This document shows positions 1-64,000 of a DNA stretch of 64,000 nt, one piece after another (the first letter of the stretch is position 1; each line of letters begins with the position of its first letter). Made by a program: the position numbers and the translations under genes. Origin of the DNA: Geosiphon pyriformis uo1. Lineage: Eukaryota; Fungi; Glomeromycota. The notes below the pieces were generated by a model that saw nothing but the letters and a program-made list of their open reading frames with translations, did no database searches and had not been told where the DNA came from. Location: NCBI GenBank assembly GCA_016748015.1, contig JAAOMT010000597.1, positions 186,001 through 250,000 on the forward strand. The letters are read 5' to 3'.

Positions 1-994
1 GAAAAGTGGATACTGACAAGTCGAAATGAACTCAAAAAATCGACCCAAAACAGCATTTACCACCCAAGAAAGAAACTATGAGTTCAATGTTATGTCTTTT
101 AGACTCTGCAATATACCAGCAATATTTCAGCAATTCATGGATGTTGTATATAAAGAACTCTTATGGCAATCAATAGTTGTCTATTTTGATAACACTAATG
201 TGTACTCATCAAGCTTTGAAGCTCATCTTATTTATCTGTGAGAAGTTTTTCAATGATTACAGAAAGCAAGATTAAAGTTGAACATTGAGAAATGTTACTT
301 TGGAAAAACAAGTTTAATCTTTCTTGGACATATTGTTAGCAAAGATAGAGTCCAACCAAATTCTGGAACAATTAATGCTGTTAAAAACTTTCAAACATCC
401 AGAAATACTACAAAATTACAAGGATTTGTAGAATTAGCCTTCTACTATCAAAAATTTATAAAAGGATTCTCAGAAATTACCAAACCACTTAACTATCTTA
501 TTAACAAAAATGTGCTATATCAATGGACTGAAGAACAACAAAAAGCTTTTGAAATTCTCAAAACAAAATTAACAACAGCCCCAGTTTTTGCTTATCCAGA
601 CTTCAACAAACGGTTCTAATTAGCTACTGATGCCTTATATATAGCTTTTGGTGCCATTTTATCACAATTAAATGAAAATAGCCAAGAACAAGTCATTGCT
701 TATGCTAGTAGAACACTCAAACCAACAGAATTCAAATATGGCTCAACTGAATTAGAAGCTGCTGCAGTTATTTGGGCTATTAAACATTTTCAACAATACC
801 TGAAGAATAGAAAAGAATTTGACATTATAACTGACAATATTGGTCTTATATAGTTCAATAAAAAAAAAACTGAACAAAATGCCAAACAGTTTTAATAGAA
901 TGACTTCCTAACAGACTACAAATATATTGTACACCACAAACCAGAAAAACTACACACCAATGTTAATAGTTTCTTAAGAATAAGACAAGATTAA
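1..994 (+). pseudogene. pol: Element A RT C-terminal half and RNase H, decayed; ends at conserved TAA 992-994
   Basis: KTAFTT..YEFNVMSF, VVYFDN (decayed YxDD), LGHIVS, ATDA..FGAILSQ, ELEAAAVIW; several premature stops. Confidence 0.93.
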
Positions 995-1049
995 CACCAC
1001 CAACAAATCCACTACAACTTATTACTACCAACAAAACAACAAAACAACA

Positions 1050-2435
1050 ATAGATTCCAGAAATTACAACAACTTTAAAAATTATTTGGAGACTCTTATC
1101 ATGCCAAAAAATTGGTCTCCAAGTGAAAAACATTAATTACAACACCAATCTAAACAATATTTCATATATCATAACAAAATTTATTATAAAAATTGCAGAA
1201 ACTCAAACCAACTATTCAGATTAGTACAAGAGAATGAAAAAGAAACAATCCTATACAACATGTATACAAATCCTTTGTCAGCATACTTGGGAAGAGATGG
1301 AACAATTCAAAAAACTCTTAAACATTACTTTTGGTCTCACATGCAAAAAAACATTTGACAATATATAGAATTTTGTAATAGTTGTCAAAAAAAAAGAGAA
1401 ACTCACCCCATAGAACCTATAAATCCAATCAAAGTTGGACAATTTTTTGACAGAGTTGGAATTGATTTAGTCAGACCATTATCTATTACAATCCAAGGAA
1501 ATTTTTATATTGCAGTTGCAGTAGATTATCTTACCAAATGGTCTGAAGCTAGAGTCATCTAAAGAACAGATGCAAAATCAGTAGCAAATTTTATCTATAA
1601 AGACATTATTTGTAGACATGGATGCCCAATTAAACTTTTATCTAATCAAAGAACACATTTTGTAAACAACTTAATACAAAAAATTTGTGAACAATTCAAT
1701 GTCAAAAAACTTTTATTATCACCTTATTACCCCTAAACAAATGGACTTGTAGAATAGTTCAACAGAATATTGTATGAATCTTTAGCCAAAGTCTTAACAG
1801 ATTTTGAGCAGGAATGGAATATCTTTATTCCATCAGTATTACTAGCATACAGAATACTAAAACAAGATACTATGAAACACACACCATTTGATCTTACTTA
1901 TGGAAAGACAGCAATATTACCAATTAATTTCACAGTAGAAACATACTCAATGCAATCAATCAATGAAGAAAACTTTCAAGAAACCCTCCAAAGAAGAGCT
2001 TATACTTTTTTTAGTACATTGAAAAGAAAGAAACACATAGCAGCCACTCATATTGAACACTCCCAAGCCCTACAAAAAGAAAAACATGACAACAAACTAC
2101 CATCAGTTACCAATGAATTTAAAGTTAGAAATAAAGTTTTCTTACACAGAACTAAGGCTAAAAAACAATGAAATAGAAAATTTGAACATAAATAGGATGG
2201 ACCATTTTATATTCATGAAATTCTAGGCAATAGATCATATAAGTTAAGACTTGATGACAAAGTACTGGCAAAAGTTGCACATAGAAATAGATTAAAACAT
2301 TATTATTCCAGAAACAATTCTGAACCATTAATTCCACAAATTGGTACACATTCCTCTTTAATTAATCCTGAAGATATTCTCCAAAATTTAGAACCAATAG
2401 TTATAATAAAACAATAACCAAACTTGAACAATTAA
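1050..2435 (+). pseudogene. Element A integrase as a separate ORF (start ATG decayed to ATA)
   Basis: HHCC region, VGIDLV, DYLTKW, DGPFYI (GPY/F motif); same 1386-bp length as G integrase. Confidence 0.9.
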
Positions 2436-2597
2436 TTTAACATTTTTACAAAAACTTTTTTAAATACACAAAACATAAAACAAAAATAGTAAATAATTAC
2501 AAAAAACATTTAAAACCAAAAACAAATAAAAACCCAATACTCAAAGATAATTTTCTTTATTTTTTTTTAAAATTACTTATTAATTAGTTATTTTATC

Positions 2598-3115
2598 ATG
2601 ATTATTCCTCAAAATATTCAACAAATATCCCAAAAATTAATATTAGCCTTGAAAACACTTCCTGACTTATCCATAATAATTAATGAAAATTAAATTAATT
2701 ACATTCAGAAAAAAACCACAGCCCTAATAGTAAATAATTCTCAGAATTATCACTCTTATAGAAAAAAAACAAGAGATTATTCTAAAATTCAATTACCAGA
2801 ACTTTTGAAGCAAGCACTAAAAAAAAACCTTTTATTTGCCCCTATTGACATTCCACCAAATGCCACAATTCAACAAAAACTTCTACTATTTCTTAATAAA
2901 CAGAACAATAAACATACTCTTATCTATAAATATTTTCATATTGGAAAAACACTTTATGAACAAAAACTGGAACTTGAAGCAACACACATCACTCTTGAAG
3001 CTATTTAAAAACAAATTCACAATGAATTCAAGGCAGCAGCTGGACCAACAAACACTTACTACAAACTTAGAGCAGCATTTAGACTCCATGATTTATTCTA
3101 CACTTGTGAAAACGT
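2598..3115 (+). pseudogene. Element A ORF3, 5' part (continues at 13156-13345)
   Basis: MIIPQNIQQI...YKYFHIGKTLYEQK, homologous to intact ORF 37640-38347. Confidence 0.85.
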
Positions 3116-3188
3116 TGTTACTCATAGAAAAAAAAAACAGATATAAAAAAATAGTAGACCAATAGAAAAGTAGTAGTTAGCACATAAG

Positions 3189-3380
3189 CACATTGCTCAG
3201 CAATGTGGAGCAATATTAGAAAGTATGGCATATTGCTTAGCAATGTGGAGCAATATTAGAAATCACAGCATATGGCTCAGCAATGTAGAGCAATGTCAAA
3301 AAAATACGGCACATTGCTTAGCAATATAAGCATTGTTTGAAAAATTATAGCACATCACTTGGGAATGTGAGCAATTTCAT
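3189..3380 (+). repeat. U3 tandem array: about five ~40-bp units built on the palindrome CACATTGCT-C-AGCAATGTG
   Basis: Seen in all four B-family LTRs just upstream of the TATA-like box. Confidence 0.85.
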
Positions 3381-3395
3381 AAAACCCAAATTATG

Positions 3396-3485
3396 TATAT
3401 ATAGCAGTAGTATTAGAAGTAGAAAAAACAGACCTCTCAGTTTAGATTTGATCTAAGCAACCTGCTATTTACAAATATCAATAAA
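3396..3485 (+). promoter_or_regulatory. LTR TATA-like box (TATATATA, ~3396) and polyadenylation signal AATAAA (~3480)
   Basis: Same order and spacing in B, D and I LTRs; function inferred. Confidence 0.6.
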
Positions 3486-3997
3486 TAATTATTCACCATC
3501 TCAATCTACTCTCCACTATCAACACTTTATGTTGATAGTAAGTTATACTTAACCACATGAGAACAATAGTTCTTGATCACAGCTATTGACAGGATACTAA
3601 CTTGCAATTGCTTTTATTTATTTTTTTATTTTTTTATTTTATTTCTTTTGTTTTGTTATTTTGTTGGTTTTACTAAACTGATTAAAGATTAAGCACTGAG
3701 TTATTAATATCAAGAATAGTCTGGTAAAAGACCCCAAAGGAAGGATATAGGAATTGAGAATTTAAAGATAGCTTACTAGAAGGGCATCTCTGCCAAGATT
3801 ACTGGCCACCATGCTGAGAAAAAAATTCGATGGAATTGCAATTCTGGGAGACTACAGAAAAGACAACACTTAAATCTCTGTCTATTATACAAAAGACACT
3901 ACAACAAAACTTTCAGATATTGACACCAGAATACCAACCCAGCACCAAGTTACAGATTTGTTATTTGACTTGAGATTCCAAATAATCATCTGTAACA

Positions 3998-4016
3998 TTT
4001 AGTGCTCCCTGTGAGG
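3998..4016 (+). other. Primer-binding site; family consensus TGGTGCTCCCTGTGAGG (here TAGTGCT...)
   Basis: Starts 2 nt after the LTR. Complementary to a tRNA 3' end ...CCUCACAGGGAGCACCA, resembling elongator tRNA-Met or tRNA-Ile(UAU); identity not verified. Equivalent sites at ~16781, ~20834, ~56884, ~61941. Confidence 0.75.
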
Positions 4017-4060
4017 TATAATCCTACAGAGAACCAGCACCAACTACACTTATTCCAAAA

Positions 4061-7000
4061 GTGGCAGAATCAGAAAGTATAGGAGCAAACCATTTAAGAT
4101 TTGCAAAATCTTTATTTCAACACTACTGTCAACACTTAGGATTAAACCAAAATCATATATCAACGGAATCAGCCTTCAATTTTTATGTCAACAAGAAAAT
4201 TGCATATTTGTTAAGAACACCAGTAAACATTGAATCAGCAAGAGAAACTTTTTACCACAAATTAATCCAAAACACCAGCCTACCAACAAATTATAATTTT
4301 GCATCCATCATTACTAAGATTAATAAAGAAATTGAACATCACACACAACAAAGATACCCAATCACTTATGCTAATAAAGGCAAAGGAAAATTACAAACAC
4401 CAGCAGTGACATCAAAACAAATACAACCACCCACTTGAAAGAAAACCAAAGTTAAATTACCAACAAATTCATCATACCACTATATACCTGAAAGTATTAT
4501 CAGCATCACATCAACAGGCACATCCACATCACATGTAACATTAATCTTTAGATGATTTCCATTTCAGAGTAAACAAAAGAAAGAAGATCTTCTAAGACCA
4601 TACAGTATGTATTTTGAAGAATTTAAGTCCCAATTACCAACACCATCAAGACTTCAATCTCTACCACCCCAACTAGATTTTGGAACTGTGAGTTCCTGGA
4701 AAGTAATGGAATTGAAGAAAGAACAAGAAGAAGAGGAAGAAGAATCTGAAAATCAAGAATTTACTTACCAGAACCCGATCCCAGAAAACCCAAACATTAA
4801 AACCCTGAATTTCCAGACTCAGCAAAATCTAAATTTAGAAAATCCGGAAATTGAAACTCCAAATTTTCAAACACAGCCAAATCAGAACAACCAAAACTCT
4901 GACTTAATTAATCAATAAAACTTACCTCCTGGAATCATTATTAATTAGCCACTAGCTGAACCCATATGACAGCCACTCCAACAACTGCTTTAATAAATTT
5001 ATCAGCCACTGGTACCACAACAATAACAACAAATAGCATATGTACCAATTGCAAAGCTCAATAAATTTACTGGCGAAGAAGACAATGCCCAAGTCTGGCT
5101 GAATGATGTAGCTAAAGCAATTACAGCCAATAACTGGGATGATGCTAGAGCCATGCAAGCAATTTTCTACTTTTTTTAGGACACTGCCGATGCATGATAT
5201 TAAAGCCTTGTCATCAAACCCCAAAATTTTAACGAATTCAAAACCGAATTCTTGAGGTACTTTAGTAACAATAATAGCATCAACAAATTAGCCAACACCT
5301 TCACCACAATCAAACAAGGGAAAACTGAAGCAGTTATAACTTATTTGGAACAGTTCCACAGGAACCTATGCCAAATTCAAGCAATCCAAGCTGACTATTT
5401 TACAGTGCCACAAATTCTAAACCAGTTCATCTGTGGATTGCACAATAGCATCCTCCAACATGTATGTCCAATACACCCACAAACTCTCCAGAATGCAGTT
5501 ACCAATGCACAAGATTTTGAAGCAACTGAACTAGAAGCCAATTATGCTCAAGCTGTAAACCTGGTCATGAATAGATCATCTGAATTGGATTCCAAATTGA
5601 AACAATTCAGTGATTCAATTAATCAGAAATTAGAAGAATACTTAGCTAACAATCACACAATATATCAACCATCACAATGACACAATAATTTGGGAAACAC
5701 GGATTATTTCCAGAATTAGTTATGTTTAATATCCTCGACCAATCAACAGTGGCAGCAGGAAATGCATATTTGCCACTATTGTAGTAAACAAAGACATTTG
5801 CAATTTGAATGTCGAAAAAAGATAAGCAACCAGAGATCAGTTAATCAGTATCAAAACTCTGATCACCAACTACAAACTCAGAATTACATCAGTAATCAAT
5901 CAAACCCAGCTCTATATCAACAAGATTACCTACCTATGATACAGCCAATATATTAAACACCAATAACACAACAATTATACTCACTTTTAGTTTATCAGCC
6001 TCTAGCAGCAATTTATTAACCACAGTTCCAACCCAATTATCAGCTGTAGTCTCAGGTAAATTATCCACCCCAACAATATCAAACACTACCATAGAACTTA
6101 CCTCAAAACAGAACTCAAAGACCGAGCTTAACACAGCAAAGCTGGAGATTGTTGATGATAATTCATCAACTGATTTCCAGTTTTACAGCACAACTATTAG
6201 GATCTTAACCATGGAATTCAGACACTGGGTATGCCCAAAACCCGAATTTTTAGAACTATTTAAGTCTCCTGGTTATCCCAAAAGACACCCCACCCAATAA
6301 TCTGAAAACCAACCAAAAACAATCACTCACCAACAACATACCTCCAGCCACCGTCACCAACAATGAATCACTAGCAGTGATCTTTCCATTTGAACTTGAA
6401 GAAACTATACCAGTCTCATTATTCAGTAGAGCTGCTCTTAACACCAAACCAATCACTGCTATGTACACTGATGCCAAAGTCGATAACCACTCCATCAAAC
6501 TAATCCTAGATAGTAGATCAGCTGGCAGCATTATTACAAAGCAACTCATGAACCAATTAGGTTACCAAGTTGATCACACTGCCAGCACCAGAATCATAAC
6601 CACCAATAAAGCAACCAAAACTTCCATTGGTGAGATTAATGACTTTCCTATAGAAGTCAACAACATCATTGTACTAATCAAAGTATTAGTCATGAAAGCC
6701 ACCCAATACCAAGCACTTGTTGGTAATAATTGGCTATCTAAAACCAATGCATTGCTTGATTGGAATACACAGAAGCTTCAAATCAGCCAGAATAGATGAC
6801 ACACACATGTATCAGCCACGTGTGGCCACTTTACAACCACCAACACAACAGCACAACTCATAGAGTTCGAAGAAGAAAAAGAAAAACCTACCTGGAAAGC
6901 TTATCAAGTGTCCTAGGCCAGCAAAAAACACAACAAACTGCTGCCAGTATCTTTGTGGGACAACAATAACAGAAAAGGAAAGAAAAGAGAAGAACTTACC

Positions 7001-10000
7001 TGGAATGCTGATCAAAACTAAGAAACCCACAACGATCAGGACAAATTATCAACAACCTGGAAATAGGAAGAGGATAAAATAAAAGAAAAAAGGAAAAAAA
7101 AAGAAGAAAATTCCATACCAACCCCTATTCACCCTACATATACATACACAACACCACAATTAAGCTGTCATCGCCCAAAACTCATATGCATCAATTGTGA
7201 TAAGAAATTGTCATCAATGAGTGTGTGTTGTGGCAATGAGGAAAAATACTCAACAGTAACCAAATTCTATTGCCGCGCATGCGTCATAGAATGCTTTGGA
7301 TGTCCAAAATGAAAAAGAAAATGAGACAATAAACCATGCTTGGCTTGTGGAGAAACTCTTCTGGATGAAGGAATATGGAATAACATTCCTGGGTGAGGAA
7401 AAACGTGCAACAAATCATGTCAATACACAATTCTCATAAGTGACTGGATAAGAAAAAGAATGCCTATAGACACTGCCTAGAGACAAGCTGTCAAATGTCT
7501 GGATGGATGTCCACACAACAATAATGAAATCTGGCGAATGGCACTTGCCAAAATCAAAGGAACAATCCCAGAAAAAATAAAAACAATCAAAAACAACCCA
7601 CTTGAACCCATAGAACTTGACTGGGACCCAGAACCAGTCATAAATCTACTAGATCCAGAACAATTCCATGAACACTACCAGAAATTAGCACCCACTAGAA
7701 AGGAACAAAAGCAATGGTTGGAAGAAATCAATACTCGATTATGTGATCATTGTTTAATTCTTTGTGACTTCCAATATTGTAATAAGTGTGACCTCATTTA
7801 CAATCCACCACCATGCATGATCTACACAATCCCAGAGGAAGAAGAACCAATCAGCAGCTGTGCATCGGAATTGGAATCAGTTCTTAATCCCAATTCAGAC
7901 TCTGACAACAATGATGACAAAAATAATGGTTTCAGCTCCATTCAAAATGGCAATAACAATGACAACAATTCCAACTCAGATTCAAACTCAGATTCAAACT
8001 ATGAACAATATATCATGCTTTTTGATTTCACCAAAGAACAGGAACTAAAATGGTTCAGCGATAATGATAAAGGTATTATGCCAGAATGTGCCTATGATAC
8101 TGACATAAGGTTTGATCTGAGATATTCAGAGAAAAATCCCATCAAATTGGAACCACATTTGCGCACTTGTATTGATCTGAAAATAGCACTAGAAATTCTA
8201 GCAACAATAGTTCAACTAGCATCTAAAAGTAGTTTAGCAAAAAAAAAAATTAACATTAGAGGAGGAATAATTGATGCAAGATACATAAGAAATATTATTG
8301 CTATGCTACAAAATGATTCAGAAAGGCATATATCATAGATCCAAACAAAAAGATAGCACAGGCAATATTCCTACCTCTGGTAAAAATAGCTCAATTAGTG
8401 TTAGTGAAAAACAGAGAGGAATTAGAGATTACAGCTAGAGAGATACAAGAATTCAGATCAACAAGTAGAATAGATATACCAGTCAATATAGCAGAGGAAG
8501 AAATTGTTAACAAAGAAGAAATTATCTCAACCTGTCAAGCAATTTCCATTCCACCATATAACCAGTATATGTTAGCCATAAAAAAAGAAGTAAAAGATCA
8601 AGTTCAATTGTTTGAAGCAGAAGCCACTATTTGTGAATCAGGAGAGATTGGACTCACCAATCTCTACATCTCAGCCAACAGCCCCAAAAATATTAAAATT
8701 CTCATTCACAACACAACTGGAAACATCATTGAAATACCAAAGAGAACCATCATTGAATATTTAACCACTGAAGTTGAGAATCAACCACCAAACCACATTC
8801 CAGATTTTTTACAACTGTGTGGATATGTGAACATCACATCACAAACCATCTATGGATGAAGTGAATACTATCTGTTCCAACCAGAACAATTGGAACAGAT
8901 AAACATAAGAAATCTAGATCCACTCCAACAGATGCAACTAAAGATGTTACTCAGCAACTTCAATGACATCTTTGCTAGCAAAAATGAATTTGGCTGTACC
9001 AACATCATTCAGCATCAGATCAAAACTGGAGATGCAATGCCAATTAAACAAAGAGCATACAGAGTACTACCAGCTAGCCATGAGATCATTTGTCAAGAAA
9101 TCAATCAGATGCTTGACAATGGGCTAATTCAGCCATTAATGAGTCCATGGTCGTCACCAGTGGTACTAGTCCAGAAAAAAATGGAAAAATTTGCTTTTGT
9201 GTAGATTACCAAAAATTGAATGGAATAACCAAGAGAGACAGCTATCCAACTCCAAAAATCCAAAAACTATTTGATGCTTTTGGAGGAAACAAATGGTTCT
9301 TGATACTGGATCTAAATAGTGGCTACTGGCAAGTAGCCATAGATCCAGCTGACAAAAAAAAGACCACATTAACAACAAAAGAAGGGAATTTTGAATTTGA
9401 AGTCATGCCATTTGGCTTGATGAATGCTCCAGCAACATTCCAATAGCTCATGGAAATTGTATATACTAGACTACTATGGAAATTAGTAGTCGTATACTTA
9501 AATGACACCAATGTATTCTCAAAAACATTTGATGATCATCTGCATCACCTCCAGCAGGTGTTTGAAAGACTAAAAAGAGCCGAATTGAAACTAAATGCAA
9601 TAAAGTGTTTCTTTGAAAAAACTAAACTCAAGTTTTTGGGACATGTTGTAAGCAAAAATGGTATTAAAATGCATTTAGATAAGATTGCAATAGTAAAGAA
9701 CTTTCCAGTACTAACAAATTTGCCAGAACTAAGGGCATTTTTGGGATTCGCAGGCTATTATTACTGCTTCATCAAAGACTTTTCCAAACTAGCTCAGTCA
9801 TTTCACCAGTTACAAACTAAGAATGTAAAGTATGAATGGACTGAAGCTTAACAAAAAGCATTTGACACATTGAGAAGAAAGCTTATTCAAGCTCCAGTGT
9901 TAATGTATCCAGATTACAGCAAATCATTTATTATCACTACAGATGTATCAGGTCAAACATTGGAAGCAGTACTATTGCAGAAAAGACCAGATGGAAGAAA

Positions 10001-10298
10001 ACATCCAGTAGCTTATGCCAATAAAAGCTTAAATCCAGCTGAAAAGAACTATGAAACTCCAGCACTGGAACACTTAGCAATCTATTGGGCAGTCATGAAA
10101 TGGAGAAAATACTTGAGCCAAAAGTTTGAAATATACACGGATCACAAAGGACTGACTTCAATTTAAAAACAAGAATTTGCAAACAATCGCCATATTAGAT
10201 GAAAAATAGAACTTTTACCATTTAACTATACAGTACATTATAAAAAGGGAAAAGATAATGGAAATGCTGATGGATTGTTACAAATGAGACAAATCTAA
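4061..10298 (+). pseudogene. gag-pol: B1 ORF1: Gag (capsid, CCHC) - protease - Cys-rich domain - dUTPase - RT - RNase H, decayed
   Basis: CHYCSKQRHLQFEC knuckle, LILDS(G) protease, GGIIDA dUTPase, SGYWQ/VYLND RT, ITTD RNase H; fragments from 4061 to 8338 share one frame. Confidence 0.93.
8047..8466 (+). pseudogene. dut: B1 dUTPase domain
   Basis: FDL, S(R)SSLA, GGIIDA, KIAQAIF and a decayed motif 5 (GFGST in B2). Confidence 0.88.
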
Positions 10299-10329
10299 AA
10301 ACATTCCAACCCAAAAATATAACAAAAAA

Positions 10330-11560
10330 ATGAATATACAAAAATACCAACAACTACAACATTATATAAAGATTTAATTGTTCAAGGAGAAATTATCTCA
10401 AAAAGAACAAAAAGACATAAAACAACAATCCAAATATTTTATTAACCATTAAAATATACTTTATTGGAAAAACAAGAAAAATTCAGATCAACCAATCAGA
10501 GTAATCACAGAATCAAAGAAAGAGACAATATTATTCAATATGCATTTAGACCCAACAGCAGGGCATTTTCACAAAGAAGCAACCATGGAAAGAACCAGAA
10601 AAAGATACTATTGGCCATTAATGTATTTAGACATCATCCAATACGTGCAAAATTGTAATGCTTGTTAGAGAAGAGAAAAAGCAAGACCAAGTGAATCATT
10701 AAGACCAATTAAAGTAGAACAACCATTTGATCACATTGGAATTGACTTAGTTAGACCATTAACAATCACCAGCAGAGACAACAGATATATTGCAGTAGCC
10801 ATGGACTATCTCACCAAATGGCCAAAAGCAAAAGCCATTCAAAGAGCAGATGCAGAATCTGTTGCCAAATTTGTTCATCAAGATTTGATTTGTTGACATA
10901 GATGTCCAAAAAAACTATTATCAGATCAANNNNNNNNNNNNNNNNNNNNNNNNNNNNNNNNNNNNNNNNNNNNNNNNNNNNNNNNNNNNNNNNNNNNNNN
11001 NNNNNNNNNNNNNNNNNNNNNNNNNNNNNNNNNNNNNNNNNNNNNNNNNNNNNNNNNNNNNNNNNNNNNNNNNNNNNNNNNNNNNNNNNNNNNNNNNNNN
11101 NNNNNNNNNNNNNNAAACATTGTTGAAAAGAACATATGACTTAATGAAAACACTAAAAAACAGACAACAAAAAGCAGCTGACAACATACAAAAGTCACAA
11201 GAGAAACAAAAAGAGAGACACAATAACCAACTATCAGACAAACCAGTTGAATTCAAGATTAGAGACAAAGTACTTCTACATCATACTAAAGTGAAAAAAC
11301 AATGGAATGAAAAATTTGACCCCAAATGCAATGGACCATTTCACATTGAAGAAATTTTTGGAAATAGAGCTTACAAATTAAGATGGGACAATAAAATCTT
11401 AGCCAAAGCAGCACATGGTAATCAACTGAAACAATATTACTAGATAGTATTATCATCTACCAATAATATTCTACAACTAGAAGTACAAAGAATACTAGTT
11501 CAACCAGATGAGATTCCACAAGATCTGGAACCAATCATAGTTATTGAACCAAACACATAA
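10330..11560 (+). pseudogene. B1 integrase, separate ORF (contains an assembly gap)
   Basis: ATG at 10330 (MNIQKYQQL), HHCC region, IGIDLV, NGPFHI. Confidence 0.9.
10930..11114. other. Assembly gap of 185 N
   Basis: Run of N; the homologous B2 interval 27771-28102 is about 332 bp. Confidence 0.99.
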
Positions 11561-11619
11561 AATCAAACAATCAGAGAGTATATAAAGACACAGTATACAC
11601 AACAAAAGCAATCAAGAAA

Positions 11620-12255
11620 ATAGAAATACCAGATTATATTCACACTATAGCTCAACAATTGTTTTAGGTCTTAAGTCAACAATAGTTAGACATGAAAATT
11701 ATCATTAACAACCAAACAATTTGCTATTGAAACACTAAAAGAAAGACAAAAAACACACCATATTAGCAGATACCAAAGAATGATAAAAACTGGTCAGATA
11801 ACATAATAGAAAAAGTAAAGAACACATTTGGGAAAATACCTATTATAGCACCAACAGAAGAACTTACAAAAGAGAATTGGAAACAATGGACAGAACAACT
11901 TCTAATATCATATTGTTACTACCAGTTAGGTCGGAAGTTGAATATTCAGGAGTTGTATATCGACAAATCCAAAAAAATATTCAACCAAGACATAATACAG
12001 CAAATTAAAGAATTTATTAGAAAGAAAATAAATTCAACACTACATGTTAGAACAATATACTGACTACACAACATATTTTGAAACTATCCAGAAATACTAT
12101 TACACTCTGACATGGAAACCATAACCATTAACCAATGGGAAAGAATGAACAATACACAAGTGGAAGATATGAGAAACAGAGTCAAACAAACAATACTTGA
12201 AAAGGAAGTATTAGAATTAATTCAAAACAAAGATTTCGACAGAGCTCAATATTAA
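11620..12255 (+). pseudogene. B1 ORF3 (~211 codons), decayed
   Basis: YCYYQLGRKLNIQ...DFDRAQY*, homologous to 50305-50973. Confidence 0.85.
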
Positions 12256-12269
12256 AAAAAAAGAGATAA

Positions 12270-13151
12270 TATTACTTATAGAAAAGAAAAACAGATATAG
12301 GAAAATAGTAGACCAATAGGAAAGTAGTAGTTAGTATGTGAGCATATTGCTCAGCAATGTGGAGCAATGTCAGAAAGTATGGCACATTGCTTAGCAATGT
12401 GGAGCAATGTCAAAAATCACAGCATATTGCTCAGCAATATGGAGTGATGTCAAGAAAATATGGCATATTGCTCAGCAATGTGAGCATTGCTTGAAAAATT
12501 ATAGCACATCACTTGGGAATGTGAGCAATTTCGTAAAACCCAAATTATGTATATATAGTGATAGCATTAGAAGTAGAAAGGACAGACCTCTTAGTTTAGA
12601 TTTAATCTAAGCAACTTTCTATTTACAAATATCAATAAATAATTATTTACTATCTCAATCCACTCTCCACTATCAACACTTTATGTTAATAGTAAGTGAT
12701 ACTTAACCACACGAGAACAATAGCTCTTGATTATGGCTATTGATGGGAAACTAACTTGCAATTGCTTTCATTTATTTTTTTATTTTTTTATTTTATTTCT
12801 TTTGTTTTGTCATTTTGTTGATTTTACTAAACTAATTAAAAATTAAGCACTGAGTTATTAATGTCAAGAATAGCCTGGTAAAAGACTCCAAAGGAAGAAT
12901 ATAGGAATTGAGAATTTAAGGATAGCTTACCAGAAGGGCATCTCTGCCAAGATTACTGGCCACCATGCTGAGAAAAAAATTCGATGAAATTGCAATTCCA
13001 GGAGGCTATGGGAAAGACAACACTTAAATCTCTGTTTATTATACAAAGAACATCACAACAAAACCTTCAGATATTGACACCAGAATACCAATCTAGCACC
13101 AAGTTACGGATTTGTTATTTGACTTGAGACCCCAAATAATTATTTGTAACA
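12270..13151 (+). repeat. B1 3' LTR
   Basis: Follows a purine tract; ends TGTAACA, then ATGT. Confidence 0.95.
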
Positions 13152-13155
13152 ATGT

Positions 13156-13345
13156 CTTACAAAACCCAATACTCCATCCAATAAAGATTCAATATATTGA
13201 AAAGCTCACAGAACTGAAATTTCAACAATTTTCAGACCAGATCACTTCAATTATCTTGGACTATTATTTTAACATTACAGATAGTACTTGGACTTCGATA
13301 GAACTTAGTCTTGAGAAGAAGATTATATTACTAGTAGAATTTTAG
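13156..13345 (+). pseudogene. Element A ORF3, 3' part (reads into the LTR)
   Basis: LQNPILHP...ELSLEKKIILLVEF* matches the G ORF3 C-terminus. Confidence 0.85.
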
Positions 13346-14308
13346 CTATTAATTAGCATGAAATTACTTTTATAATTTCTATTATTAATTAGCATATACT
13401 ATTATTATTTTCAATATTACTCTTATTTAAATCAAATTATCAAATATTATTACTCAATCAATAATCTAATTTGTACCATAAAAATTAAGATGATCAAATT
13501 ACACAATACTCTGAATTATTTAATATAGTCAAAATTTGCCAAAATTAATAAAAATTGGCCGAAATAATCAATAGTTCAGTAAAATAACTTGTAGTTTGCT
13601 GAAATGTATTTTTAGTTCACCCAAATTATAGCAAAAAAAAAAGAGCAAATTTAAAAACTAGTATTACAACAAATTGTATAAAAAAAGAGCTTTTCTCTTC
13701 AAAAAAATGTATTTTCTTATAGTATTTTCTTATAGTATCTTACCAATGCATTTTACTTTAGATATTTTAATTGAAACAAATCATCTTTTACACATTCAAA
13801 TAAAAATTAAATATTTAAAAACCAAATCCTTAAATTATTACACTTGAAATTCTCTCAACACAACTAACATTTTGAAATTGATTAGCTACCAATTTCAATA
13901 AACTGTTAGTAACTCCAGGTCTGGATAAAAAACGTTTTCCTTGTTAGAATTCTATTTTTTTTACATTTTTTTTATTTTTTTTTATTTTTTGTATCATAAT
14001 TATTAGGATAGCCTACAGACAAGATTCCTGTAGAAGAGTTAACTTTTACAGCAAAGTAACTACACATTTTAGTGAGCTTTCAAACAAGCAATTCCTGAGA
14101 AAAAATTGATGTTTACTACAATGTAACTACAGAAAGTAACTGGCATAGAATTGGTTATTTCACTTAAAAATCCAGCAGTTCAAATTATAGGAGATAATTT
14201 GAAGATAAATTCAGTTACTGGAGGTCCAACTACTTCCTAAAAACGTGAATTCACAGCAAATTAACATTAACAACATTCAAGAAAAGAGACCAAAAATCTC
14301 TGGGAACA
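13326..14308 (+). repeat. Element A 3' LTR
   Basis: Reverse-complement homologue of G LTRs; followed by ATGG. Confidence 0.9.
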
Positions 14309-15895
14309 ATGGTTATTATTTTCATTTTTAAGTATAGTAGTATTTTTGGGTAATTTTGAAATATGATGTATAGTCAATAAATTGTTCTAATGTATAGTGT
14401 TGAATTTGTTTTTTTCCTAATAAAGTCTTTAATTTGTTGTATTATTTCTTGATTGAATATTTTCCTAGATTTGTCAATATATAATTTCTGAATATTCAGC
14501 TTTTGTTCCAATTGATAGTAATAATATAGTATTCGAAATTATTTTGTTTATTGCTTCCAATTTTCTTTTATTAGTTCTATTATTGGAATTATAATGGGTA
14601 TTTTTCCAAATATATTCTTTACTTTTTCTATTATCTTATCTGATTAGTGTCTTGTTTGGTTCTATAATTATTGATATGATGTAGTTTTTTTTTTTCTGTT
14701 TATTTAAATATTCTGGTAGCAAATAATCTGGTAATTAATAACAATTTTTATTTCTATTTGTTGTTGATTCAAGGCTTGGAGTAGTTGTTGAGCCATTGTG
14801 TGGATGTGATTTGGTATTTTTATCTTCTATTGTTGTTTTTGTTGCATATACTATGTTTTTATATATTCTTTTATTTAATTAATTTGACATGTTTGTATTG
14901 ATAATTATGATTGGTTCTAGATCTTATGAAATCTCATCTGGTTGGATTAGTATTTATTGTACTCTTAGTTGTGAAATATTACTGGTGAATAATGATGTTG
15001 TGTTGTAATATGGTTTCAGTTGATCTTTATGTGCTGTTTTAGCTAAGATTTTGTTGTCTTATCTTAGTTTATAAGTTCTATTTTCTAGAATTTTTTCAAT
15101 ATAGAATAATCCATTTTATTTGGGATCAAATTTTCTATTCCATTGTTTTTCTACTTTGGTATAATGTAAAAATACTTTGTTTCTAATCTTAAATTTAACT
15201 GGTTTGACTGGTAGTTGGCTATCATGTCACTTTTTTTGCTTTTTTTATGACTTTTATATATTGTTAGCTCCTTTTTGTCTTTTGTTTTCTAGAGTTTTTA
15301 TTAAGTCATATGTTTTTTTTAGCAATGTTTCTTAAAAGTTGTCTTCTATTATTGGTTCAGTTGAATATGTATTGATTTCTATCTTAACTGGTAATGTTGC
15401 TGTTTTACTATAAACAAGTTTAAATAGTGCTGTTTGTGTAATATCTTGTTTTATTGTCCAATAAGTAAATAGTACTGATGGTATAAACAAATCTCATTCA
15501 TTCCGGTTTTTTTAACTGATTTTGGCTATTGCTTCACACAATGTTCTGTTGAATTTTTCTACTAAACCATTTGTTTGAAGATGATATGATGATAATAATA
15601 GTTTTTTGATTTTAAATCTTTGGCTTAATTCTGTTAATGTTCTGTTTACAAAGTGAGTTCCTTGATCTGATAACAATTTTTTTGAACATTTATGCCAACA
15701 AATTAAATTTTAATGAATGAATTCAGCTATAAATTCTGCATCTGCTCTTTAAATTGCCTTTGCTTTTGGCTATTTAGTGAAATAATCTATGGCCACTATT
15801 ATATAAAAATTGCTTTTGCTGGTTATTGTTAACAGTCTGACTAAGTTAATTCCAATTTGATCAAATGGGTGTCCTACTTTAATTGGTCTTAATAG
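14309..15895 (-). mobile_element. Element C fragment: minus-strand B-related integrase core/C-terminus (~14890-15895) and ORF3 5' part (14309-14823); oldest layer
   Basis: Reverse complement aligns with B1 10700-12130; cut by A on the left and D on the right. Confidence 0.88.
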
Positions 15896-16778
15896 TATTA
15901 CTTATAGAATATAGAAAGTATATTAGCATAAATTAACCAATCAGAAGTAGTCATAGTAGATGTGGAATTTCAGGATTTCTTTTAAGAGGAATTGCAGGAT
16001 TTCAGGAATTTTAGGATTCTCATACAAGGAATCACAGAATTCCAGAATTTCAAGATTTCTTCAAAGAGATTATAAAATTACAGAAATTTCAGGATTTTTG
16101 GTGTAAAAAATTGAGGAATTGAGGAATCTCAATTATGTATATATAGTGATAGCATTAGAAGAAAAAAAGACAAGACCGCATCGACAAGGCAAAATTAGAA
16201 GTAAACTTTTCAGTTTAGATTTAATAAAAACAATCTTTTTATTTACAAAAATTAATAAATAACTATTCATTATATCAAATTCACTTTTCACTATTGACTC
16301 TTCATGTTGATAGTAATTGATACTTAATCATACTGAAACAATAGCTCTTGATCATAGCTATTGACAGAATACTAATTTTTTATTGTCTTGGCTTATTTTT
16401 TTATTTTTTTTTATTTTTTTTGGTTATTTTTTTTTGTTGTTTACTAAGTAAAGTTAAAAGAGTAAAGTGCTAAATTATTGACATCAAGGATAGCTTGATA
16501 AAAGACCCCAAAGGAATGGTATAGAATTGATAATTTATAAATAGCTTACCAGAAGGGCATCTCTGTCAAATTACTGGCCACTACACTGAGAAAAAAATTT
16601 GACAGAATTGCAATTCCAGAAGGTTACTAAAACATTATTGAATCTTTGTTCATTATACAAAAAACTTAACCAAAATCTTCAGACAACCAAAACCTTCAGA
16701 ACGACATCAGTATATCAATTGAACACCAAGTTATGGGTTTGTTATTTGATTTGAGACCCCAAATAATCACTTGTAACA
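15896..16778 (+). repeat. D 5' LTR with GGAATTCCAGGATTCC-type U3 repeats
   Basis: TATTA (decayed TGTTA)...TGTAACA, then TTTGGTGCT PBS. Confidence 0.92.
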
Positions 16779-16840
16779 TTTGGTGCTTTCTGTGAAGTAT
16801 AATCTTACAGAGAACCAGCACCAACAACAATCATCCAAAA

Positions 16841-19800
16841 GTAGCAGAATCAGAAATAATAGAGACAAACTATTTAGGATTTGCTAAATCCTTATTTTAA
16901 CAGTACAGCCAACAATTGGACTTAACCAACAACCATTATTCAACAGAATTAGTCTTCAACTTTTATGTCAACAAAAAAATCACAAATTTTCTGAAAAGAC
17001 CAGTTAACATTGAATCAGCAAGAGAAAATTTCTATACAGAATTAATCCAACATACCAGCTTATTATGAAATTACAGTTTTGCACCAATCATTAGAGAAAT
17101 TAATCAAGAAATTGAAAGATACACTCAACAACAATTTCCTATTACTTATGCAAATAAGAGTAAAGGAAAGTTACAAACACCAACAGCAACCCCAAAAGAA
17201 ATACAATTACTAATGTGGAAGAAACAAAGAATTGAATCTCCACTATATCCATTATATCATCACACACTCAAAAGTACCATCAATATTGTATCAGCAGGTA
17301 CATTCACATTAAATATGACATTAATATTTAAATGATATCCATTTCAAAATAAACAAAAGAAAGCAGAATTATTGAGAACTTATGGCAATTACTTTGAAGA
17401 ATTCAAATCATAATCCCTAACACCATCAGGATTTTGATCACCACTATTTCAACCAAATTTCAGAACCATGAGTTTTTGAGAGATAACCAAATTGGAAAAA
17501 GAGAAAGATGACAATCAAAAATTTAATTACCAGAATCTGATTGTAGAAAACCCAGAAGTTGAAACCCCGAATATTCAAACTCAAGAAAATTAGAACAATT
17601 CCAACTCCAATAATTAGAAACATCAGAACAATCCAAATCTTGACATAATTAATTACTAAAACTTATCTCCAGTAATCATGATTGATTCACCACTAGTCTT
17701 ACCAATTGCTGAACAATAACAACAATTACTACTACCACTCTAGCAGCAACTATAACAGCAATCCCAACCACAACTGCAGCAACAACTACCACTAACACTG
17801 ATGGCATATGCCCCTATTGCCAAATTAAAAAAATTTATTGGCAAAGAAGATAATGTTCAAGTTTGGCTTAATAACATTACCAAAGCAATTACTGCTAACA
17901 ATTAGAACAATACCAAAGCCCTACAGATCATTCTATACTTTTTGCAAGATACCACCAATTTATGGTATTAAAGCTTAATCAACAAACCTGTCACCTTTGA
18001 CACATTTAAAATGGAGTTTTTGAAATATTTTAGCAATTATAATAATATTAACTGCTTAGCCAATATTTTTACTATCATTAAACAAAAGAAAACTAAAGCA
18101 GTTACTACCTATTTAGGATGCTTTCATAGAAATTTACACCAAATACAAGCAATTAACATGAATTATTTTACAGTGCCACAGATTCTGAACCAGTTCATTT
18201 ATGGATTACGCAGTAGCATTCTTCAATGTGTACATCCAATGCATCCGCAAACTCTCCAAGATGCAGTTACTAATGCATGAGATTTTGAATTTACTGAGCT
18301 TGAAGCCAATTATGTCCAAGCCATAAATCTAGTAATGAATAAATTATCTGACTTGGATTTCAAATTAAAGCAATTCAGTAAATTAATCAATCAAAAATTA
18401 GAGGGATACTTAGCTAACAACAATTAGACAATTTATTAACCTCTTCAATGACACAATAATCAATCACATCCAAAATTAATCATGTCTATCATTATCAACC
18501 AATCAACAGTGGCAACCAGAAATGTGTGTTTGCTACTATTGTGGTAAACAAGGACATCTGCAATTTGAATGTTATAAAAGGATAAGCAATTAATGATTGG
18601 GAAATCAATATTAAAACTCCAATTGCCAGTTTTAAACTCTGAGTTACCAACCAAACCCAGAACTGTATCATCAAAATTACTTATCAATGATGCAGCAACC
18701 AATATATCAACTGCCAATATATCAGACTTTGACACCTATAATATATTAACCACAGTCATAAGTAATATACCAACCTCAGCAAATTCAAACACCACCACAA
18801 AATCTAACTCCAATGTTACATGGAAACCAAAAACTGAGATCCATTCAACAAAACTGGAGATTGGCAATGATTGTTCATTAACCAATTCCCAGTTCATCCA
18901 CCCAACAATCAAAAGCACACTAGTGGAGTTTAGGAACTGAATACACCCAAAACCCAAATTCCCAACACTATTTAAGTTTTCTGGTAACTCCAGAAGACAC
19001 CACATTCAACAAACTAAAACCCAACCAAAAACAATCATTGACTAGCAACATATCTCCAGCTACTGTTATCAATAATAAATCTCTAGCAGCAATTTTTTCT
19101 TTCAAACTCAAGGAAATCACACCAATTCCATTATTTAGTGGAGCTGCTCTAGAAAAAAAACCCATTATTACAATGTACACTAATGCTAAAGTCGATGAAC
19201 AGGCTATCAAACTGATTCTAAACAGTGGTTCAACAGGCAGTATTATCACACAGCAACTCATGGACCAATTAGGTTACCAAGTTGATTGTGCTGCTAGTGC
19301 CAGAATTATCATGGCTAATAGAGCCACAAAGACTCCTATCAGCAAAATTAATAACTTCTTTTTTGAAGTTAATGATATTACTGTACCAATCAAAGTTCTA
19401 GTGATGAAAGCTACCCAGTACCAAGTTCTTATTAGTAATAACTGGCTAGTCAAAACCAATACTATACTTGACTGAACTATACAAAAGCTCCAACTTAGTC
19501 AGAATAATTAACACACACATGTACCAGCCATGTACAGTTATTTCAAAATGAATACTAATCCAGCACCATTCATAGAATTGGAAAAAAAAAAACCTACTTA
19601 GAAAGCCTACCAAGTCTTATGGACCAACACTGATCATAACAAACTACTACTAATACTCTCTTGGGATAACAAAAGAAAAGGAAAAGAAGAAGACATACCT
19701 GAAAAAACCGGAAAAGAGAGTATTTACATGAGCCAATAGAAAAGTCATTATATATACCCCTCAAATGCAAGGACTGTAAAAAAAAACTTTCCTCTATGAG

Positions 19801-19971
19801 AGCTTGGATTACATTTAATAAAGACTATTGGACAAGAACTCACTATTATTGCAAGCCATGCCATAGAGAATGCTATGGCTATCCAAAAAAATAAGAAAAG
19901 TGGGACAATGAACTATGTCTCACTTGTAGTGAACAGTTACTCAACAAAAAAATGTGGAATGACATTTCTAG
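16841..19971 (+). pseudogene. gag-pol: D ORF1 part 1: Gag, protease, start of Cys-rich domain
   Basis: Homology to B Gag; CYYCGKQGHLQFEC; LILNSGSTGS. Confidence 0.88.
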
Positions 19972-20831
19972 TGTTACTCATAGAAAAGGAAAACAGATAT
20001 AGAAAAATAGTAGACCAATAGGAGAGTAGTAGTTAGCATGTGAGCACATTGCTCAGCAATGTGGAGCAATGTCAGAAAGTATGGCACATTGTTCAGCAAT
20101 GTGGAGCAATGTTAGAAATTATGGCACATCATTCAGCAATATAGAGCAATGTCAAGAAAATATGGCATATTGCTCAGCAATGTGAGCATTGCTTGAGAAA
20201 TTATAACACATTGCTTGGAAATGTGAGCAATTTTGTAGAACCCAAATTATGTATATATAGTGATAGCATTAGAAGTAGAAAGGACAGACCTCTCAGTTTA
20301 GATTTGATCTAAGCAACCTTCCATTTACAAAAATCAATAAATAATTATTCACCATTTCAATCTACTCTCCACTATCAACACTTCAACCACATAAGAACAA
20401 TAGCTCTTAATTATAGCTATTGACAGGATACTAACTTGCAATTGCTTTCATTTATTTCTTTATTTTTTTCTTTTATTTCTTTTGTTTTGTCATTTTGTTG
20501 GTTTTACTAAACTGATTAAAAATTAAGTGCTGAGTTATTGATGTCAAAGATAGTCTGGTAAAAGACCCCAAAGGAAGGGTATAGAAATTGAGAATTTAAG
20601 AATAGCTTACCAGAAGGGCATCTCTGCCAAGATTATTGGCCACCATGTTAAGAAAAAAATTTGACAGAATTGCAATTCCAGGAGGCTACAGAAAAGACAA
20701 TACTTGAATCTCTGTCTATTATACAAAGGACACCACAACAAAACTTTCAGATATTGACACCAGAATACCAACCCAGCACCAAGTTACAGATTTGTTATTT
20801 GACTTGAGATTCCAAATAATCATCTGTAACA
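19972..20831 (+). repeat. B2 5' LTR (about 22 bp shorter than the other B LTRs)
   Basis: TGTTA...GTAACA. Confidence 0.95.
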
Positions 20832-20894
20832 TTTAGTGCTCCCTGTGAGGTATAATCCTATAGAGAACCAGCACCAACTACACTTATTCCAAAA

Positions 20895-23800
20895 GTGGCA
20901 GAATCAGAAAGTATAGGAGCAAACCATTTAAGATTTGCAAAATCTTTATTTCAACACTACTGTCAACACTTAGGATTAAACCAAAATCATATATCAGTGG
21001 AATCAGTCTTCAATTTCTACATTAATGAGAGAATTGCATATTTGTTAAGAACACCAGTAAACACTGAATCAGCAAGAGAAACTTTTTACCACAAATTAAT
21101 CCAAAACACCAGCCTACCAACAAATTATAATTTTGCATCCATCATTACTGAGATTAATAAAGAAATTGAACATTACACACAACAAAGATACCTAATCACT
21201 TATGCTAGTAAAGGCAAAGGAAAATTACAAACACCAGCAGTGACACTAAAACAAATACAACCACCCACTTGGAAGAAAACCAGAGTTAAATCACCAACAA
21301 ATTCATTATACCACTATATACCTGGAAGTGCTATCAGCATTACATCAACAGGCATATCCACATCACATGTAACATTAATCTTTAGATGATTTCCATTTCA
21401 GAGTAAACAAAAGAAAGAAGATCTTCTAAGACCATACAGTGTGTATTTTGAAGGATTTAAGTCCCAATTACCAACACCATCAGGACTTCAATCTCCACCA
21501 CCCCAACTAGATTTTGGAACCGTGAGTTCCTGGGAAGTAATGGAATTGAAGAAAGAACAAGAAGAAAAAGAAGAAGAAGAATCTGAAGATCAAGAATTTA
21601 CTTACCAGAACCCGATCCCAGAGAATCCGAACATTGAAATCCTGAATTTCCAGACTCAGCAAAATCTAAATTTAGAAAATCTGGAAATTGAAACTCCGAA
21701 TTTTCAAATGCAGCCAAATCAGAATAACCAAAACCCTGACTTAATTAATCAACAAAACTTACCTTCTGGAATTATCATTAATCAGCCACTAGCTGAACTC
21801 ATATGACAGCCATCCTAACAACTGCTTTAACAAATTCATCAGCTGCCTATACCACAACAACAACAACAAATGGCATATGCACCAATTGCAAAGCTTGATA
21901 AATTCACCGGTGAAGAAGACGATGCCCAAGTCTGGCTGAATGATGTAGCTAAAGCAATTACAGCCAATAACTGGGATGATGCTAGAGCCATGTAAGCAAT
22001 TTTTTACTTTCTTCAGGACACTGCCGATGCATGGTACCAAAGTCTTGTCATCAAACCCCAAAATTTTAATGAATTCAAAACTGAATTTTTAAGGTACTTT
22101 AGTAACAATAATAGCATCAACAAGTTAGCCAACACCTTCACCACAATCAAACAAGGGGAAACTGAAGCAGTTATTACTTACTTGGGACAGTTCCACAGGA
22201 ACCTATGCCAAATTCAAGCAATCCAAGCTGACTATTTTACAGCACCACAAATTCTAAACCAGTTCATCTGTGGATTGCACAATAGCATCCTCCAACGTGT
22301 ACACCCAATGCACTCACAAACTCTCCAGGATGCAGTTACCAATGCATGAGATTTTGAAGCAGCTGAACTAGAAGCCAATTATGCTCAAGCTATAAATCTG
22401 GTTATGAATGAATCATCTGGATTGGATTCCAAATTAAAACAATTCAGTGATTCAATTAATCAGAAATTGAAAGGATATTTAGCTAACAATTGTGCAATAT
22501 ATCAACCACCACAATGACGCAATAATTCTGAAAACACGGATCATTTCCAGAATTAGTCATGTTCAACATCTTCAACCAATCAACAGTGGCAGCAAGAAAT
22601 GCATATTTGCCACTATTGTGGTAAACAAGAACATTTGCAATTTGAATGTCGAAAAAAGATAAGTGATCAGAGATCAGTTAATTAGTATTAAAACTTTGAT
22701 TGCCAACTACAAACTCAGAATTACGTCAGTAATCAATCAAACTTAGCTCTATATCAACAAGATTATCTACCTATAATACAGCCAATATATCAAACACCAA
22801 TGATGCAACAATTATACTCATTTCTAGTCTATCAGCCTCCAGCAGCAATTTATTAACCACAGTTCCAACACAATTATCAGCCACAGTCTCAGGTAAATTA
22901 TCTGCCCCAACAACATCAAACACCACCACAGAATTTATCTCAAAACAGAACTCAAAGGCCGAGATTAATACAGCAAAGCTGGAGATTGTTAATGGTAATC
23001 TATCAACTGATTCCCAGTTCCACAGCACAACCATCAGGATCTTGACCATAGAATTTGGGCACTGAGTACACCCAAAACCCGAATTATCAGAACTATTTAA
23101 GTCTTCTGGTTACCCCAGAAGGCATTCCATTCAATAATCCAAAAACCAACCAAAAACAATCACTCACCAACAACATACCTCCAGCCACCGTCACCAATGA
23201 CAAATCACTAGCAGCAATTTTTCCATTCAAACTTGAAGAAACTACACCAGTCCCATTATTCAGTGGAGCTGCTCTTGACACCAAACCAATCACCACTATG
23301 TACACTGATGCCAAAGTTGATGGCTACTCTATCAAACTAATCCTAGATAGTGAATCAGCTGGCAGCATTATTACAAAGCAACTCATGGACCAATTAGGTT
23401 ACCAAGTTAATTGCGCTGCCAGCACCAGAATCATAACTGCCAATGGAACAACCAAAACTCTCATTGGTGAGATTGATGACTTCTCTATAAAAGTCAATGG
23501 CATTATTGTACCAATCAAAGAATTAGTTATGGAAGCCATCCAATACCAAGCACTTGTTGGTAATGATTGGCTATCTAAAACCAATGCATTGCTTGATTGG
23601 AATATGCAGAAGCTTCAAATCAGCCAGAATGGACAACACACATGTGTACTAACCATGTGTGGCTGGTACACAACTACCAACTTGATAGCACCACTCATAG
23701 AGTTCAAAAAAGAAAAAAAAAACCTACCTGGGAAGCTTATCAAGTGTCCTGGGCTGGTGAAGAACACAACAAGCTGCCACCAGTACCTTTGTGGGATGAC

Positions 23801-26800
23801 AATAACAAGAAAAAAAAGAAAAGAGAAAAACTTATCTGGAATGCTGACCAAAACTGAGAAACCCACAATGATTAGGACAAATTATCAACAACTTGGGAAT
23901 GGAAAGAGAATAAAAGAAAAGAAAAAGAGAAAGAGAAAGAAGAAAATTCCATACCAACCCTTATTTACTCTACATATACGTATACAACATCACAATCAAG
24001 CTATTATTGCCCAAAACTCATATGCATCAATTGTGGCAAGAAATTGTTATCAATGGGTGTGTGTTGTGACAACGAGGAGGAATACTCAACAGTGACCAAA
24101 TTCTATTGTTGCACATGTGTCATAGAATGCTTTGAACATTCAAAACAAAAAGAAAAATGAGACAATGAACCATGCTTGGCTTGTAGAGAAACTCTTCTGG
24201 ATAAAGGAATATAGAATGACATTCCTGGATGAAGAGGAACATATGACAAATCATGTTAATACACGATTCTCATAAGTGATTGGGTAAGAAAAAGAATGCC
24301 TATAGACACCATCTGGAGACAAGCTGTCAAATGTCTGGACAAATGTCCACATGATGATGACAAAATCTGGTAAATGGCACTTGCCAAAATCAAAGGAGTG
24401 ACCCCAGAAGAAATAAAAACAATCAAAGACAACCCACTTGAACCCATAGAACTTGACTGGGATTCAAAACCAGTCATAAATCTACTAGATCCAGAACAAT
24501 TCCACAAACACTACCAGGAATTAGCACCCACTAGAGAGGAACAAGAGCAACAGTTAGAAGAAATTAATATTCGATTATGTGACTATTGTTTAATTCCCTG
24601 TGACTTCCAATATTGTAATAAGTATGATCTCATTTACAATCTACCACCATGTATGATCTACACAATCCCAAAGGAAGAAGAACCAATCAGCAGCTGTGCA
24701 TCAGAATCGGAATCAATTCCCAATCCCGATTCAGACTCCAACAATGATGATAATAAAAATAACAGTTCCAGCTCTATTCAAAATGGCAATAACAATGACA
24801 ATGATTCCAACTCAGATTCAAACTCCGATTCAAACTACAAACAATATATCACACTTCCTGACCTCACTAAGGAGCAGGAACTAAAATGGTTCAGCAATAA
24901 TAATGAAAGTATTATGTCAGAATGCATGCATGATACCAATACAGGGTTTGATCTAAGATATCCTGGGAAAGATCCCATTAAATTGGAACCACATTCGCAT
25001 ACTTGCATCAATCTGAAAATAGCACTGGAAATTCTAATAACAACAATAGTTTAACTAGCATCCAGAAGTAGTTTAGCAAAAAAGAGAATTAACATTAGAG
25101 GAGGAATAATTGATGCAGAATATGTAAGAAATATCATTGCTATGCTACAAAATGATTCAGAAAAGGCATATACCATAGATCCAAATAAAAAGATAGCACA
25201 GGTAATATTTCTATCTCTAGTGAAAATAGCTCAATTAGTGTTAGTGAAAAACAGAGAGGAATTAGGGATTACAGCTAGAGGAATACAGGGATTCGGATCA
25301 ACAAGTAGAATAAATATACCAGTCAATATGACAGAAGAAGAAATTGTTGACAAAGAAGAAATTATCTCAACCTGTCAAGCAATTTCCATTCCACCATATA
25401 ACCAGTATATGTTAGCCATAAAAAAAGAAGTAAAAGATCAAGTTCAATTGTTTGAAGCAGAAGCCACTATTTGTGAATCAGGAGAGATTGGACTCACCAA
25501 TCTCTACATCTCAGCCAACAGCCCCAAAAATATTAAAATTCTCATTCACAACACAACTGGAAACATCATTGAAATACCAAAGAGAACCATCATTGAATAT
25601 TTAACCACTGAAGTTGAGAATCAACCACCAAACCACATTCCAGATTTTTCACAACTGTGTGAATATGTGAACATCATATTACAAACCATCTATGGATGAA
25701 GTGAATGCTATCTGCTCCAACCAGAACAATTGGAACAGATAAACATGGCAAATTTAGACCCACTCCAACAGATACAACTAAAGATGTTACTCAGCAACTT
25801 TAATAACATTTTTGCTAGCAAAAATGAATTTGGCCACACCAACATCATCCAGCATCAGATCAAAACTGGAGATGGAATGCCAATTAAACAAAGAGCATAC
25901 AGAGTACCACCAGCTAGCCATGAGATCATTCATCAAAAAATCAATCAGATGCTTGACAATGAGCTAATTCAGCCATCAATGAGTTTATGGTCATTACCAG
26001 TGATACTAGTCCAGAAAAAGAATAGAAAAATTTGCTTTTGTGTAAATTACTAGAAATTGAATAGAGTAACCAAGAGAGACAGCTACTCAACTCCAAAGAT
26101 CCAAGAACTATTCAATGCTTTTGGAGGAAACAAATGGTTCTTGACACTGGATCTAAATAGTGGCTACTGACAAGTAGCCATGGATCCAGCTGACAAAGAA
26201 AAAACCATATTTACAACAAGAGAAAGGAATTTCGAATTTGAAGTCATGCCATTTGGCTTGATAAACACTCCAACAACATTCCAACAGCTTATGGAAATTG
26301 TATATACTAGACTACTATGGAAATTAGTAGTCATATACTTAAATGACACCAATGTATTCTCAAAAACATTTGATAATCATCTGCATCACCTTCAGCAGGT
26401 GTTTGAAAGACTAAAAAGAGCTGGATTGAAACTAAATGCAATAAAGTGTTTCTTTAAAAAAACTAAACTCAAGTTTTTGAGACATGTTATAAGCAAAAAT
26501 GATATCAAAACGAATCCAAATAAGATTGCAATAGTAAAAAACTTTTCAGTACCAACAAACTTGTCAAAACTAAGGGCATTTTTGGGATTTGCAGGCTATT
26601 ATCACTGCTTTATCAAGGACTTTTCCAAACTAGCTCAGCCACTTCACCAGCTACAAACTAAGAATGTAAAGTATGAATAGACTGAAGCTTAACAAAAAGC
26701 ATTTGACACATTGAGAAGAAAGCTTATTCAAGCTCCAGTGTTAATGTATCCAGATTACAGCAAATCATTTATCATCACTACAGATGCATTAGGTCAAACA

Positions 26801-27139
26801 TTGGAAGCAGTACTATTGCAGAAAAGACCAGATGGAAGAAAACATCCAGTAGCTTATGCCAATAGAAGCTTAAATCCAGCTGAAAAGAACTATGAAACTC
26901 CAGCACTAGAACACTTAGCAATCTATTGGGCAATCATGAAATAAAGAAAATACTTGAGCCAAAAGTTTGAAATATACATAGATCACAAAGAACTAACTTC
27001 AATTTAGAAACAAGAATTTGCAGACAATCGCCATGCAAGATGGAAAATAGAACTTTTACCATTTAACTATACAGTACATTATAAAAAGGGAAAAGATAAT
27101 GGAAATGCTGATGGATTGTCACAAATGAGACAAATCTAA
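20895..27139 (+). pseudogene. gag-pol: B2 ORF1: Gag-PR-Cys-dUTPase-RT-RNase H, decayed
   Basis: One frame from 20895 to ~23710; after a single A-run slip, one frame to TAA 27137. dUTPase at ~24882-25306 with RGIQGFGST. Confidence 0.93.
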
Positions 27140-27170
27140 AAACATTCCAACCCAAAAATATAACAAAAAA

Positions 27171-28547
27171 ATGAATATACAAAAATACCAACAACTACAA
27201 CATTATATAAAGATTTAATTGTTCAAGGAGAAATTATCTCAAAAAGAACAAAAAGACATAAAACAACAATCCAAATATTTTATTAACCATCAAAATATAC
27301 TTTACTGGAAAAACAAGAAAAATTCAGATCAACCAACCAGAATAATCAAAGAATCAAAAAAAGAGACAATATTATTTAATATATATTTAGACCCAACAGC
27401 AGGGCATTTTTACAAAGAAGCAACCATGGAAAGAACCAGAAAAAGATACTATTGGCCATTAATGTATTTAGACATCATCCAATACGTGCAAAATTGTAAT
27501 GCTTGTTAGAGAAGAGAAAAAGCAAGACCAAGTGAATCATTAAGACCAATTAAAATAGAACAACCATTTGATCGCATTGGAATTGACTTAGTTAGACCAT
27601 TAACAATCACCAGCAGAGACAACAGATATATTGCAGTAGCCATGGACTATCTTACCAAATGGCCAAAAGCAAAAGCCATTCAAAGAGCAGATGCAGAATC
27701 TGTTGCCAAATTTGTTCATCAAGATTTGATTTGTTGACATAGATGTCCAAAAAAACTATTATCAGATCAAGAAACTCACTTTGTGAACAGAACACTGGCA
27801 GAATTAAGTCAAAGATTTGGAATTAAAAGACCATTATCATCACCATATCATCCACAAACCAATGGACTAGTTGAAAAATTCAATAGAATATTGTGTGAAG
27901 CAATTGTCAAAATCAGTCAAGAAAACCAAGATGAATGGAATTTGTTCATACCATCAGTATTATTTGCTTATCAGACAATGAAGCAAGATACCACACAAAG
28001 CAACACCATTTGAACTAGTATATGGTAGAACAGCAATATTACCAGTTGAGATAGAGGTCAATACATATCCAACTGAACCAATAACAGAAAATAATTTTCA
28101 AGAAACATTGTTAAAAAGAACATATGACTTAATGGAAACACTAAAAACAGACAACAAAAAGCAGCTGACAACATACAAAAGTCACAAGAGAAACAAAAAG
28201 AGAGACACAATAACCAACTACCAGACAAACCAGTTGAATTCAAGATTAGAGACAAAGTACTTCTACATCATACTAAAATGGAAAAACAATGGAATGAAAA
28301 ATTTGACCCCAAATGCGATGGACCATTTCACATTGAAGAAATTTTTGGAAATAGAGCTTACAAATTAAGATGGGACAACAAAATCTTAGCCAAAGCAGCA
28401 CATGGTAATCAATTGAAACAATATTACTAGATAGTATTATCATCTACCAATAACATTCTACAACTAGAAGTACAAAGAATACTAGTTCAACCAGATGAGA
28501 TTCCACAAGATCTGGAACCAATCATAGTTATTGAACCAAACACATAA
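27171..28547 (+). pseudogene. B2 integrase, separate ORF
   Basis: ATG at 27171; GHF...CNAC, IGIDL, SDQ, YHPQTNGLVE, DGPF. Confidence 0.92.
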
Positions 28548-28606
28548 AATCAAACAATCAGAGAGTATATAAAGACACAGTATACACAACAAAAGCAATC
28601 AAGAAA

Positions 28607-29242
28607 ATAGAAATACCAGATTATATTCACACTATAGCTCAACAATTGTTTTAGGTCTTAAGTCAACAATAGTTAGACATGGAAATTATCATTAACAACC
28701 AAACAATTTGCTATCGAAACACTAAAAGAAAGACAAAAAACACACCATATTAGCAGATATCAAAGAATGATAAAAACTGGTCAGATAACATAATAGAAAA
28801 AGTAAAAAACACATTTGGGAAAATACCTATTATAGCACCAACAAAAGAACTTACAAAAGAGAATTGAAAGCAATGGACAGGACAACTTTTAATATCATAT
28901 TGTTACTACCAGTTAGGTCGGAAGTTGAATATTCAGGAGTTGTATATCAACAAATCCAAAAAAATATTCAACCAAGACATAATACAGCAAATTAAAGAAT
29001 TTATCGGAAAGAAAATAAATTCAATACTACATGTTAGAACAATGTATTGACTACACAACATATTTTGAAACTATTCAGAAATACTGTTATACTCTGACAT
29101 AGAAACCATAACCATTAACCAATGGGGAAGAATGAACAATACACAAGTGGAAAATGTGAGAAACAGAGTCAAACAAACAATACTTGAAAAAGAAGTATTA
29201 GAATTAATTCAAAACAAAAATTTCGACAGAGCTCAATATTAA
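28607..29242 (+). pseudogene. B2 ORF3, decayed
   Basis: Near-identical to B1 ORF3. Confidence 0.85.
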
Positions 29243-29256
29243 AAAGAAGAAAATAA

Positions 29257-30138
29257 TGTTACTTATAGAAAAGAAAAACAGATATAGGAAAATAGTAGAC
29301 CAATAGGAGAGTAGTAGTTAGCATGTGAACACATTGCTCAGCAATGTGGAGCAATGTCAAAAAATATGGCACATTGCTTAGCAATGTGGAGCAATGTCAA
29401 AAATCACAGCATATTGCTCAGCAATATGGAGCGATGTCAAGAAAATATGGCATATTGCTCAGCAATGTGAACATTACTTAAAAAATTATAGCACATCACT
29501 TGGGAATGTGAGCAATTTCGTAAAACCCAAATTATGTATATATAGTGATAGCATTAGAAGTAGAAAGAACAGACCTCTTAGTTTAGATTTAATCTAAGCA
29601 ATCTTTTATTCACAAATATTAATAAATAATTATTTACTATCTCAATCCACTTTCTACTATCAACACTTTATGTTAATAGTAAGTGATACTTAACCACACG
29701 AGAACAATAGCTCTTGATCATGGCTATTGACAGGAAACTAACTTGCAATTGCTTTCATTTATTTCTTTATTTTTTTCTTTTATTTCTTTTGTTTTGTCAT
29801 TTTGTTGGTTTTACTAAACTGATTAAAAATTAAGCACTGAGTTATTAATATCAAGGATAGCCTGGTAAAAGACTCCAAAGGAAGAGTATAGGAATTGAGA
29901 ATTTAAAGATAGCTTACCAGAAGAACATCTCTGCCAAGATTACTGGCCATTATGCTGAGAAAAAAATTCAACAGAATTGTGATTCTGGGAGGCTATGGAA
30001 AAGACAACACTTGAATTTTTGTCTATTATACAAAGGGCACCACAACAAAACCTTCAGATATCAACACCAGAATACCAACTCAGCACCAAGTTACAGATTT
30101 GTTATTTGACTTGAGACCCCAAATAATCATCTGTAACA
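29257..30138 (+). repeat. B2 3' LTR
   Basis: Purine tract, TGTTA...GTAACA, then CTGG. Confidence 0.95.
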
Positions 30139-30142
30139 CTGG

Positions 30143-30391
30143 TCAAGGAGGAACATGTAACACTTCATGTCAATACACAATTCTCATAAGCAATTGGATA
30201 AGTTATGAGACACCTATAATGGCTGTCTGGCACTTAACAATCTTTCATTTGAACAGCTACTCGCACAACAAAAATGAGATCTGGTAAATAGCCAATGCCA
30301 AATTAGAAGGTGCTTTGCCCAGTAAGATTCTAGAGATAAAAAACAACTCTTCAGAACCAGTTGACATCATCTTTATCCCCAATCCAGATGC
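30143..30391 (+). pseudogene. D ORF1 part 2 (Cys-rich region)
   Basis: GGTCNTSCQYTILIS continues WNDI from before 19972. Confidence 0.85.
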
Positions 30392-31409
30392 TATTACAGA
30401 TAAACTTGGTTGGATAGGGAAATGGTAATGTTTGGTGCTCTCAAGTATTGGTAATACATGTTTTATGTAATTTTAGTAGCTTAATCTTGATTATTAGTTT
30501 CTGAAGGTCTTATTTTACTGGTTGTGAATTTATCTATTGAGTTCTTTGGTTATAAAACACAGAGTTTTGGTTCTTGTTAATTACAACTTCTTATAAAAGT
30601 GAGCTTTTTTTTCTGAGCTAATGAATGCAGTCATTAGGATCTGGTGTTGTCTTTTTGTCCTTCTGATTAGCTATTAAGATAATATTAATATTCAAAAACC
30701 TAGGGAAAGCTTCTTTCTTTTACTAGGCTATCACAAAGTCTATTCTCAGACAGTCAATTTTATTATGTTGCTGCTCCACAAGAAAAAAAATAAAGAAAAA
30801 AAAATAAAAGAAAAGCTAAATTAGTATTGTTAATTGTTATAATCAAGAAAAATTGGTCCAAATCATTAATAGTTTGAAACAATTATGCTAAAAACATCTG
30901 TTTTAAAACAAAGGTATAAAACAATAATTAATTTATGTAAATTTACAAAATTTGAGAACATGAATTTGTAATTCTGATTTCTTAATAATTGATTTATTTC
31001 AGAAAATAAATATAGAATATAATAAATAATAAAGGGATATAGATATTTGATTCTTGTTTAGTAATTTGTATTTATTTGTCTGTTTGTTTCTATTTTCTAC
31101 AACTACTTGTTTTTATACATTTTTTTGGTTTTACAAGATTGCTTCTGATTGTTTTATTATTGCTAACTATTGCTTTGCTATTTTTGTTATTGCTTTGTTC
31201 TTTTACATTATTATTAGTTATCCTATGTTATAACATGTTATCTAGTGTTATTCTGTGTTATTTTGTGTTATCCCACATTGTAATGCATTATTCTGCATTA
31301 TTCTAAGTTATAATGTATTATCCAATGTTATTGCACACTATTCTGTATTATGTTATATTCTGGTTATGTTTCTTTATAACTTCAGATCGGTTTTTCTACT
31401 CAAGTAACA
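30392..31409 (-). mobile_element. Solo LTR E (distinct family, minus strand)
   Basis: T(G>A)TTAC...GTAACA termini, perfect ATGC TSD, no internal domain. The minus strand shows a U3 repeat, U-tract and U5 motif. Confidence 0.88.
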
Positions 31410-31413
31410 ATGC

Positions 31414-32236
31414 ATTTTTAGATATTGAGACAAGTCCAGAGGAATTTCATGAGCATTACCAGAATTTAGCATCAACAAAAGAAGAGCAAGAACAGCACTT
31501 GGAAGAAATAAACACCCAATTATGTGACTATTGTTTGATTTTATATGATTTCCAATATTATAATAAATGTAACCTCATCTACAATCTACTACCATGCATA
31601 ATCTACACAAATCCAGAGAAAGATAAACCAATTAGCAGTTGCAAATTGGAATCGAAATCACTGTTCAATTCCAATTTAAACTCCAACAACAATGACAATA
31701 AAAATAGTGGTTTCAGCTCTGTTCAAAATGGCAATGAAAATAACAATGATTTAAACTTTAATTCAAACTCAGAACAATATATCATGCTTCTTGACCTCAC
31801 TAAAAAGCAGGAACTTAAATGGTTCAACAATAATAATGAAGATATCATGCTAAAATGTGCACATGATACTAATGCAGAATTTGATCTAAAATATCCTAAA
31901 AAAATGCCATCAAATTGGAACTGCATTCATGCACCTATATTGATTTCAAAGTAGTATTGAAAATCTCAGCAACAACAATGATTCAATTAGCATTTAGGAG
32001 TAACTTAGCAAAAAAAAAAATTAACATCAAAAGAGGAATAATTGATGCAGAATATATAAAAAATATCATTGTAATGCTACAAAATAACTCAGAAAAGACC
32101 TATATTATAGAGCCAAATAAAAAGATAATACAGGCAATATTCCTGCCTTTGGTTAAAATAGCTTAATTAGTATTAGTGGGAAACAAGAAAAAATTAAGAA
32201 TCACAGCTAGAAAGATATAGGGTTTCGGATCCATGG
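31414..32236 (+). pseudogene. dut: D ORF1 part 3: Cys-rich end and dUTPase
   Basis: LCDYCL, AHDTNAEFDL, GIIDAEY, GFGS. Confidence 0.87.
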
Positions 32237-33111
32237 TGTTATGGTTTAAGAATTTAACAAAAAAATCATAAAAATAATATAAACTATTCAATCATAATAT
32301 AGTGCAGTAATAATCTTAGAAAGATAATAATTAACATAGTAGCAAACACCATTTTGTGATAATGACAAGCACCAGTTCACAATAGCAGTCAACACCAACT
32401 GGTAATAACAACAAACACCAAGTTGAAATATCAAAAAGAAAGTATTACAATGTGTTTTCTCATAGAACTACAAACATGTATATATACAGTAGCTTTAATA
32501 TTGAGAAAAAAAAAATCAAGTAATAAAAATCATAACTTATCAAGCATTAGATTCAATTTATCTAACAAACTTCACTTTAAATTGTACCTTTAAATTAAAT
32601 ATTTCAAGAAACCTTTAAATCAAAAAGAAATGAAAAAAAATATTTAAAACTGAATTATCACAACCCCAAAGTAGTAAAAAACTCATTTGTGTTAATTATT
32701 GAATGAAACTATCATTCATCAGTTGAATTCCTTGGAAAAATAATCCCTGATCAGGATTATTTATGTTGTTACTAATTGATAAAAGCTTTATTGTGAGAAT
32801 TAGGAAAAATGCTAAAGGCCATTAACATTCTGTGTTTCTAGATTAGAGAAACACATCAGGCAATTGCAAGGATAGCCTCAGAGAAAACTCCAGACAGTGG
32901 ATAGATTTCAGATTAGTCTCTGAGAAAGAGTACATAAACACACACAACAATCAAAAATTGAGAAATAACTTACATCGTAATATTAAAGAGAAAGCCTTTA
33001 GTATACCAGTGACATTATTACACAAATAGAATTAAGGAACTCATGAGAGACTGATTGCAATTAAAACAGAATATTGGCAATTAAATATACCAAGAAAACC
33101 ATTTCATAACA
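32237..33111 (+). repeat. F 5' LTR
   Basis: Direct repeat of 50987-51859. Confidence 0.95.
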
Positions 33112-33193
33112 TTTGGTGAATCCTACGAAGAAAAAAAATCAAAAAGAAAATAATAATTAGCAATAATTTATTGCTAAAAAGAAAGAAACAAAA

Positions 33194-36100
33194 GTGGCGA
33201 CAAAAACTCCTAACCTTACTGTTCTTGAATTCTGCTGTGCTATTTACACACAAAATTAAAGTAATCTTGAATTACCAGAAGGGTGTTGTCCAGCAGAATT
33301 TGCCCTTACTTATTATATCAACGCCAAAATAAATTATCATATAGGAAAGGAAAAAAAACCACATGACACAAAACTTGGATTGTATAGAGAATTATCACAA
33401 TATACTACAAAGGAAGTAACAGTAATAGCCACAACTATTGTCAAAATCCATTGAGAAATTAAGCAATATGCCAACAAAAATTTTCCAATATCCACAGGAA
33501 ATACTAGAGAATGTGCCAACAAAACCAAAGAAAATTTAGAAACTAATCAGAAAAGTAACCAGCAAAAACTAGAAACACCTGCTCAAATACCAAAGAAAAC
33601 TGTCACTCAATCAATAAAAAAACAACATATTTATTCACCAGAAAATAAATCATACTATTTTTCACCAGAAAATAAGATACAAATTCTATTAAGAGCTGCA
33701 TCATCATCAACATCAACTCCACAAATGCCAAAAACTCCTAGTTATACTGATAAAATTAAACAATGTAACTGGAGAGACATACCAATTACAGGAGAATATT
33801 CATTGCTATTTTAAAACCCTCTTTTTCAACCAAAATTTGGAATGGGGTTTGAAAACCGTGAAAAGGAGTCTGAATTGGAATCCAAAAAAGAAACCAGCAA
33901 AAAAACAATTACAAGACTGGTTATTGAAACAAGCAGCCAGTTCAGAAACCAAGAAACTCGTGATCAAGAGGAAGAACCGGATATAAGGAAAGCCACTTTT
34001 AGGAACACTCAAGGAAATATCATCCCACCTCCTCTTAAACCAATAAGCCCACCAGTAGAAAATGGCGATAAAATGGTCACATCATACATTGCAAGATTAA
34101 CAGATTTCTCAGGAGAGGAAGAAGAAACAGACATGCACACATGGCTCAAAGAAGCACAAAAAGCCATCCAGACAAATAACTAGAATGACCAAAAAGCAAT
34201 TCAAACATTATCTTTCTTCCTGAAAGGCACAGCCAACTTGTGGTATCAAAGCCTGAAAACAAAATACACAAGCTTCGTCAAATTTAAAAATGCACTTCTA
34301 GAGTATTTTAGCGACCCAAATGCCATAATCTAACTACAAAACAAATTCAATACTATCAAGTAAGGTACTGGTGAAACTGTTACCCAATACCTTGCTTGAT
34401 TCAATCGAATTTACTGTCAAATTGAAGCGATTGAATAAGAATACTACACTGATCCTCAGGTTTTAAATCAGTTTATTAGAGGATTAAAAAACAGCATTTT
34501 AGGAAAAGTATGCCCTGCCAACCCTAATTCCTTACCAGAAGCTGTTATGCTTGCCAGAGCCCTTGAATCAGCTGAGAAAAAAGCTAACTATAGTCAAATA
34601 GTTAACATAGTAATGGAAGAAAATAAGATAGAAACATTAGAGAAAAGAGTAATGTAATTAGGGGAAGAACTCTCTAAGAAAATAGAAAGTTACTTTATCC
34701 TGGATCCAAGAAAAAATACATACCAACCACTCCAAAAACACAGCCAAGAAGTCAGCAACAGTCAAAATAATCGCTCATTGGGCCAGAAATTCAGAACAGA
34801 AATGTGCACCTGCCATTTTTGCAAATGCATAAGACATTTGATTAGTCAATATCAAATGCGAATGATGCAGGAAGCACACAAAAATAATTATTATGCGCCA
34901 CCCCAAATGCCCAGAAACCAGTACATGCCAATACTATGCCAATATCCTACCATGTATCAAAATCAAGGAACTTACCAGCAACAGCCCATGATAGCCAACT
35001 TAAATTGGCATTCTGAACCCCAAAATCAGCCTATGTAGAACCAGAATGCATTGGTCCAGAAGAATTCAAACTGCACCAGAACCAGTCAGCAAACCAATCC
35101 AAACTACCAAAATTATCAACAAACTTATCTTAATATACCAGAAAATCTAATCATTGGAAACAATGATGGTAGAAACATAAACAGAACCAAAAATTCCTCC
35201 AACAAATTGAGCCAAACAATATCACCAGCAGTTGCCACCGAAGATAGCAGTCTCACAGCTATTTTTCTTTTTGAATTAAAGGAAAACGAGGCTATGTTCA
35301 GTGAAGTGGCATTGGACAAAAAATGCCCAATTACTGCTATATATATGGAAGCCACTATAAACAATACCCCAATCAAACTTATCTTAGATAATGGATCCAC
35401 TGGAAGCATCATAATGCTTCAACTAGTAAACCAACTGGGTTTTAAAGTTGATCATGCCACAATGTCTCAAATCATAACAGCTGATAGAAGTACAAAGCTG
35501 CCTCATAGTGAAATTGACTCATTTCCTTTTGAAATTAATGACATAGTAATACCTACAAAAGTATTAGTAATAGACACTACACAATATCAAGCATTAGTAG
35601 GAAATAACTGGCTAACAAAAGCCAATGCCACCCTAGACTGGACTACCCAAGAGCTTCTGATCAATTATAATGACTACCAGACCAGAATTCCAGCCACCTG
35701 TGGCCACTTCCAAAAACCCAGTACCAACCAAAGACCTATCTTTGAATTTGAGGAAAATCCAGCACTACCAACTATTGAAACCTATTAGCTCTCTTGGGCT
35801 AATAACCAAAAAACAGGACTACCAGCCATACCAACATGGACCAGCGAAGAAAGATCTAAATGGAACCAGGTAAGTTCATGAAGAAACCACCAGCAACACA
35901 GACCAAAGCTAGAATGCTCGGTTTGCAAAAAAAAACTCTCATCTATGACTGCGTACAGTGTACCAGACGAAAACCCAAGAAACCCCACCCACTACTATTG
36001 TAATTGTTGTAACAAAGAAAAATACGGTTACTTAGAAAGACATGGAAAATAGGACGAGAAACTGTGCTTCACTTGTGAAGAACTATTACCAAGAGGGTGT

Positions 36101-36670
36101 GACTGGAACAACATACTAGGCAAAGGAGGAACATATAATGCAACTTGCCAATACACAATCCTCATTTGTGACTGGGTAAAAGAAAGAACACCATTCGAAG
36201 CAGTGTTCAACAGAGCATTAAAAAAACTATAGCACTACCCACACGATAAGGACGAGTTGTACAACACTGCACAGGCCAAAGAAAGAGAAGGAACTGCTGA
36301 AGAAATACAACATTGGAAAGAGTCAGCCAAAGTAACCAATAAAGTCGCCAGCTACAACATGTTCGACCCAGTAGATGAATTCTAGAACTACTACCAACAA
36401 CTATGCTTCACTCAACAAGAGCAAGAACAATACCTCACCCAAATCAACACTTATCTCTGCGAAAACTGTCTTATTCTGTGCCAAAATCAGTGCTGTGAAG
36501 AGTGTCAAGATGAAAAAGACTTAGAAAGAAAAATGGAAATTGAGAATCAGCAGTCTCAAAATCAATCAATAAATCAACAAGACTCACCTGATGATCCCAG
36601 ATCAGAAAAATTTGTAGCCTATACTAACCTAGAACAGGTGATTGACATTCAATACTTTGACAATGGGCAC
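33194..36670 (+). pseudogene. gag-pol: F ORF1 part 1: Gag, protease, Cys-rich domain
   Basis: GTG start; fragments 33842, 34778, 35051 and 36533 are all in the frame of 33194; LILDNGSTGS. Confidence 0.88.
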
Positions 36671-37659
36671 TATTACTGGAGGTTTTTGGTCTCTTTTTTT
36701 GAATGTTGTAACTGTTTGTTGGTTGCAAATTCATGTTTTCTAGAAGTAATTGAACCTCCAATAACTGAATTTATCTTCAAATTATCTCTTATAATTTGAA
36801 CTGCTGGGCTTATAAGTAGAATGGCCAATTCTGTGCCAGTTACTTTGTATAGTTACATTGTAGTAAATGCCAACTCTTTTCCAGGAATTGCTTATCTGGA
36901 AGCTTACTAAAATGTGTAGTTACTTTGCTGTGAAAATCAACCCTTCTACAGAAATTTCATCTGTAGGCTACCCTAATGATTACAATAAGAAAATAAAAGA
37001 AAATAAAAGAAATATAAAAGAAATTGAATTCTGTTAAGGGAAACGTTTTCTATTCAGGCCTGGAGTCACTAACAGTTTACTGAAATTGGTAGTTAATCAA
37101 TTTCAAAACGTTAGTTGGGTTTTGGGGATTTTCCAAGTGCAATAATTAAAAAATTTGGTTTTTCAAATTATTTGATATTTATTTTTTTTTGTGTGTGTAG
37201 GAATGGTTCTAGTGATAAATCTAAAGTAAGATACATTTTCTTAAAGAAAAAAGCTCTTCTTTTATATAACTTGTTATAGTACTAGTCTATGAACTTGCAC
37301 TTTTTCTCTTTGCTTAACTTTTGGCAAACTAAAGATACATTTTGATGAACTACAAGTTATTTTGCTAAACTATTAATTAATTTGGGTAAACTATTCATAA
37401 TTTTGGCAAATTTCTATAAATTTTGGCAAATTTCTTATAAATTTCAGTGAATTTTAGAATGTTACAAAGTTCAAAGTATTGTGTAATTTTATCATCTTAC
37501 TTTTTGTTATACTAATTGGATTATTTAATTGAATCATGATATGTGATAATTGATTAAATAATAAATGATAATTTGAAATGATATTAATATACTAATTAAT
37601 TATAGGAATTATAAGGGTAATTTTCCTGCTAATTAATAGCTAAAATTCTACTAGTAACA
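36671..37659 (-). repeat. G 3' LTR
   Basis: Repeat of 45595-46571. Confidence 0.95.
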
Positions 37660-38347
37660 TAATCTCCTCTTCAAGACTGAGCTCCATCAAAGTCCAAGCA
37701 CTATCTGTGATATTGAGATAGTGATCCAAAATAATTGAAGTAATCTGGTCTGAAAATTGTTGAAATTTCAGTTCTGTAAATTTGCCAATATATTGGACTT
37801 TCATTGGTTGCAGTATTGGATTTTGTAGAACATTTTCACAAGTATTAAACAAATCATAAAGTCTAAAAGCTGCTCTAAGTTTGTAATGAGTGTTTGTTGA
37901 TCCAGCTGCTGTTTTAAATTCATTGTGAATTTGTTTTTGTATAGCTTCAGGAGTAAGATTTGTTGCTTTAAGTTCCAGTTTTTGTTCATAAAGTGTCTTT
38001 CCAATGTGAAAGTATTTATAGATAGGGGTGTGTTCATTGTCTTGTTTATTGAGAAGTAGTAGAAGTTTTTGTTGCATTATAGCATTTGGTGAAATGTCAA
38101 TAGGAGCAATTAAAAAATTTTTTTTCAGTGCTTGCTTCAAAAGTCTTGGTAACATATTTTCAGAATGACTTCTTGTTTTTTTTCTATAAGGGTGATAATT
38201 TTGTGGATGATTTACTACTGGGACTGTGGCTTTTTTCTGAATGTAATTAATTTGACTTTCATTAATTATTATGGATAAGTTAGGAAGTGTTTTCAAGACT
38301 AACATTAACTTTTGAAATATTTGTTGAATATTTCGGAGAATAATCAT
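37640..38347 (-). CDS. G ORF3, uninterrupted 235 aa, unknown function (env position)
   Basis: Open frame with ATG; homologues in A, B, C, D and F. Confidence 0.8.
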   Translation of the reverse strand: MIILRNIQQIFQKLMLVLKTLPNLSIIINESQINYIQKKATVPVVNHPQNYHPYRKKTRSHSENMLPRLLKQALKKNFLIAPIDISPNAIMQQKLLLLLNKQDNEHTPIYKYFHIGKTLYEQKLELKATNLTPEAIQKQIHNEFKTAAGSTNTHYKLRAAFRLYDLFNTCENVLQNPILQPMKVQYIGKFTELKFQQFSDQITSIILDHYLNITDSAWTLMELSLEEEIMLLVEF

Positions 38348-38468
38348 GGTAAAATTGACTAATTATGAAAAGGAAGAATAAAAAAAATTATTTTTAGGTA
38401 TGGGGTTTTATTTTGTAATTATTTACTATTTTTGTCTTTGTGTTTTTATTAAAGAATTATTGTAAAAT

Positions 38469-39854
38469 TTAAGTGTTCAAGTTTGGTTGTTGTTCTATTA
38501 TAATTATTGGTTCTAAATTTTGGGGAATATCTTCAGAATTAATTAAAAAAGAATGTGTACCAATTTGTGGAATTAATGGTTCAGAATTGTTTCTAGAATA
38601 ATAGTATTTCAATCTATTTCCATGTGCAACTTTTGATAGTATCTTGTCATCAAGTCTTAATTTGTATGATTCATTGCTTAGAATTTCGTAAATATAAAAT
38701 GATCCATCCCATTTATGTTCAAATTTTCCACTCCATTGTTTTTCAGCCTTAGTTCTGTGTAAAAGAACTTTATTTCCAACTTTAAATTCGTTGGTTATGG
38801 GTGATAATTTGTTGTCATGTCTTTTTTTTTGTTGAGCTTGGGAATGTTCAATATGAGTTGCTGCTATTCTTCTTTTTCCTTCCAGTGTACTAAGAAGAGT
38901 GTAGGCTCTTCTTTGGAGTGTTTCTTGAAAGTTCTCTTCATTAATTGGTTGCACAGGGTATGTTTCCACTGTGAAATTAATTGGTAATATTGCTGTCCTT
39001 CCATAAGTTAAATCAAATGGTGTGTGTTTCATAGTATCTTGTTTTAGTGTTCTGTATGCTAGTAACATTAATAGAATAAAAATATCCCATTCCTGTTCAA
39101 AGTCTGTTGAGACTTTGGCTAAAGATTTACACAATGTTCTGTTAAAACGTTTTAAAAGTCTATTTGTTTAAGGGTAATAAGGTGATAATAGAGGTCTTTT
39201 GACATTGAACCATTCACAAATTTCTTGTATTAAGTTGTTCACAAAATGGGTTCCTTGATCAGATAAAAGTTCAATTGGACATCTATGTCTACAGATAATG
39301 TCTTCATAAATGAAATTTGCTACTGATTTTGCATCTGCTCTTTGGATGGCTTTAGCTTCAGGCCATTTGGTAAAATAATTCACTGCAACTGCAATATAAC
39401 GATTTCCTTGGGTTGTGATAGGTCATGGTCCGACTAAATTAATTCCAATTCTGTCAAAAGGTTGTCCAACTTTGATTGAATTTAAAGGTTTTGTGGGACA
39501 AGTTCCTCCTTTTTTTTGACAACTATCACAAGATTCTACATATTGTCAAATGTCTTTTTGCATGTAAGGCCAAAAATAATGTTCAAGAGTTCTTTGAATT
39601 GTTCCATTTCTTCCCAAGTGTGCTGAAGAAGGATCTGTATACATGTTGTATAGAATTGTTTCTTTTTCATTTTCCTGTACTAATCTGAGTGGTTGGTTTG
39701 GGTTTTTACGATTTTTGTAATAGATTTTGTTGTGGTGTATAAAATATTGTTTGGATTGGTGTTGTAATCAATGTTTTTCACTTGGAGCCCAATTTTCTGG
39801 CATGATGAAAGTCTTCAAATAGTTTTTGATGTTGTTGTAGTTTTCTGGATCCAT
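38469..39854 (-). pseudogene. G integrase, separate ORF (461 codons, nonsense-disrupted)
   Basis: ATG at 39854 (MDPENYNNIKNYL); fragments 39383 and 39134 in the same frame; SDQGTHF, KWDG. Confidence 0.92.
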
Positions 39855-39921
39855 TGTTGTTGATTTTGTTGTTTGTTCTGCTGTTAAATTTGTTGGTGTT
39901 TTGTTGGTGTTGATGTTGGTA

Positions 39922-42900
39922 TTAATATTGTCTTATTCTTGAGAGGCTATTAACATTGGTGTGTAGTTTTTCTGGTTTGTAATGTACAATGTATCTGTAG
40001 TCTGCTAGGAAGTCATTCCATCGAGACTGTTTGGCACTTTGTTCAGTTTTCTTTTTATTAAGCTATTTAAGGTCAATATTGTCAGTTATTATGTCAAATT
40101 CTTTTCCATTCTTTAGGTATTGTTGAAAGTGTTTGAGAGCCCAGATGACTGCAGCAGCTTCTAATTCAGTTGAGCCATATTTGAGTTCTGTTGGCTTGAG
40201 TGTTCTGCTGGCATAGGCAATAATTTGTTTCTGGCCATTTTCATCCAATTGTGATAAGATGGCACCAAATGCTATGTGTGAAGCATCAGTGGCTAATTGG
40301 AATTGTTTGTTGAAGTCTGAGTAAGCAAGAACTGGGGCTGTTGTCAATTTTGTTTTGAGAGTTTCAAAAGCTTTTTGTTGTTCTTCAGTCCATTTGTATG
40401 GTACATTTTTGTTGGTAAGATAATTGAGTGGTTTGGCAATTTCTGAGAATCCTTTTATAAATTTTTGATAGTAAGAGACTAATCCTACAAATCCTTATAG
40501 TTCTGTGATATTTCTGGGAGTTTGAAAGTTTTTGACAGCACTGATTGTTCCAGAATTTGGTTTGACTCCATCTTTGTTAACAATGTATTCGAAAAAAATT
40601 AAGCTTGTTTTTCCAAAATGACATTTTTCAATGTTTAATTTCAATTTTGCTTTCTGTAATCATTGAAAAACTTCTCGCAGGTGAATAAAATGAGTCTCAA
40701 AGCTTGGTGAGTATACATTAGTGTTATCAAGATAGACAACTGCTAATTGTCACAAGAGTCCTTCATATACAACATCCATGAGTCACTAGAATGTTGCTGG
40801 TGTATTGCAGAGTCCAAAAGGCATAACATTAAACTCATAGTTTCCTCTTTGGGTGGTAAATGCTGTTTTGGGTCGGTCTTTTGGGTCCATTTTGACTTGC
40901 CAGTATCCACTTTCCAAGTTTAAAGTTGAGAAAAACTTGGCTTTTCTTAGAGCATCTAGCATGTCATTAATTCTTGGAAGAGAGTAGGCATTTCCAATTG
41001 TCACACTGTTCAATTGGCAATAGTAAACACAAAATCTGATTTTTCTATTTTTCTTTTTGACAAGAACTACTGGTGAGGCCCAAAGACTTCTTGATGGTTG
41101 AATCAATCTGTTATTAAACATTCTCTGGACTTCTTTTTTGATGAATTGGTGGCTGGCAGGTGGCACTCTGTAAGCTTGCTAATGTTTTGGTGGAGCATCT
41201 CCTGTATGGATTTGATGTTGAACCATATCCGTTTTTCCCAGGTCATTGTTGTCTTTTGCAAATATATCTGCAAATTCAGCTATCAATTGTTTCAATTGTC
41301 TTTGTTGTTGAGGTTCTAAGAGACCCATGTTGATTCAAGAAAGTTTTTTTTCTAAAAAGTGGTAGTTTTCAGTAGTGAAAATGATATTTGGATTTGGGAG
41401 TCGAGTGTGCCTTACAATTTCGATGAAATTAAAGACAATTTGAAGGTTTTCATCTTGAAAAATATTACTGTGTATGATTCCAATCTCTAGTTTGTTTAAT
41501 AAGACAATAGGGTAATTATTGGGGTTGTAGAATATAACTCAAAATTTTTTTATTCCTTTGGGAATATAAACATTTGGAATTAAGATTTCATGCTTCAAAC
41601 AGATTTGTTCATTGGATTCAAAGATTTGTTGTGTAGTGGTGGGTTTTGAGCAAATATAAATTTCGTAATGTTCTCCAAAAGATAAAATAGTAATTGGCTG
41701 GGGAAATTGAAGAATCTGGTGAGATTCATTTTGTGTATTAAGAGCTATGTTTACTGGAACTGTAAATCGTCCAGTTGAACCAAAACCTTGAGTTTCTCTT
41801 TCACTTTTTCCCAATTGTTCTCTATTGTTTACTGATTGTAAACCCGAAATGTTGATTAAAGGTAAGTAAATTGCTTGAGCAATTTTTTCAGCATGTTCAA
41901 TTTTGAATGGTTTGTCTGTCTCATTTTGTAACATGATGGTAATGTCTCCAGTATATCCTGCATCTATAACTCCTCCTCTAATATTGATTCCTTTGCTTGC
42001 CAATGATGATCTGGAGGCAATTTGAACCATTGCTTCTGGTAGTATTTCAAGAGCAATTTTGAGATTGATTTTTGTCAAAGACTTTGGTTGGAGAACCAAA
42101 GTATCTTTTTCTGAATATCTTAGGTTATATCCAGCATCAATTTCGTGTGCTTTTTCTGGTCTGATTCCTTGGCCATGGTTGTCAAAATATTTAAGTTGTA
42201 GAAGTGGTTGCTTTTCAAAAAAATAGATGGGCATGGTTGGTAGTTCTTCTACTAGTTCAGATATTTCAAATTCGATTTCATTTTCATTATTCTCATCTGG
42301 CAGAGGAATGCTAAGAGCATAACATTCTAAACACCATTGGTCATCACAAAACATAACACATTCTTCACACAATTGAATGTTCATTTGCTCTAATCGTTGA
42401 ATTTGAGCTTCTTTGGTCAGATATGTGTGGCTTGCAATTTGGTAGTAGATTTCTACTTCATCTTCATAATCAAATCCTGCTAATTCCATGGTATACTCAA
42501 TGTATTCGGCTTCTTTCATTTGGTAGACATCTTCTTGGGTGGCTCTATTAATCAATGCCATTGTTAAGTCAAAAATCATTTCAGCATCATGAGGGTAGTG
42601 GTAAAGTTTATTGAGAGCACTGTTGTATGCTGCATCAAATGGTGTTCCTCTTCTGACTTTTTCCAAAATTAATAAAGCATATTGACAGGTCTGATTACAT
42701 ACTCTTCCTCTCATTGCTACATCAATCCAATTGCATTCTTCTGGTAGCTTTTCTCCACAAGTAAGACAAGAAGTTTTGTCCTATTTTCCACTTCTCTTTG
42801 TGGATCTAAATCATTCTCTATGGCATGCCTTGCAGAAATAGCAAGTGCGAGTTTTGTATTCCTCTTCTGGGAAAATACAGGCTCTTATAGATGAAAGCTT

Positions 42901-45549
42901 TTTTTTGCAATCTTTGTATTTTAGTAGAATGTATAGTAGTTCTTTTCGTGATTCTGGTGTGGAATATTTAACTTTCTTCCATTCTCTTAATTCTTCGAAA
43001 ATCTCTTGTTCTGTTTCTTCAGCCCAATTGGATGGTGATCCAAGAGCCATGTAGGTTTTAGTGAGTGACATTTTTTTCTCTTTTTCAAATTCAAATACTG
43101 GAGCTTTTTCTGATTGTTTGTTAAAGGTATCACAGATTGCAGGTACTATGGTATATTGTCCTTGGTATGAGATTTTAAGTTCTTGAGTTTCCCAGTTCAG
43201 GTTTGCATTGGCCTTAAGAAGCCAATCATTTCCAACTAGAGCTTAGTATTGGGATGCATTTATAACAAAAACTTTAACTAGAATGGTGATTCCATCAATT
43301 GTAAAGGGAAAATCATCAATTTTTTTTACTGGAGTCTTCTTCATACCATTAGCTGTGACAATAACTGTTTGAGCTGGTCTGTTTACGTTTCATTTGAGTT
43401 GTTGCATCAACTGGTAAGTGATGATACTTCTAGCTGATCTATTATCTAAGATTAAGCGAATAGGTTTTTCTTCCACTGTAGCTTCTATGTATATAACAGT
43501 AATTGCTTTCTGTTCATTGACTGCTGCATTACTAAGCAGAAATAGTGATTCATTTGCTTCAAATTCAAATGGAAATATATCTGACAGATTGGCATTTTGG
43601 GCAATTTGAGCTGGTAAAATGGTATGGTTAGAAGGGTTTGTTCTTGGTACTGCAGCTTTACCTTCAGAAAGTGCAGTTTGTTGAAAATTCAATTCTTCAG
43701 TCATTGTTAAATAACTGGGTTGAGTGTAAAAGTAATTTGGTCTTTGCTGACTGGAATTTTGGGGAACTAATTGGTTATTTGGGTTGATTCTGTTGTTGTT
43801 ACTCTGCAATTAATTTTGGGGTGTGAATTGGTTATGTTGAACCAATCTTCTTGCTGGTACTTGATATTGTTGAGTAGGTGGTGTCTGATATGGCTGAATT
43901 GGTAAAGGTTGCTGATATTGTTGCTGCATTGGTTGTGGAGCTGGTAAATAGTAACTGTTTTGATTTTGTGGTCTTGGTGAATAATAGATTGGTGGTAGAG
44001 ATTGGTAATAAGATTGTTGTGGTGAAGAGTAATGTTGATTACTCCTGTTTTGTTGGTCTCTTTGTAATTTTCTACAATCTCGTTTCCAGTGTCCTGGAAT
44101 TCCACAATAATGACAATTTTAAGGTTGGTTGTTGGATGGTGATCCAAAATTGTTTTGGTTGCGTCATTGTGGGAGTTGATATTTTTGTGGTTGTTGTTGC
44201 TGTTGTTGTTGTTGGTTTGTGAAGTAGCTTTCAATCTTTTTTGTGAGTTGGTTTATCTTCTCTTCAGCTGCTGAGCTGGTTTCTCTAATTGCAAGATTTA
44301 CAAGCTTGGTATGATTTGCTTCTTTCATTGCCATTTCATAGCTCTTTGCATGTCTAATAGCAGTTGCTAAGTCTGCTGGAGCATGTGGACAGACTTTCTT
44401 AATCAGTTTGTCTTTTAACCCTGCTATAAACTGATTCAGAATTTGAGCATCAGAATAGTAGTTATTGGTTTCCAATTGTCGGATTCGTCTAAGAAGTTTG
44501 TTAAATCTTCCAAGATAGGTCATAACAGTTTCAGATGTTTCTTGTTTGATATTGTGAAAATGGTTTCTGAGAGTGATAGAAGTATTGTTGTCAGTGAATT
44601 GTTATAGAAAAGCATTTTTGAATGCTTGCCAGTTTTCAAATGGTTCTTCTAAATTTTCAAACCATTCTTTTGCTGTTTCTTGGAGAAAATAGGGAATTGC
44701 TTTAAGTATTCTTGCTGCAATCCAACCATTTGCATTTCCTGCTTTTTGAACTTTGTCAAGCCATTCTTGAAGACTGATATCATTGTCTTCATCAGTGAAT
44801 TCTGGAATTTTTGCAATGTAAGCAGTTGTCATTTTTTTTTCATTTCCTGTGATTTCTTCTGGTTCTGATTCAGTTTCTTCACTTTCCAAGCTTTCTGAAT
44901 GATTACTTTCGTTTTCCTGTAAGTAATCAATGATATTGGCACTTGTTAATATTGGTTCTTGTTGTTGAGTAGGATTTCTAGGTGACTAAAAATCTTCTGG
45001 TCTGAAAAAATGATTAAGTAATGAACTTAGTGTTTGTAGTTGAACAAGTGAAATTGGAAATGGTGTAATAGAAAGTGGTAATTTGACACTGGTTCCTTGT
45101 TCAGGTGTTTGCAAGTGTTTGGCAGTTGTCTTTGATAGTATTGGAGTGTTTGGAGTGGTTCTTGAGTATTGTTTTACTTTTTGTTTGCCTTTGTTGTTTG
45201 TTTCTGTTTCTGATTCAAAGTTAAAAGAGTATTTGGGCTGTACTGGGTATTTTTCTTTACAGTACTCAATAATATTAAAATTAAGTTCTTGGAAGTAGGT
45301 AGCAAGTGTTTCACTGTTCAGGTCTTCTGTTCTCAATTGTGAATAGTGCACTAAATTATTGTAGAAGTTGCTTCTAACTTCTGAAATGTTGTAGTTTCCA
45401 AAAAGATAATTGTTAATGCAATTTTTAATATATTGGTATACTGATTTCTTAACAACTTCAATTCCGTCTGGGATGTTGAATTTTTGCTTGCAGTGAATGT
45501 AAATTGACTGATGATACTTTAGAGTTGTTGTGTCTGGTGTAATTGCTAC
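39922..45549 (-). pseudogene. gag-pol: G ORF1: Gag-PR-Cys-dUTPase-RT-RNase H, 1875 codons in one frame
   Basis: Fragments 45351, 44889, 44523, 43809, 43071, 42714, 41166 and 40347 are all in frame with 45549 and the TAA at 39924-39922. Confidence 0.93.
41770..42195 (-). pseudogene. dut: G dUTPase domain (best preserved copy)
   Basis: All five trimeric-dUTPase motifs: DAGYNL, RSS, GVIDAGYTG, KIAQ, ERxxQGFGSTG. Confidence 0.93.
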
Positions 45550-45594
45550 TTTGAATTTGTTGTTGCTGTGTTATTTCTGTGGAAGAGCACCAAA

Positions 45595-46571
45595 TGTTAC
45601 CAGAGGTTTTTGGTCTCTTTTCTTGAATGTTGTAACTGTCTGTTGGTTGCAAATTCACATTTTCTAGAAGTAGTTGAACCTCTAATAACTGAATTTATCT
45701 TCAAATTATCTCTTATAATTTGAACTGCTGGGCTTATAAGTGGAATGGTCAATTCATGCCAGTTACTTTGTATAGTTACATTGTAGTAAATGCCAACTCT
45801 TTTTCAGGAATTGCTCGTCTGGAAGCTCACTAAAATGTGTAGTTACTTTGCTGTGAAAGTCAACTCTTCTACAGAAATCTTGTCTATAGGCTACTCTAAT
45901 AATTACAGTAAGAAAATAAAAGAAAATAAAAGAAAATAAAAGAAATGTAAAAAAAATTGAATTCTGTCAAGAGAAACGTTTTCTATCCAGGCCTGGAGTC
46001 ACTAACAATTTACTGAAATTGGTAGCTAATCAATTTCAAAATGTTAGTTGGGTTTTGGGGATTTTCCAAGTGCAATAATTAAAAAATTTGGTTTTTCAAA
46101 TTATTTGATATTTATTTCTTTTTGTGTGTGTAGGAATGGTTCTAGTGATAAATCTAAAGTAAGATACATTTTCTTAAAGAGAAAAGCTCTTTTTTTATAT
46201 AACTTGTTGTAGTACTAGTCTATGAACTTGCACTTTTTCTCTTTGCTCAACTTTCGACAAACTAAAGATACATTTTGATGAACTACAAGTTATTTCACTG
46301 AACTATTAATTAATTTGGGTGAACTATTCATAATTTTGGCAAATTTCTATAAATTTCAGTGAATTTTAGAATGTTACAAAGTTCAGAGTATTGTGTAATT
46401 TGATCATCCTACTTTCTGTTATATTAATTGGATTATTTAATTGAATTGTAATATGTAATAATTGATTAAATAATAAATGATAATTTGAAATGATATTAAT
46501 ATACTAATTAATTATAGAAATTATAAGGGTAATTTTCCTGCTAATTAATAGCTAAAATTCTACTGGTAACA
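45595..46571 (-). repeat. G 5' LTR
   Basis: Adjacent to the PBS at ~45577-45594. Confidence 0.95.
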
Positions 46572-46575
46572 GCAC

Positions 46576-48810
46576 TTAAGAATAATACCCAAAAGAGTCC
46601 ATCCAACCAATGTTGGATTCAATCTATGTTATCTGGAAGAAAAATCCACAACATTACCACCCAGAAGCATCATTAAAATTGATCTGAAAATAGCAGTTGA
46701 AATTCCGCCAGGAACAATGATTCAAATAGCATTGTAATCAAGTCTCGTAAAAAAAGAAATAAGCATTCAAGGAGGAGTAATTGACTCTGGATACACTGGA
46801 AATTTGATGGTTTTGCTACAGAACAATTTAGAAAAGCCTTATATCATTGAATCTAAGAAAAAGATTGCACAAGCAATTTTTCTACCATTGGTAAAAATTG
46901 GAAAATATGTGTCAGTGGAAAATTGTAAAGAATTGTTACAAACAACAAGAAAAACTTTTGGTTTTGGATCGACAAAAAAAGGAATTAAAGCAAATTTTAC
47001 TAAAACAATAGAAGAAAAAGGCAAAGTAATTAAAACTGAGCAGTCCATTATGCTCTTATCATATGGAAAATCAGAAATAAGAATAAAAAGGACAATTAAA
47101 AAAAAAGACCTAATATTTGAGCCTTACCCAAAAACTTGTCAACAGTTTCTCATAGAACTTATTAACCTTTTTATTCTAGCTGATAAAGCTCAATAAATAA
47201 AAATTTCTATCACAAACACCACAGAAAAACCTGTCTATATTCTGGAAGATACTATCATTAGATACCTCAGAACAAAGCTAGAAAATGCGTCAACACCACA
47301 AGAAATTCTAAATTTCCCAGAAATCGCCTTCTACTGTGAATTCACTTCAATAAATTGGCAACAACTATTGGAATGCTATCAATTTACACCAGAAAAATTG
47401 GCCAAATTAAACATTGGAACAATGAATCCTAACCAACAGCAACAATTAAAAGCATTAATTTTAAAATACTTTGATATATTTTCACAAAATTGCAAATTTG
47501 GAAGAACCAACTTGGTTCAACACCAAATCCTCACTGGAGACGCCAGACCTGAAAAACAACATGCTTACCATATTCCACCAATAGAGCATAATTTTATCAG
47601 AGAAGAAGTTCAAAGCATGTTAGAAAAAGGAATAATCCAACTATCAATGAGCCCATGGTCTTTACCAGTTGTTTTAGTAAGAAAAAAGAACAGAAAAATT
47701 AGATTTTGTGTTAACTATTGCAAACTAAACAGCAAAACAACCAAAAACTCATACCTAATACCATTAATTGATGAAATCTTCGACATTTTTGAAGAAGCAA
47801 AATGGTTTTCTATACTGGACTTGACCAGTAAGTACTGGCAAGTAGAAATAGACTCAAAAGACAGACATAAAACAGCATTCACAATACAAAATAGCAATTA
47901 TGAGTTTAATGTAATGCTATTTGGATTGACAAACACTCTCATAATATTCTAAAGACTAATGAATGTAATTTATTTCAGAATCCTGTAACAATTCATTGTT
48001 GTCTACTTGAATGATACAAATGTTTTCTTATTAAAATTCACAGATCATTTCCAATATTTGCAACAAGTTTTTGAGAGATTAAGACATGCTGGACTTAAAC
48101 TAAATCTAGAAATATGTTTCTTTGGGAAAAATAAGCTAGCATTTTTAGGACATGTAGTTAGAAAAGATGGAATAAAACCAAATCCATCAAAAATAGACAA
48201 AGTGAAAAATTTTCCAGTATCTCAAAATGTTTCAGAAATTAGAAGCTTTTTAGAACTCACATTTTACTACTGCTGCTTTGTAGAAAACTTTTCAAACATC
48301 ACTAAATTCCTTAATTATCTACTATCCAAAAATGTAAAATTTGAATAGACTGAAGCACAACAAAAAGCTTTTAAGTACCTTAGACAAAAGCTCATTGAAT
48401 TACCAATAATGATCTATCTGAATTTCAACAAGAAATTCATTTTGGCCACAGATGCCTTTGGAACTGGACTTGGAGCCATTCTGTCACAAAAAAATGATAA
48501 TGAAAGAGAACATGTAATCACTTATGCCAATAGAAGTCTCAGTACAGTAGAGCAAAACTACACAGCACACGAATTTGAATGCTTAGCAGTAGTCTGGAGT
48601 TGTGTTCACTTTGACACATATTTATGGTACCAACCCTTTGAGATTACCACAGATCATAGAGGTCTGGTCTGGTTAAATAACAAGAAAGCACTAAAAAAAA
48701 AATACGCCAGATGATCACAAACATTAACACCATATGATTATATTATCAAATACAAAAAAGGTACCAAAAATGCTAATGCTAACTGTTTGTCAAGAATAAG
48801 ACACACATAA
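46576..48810 (+). pseudogene. pol: F ORF1 part 2: dUTPase, RT, RNase H; conserved TAA 48808
   Basis: YFDNGH|LRII rejoins across G; GVIDSGYTG, FGFGST, YWQ, VYLND, ATDA. Confidence 0.92.
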
Positions 48811-48839
48811 AAATTACCAACCCATCCACCATAACAACA

Positions 48840-50215
48840 ATGAACAATCACCTTTACAAAAACCTCAGCCAATACTTAGAAACACTACAAATAGACAAAA
48901 AAATGCCAGTAAAAGAGCTAATTAAGCTCCAAAAATTAGCAAAACACTATTTCATCCAAAATCACATACTTTATTACTGGAATTAACAAAATCCAGATAA
49001 TCTATTAAGAGTTATAACCACAGATAAAAAAGAAACTATCTTATTTAACATGCACTCAGATATTCATTTAGGCCACTTTGAAAAAACAGCAACTATCTAG
49101 CGTGCAACTAACTATTACTATTGGCCAAAAATGAGTTCAGACATAATCCAATACATAAGAAATTGTGACTTATGCCAATGAAAAGAAGGAGCAAAAACAA
49201 TGGAATTATTAAGACCAATAAAAGTTGGACAGCCATTTGACAGAATTGAAATTGATTTAGTTGGATCTTTACCAATAACAACAAAAAACAACCATTATAT
49301 TGCAGTAGCTGTAGACTATCTTACCAAATGGCCAGAAGCTAGAGCTATTAAAACAGCTAATGCTATTTCTGTAGCTCAATTGGTACATGAAGACTTAATT
49401 TGCTGACATGGATGTCCACAAAAATTGCTATCAGATCAAGGCACACACTTCATAAACAGCACCTTAAAAAAACTTAGCCAAAAATTTGGAATCAAGCGAC
49501 CATTGTCATCACCATACCACCCACAAACAAATGGATTAGTTGAAAAATTTAATCACATATTATGCAAATTACTAGTGAAAATTAGTAATAAACATGAAAA
49601 AGAATGGGATTTGTTCATACCAGCAGTACTACTAACATATAGAACAGTAAAACAAGATACTATACAATTCACACCATTTGAACTAGTTTATGGAAGAAAA
49701 GCCACATTATTAGTTAAACTTACTATTTCAACTTATCTAAGTGACACTATCACTGAAACAACATTCCAGGAAACACTACTTAGAAGAACATATGAATTAA
49801 TAGAAACTTTAAAAAACAAAAAAAAAGCAGCACAAATATTGAACAATCACAAAAACAACAAAAAGTGAGACATGATAATCAGTTACCAGATAATATAATT
49901 AGCTACAAAATTGGAGATAAAGTATTGTTGCATTGTACAAAAATGGAAAAACAATGGAGTGAAAAATTTGATTACAAGTGGGATGGACCATTTTATATTT
50001 ACAAAATACTTAGAAATAAAGCATATAAGCTAAGACTAGATGATAAAATATTAAGAAAAGCAGCACATGGTAACCAGCTAAAATTCTATTACAGTAAACC
50101 AGTAATAACAACAAAAACACCCAGAATTGGAACACAATTACCTTTAATTCTACCAGAACAAATTCCATGAAATTTAGAACCAATAGTTTTAATTGAATAT
50201 TATTCAAAAAGATAA
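48840..50215 (+). pseudogene. F integrase, separate ORF
   Basis: ATG at 48840; GHF, CDLC, IDLVG, SDQGTHF, YHPQTNGLVE, WDGPF. Confidence 0.92.
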
Positions 50216-50304
50216 TTAATTTTAGATCACAGCAAAAAAAAAATGATTTAACAACCATAAAAACGCATGCAAAAGATTCCAAAATAGCAGTCAAAATTAA
50301 AACA

Positions 50305-50973
50305 ATGATACTTATTCCAAAAAACATCAACAATATAGCTCAACAATTAGTTGAAACCTTACAACAATTAAAATCCGATCCGGAAATCACAGTTAATAGC
50401 TCCAAAATAACATACATAAAAAGAACAATAAAAAATCCAAAAACAAGAAAAGAACATAATTTTGAACCATATAATATTACCAAACATAACAACAAATTTA
50501 TCAGCAAAGTTATTGAAAAATTAGAGATAACATTGGGCAATACATTAATAATGAAAGAAATAGAAATAAGTGAATTAACACCAGACACATTTAGCAACTT
50601 GAAAACAAAATTTCCAATTAACTACTGTTATTATCAACTAGGAAAGCACTTGAACATACAAACATTATACTTAAAAGACTCAATTAAAATGTTTGACAAA
50701 ACAACAATCCAACTATTAGAACCTTTCATTGGAAAAACCAACATTACATTTCATTCAAAAACAGTTTACAGAATTTTTAAAGGATTTGAAAACTGTCACA
50801 AACTATTGTTGGACCCAACCATGAACATAATAACAATCAACAGTATTGGACGACTTACCAACTCACAATTTCAAGAATTACAACAACAAATTAATAACAC
50901 AGTATTGGACTACTATAGTAACTTAGAATTTAATGAAAAAATTAACTTTGATTTCGACAGAGCTCAATCTTGA
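50305..50973 (+). CDS. F ORF3, uninterrupted 222 aa, unknown function
   Basis: Open frame with ATG; stop overlaps the PPT. Confidence 0.8.
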   Translation: MILIPKNINNIAQQLVETLQQLKSDPEITVNSSKITYIKRTIKNPKTRKEHNFEPYNITKHNNKFISKVIEKLEITLGNTLIMKEIEISELTPDTFSNLKTKFPINYCYYQLGKHLNIQTLYLKDSIKMFDKTTIQLLEPFIGKTNITFHSKTVYRIFKGFENCHKLLLDPTMNIITINSIGRLTNSQFQELQQQINNTVLDYYSNLEFNEKINFDFDRAQS

Positions 50974-50986
50974 AAGAAGGGGATAA

Positions 50987-51859
50987 TGTTATGATTTAAG
51001 AATTTAGCAAAAGAATCATAAAAATAATATAAACTATTCAATCATAATATAGTGCAGTAATAATCTTAGAAAGATAATAATTAACATAGTAGCAAACACC
51101 ATCTTGTAATAGTGGCAAGCACCAGTTCATAATAGCAGACAACACCAACTGGTAATAGCAGCAAACACCAAGTTGAAATATCAAAAAGAAAGTATTACAA
51201 TGTGTTTTCTCATAGAACTACAAATATGTATATATACAGTAGCTTTAATATTAAGAAAAAAAAATCAAGTAATAAAAATCATAACTTATCAAGCAATAAA
51301 TCTAATTTATCCAACAAACTCCACTTTAAATTGTACCTTTAAATTAAATATCTCAAGAAACCTTTAAATCAAAAAGAAATGAAAAAAAATATTTAAACTG
51401 AATTATCACAACCCCAAAGTAGTAAGAAACTCACTTGTATTAATTATTGAATGAAACTATCATTCATCAGTTGAATTTCTTGGAAAAATAATCCCTAATC
51501 AAAATTATTTATGTTGTTACTAATTGATAAAAGCTTTATTGTAAGAATTAGGAAAAGCGCTAAAGGCCATTAACATTCCATGTTTCTAGATTAGAGAAAC
51601 ACATCAGGCAATTGCAAGAATAGTCTCAAAGAAGACCCCAGACAGCAGGTAAATTTCAGATTAGCCTCTGAAAAGGAATACATAAACACACACAACAATC
51701 AGGAATTGAGAAATAACTTACATTGTGACATTAAAGAGAAAGCCTTTAGTATACCAGTGACATTATTATACAAATAGAATTGAGAAATTCATGAGAGACT
51801 GATTGCAATTAAAACAGAATATCAGCAATTAAATATACCAAGAAAACCATCCTGTAACA
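50987..51859 (+). repeat. F 3' LTR
   Basis: TGTTA...GTAACA after the PPT. Confidence 0.95.
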
Positions 51860-51863
51860 ATAA

Positions 51864-53693
51864 GTAGAATAGATATACCAGTTAATATGACAGAAAAAGA
51901 AATTGTTGACAAGAAAGAAATTATCTCCACCCATCAATTAATTTCTATTTTATTTATAACCAGTACATGCTAGCTATAGAGAGAAAAGTGAAGAATTAGG
52001 TTCAGATTTTTGAGACAGAAGCAACACTGTGTGAATCAGGAAAGATTGGATTAGTCAATCTACATATACCAGCCAAAAACCACAGTTACATTAAAATTTC
52101 CATTTACAACAACATAGGAGATGTTATCAAGATACCAGAAAAGACCACCATTAGATATTTAACCACCAAAATCAAAAACCAACCACCAAATCCCATCCCA
52201 GATTTTCCACAACTGTGTAGATATGTGGATATTACATCACAAACAATATACAGATAAAAAAAATGTTATCTGTTTCAACCAAAACAATTGGAACAAATAA
52301 ACTTGAGAAATCTAGACCCACTATAATAGATACAGCTTAAGATGTTATTCAACAATTTTAATAACATCTTTGCCAGTGAAAATGAATTTGGCAAAACTGA
52401 TATAATCTAGTACCAGATTAAGACTGAAAATGTAATGCCAATCAAACAAAGAGCATACTGAGTACTACCAACCAGTCATAAGATTATTTGTTAAGAAATC
52501 AATCGGATGCTTGACAATGGGCTAATTCAGTCATCAATGAGTCTATGGTCATTACCAGTAATACTAGTTCATAAGAAAAATGGGAAAATTTGCTTTTGTG
52601 TAGGTTACCAGAAACTGAATAAAGTAATAAAGAGAGATAGCTACCTGACTTCAAGATTCAAGAACTGTTCAACACTTTTGGAAGAAAAAAATAGTTTTTA
52701 ACTTTAAACTTAGACAGTGGTTACTGGCAAGTAGCCATAAAACCAGAAGACAAAGAGAAAACAGCTTTTACAACTTAAGAAGGAAATTTTGAATTTGAAG
52801 TTATGCCATTTGGCTTGATGAATACTCTTGTTACATTTCAACAGCTTATGGAATTGTCTATACTAAACTGTTATGGAAATCAGTAGTTGTATATTTAAAT
52901 GACACCAACATGTTTTCAAAACATTCAATAATTATTTACACTATCTTCAACAAGTATTTGAAAGACTAAGAAAAGCTGGATTAAAATTAAATACAACCAA
53001 GTGTTTTTTTGGAAAAACTGAACTCAAGTTTTTGGAACATGTTGTAAGCAAAAATGGTATCAAAATGGATCCAGATAAGATTAAGATTGTTAAGAACTTT
53101 TCAGTACCAAATAATCTTACAGAATTAAGAGCATTCTTAGAATTTGCTGGATACTATTGCCACTTTATCAAAGACTTTTCTAAAATAGCTCAATTACTAC
53201 ACCAACTCCAAACAAAGAACACCAAATACAAATGAACTAAAACTCAACAAAAAGCCTTTGACACATTAAGAAGAAAACTTATTCAAGCCCCAGTATTAAT
53301 CTATCCAGACCACCACAAACTATTTATCATTATCACTAATGCATCTGGTCAAGCATTAGAAGTAGTACTATTGCAAAAAAGACTGGATGGACAAAAACAC
53401 CCAGTAACTTATGTCAGCAGAAGCTTAAGTTCAACTAAAAGAAACTATGAAACTCCAGCATTAGAACATTTAGCAATTTATTGGGCAGTCATAAAATGGA
53501 AAGAATACTTGAGTCAAAAGTTTAATGTATATACTGATCATAAAGAACTGACTTCAATCCAGAAGCAAAAATTTGGAGATGATCATTATGCTAGATGGAA
53601 AATAGAACTTTTATCATTTAATTATATAGTACATTACAAAAAAGAAAAAAAAATAGAAATGCTAATGGCTTGTCACAAATAAGACAAATCTAA
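51864..53693 (+). pseudogene. pol: D ORF1 part 4: post-dUTPase domain, RT, RNase H; conserved TAA 53691
   Basis: GFGSM|GRIDIP rejoins across F; RT and RNase H motifs as in B. Confidence 0.9.
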
Positions 53694-53723
53694 AAACATT
53701 TCAACCCAAAAATATAACAAAAA

Positions 53724-55107
53724 ATGAATATACAAAAATATTAACAACTTTAACACTATATTAATACTCAGCAGTTCAAGAAAAAATTATTTCCAAAGGA
53801 ATGAAGCCATATCAAACAACAATCCAAATACTTTATTACTTACCAAAATATATTTTATTAAAAAAACAGAAAGAATTCAGATTAACCAACCCGAGTAATC
53901 ACAGAACCAGAAAAAAAAACAATATTAATCAACATGCATTCAGATCCAACAGCAGGACATTTTTACAAAGAAGCAACCATAGAAAGAACCAAAAAAAGAT
54001 ATTTTTGGCCATCAATGTATCTAAACATTATCTAATATGTTCAAAATTGTGATACTTGTCAGAAAAGAGGAGGAACAAAACCCAGTAAACCATTGAGACT
54101 AATAAAAGTAGAACAATCATTCAATTATATTGGAATCAACTTAGTCAAACCACTAATAATTACTAGCAGAAACAACAGATATATTACAGTAGCCATGAAC
54201 TATCTTACTAAATAGCCAGAAGCAAAAGCCATTCAAAGAGCAAATGCAGAATTCATTGTTGAATTTGTTCATTAAGATTTGATCTGTTGACATGGATGTC
54301 CAAAAGAACTATTATTAGACCAAGAAACTTACTTTGTAAATAGAACATTGACAGAATTAAAATCAAAGATTTGAGATAAAAAAACCATTATCATTACCAT
54401 ACTATCCACAAACAAATGAGTTAGTTGAAAGGTTTAACAGAACATTGTGTAAAGCAATTGCCAAAATCAGCCAAGAAAACCAAAACAAATAAGATTTGTT
54501 CATATCATCAGTATTATTTGCATATTAGACAATGAAGCAAAACACTATACAAGCAACACTATTTGAATTAGTATATGGTAGAACAGCAACACTACCAGTT
54601 AAGATAGAAGTCAAAACATATCCAACAGAACCAATAACAAAAGAAAATTTTCAAAAAACATTGTTAAAAAGAACATATGACTTAATAGAAACATTAGAAA
54701 ACAAATAGCAAAAAACAGCTAATAACATCCAAAAATCACAAAAAAAACAAAAAAAAAGACATGATAACCAACTACAAGATAAACCAATTGAATTTAAGAT
54801 TGAAGACAAAGTACTTCTACATCATACTAAAGCAGAAAAACAATGGAGTGGAAAATTTGATTCCAAATAGGATGAACTATTTCACATAGAAAAAATTCTT
54901 GGAAATAGAACTTATAAATTAAAGTTAAACAACAAAATTTTAACCAAAGCAACACATAGAGATTGACTGAAACTATATCAAAATATAGTATCAGCATTCA
55001 CCAATAATATTTTACAACTGAAAGCACAGAGAATACTAGTTCAATTAGATGAGATTTTATAAGATCTAAAACCAATCATAATCATTAAACCAAACATGTT
55101 AAATTGA
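53724..55107 (+). pseudogene. D integrase, separate ORF (3' end approximate)
   Basis: ATG at 53724; colinear with B2 integrase. Confidence 0.87.
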
Positions 55108-55163
55108 ACAACCAAAGGAGTATATAAAGACACAGTATACATGACAAAGACAACAAAAAGAAA

Positions 55164-55793
55164 ATGGAAATTACCAACAACATACACACACTGGTACAAC
55201 AATTTTTTCAACTGATTCAATAACAGAATATGAAAATTACTATCAACCAACAAACTATTCAATATTGAGATACCAAGAAAATATGCCAATACAAAGTACA
55301 GAAGAAACCAGAAAGCACTGTCAACAAAATAATTCTAAAAGTAAAAATGACAATAAAAAAACCAACAAATATCACTCTATATCAAGAAGTAACTAAAGAA
55401 ACTTGGAAGTAGTGAATACAACAATTTTCAAGGAACTTTTGTTATTTTTACTTGAGACAATATCTAAATATCTGAAACTTATATATGGATAAGACAAAAC
55501 AATTATTTAATCCAAAGATACTACAATAATTTGAACAATTTGTGCGAAAAAACAATCTAACCACACAAGTATGAGCCATATATTGATTACAAATTGGATT
55601 TCAGGACCAACCCGAAATCTTATTCAATCCAGCAATCAACTCCATTACTGTTAACCAAATGAGAAAAATAATTAATGCCTAATTTGAAGAATTACAGAAC
55701 AAGATAACACAAGTAATTCTTGAAAAAAAAGTTCAAAAAATACTCAAAGACAGAGAATTAGAATTAGGAGATCTCAACAGAGCTCAATATTAA
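55164..55793 (+). pseudogene. D ORF3, decayed and divergent from B ORF3
   Basis: MEITNNIHTLVQQ...FCYFYL..YLNI...RAQY*. Confidence 0.78.
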
Positions 55794-55806
55794 AAGGAGA
55801 AAAAAA

Positions 55807-56197
55807 TGTTACTTATAAAATATAGAAAGTATATTAGCATAAATTAGCCAATTAGAAATAGCTATAGTAGATATGAAATTCTAGGATTCCTCTCAAAAGG
55901 AATTACAAGATTCTAGGAATTTCAGGATTCTTATACAAAGAATTACAGAATTCCAGAATTCCAAGATTCTTCTTAAAGAGATTGTAGAATTTCAGAAATT
56001 CTAGGATTCCTGGTGTAAAGAATTAAGAAATTGAGAAATCTCAATTATGTATATATAACAGTAGCATTAGAAGAAAAAAAGACAGATTTTTTAGTTTAGA
56101 TTTAATAAAAACAATCTTCCTATTTACAAAAATCAATAAATAACTATTCACTATATTAAATCCACTTTTCACTATTGACTCTTCATGTTGATAATAA
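55807..56197 (+). repeat. D 3' LTR, 5' portion (interrupted by H)
   Basis: Matches 15896-~16315. Confidence 0.9.
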
Positions 56198-56877
56198 TGT
56201 TATGGTTGAAACCCATAATTTTTATTAGTTATCACATGTATTAGCCACTGATGTTACATAAATAGCCACTCTATTTTAGATAGTGATCATTGACCTGATT
56301 ATTGACTTGATTATTGATCTGATTATTGACCTAGTCATTGACCTGGTCATTGACCACTTTCAATAGCTATATAAACAATGAGTCTCTTAGCTGTAGAGAA
56401 TCATCTTTTAGACAAGAATCAAATAAATAAAAATAACAACTTTCATCTCAATCACTCTCTTATTGCTAATTTCCCTTTCCCTACTTTCAAGTATCCAAAC
56501 ATCTTAGGATAAAAGATTACTTGTTGGCCTTTTCCTGTTTGAATAATTGTAGTATTTGAAGACTATTTGTATAAACATGACTGAAAAGCACAAGTTGATA
56601 TCTGATATTGAATTCTAAGAGCACCAACATGAAGGCATAGAATTAATACCAACAGTGATCAATTGTTGACAGTACAGACTATCCCTCTACCTTCAAATTC
56701 CCTTGTTACTTTTTGAAAAGAATAGTGATTGAGATATTTTATGAAACTGATCTTGCACATTGAATCCATACTTATTCAATTCGCTCTTTAAAGTTGAATT
56801 CACCTTTAATTATTTCTATCACCCTACAATCCTGTTCTCTCTTGCTATCCATTAGCTTGTTACTCCAACCTGTAACA
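56198..56877 (+). repeat. H 5' LTR with 12-bp tandem repeats (ATTGACCTGATT-like, ~56285-56356)
   Basis: TGTTA...TGTAACA, TATATAA, AATAAA, followed by a PBS; partner LTR not in window. Confidence 0.85.
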
Positions 56878-56929
56878 TAAAAGTGGTGCTCCCTGTAAGG
56901 TTGTCAAAATTCACTTATTCCCTCATTGT

Positions 56930-58483
56930 ATGGGTGATTACTCATATCTGCCACAGCAATCAGAAGAACACTTTGCAGCACACAACAGAAATGACCTAGA
57001 TTTTATTGAACTTAATCCTCTGCCTTCCTGCTTGATCTGCTTTCCCATTGAAGAACAATTTAGCAGACAATTCCAAGACTTTTGGAACTGGTTCTTGAAT
57101 GACTATTCAGCTGAAACCTATACAACTTATACAACCTATTACTTTGATCAAGCTTATTTTGAAGATAACTTTGAAGAAAGAAACAACAGTATCAATCAGC
57201 TCTTATATTCTACAATCTTTGAACAACAGCCCTCTGATTTCGAATATCTGAATTATCAAATTCACATTTGGATTGCTGCTCATCAATCAACAGTAACTCC
57301 TCGTAAAACAAAAGAAAAAAGCTACCAAACAGCCCCTATTTTTGATCTCTTCTTAAGTGAATCAGAGCACTCCACACAAACAGTAACTCCTGAACCAATG
57401 GTCCAAGATCCAATGCAAGTAAACATTCTGGCCGCCTTTTAAGGCATACAACCTGCTTTGGGATGAAAAAACAACACCCCACTACCCCTATTCAAAGGTG
57501 ATGTCCAAGATCTAATTGAATGGTTGGACAATTTTGAAAGAGCAGCCACTGCAAACCAGTATGATGATGAATACAAGTTCCAAATCATTGGTGGTTACCT
57601 CCAAGGCTCCCCTGCTACCTGGTTTTCACAAAAAACCAATGCTGGTACTTAACAAAAAATTGTTAGATGGACCCCAGCAAATATCAGAGAAAACAACACC
57701 TCTTTCACTACCCAGTTTGAAAACAAATTCAGAACCCCCATCTTAATATCCAAATAGCATATGGAATTAGAAAGAAGAATCCAAAGTTCTGGTGAAATTG
57801 TGACTGAATATACCAAAGCAATCAGAAAACTCATCAAGCATATAGACTCTGATAGAAACTGGACTGAAGAGCAAAAGATCCACTCCTTTACAAAAGGATT
57901 GAGAACTGATTTATCGTATGCTCTTTGGCCTCTCTTGGCTTTAAAAAATAATCCCACCATGGATATGGCTATTGAACTTGCCCAAAGAATTGAAGACAAT
58001 CAAAGAATGCATTTGGGATCCACACTTCCAGTTTTTGCTCCTGCTTCTGTTATGGCTCCTACTCCTCAAATAGCTGCTACTTCTTTTGCTGCCCAGACAC
58101 AAGACCCAAATGAATAATTAATAAATAGACTTACAGCAAATCTTGCTCGGCTATTAGAACCATTAGCCCAAGCAGTCAGAGATAACCAGAAACCACAAAG
58201 ACCCAGATTTGAAAACTGTTTTAATCAGCCTCAGCAACCCCCTTACCAAAGACAGCAAAATCGTGGCCCTCCTGTGTATTATAGATATGGATTAACTGGA
58301 CATTTTTCCAGAGATTGCAACAATCCTCCACTGTTTCCTCCAGCTCCCAGAAACAATAACAACCAAAACAACAGACCCAACAACAACAACAATGTCCCTA
58401 ATTAAAGACCCAATCATGCCAACATCAATTTTTTTGGAGAGGATTCTCTAGTTGAAGCCACTGTTTATCAGCCTTTAAACTGA
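56930..58483 (+). pseudogene. gag: H gag, decayed
   Basis: ATG start, capsid-like Q..GE.V.EY, decayed CCHC (YYRYGLTGHFSRDC); ends YQPLN*. Confidence 0.85.
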
Positions 58484-58515
58484 TAGGCACACCTCCAAAG
58501 AATGAGAGTGCAAGC
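58474..58515 (+). promoter_or_regulatory. Putative -1 ribosomal frameshift signal of H (T TTA AAC plus downstream stem)
   Basis: Heptamer in correct phase directly before the gag TGA; the -1 frame is the pol frame; GCAC..CTC/GAG.GTGC stem 5-6 nt downstream. Confidence 0.75.
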
Positions 58516-60979
58516 CAATCAGAAGAAAACCTCTTTTATGCTTTTAACTTAACTGATGATGACCATTATATAGATGAACTAGCAATCAACACTTTAGAAC
58601 CAACCAGAAAGAAAAAGAAAGCCAAGGTTGATTTCGTTCTAGACCCCAACAAAGCCTCAACTTCTGCCACTGATAACAATGAGCCACCAAAGTTTAAAGT
58701 TTTTAAGAATCCTCCAAAGTTGGAACCCCCAGAAATTGTACAAAAATTTGGACCCTATTCCATTGTCAAAGATTTCATGAAAACCCCAGCACATATTACT
58801 TTTGGCCAGTTAATGACCCACCCACAGTTTAGAAAAAATCTTTGCAAATCCTTGATTCCAAAAAAGAAGACACCAAAAACCAACAAGTGTCTTCGCCAAG
58901 CTGGACTTGCTGACAACAGCAATGTCACTCCTCTGATTTGTAAAGCCCAAGTGGCTGGATACTTCATTGACTTAATTCTGGACAGTGGATTATCTGTTAG
59001 TGTCATTGCCAAACACTTCTTGAAAGCAATTGGTAAAAAGATTGATGAACCTTCCACCAGACCAATGACCAACGTACATGGTGACAAAAAGAAAAGACTG
59101 GGTATTGCCAAAGCTGTTCCTGTCCACATTAATGGAATCAGCATTGAAACTAACATGGAAGTTTCTGAAGCCAAGGAATACATCATTATTGTTGGCAATG
59201 AATGGCTCAAGAAAGCAAAAGCTTTGCTTGATTATGAACTTTGTGAATTAACCATCAGATGTGGTGAGAAACCCATTGTGGTTAGGTGTTATCATTGGAC
59301 AACTTCCCCAGTATTCAAACAAAACCAAGAAAAAAAACAATCAGATGATGAAGAGAGCAATGAAGAAGAAGAACAAGAAGAGCAAAAAAAAACTGCTGAA
59401 CTCGCCTATACCACCTTCACCAGCAATGACAAACCACTGAACAATATTAAAGCAAACAAAGAAGGAATCATTGTAAATGACAAGCTAATCTGCTGGCCTT
59501 ATTATAATATTCTTAGAAGAACCTTTGAAAGAAAACCTGGCAAGAAAGCCAAATACAGTTTTTGGTGGCATGGTTTTTGTGCCCAGTGTTAGTGCAACAA
59601 ACCCTTGTATTCTCCAAGTGATAAATGCAAATCATGCCTGATCTATTACAGAGATTGGAAACCAATCAGTTTGATATTCAGAGAAAAATTGAAAGAAGTA
59701 CAGAAGTTCTTTAAAAATGAACCACTTGAGATCCAATTACTGGTTTTAGAACAAAAAGAACCCTCTCCAGAAGAAAGAAAAATAGACATTGAAAATTTGC
59801 TGGCTAGAAATAGTCCAGTTATCTCCAAAGAAGGTGATACCCCTGGACATACCCATGTGATACAACACACTATCACCACCAGAGAAACTCAACCCATCCA
59901 TTTGAAGCCTTATCAATTCAATCAGCACAATAATGAATTTATCAAGAAAGAGATAAACCAGATGAAAGAACTTGGATTTATACAAAAAACCAAGAGTGAA
60001 TGGGCTTTCCCAGTTGTAGTGGTATCTAAGAAAGGTGGAACACTATGCTTCTGTGTCAACTACTGCCAATTAAATACCATCACTGAAAGAGATATGTACC
60101 CACTTCCCAAGATTGATACAATGTTAGACCAATTTAAAGATGCTGCTTTCTTCTCAATTATTGACTTAACTGCTGGATTCTGGCAAGTAAAAATGAATTC
60201 AGAAAGCAGAAAGAAAACTGCCTTCATCACCAAGTATGGCACCTATGAATTCACAGTTATGTCTTTTGGTCTCACCAACGCCCCTCCCATCTTTCAATGC
60301 TTAATGGATAAAGTATTTGAATCAGTTAAGGAAAACTTTGTTCTAGTCTATTTGGACGACATAATGGTATACTCAAAAACCTGGGATGAACATCTGGAAC
60401 ATTTGCAAAAGGTTTTTGACCTTTTCAGAAATGCTGGTCTCAAGATCAATCCAATCAAATCTTTCTTTGGAAGACAATCCACCCAGTTCCTTGGTCATCT
60501 TATTACAAAAAATGGAATCTTTCCTAACCCAGCCAAAGTTGAAAAAGTCTAAAACATCAAACAACCAATAAACATTCATAAACTATGCTCTTTTCTTGGT
60601 TTGGTCTCTTATTATTGCAAATTTGTTAAGGATTTCTCCAAAATCGCCTCTCCTCTCAATCAACTACTCAGAAAAAATGTCAATTACCATTGGGGAACAC
60701 ATCAGCAAAAAGTCTTTGAAACTTTAAAGGAAAAACTGGTTACAGAACCCATCCTTAAGCAACCTAATCTAAATTGACTCTTTATTCTCCACACTGATGT
60801 ATCTGGCTTTGGACTTGGTGCTGTTCTCTTCCAGAAAGATGAAAATGGCAAAGAACATATCATAGCCTATGCCAGTAGAACCCTTTCTCCAGCAGAACAG
60901 AACTATTCAGTTACTGAACAAGAATGCTTAGCAGTAGTATGGTTGGCTGCACAACAAAAAGAGGCTAGAACACAAATGA
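58480..60979 (+). pseudogene. pol: H pol: protease, short Cys-rich linker, RT, partial RNase H
   Basis: LILDSG, AGFWQ, VYLDDI, HTD.SG, ECLAVVW. Confidence 0.92.
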
Positions 60980-61938
60980 TGTTATGCATAGAAATATAGG
61001 AAATATATTAGCATAAGTAATAGCCAATTAGAAGTAGGTGTAGTAAATGTGGAATTCCAAAATTCCTCTCAGAAATTGCAGAATTCCAGGAATTTCAGGA
61101 TTCCCCGATGAGAAATCGCAGGATTCCAGAATTCCAAAATTCCTCTCAAAGAAATCACAGGATTCCAGGAATTCCAGGATTCTTGTCATAAAGAATTGAG
61201 GAATTGAGGAATCTCAATTATATATATATAGCAGCAGAATTAAAAGCTAAAAAAAGAGACCTCTCAGTTTAGATTTAATCTAAGCAACATTCCAGTTCCC
61301 AATCATCAAATAAATAATTATTTCATATCTCAATCCACTCTCTATTATCAACACTTCATGTTGATAGTAATTGATACTTAACCATGCTGAAACAATAGCT
61401 CTTGATTATGGCTATTGACGAGATACTAATGTACCAAATTGTCTTGGCATATTTCTTCTATTTTCTTTATTTTATTTTCATTGTTTTATTTTCTTTCTTT
61501 TTGATTTTGTTGTTGTGTACTAATTGATTAAAAGATTAAGCACTGAATTATTGACGTCAAGGATAACCTGGTAAAAGACCCAGAAATAAGGGTAGGATTT
61601 TTATATATTATTGGATAGCTTACCAGAAGAGCACAACTGTCAGACTAAATCCGGCCACTATGCTGAGAAAGAAATTGAGAAAACTCTTGGAAGGATACAT
61701 CTACTATTGACACTATTGAATCTCTGTCTATTATACAAAAGACTCCATTAAAACTTTCAGATAACAATACCTTCAGATAACAAAACCTTTAGATAACAAT
61801 ACCTTCAGATAACAATACCTTTAGATAACAATACCTTCAGATACAACACTTGCAGAACCTCATCTACGAAAGTAGCTTTTGAGCACCAAGTTATGGGTTT
61901 GTTATTTAATTCAACAGCAGAAATAATCACCTGTAACA
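60980..61938 (+). repeat. I 5' LTR
   Basis: TGTTA...TGTAACA, D-type U3 repeats. Confidence 0.9.
61754..61843 (+). repeat. 16-bp tandem repeat CCTTCAGATAACAATA, about six copies
   Basis: Directly visible. Confidence 0.9.
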
Positions 61939-62000
61939 TTTGGTGCTCCCTGTAAAGTATAATCTTACAGAGAACCAGCACCAACAAACACCATTCAAAA

Positions 62001-64000
62001 GTAACAGAATCAGAAAATATAGGAGCAAACCATTTAGGATTTGCAAAATCCTTATTTTAACACTATTGTCAATACTTGGGATTAAATCACAATCATATAT
62101 TTGCTGAATCAGCCTTCAATTTCTACATTAATGAAAAGATTTTCTCTTTATTAAGAACACCAGTGAATACTAAATCAGCAAGAAAAACTTTCTATAGGGA
62201 GTTAATTCAAAACACCAACCTGCCAACAAATCATAATTTCACATCCATCATCACTGAGATCAACAAAAAAATTGAACACTACATGCAACAAAGATATTCA
62301 ATTACATACGCTAGTAAAGGCAAGAGAAAACTACAAACACCAGCAGTAACATCCAGAAAAATACAGCCACCTACTTGGAAGAAAAACAGAATTGAATTTC
62401 CAAGCAATCCATCCTATTACTATACACCTGGAAGCACCATCAACATATCATCAACAGATGTGCTTCCATCAACTGCGACATCAGCATTTGGACGATTCCC
62501 ATTCCAAAGTAGACAAAGGAAAACAGAATTATTAGGACCATATGGTGAATATTTTAAGGGATTTAATTCACAATTATCAACTCCATTAGGACTTCAATCA
62601 CCACCACCTTCACCAGATTTCAGAATCTCTGATCCATGGGAAGCAGCAGAATCAGAAAAAGAGAAAAAAAAATCAGAGAATCAAGAATTCACCTACCAGC
62701 ATCCAATCACTGAAAACCTGGAAGTTAAAACCTTGAATTTTTAAATTCAGCAAAATCTAAATCTAGAAAATTCGGAAATTGAAACTCTGAATCATCAAAG
62801 GCAGAACAGTCCAAACCCCGAATTAATTAATCAGCAAAACCTACCTTCAGTAATTGTCATCGATCAATTGCTGATTAATTTCATAGCCGAACTTATACAA
62901 CAGCCACTTCAACTACCACCCCAACAACCAGTACAACAACAACTGTTTCAACAACCACCACAACCACCTAACTTAGATTCAATAGCCTACACACCAATCA
63001 CAAAACTTGACAACTTTACGGGTGAAGAGGATGACACTCAAGTATGGCTGAATGATATAAAAAAGGCCATCACAGCCAACAGATGGAATGATGTTTAAGC
63101 AATGCAAGCCATTTCCTACTTTCTCAAGAATACCGCCAATTCATGATATCAGAGCTTGGTTAATAAACCACAAGATTTCAATGCCTTCAAAGTGGAATTC
63201 CTAAGATACTTCAACAACAATAATAGCATCAATCGCCTAGTTAATACATTTACCACCATGAAACAAGAAGAAACTGAAGTGGTTACCACTTACCTAGGAC
63301 GCTTCCATTGAAATCTGTGCCAAATTCAAGCAATTAATGCCAACTATTTCACAGCCCCACAGATACTCAACCAGTTTATCTGTGGCCTGCACAGCAGCAT
63401 CTTGTAACATGTACGTTCATTACATCCAGGCACTCTTCAGGACACAGTCACATGCACCAGAGATTTTGAATCTGTTGAGTCAGAGGCTAACCACACCCAA
63501 GCCATTAATCTAGTAATAAACGGATCATCTAAATTGGATTCCAAATTGGAGAAGTTTAGTGAATCAATTAATAAGAGATTGGAAGGATACTTAGCTGACA
63601 ATCATGCCATTTATCAGCCTTCACAACGATGCAATAATCAAGGAAACTCTAATTGTGCCCAAAATCAACCACATCTATCTTCATCAACCAATCAACAGTG
63701 GCAACAGGAAACACATATCTGCCACTATTGTAATAAACAAGGACATATCCAAATTGACTGTCACCAGCATTTAAATAACCAATGATCAGGAAATTAATAT
63801 CAAAACCCTGATCGCCAGTTCTCAACTCCGAATCATCAATCAAACTTAACTCAATATCAAACTACTTACCTGCCAATGATGCAGCAATCAATTTATCAGC
63901 CACCAGTATATCAAGCTCCAATTTATCAACCAATGACCCCAATTTATCAGCCACAGTCACAGGTAATGTATCAACCACAACCGCCAACAATCTATTAACC
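62001..64000 (+). pseudogene. gag: I gag, decayed
   Basis: ESAFNFYINEKI, KLDNFTGEEDD, CHYCNKQGHIQIDC. Confidence 0.9.

Follow-up and report, generated by a model that had tools for sequence, protein, structure and literature searches.

A structured U5 element, possibly a packaging-type signal, in the Ty3/Gypsy retrotransposons of Geosiphon pyriformis

What does a short structured motif do in the LTRs of retrotransposon families whose LTRs cannot otherwise be aligned? This question was raised by a 64-kb stretch of Geosiphon pyriformis DNA, analyzed here at its full length and called the window. The window is a nest of decayed Ty3/Gypsy LTR retrotransposons, with ORFs for Gag, protease, dUTPase, RT, and integrase domains arranged in Ty3/Gypsy order; one ORF matches a G. 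pyriformis protein at 100% identity. The hallmarks of this group were found, namely, LTRs of the form TG..CA with target duplication, a PBS, and the order Gag-PR-RT-IN; dUTPase was located between protease and RT in elements B, F, and G. An account of Geosiphon puts LTR sequence at 41.2% of the genome (PMC11952901). The contigs of run X1 pointed to a family of very high copy number in which most mutations are C>T and G>A. The landmarks of the 5' LTR of element B1 and the LTR of a comparator, element H, are as follows:

3116..3997, plus strand: 5' LTR of B1 (TGT...ACA, 882 nt)
3394-3403, plus strand: TATA box of this LTR
3480-3485, plus strand: AATAAA of this LTR, with the R/U5 boundary presumably just downstream
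56198-56877, plus strand: LTR of H, without the motif

A run of 185 N (10930-11114) is present within B1. In LTR I, about five tandem copies of a 16-nt unit are found in U5 (61755-61845), and the length of this LTR is thereby 959 nt.

The motif was found in 12 copies in the window. All 10 sites cited in a preliminary description of this DNA carry it, and two further copies lie at 20546 (B) and 51616 (F). The motif had been assigned to five LTR types; since B, D, and I can be aligned with each other and form one LTR family, the number of independent families is four (B/D/I, F, A/G, and E). The absence of the motif from H, also reported previously, was confirmed, and the H LTR lacks the shared 8-mer described below as well. 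The copies, with the parts of the first one, are as follows:

3712..3825, plus strand: copy B1, whole
3712-3721, plus strand: B1, 5' word
3722-3727/3773-3778, plus strand: B1, main stem
3731-3746, plus strand: B1, inner hairpin
3779-3783, plus strand: B1, GAAGG
3803-3816, plus strand: B1, small hairpin
3814-3825, plus strand: B1, CTGAG and A-run
12866..12979, plus strand: copy B2 (3' LTR)
20546..20659, plus strand: copy B3
29853..29966, plus strand: copy B4 (3' LTR)
From 16486, plus strand: copy in element D, inside a predicted intron
From 61559, plus strand: copy in element I, inside a predicted intron
From 32868, plus strand: copy in element F, inside a predicted intron
51616..51714, plus strand: copy F2 (3' LTR)
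14004..14103, plus strand: copy A1, short form with a 7-nt loop
36876..36975, minus strand: copy G1, short form
45799..45898, minus strand: copy G2 (5' LTR)
30392-31409, minus strand: solo LTR E, with the motif from 30735 and an imperfect stem
3595..3675, plus strand: branch-point-like TACTAAC (3595-3601) and U-rich tract of B1

The 5' word had been given as AAGGATAGCC. This exact form is present in only 2 of the 12 copies (29853 and 32868); at 3712, the word reads AAGAATAGTC. The decay was of the kind assumed earlier: C>T and G>A dominated in 7,528 run X1 contigs aligned to one copy, and the majority letters restored the earlier reading. A long U-rich tract precedes the motif in most families, as described, but not in F, where the best 40 nt hold 20 T, compared to 31 to 35 elsewhere. 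The U5 placement is deduced from the TATA box and AATAAA of B1, not from RNA.

Short ORFs were noticed downstream of the motif. A start-stop AUG-UAA follows 117 nt after the motif start in all three A/G copies (14121-14126, plus strand; 36853-36858 and 45776-45781, minus strand), and near it a GTAACTAC-like word is repeated three times. In F, a three-codon ORF is found 175 nt after the motif start (33043-33054, plus strand).

In the 6-bp main stem, 64 of the 72 positions in the 12 copies were Watson-Crick pairs, 3 were G-U, 4 were restorable by undoing decay, and 1 was a true mismatch, in E. The C-C/G-G pairs flanking the stem were paired or decay-restorable in 24 of 24 cells. The proposed compensatory changes were evident from three independent stem sequences (B/D/I, F, and A/G) but did not extend to E, which has the mismatch and only three of six Watson-Crick pairs. 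The inner ACCC/GGGT hairpin was conserved in sequence but showed no covariation. RNAalifold recovered the main stem unaided and also a single small hairpin ahead of the A-run; in each of the two, pairs had changed on both sides. In a hand-drawn structure of 25 pairs, 85.3% of the cells were paired, compared to 78.0% in shuffles (0 of 500 as good), and pairs changed on both sides numbered 10, compared to 7.7 in shuffles (83 of 500 as good); this structure was drawn from the same sequences on which it was tested, and only its main stem and small hairpin were supported by RNAalifold. From local composition, the chance of five pairs beyond the fixed U-A was about 0.002 per family. When unrelated DNA with matching flanking words was searched, a stem of at least 5 bp was found in 0 of 86 cases and at least four pairs beyond the fixed U-A in 1 of 57 and 0 of 39 cases. 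The exact word GGRTAGCC occurs five times in the window, compared to 0.58 expected, and one occurrence (19877-19884) has no stem. Single copies folded no better than shuffles (z of -1.8 to +1.3), as expected after decay, and the same was true of the least-decayed versions (z of -1.0 to +1.5). The words, the covarying stem, and the shared 8-mer support the earlier claim of a conserved structured RNA element, located in U5 within a leader of about 600 nt.

We considered whether the U-rich tract and motif, past the poly(A) site in the 3' LTR, could be a 3'-end signal for cleavage or termination, or whether the motif could be a protein-binding DNA element. U-rich downstream elements are established for polyadenylation, and AATAAA precedes the motif by about 230 nt in both LTRs. 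This distance is long for a downstream element, however, and the compensatory stem changes and the tolerance of G-U pairs point to RNA structure; we regard either role as improbable. A self-cleaving ribozyme of a new class, one of the functions offered previously, is more improbable still. Invariant junction bases combined with variable stems have the look of ribozyme cores, and other retroelements carry ribozymes (PMC3185411). However, a cut within the 5' U5 would leave R and the PBS on separate molecules and would block strand transfer, and the covariance models of Rfam 15 lent the idea no support: they gave no match at an E value of ≤1 for the window and chance matches only for two copies scanned alone, with a sensitivity lowered by the decay of the copies.

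Alignment scores between the LTRs of B/D/I, F, A/G, and E were at or near the shuffle level. One GC-rich 8-mer, GATAGCCT, is common to all four of these unalignable families and absent from H; in 200 shuffles, the mean number of shared GC-rich 8-mers was 0.01 and the maximum was 1. The RTs of the motif-bearing families are 42 to 50% identical and about equally distant from that of H. Similarity between the LTRs of different families is normally lost altogether; the retention of the motif among lineages with RTs only 42 to 50% identical therefore marks a function under strong selection. A covariance model (R1) recovered its nine training copies; beyond these, A1 scored best but weakly (18.2 bits; E value of 0.16), G1 reached 10.1 bits, and G2 was absent from the list. 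In view of these weak or absent scores, the membership of A/G rests on the words and the stem, not on R1.

Pattern scans of IMG/VR for the motif gave chance matches only. One of these, in contig L167 (~1465-1530), has paired repeats, in a layout that we take to recall a hammerhead ribozyme. A metagenome scan with the long-form pattern yielded 43 loci and 39 distinct matches, none with the stem and none with a retroelement ORF. No motif copy outside Geosiphon was found in the IMG/VR and metagenome scans, nor did a protein scan with the RT of H reveal homologs elsewhere. In searches of mainly open-access literature, no paper came up that describes the motif or a PBS-spanning U5 intron.

Upstream of the motif, a short AUG exon followed by a splice donor was predicted in three families (B/D/I, F, and E). 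The predicted exons, donors, and acceptors are as follows:

3529..3543, plus strand: B1, predicted 3-codon AUG exon (3529-3537) and donor GTAAGT (3538)
Ending at 4029, plus strand: B1, predicted acceptor TATAAT..CTACAG, just past the PBS
16304-16312, plus strand: D, AUG exon, with a predicted 498-nt intron (16313-16810) holding motif and PBS; join in the Gag frame
61358-61366, plus strand: I, AUG exon, with a predicted 604-nt intron (to 61970) holding motif and PBS; join in the Gag frame
32763-32792, plus strand: F, 10-codon AUG exon, with a predicted 389-nt intron (to 33181) holding motif and PBS; AAG acceptor, join in the Gag frame
30961-30941, minus strand: E (solo LTR), 5-codon AUG exon and donor GTAAAT, in a stretch (30608..30961) that also holds the motif

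In B/D/I, AUG and two codons are followed by GTAAGT or GTAATT, and in F, AUG and nine codons are followed by GTRAGA. A donor with a phase-0 AUG within 12 codons was the best-scoring or tied-best one in B/D/I, F, and E, at a shuffle rate of 0.11 to 0.17 each, with a score that was composed after the sites had been seen; by the same score, A/G and H had no such AUG-exon donor. Downstream of the PBS, a branch-like word and a YAG are present in B, D, and I, and gene model P0134, itself a prediction, makes the same D/I join. In B1 and B3, the best donor and the first acceptor are out of frame by one extra base, which is absent from some genomic copies; B joins in frame only with weaker donor/acceptor pairs. 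The B3 LTR has lost the AUG exon and donor through a 22-nt deletion, and no AUG exon joining to Gag was found in G. On sequence grounds, an intron that runs from the U5 donor to the post-PBS acceptor and encloses the U-tract, the motif, and the PBS is rather likely. The motif, being located in this predicted intron, would be carried by unspliced genomic RNA only. A point absent from the preliminary description is that the U-tract, motif, and PBS are probably intronic, lying between the AUG exon and Gag.

Two other observations concern this region. Element H was inserted into a D-type 3' LTR, where it sits at the predicted donor, a few bases past the AUG exon (56185-56198). In B, D, and I, a conserved hairpin (3568-3591; AATAGC/GCTATT arms around a near-palindrome) is found between the donor and the branch-like word and is a possible dimerization site.

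The start of Gag was also examined. The relevant features of B1 are as follows:

3998-4016, plus strand: tRNA-type PBS
4055..4408, plus strand: coding sequence of the helical N-terminal Gag domain; the gap to the PBS has no AUG

In each of the six 5' ends that bear the motif (B1, B3, D, I, F, and G), a domain of about 110 residues lies directly past the PBS. It is homologous across families at 22 to 28% identity, shows a third-position bias (transversions of 2/1/6 between B and I and 34/21/56 between G and F), and is predicted to fold as a helical bundle (pLDDT of 76). A structure search gave no clear match (best Z of 6.7; rmsd of 3.8; 102 aligned), a viral structure library gave nothing at an E value of ≤0.001, and the Atlas gave no lead. 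A search with the domain returned 223 matches; among the 150 listed, 10 of 10 looked up were from Geosiphon. The best 120 relatives of the domain were all from G. pyriformis. In the six 5' ends, the first in-frame Met is found only 114 to 254 codons past the LTR, and an in-frame stop is found 4 to 17 codons past it; the stop past the PBS in G is probably due to decay, since gene models read through. Among 247 Geosiphon gene models examined, 98 have a domain anchor, and an internal Met at -9 to +15 was present in none of the 98. The Gag AUG of H is at 56930 (plus strand), 53 nt after the LTR and past the PBS, and its Gag N terminus does not match the domain. Zinc-knuckle-like motifs were present in all seven Gags examined.

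Two other candidates were tried and rejected. The AUG just before the A-run, as a Gag start, is Kozak-like in B but not conserved. As for a coding U5 exon, open frames were uninformative because stops are rare in all frames. A second Met just before the capsid domain (~5150, 21990, 17800, and 34050, plus strand; 44830, minus strand) has been retained by B3, D, F, and G and hints that Gag may also exist in a shorter form.

A likeness to the J-K domain of type II IRESs had also been noted previously. By analogy, the motif could be an IRES-like or translation-enhancer module in which a three-way junction, braced by an A-rich strand, would recruit eIF4G and translation would begin either at a near-cognate codon or far downstream; we consider this unlikely. 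The comparison set consisted of four type II IRES loci, confirmed as RF00210. In their folds, a U-A6 loop is followed by a 5-bp St helix, the lower J helix has 6 bp, and both an AC and a GA bulge are present. The LTR 5' word differs by one inserted base from a word invariant in all four loci. The C-G pairs at the base of J are A-minor receptors for the A-rich loop in J-K (PMC6689051), and, at the level of sequence, the LTR motif likewise has C-G pairs at its junction base, in the 24 of 24 paired or restorable cells mentioned above. It also has a purine bulge on the 3' strand and a downstream A-rich strand. In its minimum-energy fold, G1 forms a three-way junction that closes after an A-rich linker of 7 nt; the centroid structure of G1 lacks it, and the junction is not fixed in other families. 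In B and A/G, about 140 nt beyond the start of the motif, there are ACG codons with CpG decay and a good context.

The model- and feature-based tests went against this likeness. No match to RF00210 was obtained in the Rfam scans. A J-K model (R2) built from two loci scored the two held-out loci at 51 and 49.5 bits and listed none of the 12 motif copies among 20 matches at an E value of ≤10, although R2 rests on two sequences and the copies searched are decayed. The LTR model gave no match to J-K, and a sequence profile matched 0 of 18 targets, the least-decayed versions included. In the type II loci, GGAUG pairs with the strand right after the A-rich loop in four of four, forming the upper St helix. 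The bases that follow the A-run in the LTRs vary from family to family, their pairing with the 5' word is incomplete, and no conserved partner for this word is found past the A-run. The lower helix of the motif has 2 bp instead of 6, and its bulge is GAA instead of GA; the AGGU/AUCU helix and AC bulge are replaced by the variable 6-bp stem, A/G has no inner junction, and GAAGGG itself is variable among the four type II loci. In 24 gene models, the A-run is preceded by a codon for Lys (10), Met (7), Thr (6), or Leu (1), U5 reading frames differ among subfamilies, with in-frame stops at the PBS, and no conserved AUG, such as the start AUG at the 3' border in J-K, was found downstream of the motif. 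What stands of the likeness is one word and the C-C/G-G junction base. The eIF4G-binding domains compared in PMC13018306 are alike in topology rather than sequence; hence, the failed sequence tests reject membership in J-K but not a similar way of working. An IRES-like role, unlikely as it is, would keep its weight mostly if the predicted intron is not real. A slightly less likely version is that the clade has a J-K-like, eIF4G-recruiting junction in its LTR, by convergence or capture from an RNA virus, which would act on unspliced genomic RNA, with Gag made from a PBS-less spliced mRNA starting in the LTR.

Among the functions offered earlier, packaging fits best. We tentatively favor the possibility, which still falls short of being probable, that Gag binds the motif as a packaging-type signal; the motif belongs to the U5 leader of a deep Geosiphon Ty3/Gypsy clade and lies within the predicted PBS-spanning intron. 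The U5 donor would be spliced to the post-PBS acceptor, giving a PBS-less mRNA that would only make Gag and Gag-Pol. Unspliced RNA alone would keep the U-tract, the motif, and the PBS, and the motif would have no Gag AUG to serve downstream of it. As spliced RNA could not be primed, an intron containing the PBS would never be lost by retrotransposition. With Gag coming from the PBS-less mRNA, the genome would have to be chosen in trans, and a specific signal would be needed. Gag may find the genome through the unpaired purine words GRUAG, GAA, and GAGAAA held on the stem, and its genome-binding part may be the zinc knuckle or the basic N-domain. Element H, which has no motif and starts Gag at an AUG past the PBS, is in line with packaging; counting against it, H is a single comparator and by RT is no more distant than the motif families are from each other.

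The invariant bases, found despite Gag N-domains that are only about 25% identical, suggest a conserved host partner rather than Gag. An element bound by a host factor, which would hold back some of the RNA from splicing, export it, or shield it from decay, is rather unlikely but ranks close behind packaging. Here the stem would hold the invariant UAG, which follows the branch-like word and U-tract, as a decoy or regulated 3' splice site; moreover, the short upstream ORF of the unspliced RNA would invite nonsense-mediated decay. All four families have RCTAAY 90 to 155 nt before the motif, and the same stretch of H lacks it, although this word is common in 70% AT DNA. The first YAG after RCTAAY is the TAG of the motif in B/D/I, and gene model P0145, a prediction, takes this TAG as an acceptor, but other YAGs precede it in F, E, and A/G. 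The invariant bases would fit a host factor. An extra ORF after integrase in motif-bearing elements could encode an export factor, as with Cer1 (PMC12786077). It is located as follows:

37661-38362, minus strand: extra ORF of G
50197-50970, plus strand: extra ORF of F
Near 11550-12255, 28560-29240, 55050-55800, and 2600-3115 with 13152-13325: broken copies

This ORF, of about 230 amino acids, is homologous between G and F (26% over 222 amino acids; E value of 2e-18), is recognizable also in A, B, and D, and has its own Met. It had weak Atlas look-alikes among Mucoromycota proteins. Against a role in export, it had no Pfam match at an E value of <0.05, and its predicted fold was unusable (pLDDT of 38). 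In G and A, the ORF is preceded by a U-tract and TAG, resembling a splice acceptor.

Returning to packaging, the motif resembles retroviral packaging signals (RSV mu-Psi/M-Psi, HIV-1 Psi, and foamy virus CAS-I), as outlined in PMC5035971 and PMC7828637, in being a structured 5'-leader element near the PBS, with a zinc knuckle in Gag. Unlike them, it lies in U5, upstream of the PBS, and the predicted intron also removes the PBS and parts the Gag AUG from Gag; RSV Psi is described as present on spliced and unspliced RNAs alike (PMC5035971). BARE is reported to have separate translated and packaged RNA pools (PMC3735527), and introns are noted for the Ogre, EVADE, and Cer1 LTR retrotransposons (PMC12786077). 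These four are similar in that splicing or separate pools divide translation from replication (PMC3735527 and PMC12786077). As described in these two sources, however, none has a U5 donor with an acceptor just past the PBS, and none has a conserved structured motif in such an intron.

The motif so far comes from one species, in dead copies. The choice of genomic RNA is known for few LTR retrotransposons. Should the predicted intron prove real, the RNA of these elements would be divided between an mRNA lacking the PBS and a genome that is not translated, and the motif would offer a compact way into the question of how such an element selects its genomic RNA.
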